A stretch of 32,000 nt of DNA, taken from the NCBI GenBank assembly GCA_963843975.1, contig CAWJMG010000001.1:960001-992000 (forward strand), in the 5' to 3' direction. The notes below the pieces were generated by a model, which saw nothing but the letters and a program-made list of their open reading frames with translations, made no database searches and had not been told where the DNA came from. Positions 1 through 32,000 of the stretch are shown piece after piece; the first letter of the stretch is position 1; each line of letters starts with the position of its first letter. The position numbers and the translations under genes are program-made. This stretch comes from an uncultured Actinomycetes bacterium (GTDB lineage Bacteria > Actinomycetota > Actinomycetes > S36-B12 > CAIYMF01).

Positions 1-14
1 TGCCGACGGGTCAT
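1..14 (-). CDS. 5' end (MTRR..., 4 codons) of a minus-strand gene that runs off the window. It sits where the small pilin-like/TadE-like genes follow tadC in actinobacterial Tad-like loci.
   Basis: ATG at 14..12 is preceded by GAGGAG (25..20) with a 5-nt spacer. There is too little sequence to identify the product. Confidence 0.3.
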
Positions 15-104
15 GGGATCTCCTCGCGGTAGGTGCCGGCGACCGTCGCCGGTGGCCGCACGCTCGCCCGGACGGCGGGCGCGGTGCCGTGACCCGGGCC
101 CATT

Positions 105-142
105 CCTGTGGACGACCGCCGTCGGCGGCGGTCTGTGGAGAA
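105..142. promoter_or_regulatory. Pair of CTGTGGA-core motifs (CCTGTGGACGA at 105-115, TCTGTGGAGAA at 132-142) flanking an 8-bp-stem hairpin (114-133).
   Basis: The first copy is an exact copy of the 11-mer also found twice at 3872-3911. The pair lies in the non-coding gap between the tadC stop (217) and the next minus-strand start (14). Core-to-core spacing is 27 nt. Confidence 0.4.
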
Positions 143-216
143 CCCCGGCGATACGGGCCGGAGCGGTGGGGTCCTGCGACCGACAACGTCTGCGGCTCAC
201 CGCTTCTGCGGGCTCG

Positions 217-942
217 TCAGAGGAGCGTGGTGACCCACGACGCGACGACCGGGACGACGCCGAGCAGGACGAAGGCCGGCAGGAAGGCGAGCCCGAGCGG
301 TGCGGTCAGCCGGACTGCGGCCGTTCGGGTGCGAGCCTCGACGGCTGACCGGTGGGTGGCTCGCAGGTCGTCGGCCACGCGCGGCAGGAGGGTCGCCAGC
401 GGTGCGCCGGTTGCCGCCGAGCGGGCGGCGGCCCGGGCCAGGCCCGACAGCTCCGGCAGCTCGGCGACCGTGCGCCACACGTCGACGGGATCGGCGCCGA
501 GGCGCAGCGCGGCGGTCGCCGTCGCGAGGACATCCCCGGCGGCGCCCGGAACGGCCCGCGACGCAGCCGCGACCGCCGACTCGACCGAGGCACCGGAGGC
601 GAGGCAGGCGGCCAGCAGGTCGACGACGAGGGGCGCCTGCCGCGCGAGCTCCACCCGACGCGCGCGATCGGCGGTGGACTGCAGACGCGGCACTCCGACC
701 CAGGTGGCGGCACCGATCACCGCCCCGGCAAGGACTCCGGCAGCGCCACCCAGCAGAACCGCGACCCCGAGGGCCACGAGCGCCGCGGCCGTGCGCGCGC
801 CCGGACGCGGCAGCGCGCGCACGGACACGGCCGCAGCCCCTCGGCGAGATCCGCCCCGGACGCGCGGCACCGGCGCTCCGACGGCCACCACCACGAGCGC
901 GACGGCGAGCAGCACGGGCAGGACCGACGGCGGGCCGCTCAC
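217..942 (-). CDS. tadC: TadC-like type II secretion system F-family membrane protein.
   Basis: This is the last 241 codons of track ORF 217..1614(-). The GTG at 942 overlaps the tadB stop (GTGA). Hydrophobic N- and C-terminal helices flank an Ala/Arg-rich soluble core, as in GspF/TadC. It follows tadB and tadA. Confidence 0.7.
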   Translation of the reverse strand: MSGPPSVLPVLLAVALVVVAVGAPVPRVRGGSRRGAAAVSVRALPRPGARTAAALVALGVAVLLGGAAGVLAGAVIGAATWVGVPRLQSTADRARRVELARQAPLVVDLLAACLASGASVESAVAAASRAVPGAAGDVLATATAALRLGADPVDVWRTVAELPELSGLARAAARSAATGAPLATLLPRVADDLRATHRSAVEARTRTAAVRLTAPLGLAFLPAFVLLGVVPVVASWVTTLL

Positions 943-1598
943 AGGTCGGCCTCGAGCGAGGTGACGATGCGCCACGACCAGAGGGCGCCCACGGCCTCGA
1001 GCGCGACGCCCGCGACTAGCACTGCGACCCCCACCCCCGTGCCGAGCAACCACGAGAACGGGTCGGCACCGAGGCTCGCCCCGAGGCCCAGCCCCACGAT
1101 CGGAAGCCCGGCCAGCACCAGCGCTGTCGCGCGGGGCTCGGCCAGGCCGGCACGAAGGTCGCGACGCACCCGTTCGGATTCGCGCGCGGCATCCGCGAGC
1201 GCGGTGAGCGAGGCCGCGAGACCGGCGCCCGAGCCGTGCGCGACCTCCCAGCAGGCGGCCACCGCCCGCACCAGGTCGGACGCCGACGCATCGGTGCGCA
1301 GCGCGAGCGCGACGTCGCCACCGCTGCGCGCCGCAGCCGTGGCCGCGACCACAGCGCTCGACGGCAGCGGGGCCGACGCCGCGGCGACCACCGCTGAGGC
1401 CGGGTCGCGACCCGCACGGGTCTCGGCGGCGAGCGCCTCGACCCACTCGAGCTCGGCCCTGCGACGCTCTGCTGCCGGCACGGGCCGGCGCCAGCGCGGC
1501 GCGCTCCCGAGACCGCGTCCCCGTGCTGCCGGAGGACCGGGCACGGCGAGGAGGACGCAGAGGACGACGGCGACGGCCGAGATCAGCGCGGCCGTCAC
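939..1598 (-). CDS. tadB: TadB-like type II secretion system F-family membrane protein.
   Basis: This is the last 219 codons of track ORF 939..2522(-). The GTG at 1598 overlaps the tadA stop (GTGA). It has an N-terminal TM helix (VTAALISAVAVVLCVLLAV) and C-terminal TM helices (ALVLAGLPIVGLGLGA, GVGVAVLVAGVALEAV). Confidence 0.7.
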   Translation of the reverse strand: MTAALISAVAVVLCVLLAVPGPPAARGRGLGSAPRWRRPVPAAERRRAELEWVEALAAETRAGRDPASAVVAAASAPLPSSAVVAATAAARSGGDVALALRTDASASDLVRAVAACWEVAHGSGAGLAASLTALADAARESERVRRDLRAGLAEPRATALVLAGLPIVGLGLGASLGADPFSWLLGTGVGVAVLVAGVALEAVGALWSWRIVTSLEADL

Positions 1599-2761
1599 GG
1601 CGAGGCCGGCGCATGGTCGCCGAGGCGGGCGACGAGACGGTCGAGCGCCGGGCCGCGGACGAGCGAGCCGTCGCGTCCGCTGACGAACGCGTCGTCGAGC
1701 ACCGTCACGTCGCCGTCTCGCCGGGCGATGGACAGCGACGACCAACGGCGTACGCCGTCCCGCCCGCGCTCGAGATGCAGGACGACGTCGAGACCGGCGG
1801 CCATCTGCGCGTGCACGGCGGCGCGGTCGAGGCCGCCGGTGAGCGCAAGCGCCTCGAGCCGCGCGGGGACGTCGGCCGCGCTGTTGGCGTGGACCGTGGT
1901 GAGCCCCCCCTCGTGCCCGGTGTTGAACGCGGCGAGCATGTCGACCACCTCGGCGCCGCGGACCTCGCCCACCACCACGCGGTCGGGCCGCATCCGCAGC
2001 GACTGCCGCACCAGGTCGCGCAGTGTGATGGCGCCGGCGCCCTCGATGTTGGGCGGCCGCGACTCGAGCCTCACGACGTGCGGGTGGTCGGGCACGAGCT
2101 CGGCGGAGTCCTCCACCACGACGATGCGGTCGCGCGGGTCGCAGTGCGCGAGGAGCATCGAGACCCAGGTGGTCTTGCCAGTGCCCGTGCCTCCGCTCAC
2201 GATGACGGCGAGCCGCGCGCGGATCACCGCGAGGAGCCATGGTGCGAGGTCGGCCGGCATCGATCCGGCGGCGACGAGCTCGTCGAGGCTGAACGAGCGC
2301 CGCCTCGGGACGCGCAGGGACAGGCACGTGCCGCCCACCGATACCGGCGCGAGTACCGCGTGCAGTCGGGTGCCGTCGGAGAGACGGCCGTCGACGTAGG
2401 GCACGGCGTCGTCGAGGCGGCGCCCGCAGCTCGCGGCGAGCCGCTGCGCGAGCCGGCGTACGGCGGAGTCGTCGCGGAACCGGACGTCGACGCGCTCGAC
2501 TCCCGCGCCGCGGTCGACCCACACCTCGTCGGGCGCGGTGACGAGCACGTCGGTCACGCCGGGCATCCGCAGCAGCGGCTCGAGCGGGCCGGACCCGGAC
2601 AGCTCGGCCTGCAGCCGCTCGGCCTCGGCCAGGAGCGCATCACCTCCGAGCAGGAGGCCGTCCTCGCGCAGGGCACGCGCCACCTCGGTGGCGGTGGGCG
2701 CGAGGCCGGCGGCCAGGAGCCGCGAGCGGACGCGGTCGAGGACGTCGACGTCGCCGCTCAC
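1595..2761 (-). CDS. tadA: TadA/CpaF-type secretion ATPase (VirB11/GspE superfamily).
   Basis: 388 codons. Walker A is SGGTGTGKTT, the Walker B-like strand is IVVVEDSAEL, and the His-box is GHEGGLTTVHANS. The GTG at 2761 overlaps the ssd stop (GTGA). The upstream 272 codons of track ORF 1595..3577 are Arg/Gly-rich read-through. Confidence 0.9.
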   Translation of the reverse strand: MSGDVDVLDRVRSRLLAAGLAPTATEVARALREDGLLLGGDALLAEAERLQAELSGSGPLEPLLRMPGVTDVLVTAPDEVWVDRGAGVERVDVRFRDDSAVRRLAQRLAASCGRRLDDAVPYVDGRLSDGTRLHAVLAPVSVGGTCLSLRVPRRRSFSLDELVAAGSMPADLAPWLLAVIRARLAVIVSGGTGTGKTTWVSMLLAHCDPRDRIVVVEDSAELVPDHPHVVRLESRPPNIEGAGAITLRDLVRQSLRMRPDRVVVGEVRGAEVVDMLAAFNTGHEGGLTTVHANSAADVPARLEALALTGGLDRAAVHAQMAAGLDVVLHLERGRDGVRRWSSLSIARRDGDVTVLDDAFVSGRDGSLVRGPALDRLVARLGDHAPASP

Positions 2762-3819
2762 GCCGCGGCCCCGCGCATGCCGGTGGCCATGAGCGACTCG
2801 AGCAGTGCGGCGCAGACGCGGGCCAAGCGCCCGCCCGTGCCCGGCGGCTCCCCGCGGTCGAGCGCGGCCACGAGCTTGGCGTCGTACGCGATCTCGGCCG
2901 CGGCGGGCAGCTCGAGCCACTCGGCCAGCGCGGTGCCGTCGAGCCCGCCGCCGGGAACGTCGCGCACCACGAGCGACAGCGGCGCAGCACCCCGCAGTCG
3001 AGCCGCAGCACGCGCAGCGGACGACGCGCCGCGGATGTCGCCCGTCGCTACGAGCAGCACTGAGTCGCAAGTGGGCAGGACCCGCTCGGTCACGTGCGGC
3101 CGACCGTGCGGCAGGTCGACCACGACGAGGTCGAACGCGTGCCGCGCGCTGTCGAGGACGGGGTCGAGTGCGGCCAGCGGCAGGGACTCGCCTGCGCCGC
3201 GGTCGACGCTGAGCACGTGGACGCCGTGCGCGGAGGGAAGGGCTGCGCGCAGGCTCGCAGGGTCGAGGCCGGCCGTCACCTCTGCGAGGTCGCGCCACCG
3301 CGCCCCCACCTCGTCCTCGGCCGCCAGGAGCAGGTCGGCGCCTGGGCCGTCCGGGTCGGCGTCCACGAGGAGCACCGTGCCCCCCGAGCGCGCACCGACA
3401 ATGCACAAGGCCGCCGCGAGGACGCTCGCTCCGGCGCCGCCGCTGCCCGGGGCGACGCCCACGACGACGCCGGAGCCGGAGTCGCGCACCGCGCGCGCCA
3501 GCAGGTCGAGCAGCTGCGCCTCCCCCGCGGGCAGCGGCACCACGGCCTCGGCACCGAGGGCGAGCAGACCTCGCCATGGGATAGCGGAGTCGTCCGAGCC
3601 CGTCACCACCACGACGCCCGGTCGGCGGCGCAGCCCGGCGTCGAGGCAGCCGAGCACGGCGTCCTGCCCCACCACGACGTCGCCTGCCGCGCCCCAGGCC
3701 GCGCGTGCGTCCTGCCCGCGGGCCACCACGTCGAGCTCGCGCCCGGCAACCGCGGCCACGCGCCGCACCACGTCCTCGAGCACAGGGTCATCGGTCACCA
3801 GAAGCGTCGTCGCAGCCAT
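2758..3819 (-). CDS. ssd: CpaE-like ParA/MinD-family protein (actinobacterial 'septum site-determining' Ssd type).
   Basis: 353 codons from the ATG at 3819 (MAATTLLVTDDP...). An N-terminal receiver-like segment is followed by a P-loop-like region with a degenerate Walker A (VGVAPGSGGAGASVLAAAL) and DLVVVDLP. It is positioned immediately upstream of tadA, as for Rv3660c/Rv3659c. Confidence 0.75.
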   Translation of the reverse strand: MAATTLLVTDDPVLEDVVRRVAAVAGRELDVVARGQDARAAWGAAGDVVVGQDAVLGCLDAGLRRRPGVVVVTGSDDSAIPWRGLLALGAEAVVPLPAGEAQLLDLLARAVRDSGSGVVVGVAPGSGGAGASVLAAALCIVGARSGGTVLLVDADPDGPGADLLLAAEDEVGARWRDLAEVTAGLDPASLRAALPSAHGVHVLSVDRGAGESLPLAALDPVLDSARHAFDLVVVDLPHGRPHVTERVLPTCDSVLLVATGDIRGASSAARAAARLRGAAPLSLVVRDVPGGGLDGTALAEWLELPAAAEIAYDAKLVAALDRGEPPGTGGRLARVCAALLESLMATGMRGAAA

Positions 3820-3871
3820 GCGACCGACCGTCCCGACCACCACCCCCGCGGCCTCACAAAGCCCCACGAGA

Positions 3872-3911
3872 CCTGTGGACGAAACGCCGTACCCGACAAC
3901 CTGTGGACGAA
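3872..3911. promoter_or_regulatory. Perfect 13-bp direct repeat ACCTGTGGACGAA (3871-3883 and 3899-3911) in the ssd / HAD divergent promoter region.
   Basis: Read directly from the sequence. The two copies are 28 nt apart inside the 133-bp intergenic region. The same 11-mer core recurs at 105-115. Confidence 0.5.
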
Positions 3912-3952
3912 CGACCGCCGCTGTCGTCGCCGGACGCGCCTACCATCGACCC

Positions 3953-4759
3953 ATGTCCCGCAGCGCTGCGTTCTTCGACCTCGACAAGACGATCCTCGCC
4001 AAGTCGAGCTCGTTGGCGTTCGCACGCCCGTTCTACAAGGGCGGCCTGCTCGGGCGGGCCGACGTCCTCAAGAGCGCCTACGCGCAGTTCTCCTACGTCG
4101 CGTCCGGCGCCGACCACGACCAGCTCGAGTACATGCGCAAGTACATGTCCGACCTCGTGAGCGGCTGGGACGTCGAGACCGTCAAGCAGATCGTGTCCGA
4201 GACCCTCGACGAGATCGTCGACCCGATGGTGTACGAGGAGGCGGTCGACCTCATCGCGCACCACAAGGAGGCCGGTCGCGACGTCATCATCATCAGCTCG
4301 TCCGGCACCGAGGTCGTCGAGCCGATCGGCGAGCGCCTCGGCGTCGATCGGGCGATCGGCACACAGGTCGCGATCGAGGACGGCAAGTACACCGGCGAGA
4401 TCGTGTTCTACGCGTACGGCGAGGGCAAGGCCGAGGCCATGCGCGCCCTCGCCGAGGAGAACGGCTACGACCTCGCCGACTGCTACGCGTACACCGACTC
4501 CATGACCGACCTGCCGATGCTCGAGATCGTCGGCCACCCGGTCTGCGTCAACCCCGACGCGCCGCTCCGCAAGATCGCAGTCGAGCGCGACTGGCCGATG
4601 GTCGACTTCGCCCGGCCCGTCGCGATGAGGACGATGCGCGAGCGCCTCGCCCAGCTCAACACCGAGAAGAACCGCCGCACGGCGCTTCGAGTCGGCGCCG
4701 CGACGGTCGCCCTCGGCCTCGCCTGGTACGCCAGCCGCCGTCGCGGCTCGGCGGCGTAG
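3953..4759 (+). CDS. HAD-IB (SerB-like) family hydrolase with a C-terminal membrane anchor.
   Basis: 268 codons from the ATG at 3953. HAD motif I is FFDLDKT, followed by IIISSSG, the GEGK lysine motif and YTDSMTDLPML. The C-terminal hydrophobic helix is ALRVGAATVALGLAWYA. It is divergent from ssd, as for Rv3661. Confidence 0.85.
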   Translation: MSRSAAFFDLDKTILAKSSSLAFARPFYKGGLLGRADVLKSAYAQFSYVASGADHDQLEYMRKYMSDLVSGWDVETVKQIVSETLDEIVDPMVYEEAVDLIAHHKEAGRDVIIISSSGTEVVEPIGERLGVDRAIGTQVAIEDGKYTGEIVFYAYGEGKAEAMRALAEENGYDLADCYAYTDSMTDLPMLEIVGHPVCVNPDAPLRKIAVERDWPMVDFARPVAMRTMRERLAQLNTEKNRRTALRVGAATVALGLAWYASRRRGSAA

Positions 4760-4768
4760 CAGGCAGTC

Positions 4769-6247
4769 ATGGAACCGTCCCCTCCGGTGCACGGGTGGGG
4801 ACGCGCGCGCGGCGGCAGCGCCGACACCGGCGCGAGGTACGGCGACGCCCTCGACGGGCGGCTCGACCTCGACCGCCTCGACGACGACCAGACGCTCGCC
4901 ATCGTCGGCAGCGACGACTCGCCGCTCCTGTCCGAGCGCCTCCGCGACGCGCTCGAGAGCGCCGGCGTGCTGCCGTGGATCCGTGGTCACCGCGCTGCGA
5001 GCGGCCTCGTCGCGACGGCGGCCGTCGTCGCGCTGGTCGCCACCGGGGCATGGTGGGCTGGGCGCCCGCAGCCCCTCGCCGAACCGAGGGTCACAGTCAC
5101 GACAGGCGGCAACGAGGCCGCGCGCCTCATCGTCGACGTCGCCACCGGCGAGGTCACGGCCATCACGCAGCTCGTGCTGCTCACCTCCGACGAGAAGCCC
5201 GGCACCACCGTGAGCAGCCTGGGCGTCGTCGGCCCCGGCCTCTCCGACCCTCAGTCGCGCGTGATCGAGGCTCAGCCGCGCGACACCGTCACGGGCGCCG
5301 TCACCTCGCAGGTCGACTGCGCCGGCACCAGCACCACCGCCGAGGTCCTTGCCGCCCGCGCCTCGGACTACCGCGTCCTCATCCACCGCACGTCGAGCAC
5401 GGGCGAGGTCCGCGACGACAGCGTGCCGCTGACCGGTGGCGAGGAGTGGATGAACGCCGTCCGCGCCGCGTGCGTGCAGGTCGCGGCCGACCGCGACCTC
5501 GCCGTGGCACGCGTCGAGGCACAGCCGCTCGCGGGCAACATCGCCACCGACGTGCGCCTGCTCGTCGTCAACCGGTCCGCCACCCCGTGGCGCGCGCTGC
5601 GCGTATCGACCGCCGCCGGTCCCACGATCGTGTCGTCCGGGGCCGACGTCGACCTGCCGCCAGGCGGCCGCGCGTGGGTTCCGATCCGGCTCTGGCCCGA
5701 CGACTGCGCCGACCCGGTCGCCCCGCTCGCCGAAGGGGTGCCACTCCGCGCCACGCTCGTCGACGGCGCGGCCTCGGCCGAGACGCGCGCGCCCACGTTC
5801 ACGCTGCCGATGGACCCGGCCGCCCTCGACACCGTCGGCCGCGCCCTGATCGCCACCTGCACCGCGACCCCTCCCACGGCCACGGTCGTGCGGGCCCGCG
5901 TCGCCGGAGGCACGACCGACACCTCGGCCGGCGCCATCACCATGTACGTCGACGTCGCCGCCCCCGATGCCGAGCTCGTCGAGGTCGACGACCTCCCGGC
6001 CGGCCCGGGCGGTCGGGTGTCGGCCTTCGAGTCGCCGATGCTGGTCAGCAACGGCGTGGCCCGGCTGCACCTGCGCTGGGAGCTGCCGCAGTGCTTCGCC
6101 ATCCTCTCGGCGGGCGCGCCGGCGCTGCGCGTGCGGCTCGTCGTCGGCGACGTACGGCGGCCCTACCGGCTCGAGCTGCGCGGCGAGAGCCTGGTGGAGA
6201 ACGTCAACCGCGCGTGCGGCCGGACGGTCTCCGGAGTGGTCAAGTAG
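4769..6247 (+). CDS. Uncharacterised N-in single-pass membrane protein, tandem paralog 1 of 4.
   Basis: 492 codons with strong G/C third-position bias. It has the DGRLDLDRL motif, LPWIRGHR followed by a TM helix (LVATAAVVALVATGAWWA), a GPG motif, VDC...DYRV, and six ectodomain Cys. The start is uncertain (ATG 4769 or GTG 4787). It begins 9 nt after the HAD stop. Confidence 0.8.
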   Translation: MEPSPPVHGWGRARGGSADTGARYGDALDGRLDLDRLDDDQTLAIVGSDDSPLLSERLRDALESAGVLPWIRGHRAASGLVATAAVVALVATGAWWAGRPQPLAEPRVTVTTGGNEAARLIVDVATGEVTAITQLVLLTSDEKPGTTVSSLGVVGPGLSDPQSRVIEAQPRDTVTGAVTSQVDCAGTSTTAEVLAARASDYRVLIHRTSSTGEVRDDSVPLTGGEEWMNAVRAACVQVAADRDLAVARVEAQPLAGNIATDVRLLVVNRSATPWRALRVSTAAGPTIVSSGADVDLPPGGRAWVPIRLWPDDCADPVAPLAEGVPLRATLVDGAASAETRAPTFTLPMDPAALDTVGRALIATCTATPPTATVVRARVAGGTTDTSAGAITMYVDVAAPDAELVEVDDLPAGPGGRVSAFESPMLVSNGVARLHLRWELPQCFAILSAGAPALRVRLVVGDVRRPYRLELRGESLVENVNRACGRTVSGVVK

Positions 6248-6307
6248 CCCGGTCTCGGGTGCGCTTCGGCCCTGGCGCGCCTACCGTCGGCCCGTGGTGA
6301 TGCCGTC

Positions 6308-7807
6308 ATGACCGACGACGACCGGCTCGAGCTCGACGAGCACGGCCGCGTCCTCGACGCGTCCGGCAGCACCACGGTGCTGGACCTGACCGACCCCGAG
6401 GCGACCGAGGAGCTCACCTCCAACCCCGTCCAGCGCTGGGTCGACTCGGCCGTGTCGCCCTTCGTCGCCCGCCACCGCACGGCCGTCCGCGCGACGGCGC
6501 TCGTGGTCGGCGTGGTCCTCGTCGGCTCCGTCTGGTGGGTGTCGCGACCGCCGTACGTGCCGCCGACCTTCGACGTCGCCCTCGCCGACGCCGTGCTCGA
6601 GGGCAACTCGATCGGCGGCCCCGAGATCTCGCCCGACGGCGCCTTCTCCGTCGCGTTCGTCGCCCGTGCACGGACCATCGGCGAGACCCTGACGATCACC
6701 GGGCTCACCGGGCCCGGGCTCACCGACAGCACGGCGGAGGCATCGCCGGTCACGTCGGCCGCCGAGCAGCGTGTGGTGCTCGGGGCGCGCGTCGACTGCA
6801 CCGCGCCGGGCCTGGTGGACGCTCGGCCGTCCTCGTACCGGCTGACGGCCACCGGGGCGAGCAGCGGCGGCGACCCGGAGGCGGGCTCGGTGCCGCTGGG
6901 TCTGCCGGGCGAGGAGATCACGCGGCTCGACGAGGCGATCACCGACTGGTGCCTCGCCTCCATGGCACCGACCGCGATCACCGTCTCGTCGGTGCAGGCC
7001 ACCGCCGTGCCCGGCACGCCACTGGCCGACGTCAGCATCAGCATCGTCAACACCTCGCCCCAGCCGCTCTCCGTGCGCACCGAGCGCACGGCGGGGGTGA
7101 GCGTCGAGGTCGACCGCTCCCCGGCCGTCCTCGTCGAGCCCGGCGCCGGAGCGACCGTCGCGACGCGCGTGCTGCTGCACGACTGCGCAGCCAGCCCGGC
7201 GCTCACGCCGTTGGCCTCGCTGCGCAACCCCAACGGCGCCACGACCTCTCCGGGCCTCACGCTCGGGCTCGCCCTCGGCGACCGCACGCGCGTCGCGTCG
7301 TACGCCGTGCCCGGTGCCGACGTCCTCGCCGACCGGCTCGCGGGCGCGTGCACGGGCGCCACGGGCGTGACCGCGCGGATCGGCGACATCGGCAGCGCGG
7401 CTGTCGACGAGCGCGGGCGATGGACCGTCAACGTGCTCGTGGACGCGCGCTCCGACGGCATGGGCATGACGTTCGGCCGCGAGCACTTCAGCGGCGGCGA
7501 CTCCGGTGTCGACTCCGTGCTCACGAGCCAGACCTCGCTCGAGCGCGACGGCGAATGGACCTTCGGCCCGGCCCGGCTCGACGGCGGCGCCGGGCAGATG
7601 CTCGTGCCGGTCAGCGGGGGCAGCTGCTCGTCGGTGCCCACGGCCACCCCGCCGCGTCTCGCCGTCCGCGTTCTCATGCCCGACCGCTCAGTACACCCCT
7701 ACGAGGTGCTGGTGGACGACGTCCGGCTGCTGAGGGCCGTCGCGGCTGCCTGCGCCGTCGATCTCGACCCGGCCACGGCGAAGGCGCTCGGCTGGCGGTC
7801 GACGTGA
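6308..7807 (+). CDS. Uncharacterised N-in single-pass membrane protein, tandem paralog 2 of 4.
   Basis: 499 codons. It has DDRLELDE, FVARHR followed by a TM helix (ALVVGVVLVGSVWWV), GLTGPGL, VDC...SYRL, and six ectodomain Cys in positions equivalent to the other copies. Confidence 0.8.
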   Translation: MTDDDRLELDEHGRVLDASGSTTVLDLTDPEATEELTSNPVQRWVDSAVSPFVARHRTAVRATALVVGVVLVGSVWWVSRPPYVPPTFDVALADAVLEGNSIGGPEISPDGAFSVAFVARARTIGETLTITGLTGPGLTDSTAEASPVTSAAEQRVVLGARVDCTAPGLVDARPSSYRLTATGASSGGDPEAGSVPLGLPGEEITRLDEAITDWCLASMAPTAITVSSVQATAVPGTPLADVSISIVNTSPQPLSVRTERTAGVSVEVDRSPAVLVEPGAGATVATRVLLHDCAASPALTPLASLRNPNGATTSPGLTLGLALGDRTRVASYAVPGADVLADRLAGACTGATGVTARIGDIGSAAVDERGRWTVNVLVDARSDGMGMTFGREHFSGGDSGVDSVLTSQTSLERDGEWTFGPARLDGGAGQMLVPVSGGSCSSVPTATPPRLAVRVLMPDRSVHPYEVLVDDVRLLRAVAAACAVDLDPATAKALGWRST

Positions 7808-7854
7808 TCGCGTGCGTCGCGCGGCCGCGTCCGGTCGCGACGTAAGGTCCGGGC

Positions 7855-9339
7855 ATGGGGGGACGGACCGACAGCGACGGCCGCCTCGATCTCGACGAGC
7901 TCGGCTCGGTGATCGAGTCTGCCGACGTCGCCCCGGCGGTCGAGATGCTCGAGGACGGCATCGGCCGTCCGACCGTCGCCGAGCGCCTGGAGGCCGTGGG
8001 CCTCACCCCCTGGGTCCGGCGGCACCGCGTGCTGACCGGTGCCGTCTGCACCGCCGCGGCCTTCGGGCTCGTGGCGGTGGCCGTGCACCTCGCGACGATG
8101 CCGCCGCCCTTCGACCCCTCGGTCGTCGCCACCATCACGCCTGTCAGCACCCCGAACTCGACCATCAGCCTCGACGGCCCCGATGGCGACGTCGGGTCAG
8201 GCTGGTTCCAGGTCGACGGCGTACCTGACGGCGACCGGTTGGTCATCACCGGCGTCCACGGCCCCGGTCTCGGAGCCACCGTGGCGTCGGAGCAGCTCGG
8301 CGGCTGGTTCGGCGCGACCCCCGTGCAGGGCGCACAGGTCTGGTCGGCGCGTGCGGTCATCGACTGCCACGACGGTGCCCTGCAGCCGAGCGAGGACGAC
8401 TACCGGCTGACACTGCGCAAGACCGACCGCTCGGGCCGCACGTCCGACGTCGCCGTGCCGCTGCCCACCGGCTCGGCGACGTGGGCCGGCGCCGTAGCTG
8501 GCGTGTGCTGGCAGCGGACGGCGATCGGCAGCCTCGCGATCACCGAGCTCAGCACCCGCACGGATCTCGCTCGCGCGCAGGTGAGTCTCGGCATCCGGCT
8601 GGAGAGCTCGCTGCCCGTCGACGCCATCGTCGGCACCGAGCTCGAGGAGCTCGGGTCGGTGCGCGTGGGCCAGACCTTCCGCTCCACGATCTCCTCCCGC
8701 CGCACCATCGACACCGAGGTGCTGCTGTCCGTGCTCAGCTGTCGGGATGCCACCGCACCGCAGCCGCTGTTCCCGCAGTCCGCGTCGTACCGCGTGGTCT
8801 CACCGGAGCCGGGTCTCGGCTTCGCGCTGCAGTCGACCGACTCCCAGCAGATCTCGTACGTGCCCGTGCGCTTCACGCCCGAGCAGACGCGCGACGTCGA
8901 CCGTGCGATCGGCGAGGTCTGCGCAGGAGCGCCACCCGTCACGGTCGCGGCAGTCGGCACGCCGCAGGTCAACGCTCTCGGCGGCGCGTTCTCCGAGCAG
9001 GAGATGCGGCTGCAGCTCGACGTGCGCCGACCGGTCGACCGCATGGCGCACATCGAGATACCCGGCGATCCGGGCCTGTCCAACGTCTACTACTCCGTGG
9101 CCGACATCGACGCCGGCAAGGGCGGGCCGGCCGCGCTCATCTGGCGTTTCACCTGCCAGAACACCCCCACCCCGCCGATGGTCACCGTGACCGTCACGGA
9201 CGGTCGCCGCTCCTGGCCGATGCGCACCGCGCTCACCGACGAGTCGGTCGAACGGGCCGTCCTGCGTGCCTGCCCGTCGCAGAGCGCCGCATCACTCGCC
9301 GCGAACGGCTGGCCCGCTCGAGACCTGGGTGCCGGATGA
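7855..9339 (+). CDS. Uncharacterised N-in single-pass membrane protein, tandem paralog 3 of 4.
   Basis: 494 codons. It has DGRLDLDELGSVIE, TPWVRRHR followed by a TM helix, GVHGPGL, IDC...DYRL, and six ectodomain Cys plus one Cys in the TM helix. AAGG lies upstream of the ATG. Confidence 0.8.
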   Translation: MGGRTDSDGRLDLDELGSVIESADVAPAVEMLEDGIGRPTVAERLEAVGLTPWVRRHRVLTGAVCTAAAFGLVAVAVHLATMPPPFDPSVVATITPVSTPNSTISLDGPDGDVGSGWFQVDGVPDGDRLVITGVHGPGLGATVASEQLGGWFGATPVQGAQVWSARAVIDCHDGALQPSEDDYRLTLRKTDRSGRTSDVAVPLPTGSATWAGAVAGVCWQRTAIGSLAITELSTRTDLARAQVSLGIRLESSLPVDAIVGTELEELGSVRVGQTFRSTISSRRTIDTEVLLSVLSCRDATAPQPLFPQSASYRVVSPEPGLGFALQSTDSQQISYVPVRFTPEQTRDVDRAIGEVCAGAPPVTVAAVGTPQVNALGGAFSEQEMRLQLDVRRPVDRMAHIEIPGDPGLSNVYYSVADIDAGKGGPAALIWRFTCQNTPTPPMVTVTVTDGRRSWPMRTALTDESVERAVLRACPSQSAASLAANGWPARDLGAG

Positions 9340-10787
9340 GCGACGACGGCCGCCTCGACCTCGACGACCTGGGCTCGGTCATCGAGGGCGCGAGCACCAT
9401 CGACCAGCCCAGCGACGTCGTCGGCGACGACTCCGGCGCCACGTGGGGCGAGCGCCTCGAAAGCTCCGGCATCACGCCCTGGATGCGGCGTCATCGCGTC
9501 GCCCTGGCCGCAGCCACCGCCGCCGCCGTCGCGATCGGCATCGGGGGTACGGCGTGGCTGCGGGCGCAGCCGCCGCCGCGGCGCGACGTCGCCATCACGG
9601 CTGTCCCCGCCTCGGTCGACGAGTACAGCGGTCCCGGGCTGTCCTTCGCGGACAACGGGATCGTGATGGCGGCGTACCTGGTGCACACCGATGACCCCGC
9701 CACCTCCTTGCACGTCGAGGGGCTCGAAGGGCCGGGCATCCGCGCCAGCACGGTCGGAGCGCCGCACCCGAACGGCAACCAGGCCGCGGTGCTCGTCCGT
9801 GCCCTCATCGATTGCGGCGGCGACCTCCCGCCGTCAATCGCTTCCGACTACCGCCTCCGCGTGACGGCGACGGACGCATGGGGCCGCTCGCGCGAGGAGA
9901 TGGTCAGTGCGGACTCCGCGGAGGCGAGCTGGCCGCAGCTCGTGATGCAGATGTGCCTGCAGACCGCCGTATTCAGCGACGTCACGATGACCGGCCTCCG
10001 CGCGAGCGCCGATCAGGGCGCGGGCGCCGTACGCCTCGAGGTCGACCTTGCGAGCACGCTCCCCGTCTCGGCCGAGGCGCAGTTCGAGGGGATCGACACC
10101 GGCCAGCTCCTCCTGCCCTACGACCCTGCCCCGGTCGAGCTCGCGAGCGGCACCTCCGAGACCGTGAGCGGCAGCCTCCAGGTGCGCGACTGCTCCGCCG
10201 GCACGCCGGCCCTCCCAGGCGTGACCGTGCCGGACGATCCCCAGGACCCGCGCAGCTACTCCAACGGCGACGGCATCGGCGTCTACGTGGTCACGCCCGA
10301 CCGTCAGGCAGGTGCGCTGCTGCCGCTCCTGTTCGACAAGGCGCAGTCCGCCGAGGTGCAGCGTGCGATCGGCGAGATCTGCCGTGACGCACCGACGGTG
10401 GCGGTGTCCGACCTCGCGGTGGTGCGGGTGGTCGATGACACGGCCGCGGCTACGACGACCCTCATCTTCTCGCTTCGCGCCAGGGTGGCGGGCGATCGCG
10501 TGATGAAGGTGGCCGTCGGCCCCGACCCTGCGTTCAGCCCGTCCGACCCCGGCCTGATCGAGTGGACCACGCTCCCTGCCGGCGGCGGCATCGGCCAGGT
10601 CGCGTGGACCTTCTCCTGCCAGGCCAACCCGCAGCCGCCGTCGCTCGACGTCCGCTTCGTCGACGGCCTCAGAGCCACGCCGGTGCGCATCCCCCTCGAC
10701 CAGCTGGTCGTTGCGCCCGAGGTCAGCGGGGCCTGCCCCCTGCTCACCACGGCCACGCTCAACGAGCAGGGCTGGTCCCTCCCCTGA
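9336..10787 (+). CDS. Uncharacterised N-in single-pass membrane protein, tandem paralog 4 of 4.
   Basis: 483 codons. The ATG at 9336 overlaps the paralog-3 stop (ATGA). It has DGRLDLDDLGSVIE, TPWMRRHR followed by a TM helix, GLEGPGI and IDC...DYRL. The cysteines are at residues 160, 207, 286, 349, 428 and 467. Confidence 0.8.
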   Translation: MSDDGRLDLDDLGSVIEGASTIDQPSDVVGDDSGATWGERLESSGITPWMRRHRVALAAATAAAVAIGIGGTAWLRAQPPPRRDVAITAVPASVDEYSGPGLSFADNGIVMAAYLVHTDDPATSLHVEGLEGPGIRASTVGAPHPNGNQAAVLVRALIDCGGDLPPSIASDYRLRVTATDAWGRSREEMVSADSAEASWPQLVMQMCLQTAVFSDVTMTGLRASADQGAGAVRLEVDLASTLPVSAEAQFEGIDTGQLLLPYDPAPVELASGTSETVSGSLQVRDCSAGTPALPGVTVPDDPQDPRSYSNGDGIGVYVVTPDRQAGALLPLLFDKAQSAEVQRAIGEICRDAPTVAVSDLAVVRVVDDTAAATTTLIFSLRARVAGDRVMKVAVGPDPAFSPSDPGLIEWTTLPAGGGIGQVAWTFSCQANPQPPSLDVRFVDGLRATPVRIPLDQLVVAPEVSGACPLLTTATLNEQGWSLP

Positions 10788-10792
10788 CCTAC

Positions 10793-10821
10793 CCACCGGT
10801 TCGCGGCACGCCGAACCGTGG
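10793..10821 (+). terminator. GC-rich hairpin 6 nt after the paralog-4 stop.
   Basis: CCAC(C)GGTTCG pairs with CGAACCGTGG (10 bp, one bulged C, 8-nt loop). There is no U-tract. Confidence 0.4.
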
Positions 10822-10824
10822 AAG

Positions 10825-11225
10825 GCGCTCGACGAGTGCGCTACGTGACTGGTCTACCGGAGATCGGACGGATTCCGAGATCGGCGGAAAGTCAAGGGGC
10901 GACAGGACTTCCGCGATCGGCAGAACGGGAGTACACCAGGACTACGGGAGCCGGCCGTCGGGGCCGACCAGCGGATTCGAGAGGCGACCGAGAAGACCAG
11001 AGCACGGCCCACCCGGGATACCCACGCTGCGGACAACCCACGTAACGGGCGTCACGGCCGGGAGAGCGGCACGCCCGCACCCGACCGGACGATTACCTCG
11101 GCGCACTGCTCGCCCGGGCACCGTGCGGCGACGACGCCTCCTGCCTGCAGGGGCGTCGTCTGCTGTCCGGGTCGTTTCCCGCACCTTGCCCAGGATCCTG
11201 AGCGAGAACAGGCCGGTTCCTACGC
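10825..11225 (+). ncRNA. Candidate Ms1/MTS2823-like (6S-like, RNAP-core-binding) sRNA locus. Boundaries and strand were not determined from the sequence.
   Basis: This is a 455-bp gap between convergent genes, unusually long for this gene density. GC is visibly lower, and the only ORFs are short and Arg/Gly-rich. There are several imperfect long hairpins, for example 10875-10893 pairing with 10905-10920, and a 9-bp stem GACGACGCC/GGCGTCGTC at 11130-11160. From memory, MTS2823/Ms1 lies between Rv3661 (HAD) and Rv3662c in M. tuberculosis, in the same orientation as Rv3661. Confidence 0.35.
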
Positions 11226-11246
11226 AGCGACCTGGGTGAGGTCGCT
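11226..11246. terminator. 7-bp hairpin (AGCGACC / GGTCGCT, 7-nt loop) abutting the stop of the Fic-like gene. It is possibly a bidirectional terminator.
   Basis: Read directly. The last stem base is the first base of the minus-strand stop codon at 11246-11248. Confidence 0.3.
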
Positions 11247-12046
11247 CAGACGAGGTCGGCGAGGATGCGCCGGGTCTCGGCCGCGCCGACGCGTACGGCG
11301 TCGGCGTGCAGCACGATCCAGCGCGCGAGGCCCTCGGGCTCGCCGCTCGCGTAGCCGCGCAGGGCCTCGGCGTACGCCGGCCTGCCAGCAGCGAAGAGCC
11401 CGGCCTCGGGCACGGTGAGGCCGTCCGGGTCGAGGCCGCGCGCGGCGAGCACGAGCCGCGTGGTGGCCCGCGCGACGAGCCCAGATCCCCACGCGAACGG
11501 GCGGAGCACCGCGATCTCGCCGTGCGCGATCGCGGCCACGACGAGCGCAGGCGCCTCGGTCGGGGCGGTCAGCAGGGCGGCGAGCTGCGTCGTACGGCGG
11601 GACGCCTCGGCGTACGGCGGCAGCGTGCCCTGGCGCAGCGGGTCGTCGGCCTCGTCGCTGGTGCGCAGGCGGCCGCGGAGGTCGTCGGCGACGAAGCCGG
11701 TGGAGGCGACTGCATGCAGCCGCGAGAGCGCCTGCAGCGGCGCGCGGCCGAACGTGTCGACGAGCAGCGGCGTCTCGACCTGCACGGCGAGCGCGGCGGC
11801 GACGACGCGGCCGATGGGTGATCCGTCGAGCGCGTCGCCCGAGACGAGCGCGTCCGGTCGCACCTCGGCGCCGTCGATGGCGGCCGACGCCCACCCGCCG
11901 CGCATGCGCGAGGCCGCGACGACCTCGCCAGCACGGGCGCGCACGCCGCGGTCCCACAGCACCTCGTCGACGGCCGTCCGCGCCGCGGTGACGGCGTCGG
12001 CGACACCGGGCAGGTCGACCAGCGGGGCGAGCACGTCGTCAGGCAC
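11246..12046 (-). CDS. Fic/DOC-fold protein with a degenerate active-site motif (Rv3662c-like conserved actinobacterial protein).
   Basis: 266 codons, GTG start. The segment AHGEIAVLRPFAWGSGLVARATTRLVLAARGL aligns to the Fic core H..F..IHPF.DGNGR..R, with the catalytic H replaced by R, N by S and R by L. An upstream SAAIDGAEV resembles the (S/T)xxxE(G/N) inhibitory-helix motif. Confidence 0.55.
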   Translation of the reverse strand: MPDDVLAPLVDLPGVADAVTAARTAVDEVLWDRGVRARAGEVVAASRMRGGWASAAIDGAEVRPDALVSGDALDGSPIGRVVAAALAVQVETPLLVDTFGRAPLQALSRLHAVASTGFVADDLRGRLRTSDEADDPLRQGTLPPYAEASRRTTQLAALLTAPTEAPALVVAAIAHGEIAVLRPFAWGSGLVARATTRLVLAARGLDPDGLTVPEAGLFAAGRPAYAEALRGYASGEPEGLARWIVLHADAVRVGAAETRRILADLV

Positions 12047-12091
12047 CCCGCCACGCTACGACCCACCGGCCCTCCCCTCCCGCGAGGGCGT

Positions 12092-12153
12092 CGAGTTACT
12101 GCCCAAAGGGGGGCCATCCACCTGGCCAAAGCCCCACTCTGGGCAGTAACTCG
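12092..12153. promoter_or_regulatory. 14-bp perfect inverted repeat CGAGTTACTGCCCA ... TGGGCAGTAACTCG with a nested GGCCA/TGGCC repeat in the 34-nt spacer.
   Basis: Read directly. It lies in the divergent region between the Fic-like gene (start 12046) and the kinase gene, and ends 1 nt before the GTG at 12155. Confidence 0.5.
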
Positions 12154-12154
12154 C

Positions 12155-13360
12155 GTGATCTCGGGGGCTGGAAGGGCTGGGGACGGGGGCGGGCGGCGCT
12201 ACGGTCGGCGCGTGCCTCCGGCCTTCACCGCAGTCGTCGTGGCGATCGTGCTCGTCGCGATCGCGGCGGCCGCGCTGCGCGTCCTGCGCGTGGGCGACCT
12301 CGGCAGCGAGGCCGACAAGGCGACGTACGCGACGCTCAACCGGGCGTCGCAGGCGGCCCCGGCACTGCGCGAGGGCCTCACCGAGGACGCCGCGGAGGAC
12401 GCCGCGCGGCACCTGCACGCACTGCTGGGCTCCGAGGGCTTCGCGATCACCGACACCGAGCGCGTGCTCGCCACCGACGGCACGGTGGCCGAGGGGCTCG
12501 CGATGGACGCCGTGCGCGACGTGCTCGCCAGCGGCCGCGCGGCAGTCGCCCGGGACGTCGGCCCGCTCGGGCACGCGGCCGTCGTCGCGCCTCTCGTCGT
12601 CGACGACCGCGTGGTCGGCACCCTCGCCGCCGTCACGCACGACCCGACGGCGAACCTCGTGCGCGCCACCACCGAGGTCGCGCGCTGGGTGTCGTCCCAG
12701 CTCGAGCTGGCCGAGCTCGACGCCTCGCGCGCCCGGCTGGCCGAGGCCGAGGTGCGGGCGCTGCGCGCGCAGATCTCGCCGCACTTCATCTACAACGCGC
12801 TCACGGCCATCGCGTCGTACGTGCGCACCGATCCCGAGCACGCGCGCGAGCTGCTGCTGGAGTTCGCCGACTTCACCCGCTACTCGTTCCGGCGGCACGG
12901 CGACTTCACGACGCTGGCGGAGGAGCTGCGCTCGATCGACCGCTATCTCACGCTCGAGCGCGCCCGGTTCGGCGACCGGCTGCAGGTGACGGTGCGGGTC
13001 GCCCCCGAGGTGCTGCCCGTCGCGGTGCCCTACCTCTGCCTGCAGCCCATCGTCGAGAACGCCGTACGGCACGGGCTGGAGGGCAAGACGGGCCCCGGGC
13101 GCATCACGATCCTCGCCGAGGACGCCGGCAGCGAGTGCCACATCTCGGTCGAGGACGACGGCATCGGCGCCGACCCCGAGCAGATCCGGCTCGCGATGAC
13201 GGGTGAGGGCGACAGCGACTCCATCGGCGTCGGCAACGTCGATGAGCGCCTCCGGAGCGTCTTCGGCGACGAGTACGGCCTCGTGGTCGAGACTGGGCCC
13301 GGTCTCGGGACCAAGGTCTCGATGCGCGTCCCGAAGTACGCCCCAGGAGTCCACGCATGA
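12155..13360 (+). CDS. LytS/YehU-type sensor histidine kinase (single TM + GAF-like + His_kinase + HATPase_c) that lacks the usual 5TM-Lyt sensor module.
   Basis: It has ISPHFIYNALTAIASYV (LytS-type phosphoacceptor region), an N-box QPIVENAVRHG, and G-boxes EDDGIGA and GPGLGT. Only one N-terminal hydrophobic helix is present, followed by FAITDTERVLATDG...VVAPLVVDDRVVGTL (GAF-like). The start is uncertain (GTG 12155 or GTG 12212). Confidence 0.85.
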   Translation: MISGAGRAGDGGGRRYGRRVPPAFTAVVVAIVLVAIAAAALRVLRVGDLGSEADKATYATLNRASQAAPALREGLTEDAAEDAARHLHALLGSEGFAITDTERVLATDGTVAEGLAMDAVRDVLASGRAAVARDVGPLGHAAVVAPLVVDDRVVGTLAAVTHDPTANLVRATTEVARWVSSQLELAELDASRARLAEAEVRALRAQISPHFIYNALTAIASYVRTDPEHARELLLEFADFTRYSFRRHGDFTTLAEELRSIDRYLTLERARFGDRLQVTVRVAPEVLPVAVPYLCLQPIVENAVRHGLEGKTGPGRITILAEDAGSECHISVEDDGIGADPEQIRLAMTGEGDSDSIGVGNVDERLRSVFGDEYGLVVETGPGLGTKVSMRVPKYAPGVHA

Positions 13361-14124
13361 GCGACGAGAACGCGACGCCGGCTGCGGGCCTGCGGGTCCT
13401 CGCCGTCGACGACGAGGCGCCCGCCCGCGCGGAGCTCGCCTACCTCCTCGGCCGCGACGAGCGCGTGGCCGAGGTGCAGACCGCGTCGGACGGCGCCGAG
13501 GCGCTCCGCATGCTCGAGGCCACGCCGTACGACGCGCTCTTCGTCGACATCCGCATGCCGGGCCTCGACGGTCTCGACCTCGCACGCGTGCTGCGCCGGT
13601 TCACCTCGCCGCCGGCGGTCGTGTTCGTCTCGGCGTACGACCAGCACGCGCTCGAGGCGTTCGACCTGCGCGCGGTCGACTACCTCATGAAGCCCGTTCG
13701 TGACGAGCGGCTGGCCGAGGCCGTCGGGCGGGTGCTCGAGGCGCGCGGTCGCGCGGTGCCCGCCGCAGCGGCTCCCCAGGACGACGACGAGACGATCGCG
13801 GTCGAGCTCGGCGGCGTCACCCGCTTCGTCAAGCGCTCGGACGTGAAGTACGTCGAGGCGCACGGCGACTACGCCCGGCTCGTGACCGACGACGGCCGGC
13901 ACCTCGTGCGCGTCTCGCTGACGCTGCTCGAGGAGCAGTGGGCGTCGGCCGGCTTCGTGCGCATCCACCGACGCTGGCTCGTGCCCCTGACCGCGATCGA
14001 CGAGGTGCGCACCGACGAGGGCCGCGTGAGCGTGCGCGTGGGCGACGCCGTCCTGCAGGTGTCGCGGCGGCACACGCGCGAGCTGCGCGACCGTCTCGTG
14101 CGCAGCGCCCGCCCGGGGCGCTGA
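13357..14124 (+). CDS. LytR/AlgR-family response regulator (receiver + LytTR DNA-binding domain).
   Basis: 255 codons. The ATG overlaps the kinase stop (ATGA). The receiver has VLAVDDE and LFVDIRMPGLDG. The LytTR region is VKYVEAHGDYARLVTDDGRHLVRVSLTLLEEQ...FVRIHRRWLV. Confidence 0.9.
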   Translation: MSDENATPAAGLRVLAVDDEAPARAELAYLLGRDERVAEVQTASDGAEALRMLEATPYDALFVDIRMPGLDGLDLARVLRRFTSPPAVVFVSAYDQHALEAFDLRAVDYLMKPVRDERLAEAVGRVLEARGRAVPAAAAPQDDDETIAVELGGVTRFVKRSDVKYVEAHGDYARLVTDDGRHLVRVSLTLLEEQWASAGFVRIHRRWLVPLTAIDEVRTDEGRVSVRVGDAVLQVSRRHTRELRDRLVRSARPGR

Positions 14125-14127
14125 GGC

Positions 14128-14505
14128 GTGGACGAGCGGCCGGCCAAGCGCGTCACGGTCACGCACCCGCGCACGGCCGCTGCACGCGGCACAGCCCGCC
14201 GTGGCGTACGTCGCGACGTCCGCGAGCAGACCGCCCTCGGCGTCACCCTGATCACGTCGCTGCGGCGCGCGCAGCTGCGGCTCGCGGTGCTGGTCGGGGC
14301 CGGCCTCGTCGTCGTGCTCGGCGGGATCCCGTTGGTGTTCCTGGCCTTCCCCGGCCTGCGCGACCTGCGGATCGCCGGCCTCTCGCTCGGCTGGATCGTG
14401 CTGGGCGTGCTGGTGTTCCCGGCCATCTGCGGCGCCGCGTGGTGGTACGTGCGCGCGGCCGAGCGCACCGAGTCCGAGTTCGTCGACCTCGTCGAGCGGT
14501 CGTGA
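14128..14505 (+). CDS. Small two-TM membrane protein, DUF485/YjcH-like in topology.
   Basis: 125 codons. The GTG lies 3 nt after the regulator stop and 4 nt before the transporter start. Two hydrophobic helices are followed by WWYVRAAERTESEF, parallel to AYTRYADKHIDPE of the clear DUF485 protein at 16292. The family assignment is tentative. Confidence 0.5.
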   Translation: MDERPAKRVTVTHPRTAAARGTARRGVRRDVREQTALGVTLITSLRRAQLRLAVLVGAGLVVVLGGIPLVFLAFPGLRDLRIAGLSLGWIVLGVLVFPAICGAAWWYVRAAERTESEFVDLVERS

Positions 14506-14509
14506 CGCC

Positions 14510-16012
14510 ATGACGTCGTGGTGGCCGGTCGCCGCGATCGCGGCCGTGGTGGTCGCCACGATCGTGATCGGGCTCTTCGGCGTGCGCGTGTCGCGCACGA
14601 CGTCCGACTTCCTCGTCGCCTCGCGCTCGGTGAGCCCGCTGCTCAACGCGTCAGCGATCGGCGGCGAGTACCTCTCGGCCGCGTCGTTCCTCGGTATCGC
14701 CGGCCTCGTGCTCACGTACGGCGTCGACATGCTGTGGTTCCCGGTCGGCTACACCGTCGGCTACCTGGTGCTGCTGATCCTCGTCGCGGCGCCGCTTCGG
14801 CGATCGGGCGCCTACACGCTGCCGGACTTCGCCGAGATGCGCACGCGCTCGCGCAAGGTGCGGCTCACGTCGTCGGCGCTCGTCGTCCTCATCGGATGGC
14901 TCTACCTGCTGCCTCAGCTTCAGGGCGCCGGCATCACGCTCGAGGTGCTCACGGGCGCGCCGTCGTGGGTCGGGTCGATGGTGGCGGCGGTGGTCGTCGC
15001 GATCACCGTGGCGATCGGCGGCATGCGCTCCATCACGGTCGTGCAGGCGTTCCAGTACTGGCTCAAGCTCGTGGCCATCGCGCTCCCCGCCGTGCTGATC
15101 GTCGCGGCCTGGTACCGCGACGGCGCACCGGTGTTCACCGACGGCCCGTGGGGCGAGCCGCTGTCGGGCTACGGCGGCCGCGAGTACCCGCTCTACTCGA
15201 CGTACTCGATCCTGCTCGCGACCTTCCTCGGCACCATGGGCCTGCCGCACGTGCTCGTGCGCTTCTACACCAACCCCGACGGCCGGGCGGCCCGCCGTAC
15301 GACGCTCGCGGTGCTCGGCCTGCTGAGCCTGTTCTACGTCTTCCCGCCCGTGCTCGGCGCGCTCGGCCGGGTGTACGCGCCCGAGCTCGCAGGCACCGAC
15401 CGCGCCGACACCGTGGTGCTGCTGCTGCCCTCCCTCGTCTTCGACGGGTGGCTCGGGCAGTCGCTCTCGGCGCTCGTGGCCGCCGGAGCGTTCGCGGCGT
15501 TCCTGTCGACCGCCAGCGGCCTGTCGGTGTCGGTGGCCGGCGTCCTGAGCCAGGACCTGCTGCAGCACGAGGGCCGTCTCGGTGACGGCGTACGCCGCTT
15601 CCGCCTCGGCACGGTGATCGCCGTCCTCGTGCCGTTCCTTCTCGCGCTGGTGGCGGGCCGCGCGAACCTCGCGCAGACGGTCACGCTCGCGTTCGCCGTC
15701 GCGGCCTCGACGTTCTGCCCGCTGCTCGTGCTCGGCATCTGGTGGCCGCGCCTCACGACCCGTGGCGCCCTCGCAGCCCTCTGGGTCGGCGGCGGCACGG
15801 CGCTCGGCGCGGTCGTGGTCGTGCTCGCGGCGGGGCCGTTCACCGGTGTCGCGGGCGCCCTGCTCGGCCAGCCCGCGGCCTGGACCGTGCCGCTCGCGTT
15901 CCTCGCCGCGATCGTGGTCTCGCTGCGCGGGGGCGGCGAGCGCGTCCGACGTACGGCGGACGCCGCGATGACGCGCCTGCATGCCCCGGAGGAGCTCGAG
16001 ACGAGGCTCTGA
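14510..16012 (+). CDS. Sodium:solute symporter family transporter (ActP paralog; substrate unknown, likely a monocarboxylate).
   Basis: 500 codons and polytopic. [35 protein letters not shown] matches the ActP N-terminal signature seen in the 16697 gene. Confidence 0.85.
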   Translation: MTSWWPVAAIAAVVVATIVIGLFGVRVSRTTSDFLVASRSVSPLLNASAIGGEYLSAASFLGIAGLVLTYGVDMLWFPVGYTVGYLVLLILVAAPLRRSGAYTLPDFAEMRTRSRKVRLTSSALVVLIGWLYLLPQLQGAGITLEVLTGAPSWVGSMVAAVVVAITVAIGGMRSITVVQAFQYWLKLVAIALPAVLIVAAWYRDGAPVFTDGPWGEPLSGYGGREYPLYSTYSILLATFLGTMGLPHVLVRFYTNPDGRAARRTTLAVLGLLSLFYVFPPVLGALGRVYAPELAGTDRADTVVLLLPSLVFDGWLGQSLSALVAAGAFAAFLSTASGLSVSVAGVLSQDLLQHEGRLGDGVRRFRLGTVIAVLVPFLLALVAGRANLAQTVTLAFAVAASTFCPLLVLGIWWPRLTTRGALAALWVGGGTALGAVVVVLAAGPFTGVAGALLGQPAAWTVPLAFLAAIVVSLRGGGERVRRTADAAMTRLHAPEELETRL

Positions 16013-16230
16013 GCCGTAGCGGCACCGCTGTGGAAACGCCTGTGCCGCAACTGTTCACGCGACCGACACGTCTGCGGGACGCGCCTGCCGCTCAGCGCAC
16101 GCAGCCGACCGTTCGGCGCAGCCCGACGGGCCGGCAGCCGCCTCTCGGCTCTCGACCACCACCTCACGGCGAGGTGGTCCCCGCTTCCCGTTCCGCCCCG
16201 GTGCCGTGGCACCCACACTCCTCAACGCCG

Positions 16231-16246
16231 GGTGACTCAGGTCACA
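16231..16246. promoter_or_regulatory. CRP/GlxR-type operator candidate GGTGA-CTCAGG-TCACA.
   Basis: It matches 9 of the 10 specified positions of TGTGA-N6-TCACA. It lies 46 nt upstream of the DUF485 GTG in a 279-bp intergenic region. A Crp gene is encoded at 28756. Confidence 0.5.
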
Positions 16247-16291
16247 CGCGCACTGTCCATCTCGATCGGACGTCCGACCGGAGGAGTCCCA

Positions 16292-16693
16292 GTGAGCTCT
16301 ACCCAAGACATGCACGAGGATCCGTACCTCGTCGTCGAGCGGAGCCCCAAGTTCCGTGACCTGCGCAGCCGCTACCGCCGCTTCATCTTCCCGATGGGCG
16401 CACTGTTCATGGCCTGGTACCTGCTGCTCATCTACTGCGCGGGATGGCAGCGCGAGTGGATGGCCAAGCCCGTCTTCGGCTCGATCACCATCGGCTTCGT
16501 GTTCGCGCTGCTGCAGTTCATCAGCACGTTCGCGATCGCGATCGCCTACACGCGGTACGCCGACAAGCACATCGACCCCGAGGCCACCGAGCTCAAGGCC
16601 GAGGTCGAGCGCCTCGACGCGCTGCGCGGCGCTCACCCCACCCACACGTCGGACGAGGAGCTCCTCGAGGCCGACCTGAGCACGGGAGCCTGA
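16292..16693 (+). CDS. DUF485 (YjcH-like) inner-membrane protein, the usual partner of ActP.
   Basis: 133 codons from the GTG at 16292, preceded by GGAGGAG. It has SPKFRDLRSRYRRFIFPMGALFMAWYLLL plus a second TM helix. It sits immediately upstream of actP. Confidence 0.85.
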   Translation: MSSTQDMHEDPYLVVERSPKFRDLRSRYRRFIFPMGALFMAWYLLLIYCAGWQREWMAKPVFGSITIGFVFALLQFISTFAIAIAYTRYADKHIDPEATELKAEVERLDALRGAHPTHTSDEELLEADLSTGA

Positions 16694-16696
16694 CCA

Positions 16697-18301
16697 GTGA
16701 CCACGACCCTCGCAGCCGCGATCACCAGCGACTCGCAGCGGATCCTCGCGATCGTGCTCTTCCTCGTCTTCGTCGGCATCACGCTCGGCATCACCGTCGT
16801 GATGGGCCGCAAGACCAAGAACGCCGAAGACTTCTACGCGGCCGGTCGTTCGATCGGCGGCATCCAGAACGGCATCGCGATCTCCGGCGACTACATGTCG
16901 GCCGCCTCGTTCCTCGGCATCGCAGGACTCATCGCCCTCTACGGCTACGACGGCTTCCTCTACAGCGTCGGCTTCCTCGTCGCGTACCTCGTCGTCCTGC
17001 TGTTCGTGGCCGAGCCGCTGCGCAACTCCGGCAAGTTCACGATGGCCGACGTGCTGGCCTACCGCCTCCGCCAGCGCCCGGTGCGCACGGCGGCGTCGAT
17101 CTCGACGCTCACCATCTCGCTGTTCTACCTGCTCGCGCAGATGGCCGGCGCCGGTGCGCTCGTCTCGCTCCTGCTCGGCATCACGTCCGACGCCGGCAAG
17201 AGCCTCACCATCGCCGCGGTCGGCGCGCTGATGATCGTCTACGTGATCGTCGGCGGCATGAAGGCGACGACCTGGGTGCAGATCATCAAGGCGCTGCTGC
17301 TCATGGGCGGCACGATCCTGATCTCGGTGCTCGTCCTGATGAAGTTCAACTTCAACGTCTCGACGATGCTCACCGCGGCCCAGGACGCCAGCGGCAACCC
17401 GAACTTCCTCGCGCCCGGCAACAAGTACAAGGACCCGGTCGACCTGCTGTCGCTCGGCCTCGCGCTCGTGCTCGGCACGGCGGGCCTGCCGCACATCCTC
17501 ACGCGCTTCTACACCGTTCCCACCGCGCGTGCGGCCCGTACGTCGGTCAACTGGGCCATCGGCATCATCGGCGCCTTCTACATCATGACGACGTTCCTCG
17601 GCTTCGGTGCCGCGGCGCTCGTCGGCTCCCAGGCCATCACCGAGGCGGACAAGGGCGGCAACTCCGCGGCGCCCCTGCTCGCGCAGTTCCTCGGGGGCGG
17701 CGCCGGCTCGGTCGGCGGCACGGTGCTCATGTCGGTCATCTGCGCCGTCGCCTTCGCGACGATCCTCGCGGTGGTCGCCGGCCTGACGCTGGCCTCGAGC
17801 TCGTCGTTCGCGCACGACTTCTACGGCAACGTCATCAAGAAGGGCACGGCGACCGGGGCCGAGGAGGTCAAGGTGGCGCGTTTCGCGACCATCGCGATCG
17901 GCATCCTCGCGATCGTCCTCGGGATCCTGGCCCAGAAGCAGAACATCGCGTTCCTCGTGGGGCTTGCCTTCGCGGTGGCGGCGTCGGCGAACCTGCCGAC
18001 GATCCTGTTCTCGCTGTTCTGGAAGCGCTTCACCACCCGCGGCGCGGTGTGGGGCATCTACGGCGGTCTCGCCATGGCCCTGATCCTCGTCGTCATCTCC
18101 CCGGTCGGGTTCGGCACCCCGACGTCGCTGTTCTCCACGACGACGCCGGCGCTGTTCCCGCTCAACAACCCGGGCCTCATCTCCATCCCGTTCGGCTTCT
18201 TCTGCGCCTGGCTCGGCACGATGACCGGTCGCGAGGAGACGAGCGAGGAGAAGTACCCCGAGCTCGAGGTGCGGGCCCTGACAGGGGCCGGCGCGCACTG
18301 A
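16697..18301 (+). CDS. actP: Cation/acetate symporter ActP (SSF family).
   Basis: 534 codons with a GTG start 3 nt after the DUF485 stop. It has [49 protein letters not shown] and [16 protein letters not shown]. The DUF485-actP-acs arrangement supports the call. Confidence 0.9.
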
Positions 18302-18307
18302 GCCGCG

Positions 18308-18341
18308 CGGGGCGCGTCGTTCGAGAGCGACGCGCCCCGCC
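18308..18341 (+). terminator. 13-bp perfect GC hairpin 7 nt after the actP stop.
   Basis: GCGGGGCGCGTCG pairs with CGACGCGCCCCGC around an 8-nt loop. There is no U-tract. Confidence 0.5.
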
Positions 18342-18350
18342 GGCCTCGCC

Positions 18351-18382
18351 GAGGTGCCCCGGGCCCATCCGGGGCACCTCGG
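18351..18382 (+). terminator. Second 13-bp perfect GC hairpin, in tandem with the hairpin at 18308-18341.
   Basis: CGAGGTGCCCCGG pairs with CCGGGGCACCTCG around the 6-nt loop GCCCAT. Its function is unknown (terminator, attenuator or stabiliser). Confidence 0.4.
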
Positions 18383-18498
18383 TCGCACGCTGAGCGGGGC
18401 AGTCCCCACGTGCAACCTCCCTGCAACCCCACCCTGCGGTAGAAACGACATCGGATCTCCCCGTCGGCACCGTGCCGACCCCAGCACCGAGGAGCGAC

Positions 18499-20457
<1,959 letters not shown>

Positions 20458-20485
20458 GCTCCCGACCTCCCCGCGGCCCGACCTC

Positions 20486-20517
20486 GTGCGGCCCGTCCCT
20501 TCGGGGGCGGGCCGCAC
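20486..20517 (+). terminator. 14-bp stem / TTCG-tetraloop hairpin 28 nt after the acs stop.
   Basis: GTGCGGCCCGTCCC-TTCG-GGGGCGGGCCGCAC, with one G-U pair. There is no U-tract. Confidence 0.55.
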
Positions 20518-20640
20518 GTCACGTATGGCAGGGTGGACGGCGGTGAGCCGGGAAGCCTGGTCGGCGCGGTGCCGCGGTCGCGGATCCGCTCGTCGTACGC
20601 ACGCGCCCCGCACCGCCAGGGCCGACCCCACGGAGGTCTC

Positions 20641-22011
20641 GTGAGCGAGCCGAACGTCGTCTTCGACCGTCTGCCGCTCAGCGAGCGCTCCTACGTCCTG
20701 CGCGCCCTGCGCAACGAGACGGTCGGCGGCGTGCTCCTGCTCGCTGCCGCGGTGATCGCCCTCGTGTGGGCCAACTCGCCCTGGCGCGACGCGTACACCG
20801 AGCTCACCCAGGTCGTCGTCGGCCCGGCCGCGCTGCATCTCGACCTGACCCTCGCCACCTGGGCGGCGGACGGCCTGCTCGCGGTGTTCTTCTTCGTTGC
20901 GGGCCTCGAGCTCAAGCACGAGCTCGTGCTCGGCTCCCTCTCCGACACCCGCAAGGCCGTCGTCCCCGTGGTCGCGGCGCTCGGCGGCATGGCGATGCCG
21001 GCCCTGCTGTTCACCATCACGGTGACCGCCCTCGGCGACAGCGGTGCCCGGGTCGGCTGGGGCATCCCGATGGCCACCGACATCGCCTTCGCGCTGGCGG
21101 TGCTGGCCGTCCTCGGCCGCAACCTCCCTGTGGCCCTGCGCGCGTTCCTCCTCACCCTCGCCGTGGTCGACGACCTCGGCGCGATCCTCGTGATCGCGGT
21201 CTTCTACTCGGACGGCTTCTCGCTGGTGCCGTTCCTTCTCTCGATCGCGGGCATGGGGCTGTGGTTCCTCCTGCAGCGCCTGCGCGTCGAGGGCTGGTGG
21301 GTCTACGTGCCCATCGCGCTCGTGGTGTGGGGGCTCGTGCACGCGAGCGGCATCCACGCCACCGTCGCCGGCGTCACTCTCGGCCTGCTCACCCGCGTGC
21401 ACGCCGACCCGGGCGAGCAGGAGGCTCCGGCCGACCGCTGGGAGCACTCGATCCGGCCGCTGTCGGCAGGCGTCTGCGTCCCGCTCTTCGCCTTCTTCTC
21501 CGCGGGCGTCACCTTCGTCGGCAACCCGTCGGGCGTCGGCATCCTCACCACGCCCGTCGTGGTGGCGATCGTGGTCGGCCTGGTGCTCGGCAAGCCCCTC
21601 GGCGTGCTCGGCGGCGCGTGGCTCGTCGCCCGGTTCACCCGCGCGAGCCTGTCGGCGAGCCTGCGCTGGGCCGACGTCCTCGCGGTCGGCGTGCTCGCCG
21701 GCATCGGGTTCACCGTCAGCCTGCTCATCGGCGAGCTCGCGTTCGAGACCGACCCCACCCGCCTCACCGAGGCCAAGATCGGCATCCTGTCGGCCTCGGT
21801 GCTGGCCGCCGTCCTCGCTGCGTTCGCCCTGGGCCGCCGCCGTCGGGCGTACGCCGAGATCGCGGCCCTCGAGGAGGCCGACGACGACGGCGACGGCGTG
21901 CCGGACGTGTACCGGATCATGGACGCGGGGATCGGACCTGCGGGGGGCACCGCCGCGGGCGTTCCCGGTCAGGATCCCGGCGCCGACGCGGAGGAGCCGC
22001 CGAATGGATAG
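20641..22011 (+). CDS. nhaA: NhaA-family Na+/H+ antiporter with an acidic C-terminal extension.
   Basis: 456 codons from GTG 20641, preceded by GGAGG. It has ETVGGVLLLAAAVIALVWANSPW, FFFVAGLELK and the AVVDDLGAI aspartate pair. Confidence 0.9.
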   Translation: MSEPNVVFDRLPLSERSYVLRALRNETVGGVLLLAAAVIALVWANSPWRDAYTELTQVVVGPAALHLDLTLATWAADGLLAVFFFVAGLELKHELVLGSLSDTRKAVVPVVAALGGMAMPALLFTITVTALGDSGARVGWGIPMATDIAFALAVLAVLGRNLPVALRAFLLTLAVVDDLGAILVIAVFYSDGFSLVPFLLSIAGMGLWFLLQRLRVEGWWVYVPIALVVWGLVHASGIHATVAGVTLGLLTRVHADPGEQEAPADRWEHSIRPLSAGVCVPLFAFFSAGVTFVGNPSGVGILTTPVVVAIVVGLVLGKPLGVLGGAWLVARFTRASLSASLRWADVLAVGVLAGIGFTVSLLIGELAFETDPTRLTEAKIGILSASVLAAVLAAFALGRRRRAYAEIAALEEADDDGDGVPDVYRIMDAGIGPAGGTAAGVPGQDPGADAEEPPNG

Positions 22012-22053
22012 CCTCAGGAGGCGACGTCCCAGCCCGGGACCGATCAGGAGGTC

Positions 22054-22581
22054 ATGTCCGTGAGCGAGAAGCAGTCCCTCGGGACGATGATCTCGGGGGT
22101 AACCCAGGACATCTCCACGCTGCTGCGCGGTGAGATCGAGCTGGTGAAGGCCGAGATCAGCCAGCAGGCGCGCACCGCCGCGCAGGGCTCCGGCCTCCTC
22201 GTGGGTGCGGCCGTCATCGCGGGCACCGCGGCGCTCTTCCTGCTGCTCACCTTCGCGTGGCTGCTCGACGAGTGGCTGCCCACCTGGGCGGCCTTCGGCA
22301 TCGTGACGCTCGTGCTCATCATCACCGCCGTGGTCCTGGGCCTGGTCGGCCGCAAGCAGCTCGAGCGGATCAAGGGCCTCGAGGCCTCGCCGGCGTCGAT
22401 CGAGAAGACCAAGGCGGTCCTCACGCGCAAGCCGATCCCGACCTCGCCGAGCACCGCGACGTCCAGCACGGCCACGACCACCGCGCCGGGCACCGCCGCG
22501 GCCAAGCCCAGCGCGGCAGCACCGGTGAAGCCGGCCACGCCCGCGGCACCGGCCGCGGCGCCGAAGCCGCCGACAGCCTGA
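22054..22581 (+). CDS. Holin-X / 'phage holin family'-type two-TM membrane protein with a Pro/Ala/Thr-rich tail (Rv3669-like).
   Basis: 175 codons with AGGAGG upstream. The N-terminal amphipathic segment is DISTLLRGEIELVKAEISQ. Two TM helices follow, then a low-complexity C-terminus. Confidence 0.6.
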   Translation: MSVSEKQSLGTMISGVTQDISTLLRGEIELVKAEISQQARTAAQGSGLLVGAAVIAGTAALFLLLTFAWLLDEWLPTWAAFGIVTLVLIITAVVLGLVGRKQLERIKGLEASPASIEKTKAVLTRKPIPTSPSTATSSTATTTAPGTAAAKPSAAAPVKPATPAAPAAAPKPPTA

Positions 22582-22615
22582 CCTTCCGCACTCTCACCCC
22601 TGAAGCCGCCGCACC

Positions 22616-23539
22616 GTGCTGCCTGAACCGACCGAGGTCGTCCGTCGCGACGGGCCGTGGACCCACCGCGACATCACGGCCAACGCGTGCCGGTTCCACG
22701 TCGTCGAGGCGGGCGAGGGCCCTCTCGTCGTCCTGCTGCACGGGTTCCCGACGTTCTGGTGGACGTGGCGGCACCAGCTCGTGTCCCTCGCCGCGGCCGG
22801 CTACCGCGCCGTCGCGGTCGACATGCGCGGCTACGGCGGCAGCGACCACACCCCGCACGGCTATGACCCCCTGACCCTCGCCGCCGACGTCGCCGGACTC
22901 GTGCGGACACTCGGCGAGCCGGACGCGTTCGTCGTGGGCCAGGGCTGGGGCGGACTCGTCGCCTGGACCGTCGCGGCCCGGCACCCCGAGATGACGCGCG
23001 GCATCGTGCCCGTCGCCATGGCCCACCCTGCACCGCTGCGCCACGCGTTCATGTCCGACCCGGCGCAGCGCCGCCTGGGCGGGTACGCACTGGGATTCCA
23101 GCGGCCCTTCGTGCCCGAGCGCCAGCTCACCCGGAACGACGCGGCCCTCGTGGAGCAGTACCTCCGCCGCTGGTCCGGCTCGGCGTGGCCGGACGAGGAG
23201 ACGGCGGCGGTCTACCGATCCGCGATGCTCATCCCCAACACGGCGCACTGCTCGGTGGAGTTCCACCGCTGGGCGATCCGGTCGCTCCCCCGTCGCGACG
23301 GCCGCCGCTTCCAGACCGCCGTCGCCGAGCCGGTGATCGTGCCGGTGCTGCAGATCCACGGCCTGCACGACGGCGCGATCCTGCCGAGCACCGTCGACGG
23401 CTCCGAGGCGTACGCCGGTGCCGGCTACGACCGCGTCGACCTCGAGGGCGTCGGGCACTTCCCGCAGGAGGAGGACCCGGCTGCGTTCGACGCCGTCCTC
23501 ATCCCCTGGCTCGACACCCACTCCGACATCGGCCTGTAG
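22616..23539 (+). CDS. Alpha/beta-hydrolase, epoxide-hydrolase-like (EphE/Rv3670-like), with the nucleophile motif altered.
   Basis: 307 codons, GTG start. The HGFP oxyanion motif and the C-terminal GHFPQEEDP catalytic His region are present. The nucleophile elbow reads VVGQGWGG instead of G-H-D-W-G. Confidence 0.75.
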   Translation: MLPEPTEVVRRDGPWTHRDITANACRFHVVEAGEGPLVVLLHGFPTFWWTWRHQLVSLAAAGYRAVAVDMRGYGGSDHTPHGYDPLTLAADVAGLVRTLGEPDAFVVGQGWGGLVAWTVAARHPEMTRGIVPVAMAHPAPLRHAFMSDPAQRRLGGYALGFQRPFVPERQLTRNDAALVEQYLRRWSGSAWPDEETAAVYRSAMLIPNTAHCSVEFHRWAIRSLPRRDGRRFQTAVAEPVIVPVLQIHGLHDGAILPSTVDGSEAYAGAGYDRVDLEGVGHFPQEEDPAAFDAVLIPWLDTHSDIGL

Positions 23540-23540
23540 A

Positions 23541-23557
23541 CGTCCGGGCGACGGACG
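23541..23557. terminator. Small hairpin CGTCCG-GGCGA-CGGACG filling the 19-nt gap between convergent genes.
   Basis: Read directly. The stem is 6 bp and the loop is 5 nt. Confidence 0.35.
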
Positions 23558-23558
23558 G

Positions 23559-23999
23559 TCAGAGCGCGTCGCGGCCGCCGAGGGCGGTGAGCGCGCCCAT
23601 CATCCCCGCGCGCGCGGACGCCGGGACCTCGGCGAAGTAGGCGCGGTCGGCGGCCTCGACCGCCGCGACCGCCTTGGGCGCCAGGGACTTACCGGCCCGA
23701 GTCGTGGCCACGCGGATCGCGCGCGCGTCGTCCGGGTCCTGGGTCCGGGTGACGAGGCCGGCGGCTTCGAGCGCCCGTACGACCTGGCTCGTCATCATCG
23801 GATCGGTGCCGGCGTGCTCGGCGAGGTCGCGCTGACGCGGCGGGCCGTCGTTCTCGCACAGCCACCAGGTGGAGGCGAGCAGCACGAACTGCACGTGGGT
23901 GAGCCCGAACGGCTTGAGCGTCTCGACCATGACGCGCTGCCAGCGCAGCGTCGTGCGCCACAGGAGGAAGCCGGGGCTCGTCCAGGCGTCGGTGCTCAC
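23559..23999 (-). CDS. MarR-family transcriptional regulator.
   Basis: 146 codons. The GTG at 23999 overlaps the upstream stop (GTGA). The winged-HTH region is QRDLAEHAGTDPMMTSQVVRALEAAGLVTRTQDPDDARAIRV. Confidence 0.85.
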   Translation of the reverse strand: MSTDAWTSPGFLLWRTTLRWQRVMVETLKPFGLTHVQFVLLASTWWLCENDGPPRQRDLAEHAGTDPMMTSQVVRALEAAGLVTRTQDPDDARAIRVATTRAGKSLAPKAVAAVEAADRAYFAEVPASARAGMMGALTALGGRDAL

Positions 24000-24403
24000 C
24001 CCGCCGACGCTAGCGCCGCGAGCCGCTCCATGGCCTCGGGGGTGTCCGACACGACCATCGGCCCGAGCCCGTCGGCCGCCGGGCCCTCGATCGTCACGGT
24101 GTGCGTGATCCGCGACCCGGTGCCGTGCGGCTCGATGAGGTGGCCGACGCGCAGCGTGGCCACACCCGGGATCTCGGTGATGTCGTCGAAGCGCGCGGCC
24201 TCGACCACCTCGGTGAGCGTCCAGGTCAGCGGCGGCTGGCCCTCGACCTGGAGGGTCCCCGACGACCCCGCGGCGAACGGGCCGTCGAGCGTCACCCCCT
24301 GAAGCGCCGAGTCCCACTCCAGCCAGCGCTCCACCTCGGCGTAGAAGGGCCAGATGTGCTCCGGCCGGGCCTCGCTCACCACGGTGTGGCTCCACTCGAA
24401 CAT
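23996..24403 (-). CDS. SRPBCC (START/polyketide-cyclase-like) ligand-binding protein.
   Basis: 135 codons from the ATG at 24403, preceded by GAAGGAG. MFEWSHTVVSEARPEHIWPFYAEVERWLEWD is typical of Polyketide_cyc2-type proteins. Confidence 0.7.
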   Translation of the reverse strand: MFEWSHTVVSEARPEHIWPFYAEVERWLEWDSALQGVTLDGPFAAGSSGTLQVEGQPPLTWTLTEVVEAARFDDITEIPGVATLRVGHLIEPHGTGSRITHTVTIEGPAADGLGPMVVSDTPEAMERLAALASAG

Positions 24404-24440
24404 GTCCGCTCCTTCACTATGCGCGCTCATCGAATGGAGA

Positions 24441-24470
24441 AAGATAAGCACGCATAGCGATTCGGGTCAA
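24441..24470 (-). promoter_or_regulatory. Sigma-70-like promoter TTGACC-N18-TATCTT for the SRPBCC-marR operon, overlapped by a CTATGCG/CGCATAG inverted repeat.
   Basis: The minus-strand reading is TTGACCcgaatcgctatgcgtgctTATCTT, about 35 nt upstream of the RBS. The inverted-repeat arms are at 24417-24423 and 24451-24457. This is a locally AT-richer region. Confidence 0.45.
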
Positions 24471-24499
24471 GCCCACTGCCGACCGCCCTGCAGGATCGG

Positions 24500-25693
24500 T
24501 CAGCGGGTGGCGCAGGAGCCTGTGGCCACGGGTCGCGTGGCGCGGGCGCCGGTGCGGGCGGCCTCGGCCACCTGGTCGGCCGTGAGGGCGTAGCCCGTGG
24601 TCGGGTCCTCGACCGCGGCGGCGAAGACGACGCCGTACACGTGGCCGTCCGGCGAGAGCAGCGGGCCGCCGCTGTTGCCCGGCAGCACCTCGCCGCGCAG
24701 CGAGTAGACCTCGCGCGTGACGTCGCCGCGGCCGTAGATGTCCGAGCCGCGCGCGTTGATGACGCCGCGGACCCGGGCCGGTGCCGCCGCCAGCGGGCCA
24801 CCACCCGGGAAGCCCGCCACGACGGCGGAGTCGCCCCGCTCGGCCACCGTGCTCGAGAACGGGATCGTGGGTGCGTCGAGGCCGGGGACCCACAGCACCG
24901 CGACGTCGACCTCGGGGTCGATGTAGACCACCCGCGCCGGCCACGCGGTGCCCGTGCCGCGCACGAGGACGGTCGGCTCGTCGACGCCGGCGACCACGTG
25001 CGCGTTGGTCATCACGTGGTCGGCGGAGTAGACGAAGCCCGAGCCGTCGACCTGGGTGCGGCAGTCGGTGGCGATCCCCTCGACCTTCACGAGCGACCCC
25101 CAGGCACGGCGGACCGCAGGGTCCTTGAGCAGCGCGGGGTCGGGCTCGTCGACGGGGATGATCGGCGGAAGCGTGAAGCCCGAGAACGCCTCCGGGAGGC
25201 CGGAGCTCGCGATGGTCTCGCGCAGCCCCGAGATCCAGTCGCGCGCGGTGTCGGGGATCGCGGCGTCGATCTGGCCGAGCACGCTGGAGCCGCGCACCTG
25301 CGTGGACACCGGCCCGAGCGGCACGCCGAGCGCGGCCGAGCCCACCATCCACAGCACCAGCGCGATGGACAGCAGGCCGAACGCCGCACCACCGACGGAG
25401 TCGACGAGGCGTACCGGCTTCCAGGGCAGGGCCTCCCGCAGCCAGTTGCCGAGGAAGGACGCCAGCAGGTTGCCGAGCCCGGCGCCGAGGATGACGATGC
25501 CGATCGCGAGGGCAAGGCCGAGGAGCCCCTCGACGTCGCCGAGGACGAACGGCGCGATCAGGGCACCTGCGATCGCGCCACCGATGAAGCCGGCGAACGA
25601 CAGCACGCCCGACACCAGGCCCTGGCGCCAGCCCGAGCGCGCGGCACCGACGAGCAGGATCAGCAGGATCCAGTCGAGGACGTTGAGGCTCAC
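24500..25693 (-). CDS. marP: MarP-type membrane serine protease (CvpA-like 4-TM N-domain + trypsin-like domain).
   Basis: 397 codons from the GTG at 25693. N-terminal hydrophobic helices are present. The catalytic residues are TNAHVV (His), DVAVL (Asp) and GNSGGPL (Ser). It lies upstream of nothing and downstream of nudix/tlpA/nth, as for Rv3671c. Confidence 0.85.
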   Translation of the reverse strand: MSLNVLDWILLILLVGAARSGWRQGLVSGVLSFAGFIGGAIAGALIAPFVLGDVEGLLGLALAIGIVILGAGLGNLLASFLGNWLREALPWKPVRLVDSVGGAAFGLLSIALVLWMVGSAALGVPLGPVSTQVRGSSVLGQIDAAIPDTARDWISGLRETIASSGLPEAFSGFTLPPIIPVDEPDPALLKDPAVRRAWGSLVKVEGIATDCRTQVDGSGFVYSADHVMTNAHVVAGVDEPTVLVRGTGTAWPARVVYIDPEVDVAVLWVPGLDAPTIPFSSTVAERGDSAVVAGFPGGGPLAAAPARVRGVINARGSDIYGRGDVTREVYSLRGEVLPGNSGGPLLSPDGHVYGVVFAAAVEDPTTGYALTADQVAEAARTGARATRPVATGSCATR

Positions 25694-25697
25694 GCGA

Positions 25698-26333
25698 TCA
25701 CCAGTGCCCGAGGTCGCGTACGACGTCGGCGTCCCAGGGCTTCTCCCACCCGACGAGGGCGAAGAGCCGCGAGAGCAGACCGGCGGTGAAGCCCCACACG
25801 AGCAGGCCTCGCACGTCGAACGCCGGGCCGACGTAGCCGGAGGGGTGCCGCACCGAGACGCGGTTGGCAGGGTCGAGGAGCTCGGCGAGCGGGACGCGCA
25901 CGACCCGCTCGACCTCGCCCGGGTCGACGACGCCGACGGCCGACTCCTCACGCCACCAGCCGAGCACGGGTGTGACGACGAAACCGCTCGGCGGCAGGTA
26001 GAGCTCGGGGAGGGTGGCGAACACCTCGACGCCGGACGGGTCGAGGCCCGTCTCCTCCTCCGCCTCGCGCAGCGCCGCCGCGACGACGTCGGCATCGGTG
26101 TCGTCGACCGCACCGCCGGGGAACGCGGGCTGTCCGGCGTGGCTGTTCATGGTGGACGAGCGCTGGATCAGCAGGAGGTCGGGCCCGTCCTCGCCCTCGC
26201 CGAACAGGACGAGCACGGCGGACTGGCGGCCGCCCTCGGGCGGAGGCAGCCAGCGGGAGAGCTGCTCGCCGGTGATCGCGGCGGCGCCGTCGACCACGGG
26301 CCGCAGCCAGTCGGGGACCGCGGGCACGCTCAC
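25698..26333 (-). CDS. NUDIX hydrolase (CoA-pyrophosphatase-like).
   Basis: 211 codons. The GTG at 26333 overlaps the upstream stop (GTGA). The Nudix box is GGAVDDTDADVVAAALREAEEETGL. Confidence 0.85.
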   Translation of the reverse strand: MSVPAVPDWLRPVVDGAAAITGEQLSRWLPPPEGGRQSAVLVLFGEGEDGPDLLLIQRSSTMNSHAGQPAFPGGAVDDTDADVVAAALREAEEETGLDPSGVEVFATLPELYLPPSGFVVTPVLGWWREESAVGVVDPGEVERVVRVPLAELLDPANRVSVRHPSGYVGPAFDVRGLLVWGFTAGLLSRLFALVGWEKPWDADVVRDLGHW

Positions 26334-26974
26334 GGGGCCACCTGCACGCCGAGGGTCTGGGCGACGAGGGAGTCCAGCTGCTCGGCGCTCGTGATCTGGC
26401 CCCGCTCGACGTGTGTGACCACGCCGTCGGAGTCGACGAACAGCGTCATCGGCAGGCCGACCCAGCGCAGCGCCGCCTTCGTGCTGCCGTCGTAGTCCAT
26501 GGCCGAGGCGTAGTGCACGTCGACGTCGGCGAGCAGCGAGAGCGAGGCGCCGGGGTCGTCCTGCACGGCGATGCCGACGACCCGGACCTTCCCGGTGCCG
26601 GCCAGGTCGGCGAACAGGGGCAGCTCGTCGCGGCAGGGTGCGCACCACGAGGCCCAGAGGTTGACGACGGTCGGCGCTCCGCGCAGGCCCGCGAGGCGCA
26701 CCGCCGGACCGTCGCCGAGGCACGCGAGCGTGAGGTCGGGCAGTCCGTCGTCGCGGACGGCGACATCCGCGTCGGTCGCGGGGCAGTCGGCGAGGTCGGC
26801 CGACGCGACGAGGTCAGCCGGCGGTGTGGGCGCCGGCCCGCTGACGCCGGCACCGGTCGTGACCGGGCCGGGGGTCACGCGGTCGCCGGCGGTGGAGGGG
26901 CCGCCGCACGCGGCGACGAGGGAGGCCGCGGCGACGAGCGCGAGCAGGCCGACGGCGCGACGGTGACGGCTCAC
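26330..26974 (-). CDS. TlpA/ResA-like thioredoxin-fold lipoprotein.
   Basis: 214 codons. The GTG at 26974 overlaps the nth stop (GTGA). The signal peptide has a lipobox (LVAACGG). The active site is WASWCAPC. Confidence 0.85.
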
Positions 26975-27714
26975 GCTCGCCCCTCGGTCGTGACCAGACG
27001 GGCGGCGACCTCGGGATCGGTGGGGCCCTCGCCGTACGCCGGGCAGATGCGCGCGAGGGGGCAGGCTCCGCACGCGGGCTTGCGCGCATGGCAGCAGCGG
27101 CGGCCGTGGAAGATCACGCGGTGGCTCATCATCGTCCAGTCACGACGAGGGATGAGCGTCATGAGCTCGGCCTCGACCTTCTCGGGGTCGGTCTCGTCTG
27201 TCCAGCCGAAGCGCCGAGCGAGGCGGCCGAGGTGCGTGTCGACCGTGATGCCCGGGACGCCGAACGCGTTGCCCAGCACGACGTTCGCCGTCTTGCGTCC
27301 GACGCCCGGAAGGGTCACGAGGTCCTTGAGGCGTCCCGGCACCTCACCGCCGTACCGCTCGGTGAGCGCCTGGCCGAGATTGATCAGCGACGACGTCTTG
27401 GCCCGGAAGAAGCCGGTCGGCCGGATGATCGCCTCGAGCTCGTCGCGGTCGGCTGCGGCGTACGCCGCGGCGTCCGGGAAGCGGGCGAACAGTGCCGGCG
27501 TGACGCCGTTGACGCGGCGGTCGGTGGACTGCGCCGACAGGATGGTGGCCACGAGCAGCTCGAGCGGCGACGTGAAGTCGAGCTCGCAGTGCGCGTCGGG
27601 GTAGGTGTCCGCGAGCAGGCGGTCGATGCGCCGGGCCCGACGCACCAGCGCCGTACGGCTCTCGCCGGTGGGCGTCGCCTGCAGAGGGGCAGCGGGGGCA
27701 GGCGAGGCGGACAT
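26971..27714 (-). CDS. nth: Endonuclease III.
   Basis: 247 codons from the ATG at 27714. The HhH motif is [13 protein letters not shown]. The 4Fe-4S motif is C-x6-C-x2-C-x5-C ([17 protein letters not shown]). Confidence 0.9.
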
Positions 27715-27968
27715 GGTCCGCCCAGGGTACGTGGACGGGCCGACCTCGCCCCACGCCGCACGGACCGACGACCGGTCCGGCGTCGACGGCGCCGAGGGCT
27801 CGGTCGTCGCGCAGAGCGATGGGAGCGCGACCATCGAGGGCCTCGCTGTCACTCGCTGTGATCGTTTCGCTCCGTGACGTGCCAGTGGCGCAATGCGACA
27901 CCCGGAGCGCGTACGGTCTGCCTCGTGAGGGGATTCGAGCAATCCACCTAACGGGGGTACGAGGCCAG

Positions 27969-28571
27969 ATGAGCACGCAGTTCGTGGACGGCAGGCCCGA
28001 CCCGGCCGACGATGCCGACGCACGTGCCGAGGACGCGAAGGCGCGCCGCGCCGCGCGCAAGGCTGCCCGCGCGGCGATCCCGCCGCCCGAGCGCGACCAC
28101 GCCTACGACCACCTCGGCCTCGACCAGCTCCGCGAGCTGCGGGCCGCCCTCGGCGACGAGGAGACCAAGACCGCCTACTGGCGACGCATCATCAGCGGCC
28201 GCCTCGACGCCGTCCGCGCCGGTGCCACCGACCGGGAGCCGGTGGCCGACCTGACCGGCGTGCTGCGCGAGGCCGACCACGCGCTCGAGCGCCTCGGACA
28301 CCTCGACGTCCCTCCCGTCGACGGCCTGAACCCCCTGCCCGACCTCGCCGAGGTGTGGGGCCGACGGGTCGACGCCGCGGACACTGCCGGCGTCGCCGCG
28401 CTCACCGCCGACCTCGAGGAGGCGACGGCCGATCTCGACGAGTACCGCGAAGAGGTGCTGCGCCGGGCCGAGCACGTGACCCGCGAGCTCATCGCGCGCT
28501 ACCGCGAGGAGCCGCTCCTGGCCCTGCAGACCCTCCCGGGCGACCCGCTCGGCCGGACCGTCCTGAGCTGA
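27969..28571 (+). CDS. Hypothetical helical (coiled-coil-like) protein with an RsiG/AmfC-like helix motif.
   Basis: 200 codons from the ATG at 27969. The N-terminus is disordered and Ala/Arg/Asp-rich. [32 protein letters not shown] resembles the RsiG helix signature E-x3-S-x2-R-x3-Q-x3-D, retaining E, R and D but with S changed to A and Q to S. The assignment is from memory of the motif only. Confidence 0.4.
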
Positions 28572-28572
28572 G

Positions 28573-28600
28573 GCCGCCGGGCCCGCCCCCGGGCGGCGGC
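28573..28600 (+). terminator. GC hairpin 2 nt after the stop at 28571.
   Basis: GCCGCCG pairs with CGGCGGC as the outer stem, with an inner CCC/GGG stem. There is no U-tract. Confidence 0.35.
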
Positions 28601-28755
28601 GCTATCCGGGCGACCCGTTCCGTGCCTCGCACAACTAGCGTGCGAGTCACCGTCCACGGCAGGGCCCGCATGCGACAGACTGTGCACGCCGCCGGTGCGC
28701 CTGCCGGCGGTGACGGATCCCGTGGCCCAGGGCCCGGTGCACCAAGGAGGATCGC

Positions 28756-29430
28756 GTGGACGACGTGCTCATGAGCGCGCCGCTGTTCGCCGCACTCGAC
28801 ATCGAAGCGGCTGCTGCGCTGAAGGCCTCCATGGACGAGCGCCGCATGCTCAAGGGCGACGTCCTGTTCAACGAGGGCGACCCCGGCGACCGGCTCTACG
28901 TCGTCACGGACGGCAAGATCAAGCTCGGCCACGCGGCGCCCGACGGCCGCGAGACCCTGCTCGCCGTCATGGGCGAGGGCGAGATGTTCGGCGAGCTGTC
29001 CCTGTTCGACCCGGGCCCCCGCACCGCCACGGCGACCGCCCTCACCGACGCCACCGTGCTGGCCCTCAGCCACGCCGCGCTGCGCCCCTGGCTCACCGGC
29101 CGCCCCGAGGTTGCGGAGTCGCTCCTGCGCGCTCTCGCCCAGCGCCTGCGCCGTACGAACGAGGCGCTCTCCGACCTCGTCTTCTCCGACGTCCCCGGCC
29201 GCGTCGCCAAGGCGCTGCTCGACCTCGGCGAGCGCTTCGGCCAGTCGATGCCCGACGGCCTGCACGTCACCCACGACATGACGCAGGAGGAGCTGGCCCA
29301 GCTCGTCGGCGCCTCGCGCGAGACGGTGAACAAGGCCCTCGCCGACTTCGCGTCGCGCGGCTGGCTGCGCCTGGAGTCGCGCTCGGTCGTGCTGCTCGAC
29401 GTCGAGCGCCTGCAGCGACGCGCGCGGTAG
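28756..29430 (+). CDS. crp: cAMP receptor protein (Crp/Fnr family; Rv3676/GlxR type).
   Basis: 224 codons with a GTG start after AAGGAGGA. The cNMP-binding motif is GEMFGELSLFDPGPRTATA. The C-terminal HTH is QEELAQLVGASRETVNKAL. Confidence 0.95.
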   Translation: MDDVLMSAPLFAALDIEAAAALKASMDERRMLKGDVLFNEGDPGDRLYVVTDGKIKLGHAAPDGRETLLAVMGEGEMFGELSLFDPGPRTATATALTDATVLALSHAALRPWLTGRPEVAESLLRALAQRLRRTNEALSDLVFSDVPGRVAKALLDLGERFGQSMPDGLHVTHDMTQEELAQLVGASRETVNKALADFASRGWLRLESRSVVLLDVERLQRRAR

Positions 29431-29437
29431 GGGCTCG

Positions 29438-31622
29438 ATGAGCACCGACCACACCGAGGCCGGCGCTCGCGAGCCGGTGGAGCGCCCTGTCCGCCTCACG
29501 CGCTACAAGCCGCGCGGCCGGCTCGTGCACACGAGCTCCTCGCCCGGCGAGGGCGAGCCCACGGCCGCCGACCCCGGCTACGTCGCGTGGCTCGTCGACC
29601 AGTCGATGCTCCGCGACGCCACCGAGCTCGCCCGGCAGTTCTCGGGCTCGGGCACGAAGTGGCGCAACCCGTACGCGCTCCCGGACCCGCGCTCCGCCAT
29701 CAGCAGCGCCTCCACCTGGTTCAGCGCCTACCCCAGCTCTCTCATCGGCCGCCCGGGGCGGTCGTTCCTCGCGACGCTCGGCGACGACGAGATGTGGGCG
29801 GCGTTCGAGACCATCGGCATCACCGCCGTGCACACCGGCCCGGTGAAGGCCTCGGGCGGCCTGTCCGGGTGGACGCAGACGCCGAGCACCGACGGCAGCT
29901 TCGACCGCATCTCCACGCGCATCGACCCGGTCTTCGGCAGCGCGAACGAGTTCCGCGACATGGTCGACACCGCGGGCCGCCACGGTGGCACGGTCATCGA
30001 CGACGTCGTCCCCGGGCACACGGGCAAGGGCGCTGACTTCCGCCTCGCCACGATGAAGTACGGCGACTACACCGGGATCTACCACATGGTGGAGATCGCA
30101 CCGGAGCACTGGGACCTGCTGCCCGAGATCCCCGACGGCCAGGACTCCGAGAACATCGGCACCGCCACCGAGGCAGAGCTGCGAGCAGCTCGGCTACATC
30201 GTGGGGCAGATGCAGCGCGTCATCTTCGCGGCACCGGGGATCAAGGAGACCAACTGGAGCACGACCGGCCCCGTCCTCGGGGTCGACGGTGTCGAGCGCC
30301 GCTGGGTCTACCTGCACTACTTCAAGGAGGGGCAGCCCTCGCTCAACTGGCTCGACCCCACCTTCGCCGCGGCGCGCCTCGTCGTCGGCGACGCGCTGCA
30401 CTCCCTCGGCGACCTCGGCGCCGGCGCCCTGCGCCTGGACGCCAACGGATTCCTGGGCCTCGAGAAGACCACACCGGGCAACCCCGCATGGTCGGAGAAC
30501 CACCCGCTGTCCGAGGCGGCGAACCACATGATCGCCGCGTCCGTGCGCAGCATGGGCGGCTTCACGTTCCAGGAGCTCAACCTCACGATCAACGACATCA
30601 AGGCCAACTCGCTGCGCGGAGCCGACCTGTCGTACGACTTCGTGAACCGTCCGGCCTACCACCACGCGCTCGCGATGGCCGACACCGAGTTCCTTCGCCT
30701 CACACTCAACGCGTCGCTGGCGATCGGCGTGCAGCCGGTGCAGCTCGTGCACGCGCTGCAGAACCACGACGAGCTCACGTACGAGCTCGTGCACTTCGAG
30801 TCGGGCCACCGCCACGACCGCTTCGTGTTCCGCGGCCGCGACATCTCCGGCGAGCAGCTGGCGGGCGAGATCCGCGCCGACCTCGTCGAGCGGCTCACCG
30901 GCGACGCCGGCCCGTACAACGCGCTCTTCACGACCAACGGCATCGCCTCGACCACCGCCACCGTGGTCACGGCGTCGCTCGGGATCGTCGACCTCAAGCG
31001 CATCACCAGCGACCAGGTCGCCGACGTCGTGAGCGCGCACATCCTGCTCGCGATGTTCAACGCGTGGCAGCCCGGCGTCTTCTGCCTGTCCGGCTGGGAC
31101 CTGGTCGGGGCTCTCACGCTGCCGCGCGAGGCCGTGGCCGAGCTGCTCGTGGAGGGCGACACCCGCTGGATCCACCGGTCCGCCTACGACCTCATGGGCT
31201 TCGACCCGGACCTCACGAGCTCGACGTCCGGCATCCCCAAGGGCCGGTCGCTGTACGGCACCCTGCCCGAGCAGCTCGCCGACGCGACGTCGTTCGCCTC
31301 GCGGCTCTCGGACGTCCTGGCGGTGCGCAGCGAGAACGGCATCGCCACCGGCGAGCAGCTCGACGTACCGCCGGTCGACCACCCGGGCGTGCTCGTCATG
31401 GTGCACACGCTCGACGGCACGACCGACCGCCAGATGACCGTGCTCAACTTCGGCCGCGAGGACGTCGTCACCCGCGTCACCTCGGCGAGCCTGTTCGAGG
31501 GCGCCCAGGTGATCGACATGCTCACCGGGGAGACGGTCGGTCGCGTGGACGCCGACCGCAGCGTGCCCGTGCCGCTCGGGCGCCTCTCGGGCCGCTCGCT
31601 GCGCCTCGTCGTCTCCGGCTAG
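29438..31622 (+). pseudogene. GH13 (alpha-amylase family, TreS/TreY-like glucosyltransferase/hydrolase) gene interrupted by an apparent 1-nt frameshift near 30188-30192.
   Basis: The N-terminal part is in the frame of ORF 29438 (GH13 region I VIDDVVPGHTG, up to ...[10 protein letters not shown]). The remainder is in the frame of ORF 30201 ([11 protein letters not shown]..., region [11 protein letters not shown], acid/base FQELN, region [10 protein letters not shown]), ending at 31622. The 29438 frame turns into Arg/Pro/Gly-rich text after about 30190. Confidence 0.75.
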
Positions 31623-31731
31623 GCCGTACGGGTCGTTCGTCCGTGTCGTGGGGCGACCTCAAGCCGCGGGCCGTCCGTGCCGAAGCCATCCTTGAGGCGT
31701 GTCACGAGGCGCGCCCTGAGACGGGGGCCCC

Positions 31732-32000
31732 GTGGACACGTTGGAGAGGGCGCCGGCAGCCGGGTGGTACGACGACGGCACCGGCCAGGTGCGCTGGTGG
31801 GACGGTGACGGCTGGACCGATCACGTCGCCCCCGCGTCCGCCGTACCCTCTGTGACCCCTGCCGCCACCGTCTCCGTCACCCCCGAGCCCGAGCCGGAGC
31901 CCGCGCCTGCCGCGGCGGCCGCGCCCGAGCCGCTGCGCCCCGGCGCGCCCGACCCCGTCCGCCCCGCGGCGGCCGCCCAGACCACCGCCGCCCAGACGGC
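31732..32000 (+). CDS. DUF2510-domain protein with a Pro/Ala/Glu-rich region. Only the 5' part is present; it continues beyond the window.
   Basis: The frame is open from the stop at 31717 to the window end. AGWYDDGTGQVRWWDGDGWTDHV matches the GWYxD...RYWDGxxWT signature. The start is uncertain (GTG 31732 or TTG 31741). It is not in the ORF track because it has no stop. Confidence 0.5.
   Translation, partial: MDTLERAPAAGWYDDGTGQVRWWDGDGWTDHVAPASAVPSVTPAATVSVTPEPEPEPAPAAAAAPEPLRPGAPDPVRPAAAAQTTAAQT

Follow-up and report, generated by a model that had tools for sequence, protein, structure and literature searches.

What separates the HAD-IB phosphatase gene from the Ms1 RNA gene in this actinobacterial genome, and what might its products do? 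In M. tuberculosis, as the preliminary description had stated, and in most Actinobacteria, the Ms1 RNA gene directly follows HAD, the locus being Rv3661 - MTS2823 - Rv3662c in M. tuberculosis and SCO3558 - scr3559 in S. coelicolor (PMC3207917, PMC9130861), and 'Fic' is named in the synteny context of Ms1 (PMC9130861). The window, the whole stretch of 32,000 nucleotides analyzed here, has the same flanks (HAD-IB [TIGR01490], Ms1, Fic-like, and divergent Ssd/Tad; PMC3207917, PMC9130861), but a 6 kb four-gene block lies between HAD and Ms1, which adjoin directly in the species described, so that Ms1 is found just past the array. The features of the locus are the following:

2758–3867, minus strand: Ssd (TadZ/CpaE-like ParA/MinD ATPase), divergent from HAD (TIGR03815, 274.9 bits; cut-off 154)
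3872–3952, plus strand: common ssd/HAD control region, with two CCTGTGGACGA boxes 28 nt apart
3953–4759, plus strand: HAD-IB family hydrolase with a hydrophobic C-terminal tail, first gene of a putative operon (Pfam HAD, 2.9e-36)
4769–6247, plus strand: P1, type A family member, 492 aa, position-1 clade (family HMM, E 5e-107)
6308–7807, plus strand: P2, type B family member, 499 aa (family HMM, E 2e-118)
7855–9339, plus strand: P3, 494 aa, family member of type C; an additional Cys65 lies in the TM helix (family HMM, E 3e-132)
9336–10787, plus strand: P4, type C family member, 483 aa, the fastest-evolving copy (dN/dS 0.22 and 0.46), whose start codon and the P3 stop codon share the sequence ATGA
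10880–11165, plus strand: Ms1 RNA homolog at the downstream edge of the insertion, ends approximate (sequence conservation)
11246–12046, minus strand: Fic-like gene (FicL), convergent with the array, on the other flank of Ms1 (weak Pfam Fic; PADLOC SoFic, 2.4e-6)

P1–P4 are real genes. All four ORFs of the preliminary description are present, on the same strand, with a strong coding signal (GC3 0.91–0.94, codon position 2 GC 0.56–0.59) and with dN/dS values of 0.22–0.46 across the four genes, and the matches to the family HMM (E values of 1e-107 to 1e-133 per copy) show that the resemblance is not due to chance. The gaps of 9, 60, 47, and −4 nt are also exactly as had been described, the HAD stop codon TAG falling at 4759 and the next ATG at 4769, and the last gap being an ATGA overlap. 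The P3/P4 overlap recurs in loci L001 and L003, and the HAD-to-array gap is 9–13 nt in the window, L001, L002, and L003. No terminator-like site was found. Thus, the features behind the earlier reading of the genes as one operon hold, and a single transcript of HAD and P1–P4 is plausible from these tight, conserved gaps, the overlap, and the lack of a terminator-like site.

The HAD gene scored 207.7 bits against TIGR01490 (cut-off 98.3); its product, with the N-terminus MSRSAAFFDLDKT and the C-terminal end ALRVGAATVALGLAWYASRRRGSAA, carries FFDLDKT at residues 7–13, which agrees with the DxDxT motif, and shares 92% identity with its ortholog in Longivirga. A −10-like hexamer, TACCAT, lies 6 nt before its ATG. 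On the minus strand, ssd is followed by tadA, tadB, and tadC (Pfam T2SSE and T2SSF matches). A search of Rfam with the Ms1 region gave no match. Across 14 loci, 61 alignment columns of this region do not vary; alignment with the RACE-verified Ms1 of S. coelicolor gives 66 invariant columns, and the terminal hairpin of the region shows compensatory changes; judged by its flanks (the array insertion aside) and its sequence similarity, the intergenic region after the array qualifies as an Ms1 homolog. FicL, like HAD a gene of the conserved backbone, was found at this place in all loci examined.

In 17 further genome and metagenome loci, an array of 1–5 copies was found at the same place, between HAD and FicL in 17 of 17, with the gene order Ssd/Tad (minus), HAD-IB (plus), array, Ms1 RNA gene, and Fic-like gene (minus). 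Relatives whose HAD is 72–79% identical keep Ssd-HAD-FicL and have no array. This distribution supports the view, already taken in the preliminary description, that the array is specific to one lineage and interrupts a conserved backbone beside Ssd/Tad. The array is a lineage-specific extension of the conserved, putative HAD-IB phosphatase transcription unit and encodes 1–5 predicted bitopic N-in/C-out envelope paralogs. The four proteins had been described as strongly diverged paralogs; they are related, but the divergence is unequal: there are three old types, named A, B, and C, which are positional orthogroups in fixed order, and P3 and P4 both belong to the third. Duplications within type C are lineage-specific, and single-copy relatives are B-like. 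The cultured Longivirga aurantiaca CGMCC 4.7317 carries the same four-gene array.

By profile comparison, P1–P4 are members of one small, previously undescribed family, comprising 308 clusters among 1.84 billion proteins and restricted to one narrow, mostly uncultured, and little-studied actinobacterial branch. The earlier statement that no named family could be recognized was borne out. Pfam-A 2025 gave no matches at E ≤ 1 for P1–P4 and, for 55 family members, only scattered matches, all with E ≥ 0.003; the sole NCBIfam r20 match reached 14.9 bits (cut-off 100), leaving none valid for P1–P4; PADLOC 2.0 had no match for the four; and the best PDB sequence-profile match (E 0.26) was a 26-residue stretch of T-cadherin, none being significant. 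One of the 55 members matched T2SS-T3SS_pil_N at E 0.067, which we regard as noise. A conserved actinobacterial operon extended by a tandem set of 2–4 diverged single-pass proteins, N-in and seemingly accessory in role, is also seen with the Mce-associated membrane proteins (Mam/Mas), whose size and ectodomain differ from those of the array proteins and for which we know of no six-Cys pattern. Unlike these, the array stands in a HAD/Ms1 context rather than with mce, and no Pfam family matches it.

The six shared features listed in the preliminary description (D-[GD]-R-L-[DE]-L-D; ERL[ER]..G..PW.R.HR; a helix with a Pro-rich linker; GPG; [VI]DC..YR; and six Cys) are all present. The ectodomain cysteines are at residues 184/235/313/364/442/483 in P1, 164/215/293/348/440/482 in P2, 171/218/296/356/434/473 in P3 (in addition to C65 inside the TM helix), and 160/207/286/349/428/467 in P4. 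The alignment check of their equivalence gave six invariant columns, both with 18 and with 55 family members; the third ectodomain Cys of P3 was two residues off in the four-way alignment and in register in the family alignment. Exactly zero cytoplasmic and six ectodomain cysteines were counted in 57 of the 59 members taken from loci. The parts of the protein, numbered as in P4, are as follows:

9342–9383, plus strand: aa 3–16, cytoplasmic N-terminal peptide DDGRLDLDDLGSVI (motif 1), predicted disordered (pLDDT <50)
9444–9497, plus strand: aa 37–54, juxtamembrane helices WGERLESSGITPWMRRHR (motif 2), with helices at 37–43 and 46–52 in the model
9495–9566, plus strand: aa 54–77, TM helix, followed by an invariant Pro-rich spacer (P79, P80)
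9585–9980, plus strand: module 1 (aa 84–215), predicted beta-sandwich and helix; GPG motif present, Cys pair C160/C207
9981–10391, plus strand: module 2 (aa 216–352), predicted beta-sandwich and helix, with the Cys pair C286/C349
10392–10784, plus strand: module 3 (aa 353–483), predicted beta-sandwich and helix, with the Cys pair C428/C467

Motif 1, the DGRL[DE]LD peptide, is the best-conserved part of the family, with a mean pairwise identity of 62% (59 members) versus 23–27% for the ectodomain; motif 2 reaches 42% across the family. Within the ectodomain, nothing but G132 and the six cysteines is invariant in the 55 members aligned. Each of P1–P4 has a single hydrophobic peak, at about aa 55–80, and H53 and R54 are conserved just before the TM helix. 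The K+R count is 3.4 before this helix versus 1.3 after it, a bias in agreement with the N-in/C-out orientation proposed earlier; together with the absence of cytoplasmic cysteines, it supports this topology as a prediction.

The AlphaFold models were confident (pLDDT 84 [83.6] for full-length P4 and 94.0 for module 2 alone) and showed a disordered N-terminus, one TM helix, a Pro-rich spacer, and three Ig-like beta-sandwich modules, each ending in a helix. When compared by hhalign, the modules aligned colinearly with both cysteines in register (M1-M2, P 8.8e-4; M1-M3, 9.9e-5; M2-M3, 1.6e-5), and a strand...C / helix...C pattern recurs in all three modules of the model. On this combined evidence, we consider the modules to be mutually homologous, the products of an internal triplication. 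The Cys pair of each module, one at a strand end and the other in the helix, would form an intramodule disulfide (C160-C207, C286-C349, and C428-C467), a reading supported by the invariance of the cysteines and their extracytoplasmic location. The three disulfide-stabilized extracytoplasmic modules of the preliminary description are thus supported by both the models and the module alignments, with the disulfides as a prediction.

Foldseek searches gave top matches with probabilities of about 1.0, all to generic Ig-like folds and none to a specific relative; for the single module, E values were no better than 1e-3, TM-scores 0.3–0.46, and identities 8–15%. By these matches, the fold class of the modeled modules would be that of Ig-like/E-set domains, the best structural matches being the archaeal AAP pilin 8q30, PapD-like chaperones, and MSP domains; further matches were macroglobulin MG domains, HAP2/fusexin domain III, RbmA, and transglutaminase C-terminal barrels. 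The C-terminal helix with the second Cys, however, is not a feature of these matches, and the likeness of the modeled modules is one of fold rather than of membership.

As a tentative best guess, we propose that the array forms a non-enzymatic, hetero-oligomeric envelope scaffold, with the shared N-terminal peptide docking on the cytoplasmic side to either the HAD phosphatase or Ssd. From its N-terminus on, each modeled protein consists of the disordered cytoplasmic DGRL[DE]LD peptide, a juxtamembrane segment that is amphipathic and closes with HR, the TM helix, the Pro-rich spacer, and the stalk of three Ig-like modules, each with its terminal helix and Cys pair. The ectodomain may be a rigid, disulfide-clamped scaffold or binding surface that reaches from the membrane into the wall, and it is read as non-enzymatic because it has no invariant residue of a catalytic type. 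Because types A, B, and C keep a fixed order and are translationally coupled, a hetero-oligomer is suggested rather than redundant copies. Since two loci (L005 and L017) have no type A and another (L025) has one copy, a fixed A+B+C complex cannot be obligatory. The N-terminal peptide probably docks every subunit to one same cytoplasmic partner, given that motif 1 is common to all types and far better conserved than anything extracellular. The likeliest partner would be the putatively co-expressed, tail-anchored HAD phosphatase, whose hydrophobic tail would hold its catalytic domain on that side of the membrane where the family N-termini lie, and the alternative would be the divergently encoded Ssd. 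The same has been stated for the tail of MSMEG_6173 (PMC9130861). Purifying selection on the array genes is clear (dN/dS 0.22), yet the ectodomains, with 43–69% identity, evolve far faster than the neighboring genes (87–92% for HAD, FicL, HK, RR, and TadA), as would fit a surface-exposed location. The HAD tail and length are identical in relatives devoid of the array, which counts against a HAD-scaffold link, and adjacency is a weak sign of a functional link, because HAD, Ssd, and Tad are found throughout Actinobacteria without the family. We infer the disulfides, the hetero-oligomerization, and the docking partner from the sequences and models.

The copies might instead work one by one, as separate receptors or adhesins on the cell surface, with ectodomains diversifying under phage, competitors, or substrates and an N-terminus serving only for insertion or sorting. 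The ectodomains do diverge rapidly, above all in type C, where P4 has a dN/dS of 0.46 overall and 0.56–0.60 in modules 2 and 3, versus 0.11 for FicL (one genome pair). The copy number of 1–5, the lineage-specific duplications of type C, and the fold matches, which are Ig-like domains of adhesins, pilins, and chaperones, point in the same direction. However, overall dN/dS is below 1. Conservation is good in types A and B (63–69% identity), which also keep their order across deep splits, a pattern that would be unusual for free-running receptor families, and a 14-residue disordered motif with 62% identity, 50 residues before the TM helix, is more than insertion requires. Pfam searches of P1–P4 and the 55 members found no sortase, lipobox, or known adhesin domain, and we regard independent receptors as rather unlikely.

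Because the array always adjoins ssd-tadA-tadB-tadC-flp, its proteins could also be accessory envelope parts of the Tad/Flp pilus machine, with the N-peptide binding Ssd/TadA and the stalks guiding the pilus through the thick wall. Like the alignment proteins PilN/PilO of type IV pili and GspL/GspM of type II secretion, whose way of working they would share, they are bitopic N-in proteins encoded as tandem paralogs beside type IV filament genes. A short, conserved cytoplasmic N-peptide is a further trait in common with PilN, which uses it for docking to an ATPase-like protein of the cytoplasm. The paired CCTGTGGACGA boxes occur both in the ssd/HAD region and upstream of the flp-like gene, hinting at co-regulation. 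But relatives without the family retain an intact Tad/Ssd locus together with the boxes, most Tad-bearing actinobacteria have no array, and the array lies on the opposite strand, coupled to HAD instead of the tad genes. No Pfam match was obtained to PilN, PilO, GspL/GspM, RcpC/CpaB, or TadE/F/G, the RcpC/SAF and TadE-like N-terminus domains being absent in P1–P4 and 55 relatives, and the PilN/PilO ectodomain has a fold different from the predicted three Ig-like beta-sandwiches with Cys pairs. The resemblance to the PilN/PilO type covers topology and N-peptide and does not extend to sequence profiles, so it is one of working principle only. An accessory pilus role is accordingly judged unlikely. 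It would be a long shot, too, that the family is a new wall-spanning hetero-oligomeric stalk of disulfide-clamped Ig-like modules, its subunits plugged through the common N-terminal peptide into Ssd or TadA as the missing 'alignment' component of the actinobacterial Tad/Flp machine, or else a surface apparatus under the HAD 'morphological differentiation' phosphatase that one lineage acquired.

Transmembrane signal transducers, anti-sigma-like or one-component, in which a stimulus at the stalk alters binding of the N-peptide to HAD, a sigma factor, or RNA polymerase, seem very unlikely. The array proteins are laid out as actinobacterial anti-sigma factors typically are (short cytoplasmic part, TM, Pro-rich spacer, ectodomain), the cytoplasmic peptide is conserved in all copies, and there are regulatory neighbors (Ms1, next door, and LytS/LytTR), but these are backbone genes present also without the array. 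The weak NCBIfam anti-sigma factor match on P4 (NF052375, E 0.02) was rejected, as its 14.9 bits (100 needed) cover only the TM and Pro-rich residues 50–95. There is neither a zinc-binding or other anti-sigma domain nor an adjacent sigma factor gene, and three to five paralogous sensors per operon would be unusual. A long, cleaved Tat-type export signal, with mature proteins that are released or wall-associated instead of anchored in the membrane, suggested by RRHR directly before the hydrophobic stretch in P3 and P4, is highly improbable and was rejected, since the twin Arg is not conserved (RGHR in P1, ARHR in P2, RAHR/RTHR in orthologs), the residues that follow RR depart from S/T-R-R-x-F-L-K, the model gives the hydrophobic helix a length of about 24 residues, and an invariant Pro-rich spacer stands in place of any conserved AxA-type cleavage site.

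Whether or not the envelope scaffold we prefer is correct, the array represents an undescribed family of unusually regular design, with three homologous, predicted Ig-like modules, one invariant Cys pair in each, and a cytoplasmic peptide that is conserved far above the remainder, and this well-defined domain design means that the family can be entered in databases. Its practical value is modest for now, because it occurs in a narrow and for the most part uncultured group and shows no sign of a specific activity; the cultured L. aurantiaca offers a route to experiments. The locus that holds the array (Ssd/Tad, HAD-IB, Ms1) ranks among the best conserved in actinobacteria, and as a lineage-specific add-on translationally coupled to HAD, the array could help to reveal the role of the HAD phosphatase at the membrane.

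As the preliminary description proposed, four open reading frames on the same strand follow a HAD-IB hydrolase gene, and all of them carry a strong coding signature. These tandem paralogs (P1–P4, together the array) and their immediate neighbours are as follows.

3953–4759, plus strand: HAD, the HAD-IB hydrolase gene (Pfam HAD, 2.9e-36; TIGR01490, 207.7 bits)
4769–6247, plus strand: P1, open reading frame with codon-position GC pattern
6308–7807, plus strand: P2, open reading frame with codon-position GC pattern
7855–9339, plus strand: P3, open reading frame with codon-position GC pattern
9336–10787, plus strand: P4, open reading frame with codon-position GC pattern
10880–11165, plus strand: homolog of the small RNA Ms1, from conservation in 14 related loci and alignment with Streptomyces coelicolor Ms1 (scr3559)
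11246–12046, minus strand: Fic-like gene, 266 aa (Pfam Fic, 21.6 bits against a cut-off of 24; PADLOC SoFic, 2.4e-6)

The GC content of the window is 70–78%, and the codons of P1–P4 show the pattern of real high-GC genes (GC3 0.91–0.94; 0.56–0.59 at position 2). The gaps from HAD through P4 are 9, 60, 47, and −4 nt, the last being an ATGA overlap. In a four-way alignment P2–P4 are colinear with P1 at 24%–26% identity, and this resemblance is not due to chance, since each copy matches the HMM built from the family of P1–P4 homologs at E values of 1e-107 to 1e-133. Sequence inspection found in P1–P4 every shared motif first listed for them. Each protein has a single hydrophobic peak around residues 55–80 with six cysteines C-terminal of it, in agreement with the one transmembrane helix and six ectodomain cysteines originally read; P3 has a seventh cysteine, within the helix.

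The 458 nt located 3' of the array (10788–11245) are not coding (GC3 ~0.75) and contain 61 columns invariant in 14 loci, though the flanking family proteins are only 25%–50% identical. In Mycobacterium tuberculosis, Ms1 (MTS2823) lies between Rv3661, the HAD gene, and Rv3662c (PMC3207917), and in most Actinobacteria it is flanked by a HAD-IB hydrolase gene on one side and an oxidoreductase/Fic gene on the other; the genera for which synteny predicts an Ms1 include Sporichthya (PMC9130861). The Fic-like gene of the window corresponds to this second flank, whose annotation elsewhere is "oxidoreductase" or "Fic". Aligned with the RACE-verified S. coelicolor Ms1 (PMC9130861 supplement), the region shows 66 invariant columns and the common core GAGCAYGG...GGG.ACCCACGC..CG...TWACGGGC; a terminal hairpin at about 11128–11160 has compensatory changes. 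Synteny and alignment to the published Ms1 identified the homolog, whereas Rfam had no match for the conserved intergenic RNA, whether scanned at the gathering threshold or with E ≤ 10. This places the array exactly between HAD and Ms1, where it had been guessed to be inserted. A 225-aa plus-strand frame at 10562–11239, which runs over the P4 end and Ms1, can almost certainly be discounted as a gene, given its weak codon bias (GC3 ~0.75) and the lack of a family match. In a related single-copy locus (L025), a called 78-aa minus-strand gene (10521–10757) likewise lies over the Ms1 core.

We take the window to be syntenic with the M. tuberculosis Rv3657c–Rv3676 region. Its gene order is tadC, tadB, tadA, and ssd (encoding Ssd, a TadZ/CpaE-like ATPase) on the minus strand, HAD on the plus strand, the array, and the Fic-like gene on the minus strand, followed by a LytS/LytTR pair, DUF485/SSF transporters, acs, and nhaA and, further on, a CvpA-trypsin fusion, redoxin, nth, an RsiG-like gene, and crp. 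The array occupies the identical position, 3' of HAD and ahead of the convergent Fic-like gene, in at least 17 further distinct loci, with ssd and tadA upstream and divergent wherever the contig extends far enough. These loci, a sample rather than a census obtained with a single pattern from an 18-sequence alignment, belong to Longivirga aurantiaca and to MAGs or metagenome contigs labelled Nanopelagicales, Actinomycetes, or Micrococcales. Relatives with a HAD 72%–79% identical keep the order Ssd-HAD-Fic-like-acs without the array, HAD being followed by the next gene after 28–64 nt. Such a conserved backbone beside Ssd and Tad with a lineage-specific block in it is what the preliminary description, whose account and interpretation hold up overall, had envisaged. 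The array-less loci are L020 (9001–10636), L021 (9001–10750), and L022 (9001–10783), one of them labelled freshwater metagenome, and the gene after HAD is Fic-like in the first two and AbiEi-like in L022. Because the gap is so short, not only the array but also Ms1 is missing from this site.

Array copy number ranges from 1 to 5 among the loci sampled. In a distance tree the copies cluster by position into three old orthogroups: A at position 1, B at position 2, and C from position 3 on. Lineage-specific duplications are confined to type C, to which both P3 and P4 belong, and type A is absent from two loci. The single L025 protein branches at the base of type B, the deep branches being tentative. 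This locus belongs to a 66% GC lineage and has one family member (9037–10449) between HAD and Ms1, with the Fic-like gene beyond. The protein retains all six cysteines but has a degenerate N-terminal motif (GERRLVFDEHGRV), and the arrangement may come near to an ancestral state with one copy.

Upstream, paired boxes (CCTGTGGACGA / yCTGTGGAsrA) occur 27–28 nt apart at two sites of the window.

105–115 and 133–143, plus strand: box pair upstream of the minus-strand flp-like gene (start ~14)
3872–3882 and 3900–3910, plus strand: box pair in the ssd/HAD intergenic region

Most related loci have the same pairs at both sites, and relaxed boxes (CyTGGGGAC) are present at the ssd/HAD site of L020 and L022. 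These pairs may mark a promoter element, or the site of a regulator, that the tad operons and HAD have in common. Just 5' of the HAD start, CCTACCATCGAcccATG (3936–3955) is conserved whether or not a locus carries the array. A −10-like hexamer, TACCAT, stands 6 nt ahead of the HAD ATG, which suggests a leaderless transcript for HAD and possibly the array. A promoter/terminator scan of 3700–11400 found no site with a consensus that is uninformative for a 74% GC actinomycete. Beyond the Fic-like gene lies a block reminiscent of an actP/yjcH-type module for acetate uptake, here duplicated and apparently controlled by a two-component system.

12155–18301, plus strand: block opening with a LytS-like histidine kinase and a LytTR response regulator
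14128–16012 and 16232–18301, plus strand: two successive DUF485 and sodium:solute symporter pairs, after LytS/LytTR
18472–20457: acetyl-CoA synthetase gene, after the symporter pairs

A word-indexed homolog search returned about 21 relatives, every one named "hypothetical", and a second word-based search with the family profile added almost none. When 1.84 billion cluster representatives were searched exhaustively with the HMM, 308 matched at E ≤ 1e-3. Among the best 150 of these, the non-fragment members have about 470–560 aa and a single full-length match each, so that domain fusions offer no clue. That no named family could be recognised was borne out: Pfam, NCBIfam, and PADLOC scans of P1–P4, a Pfam scan of 55 relatives, and a PDB sequence profile search with the family had no usable match, and the family failed every membership test for named families. 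An anti-sigma factor identity was rejected (14.9 bits, confined to the transmembrane region), as was a role in anti-phage defence (no PADLOC match). The six cysteines are invariant whether 18 or 55 members are aligned; G132, which belongs to a GPG turn, is the only other ectodomain position without variation, and no conserved ectodomain His, Asp, Ser, Glu, or Lys hints at catalysis.

An AlphaFold2 model of P4, built on the 18-sequence alignment (pLDDT 83.6), has a disordered N terminus, two short helices (37–43 and 46–52), a transmembrane helix (54–77), and an ectodomain of three beta-sandwich modules with terminal helices at 199–215, 335–349, and 456–466. In each module the first cysteine lies just past a strand end (C160, C286, C428) and the second within the helix or immediately behind it (C207, C349, C467). 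Profile-profile comparison aligned the modules colinearly with both cysteines in register (P 9e-4, 1e-4, and 1.6e-5); the ectodomain thus consists of one module in three homologous copies. Models and module alignment agree with the three disulfide-stabilised extracytoplasmic modules first suggested, one disulfide per module being probable. Module 2 modelled by itself reached a pLDDT of 94.0. Foldseek retrieved only generic Ig/FN3-like multi-domain proteins with weak scores for the full P4 model (PDB and BFVD), and only generic Ig-like sandwiches for module 2 (PDB; best E 1.1e-3, TM <0.5).

The N-in/C-out topology proposed earlier is likewise the one predicted here: family members average 3.4 Lys and Arg in the 15 residues before the helix versus 1.3 after it, and 57 of 59 have no cytoplasmic and six ectodomain cysteines. 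Mean pairwise identity across the 59 members is 62% in the N-terminal peptide DGRL[DE]LD..G.V, 42% in the juxtamembrane motif, 25% in the linker, 24% in the transmembrane helix, and 23%–27% in the three modules. The peptide, 2–30 residues from the N terminus and predicted to be disordered, bears the putative signature of a short linear docking motif common to all paralogs.

Flanking proteins are 87%–92% identical to their Longivirga orthologs (Ssd, 67%), and P1, P2, P3, and P4 are 69%, 63%, 43%, and 52% identical. The dN/dS of P4 is 0.22 against a 93% identical ortholog and 0.46 against that of the related locus L024 (67% identity), with 0.56–0.60 in modules 2 and 3. For the same genome pair (window 7855–10787, L024 953–3885), P3 gives 0.26 at 87% identity and the Fic-like gene 0.11; the latter is a slow-evolving backbone gene, present in every locus and 91% identical to its Longivirga ortholog. 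By these estimates the array genes are under purifying selection, with ectodomains, above all of type C, loosely constrained. Relaxed selection, diversifying selection, or recombination could account for the sharp difference in rate that the adjacent type C paralogs P3 and P4 show between the same two genomes.

We tentatively propose a composite reading, at somewhat less than an even chance, in which P1–P4 form a disulfide-clamped A/B/C scaffold docked to a cytoplasmic partner; the structural part of this reading is secure and the functional part a guess. Each module would be clamped by one disulfide, the ectodomain would be a non-enzymatic scaffold or binding stalk, and types A, B, and C would assemble together, as their fixed order, tight spacing, and ATGA coupling suggest. 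The N-terminal peptide common to all subunits would dock them to one partner. The best candidate is the HAD phosphatase, taken as co-expressed, whose hydrophobic C-terminal tail should place it at the inner membrane face (window HAD; PMC9130861); the alternative is Ssd, a TadZ-like ParA/MinD ATPase.

An obligatory fixed complex is argued against by the variable copy number (1–5) and the dispensability of type A, and any argument from adjacency is weakened because relatives carry HAD, Ssd, and Tad without the array. P1–P4 could be independent diversifying surface receptors, which we consider rather unlikely. In their working they most resemble PilN/PilO, bitopic "alignment" proteins with an N-terminal docking peptide and tandem paralogs, and they also resemble multi-Ig-domain surface stalks. 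A role as Tad pilus accessory or alignment proteins is improbable. Transmembrane signal transducers, as these bitopic proteins might also be, seem more doubtful still. Cleaved Tat substrates are the least credible reading, and a Tat signal was rejected, because the twin arginine (RR) is not conserved in the family. With the docked A/B/C scaffold as the favoured reading, P1–P4 represent an undescribed family, apparently made from a known fold class and restricted to a narrow lineage of mostly uncultured actinomycetes near Longivirga (Sporichthyales).
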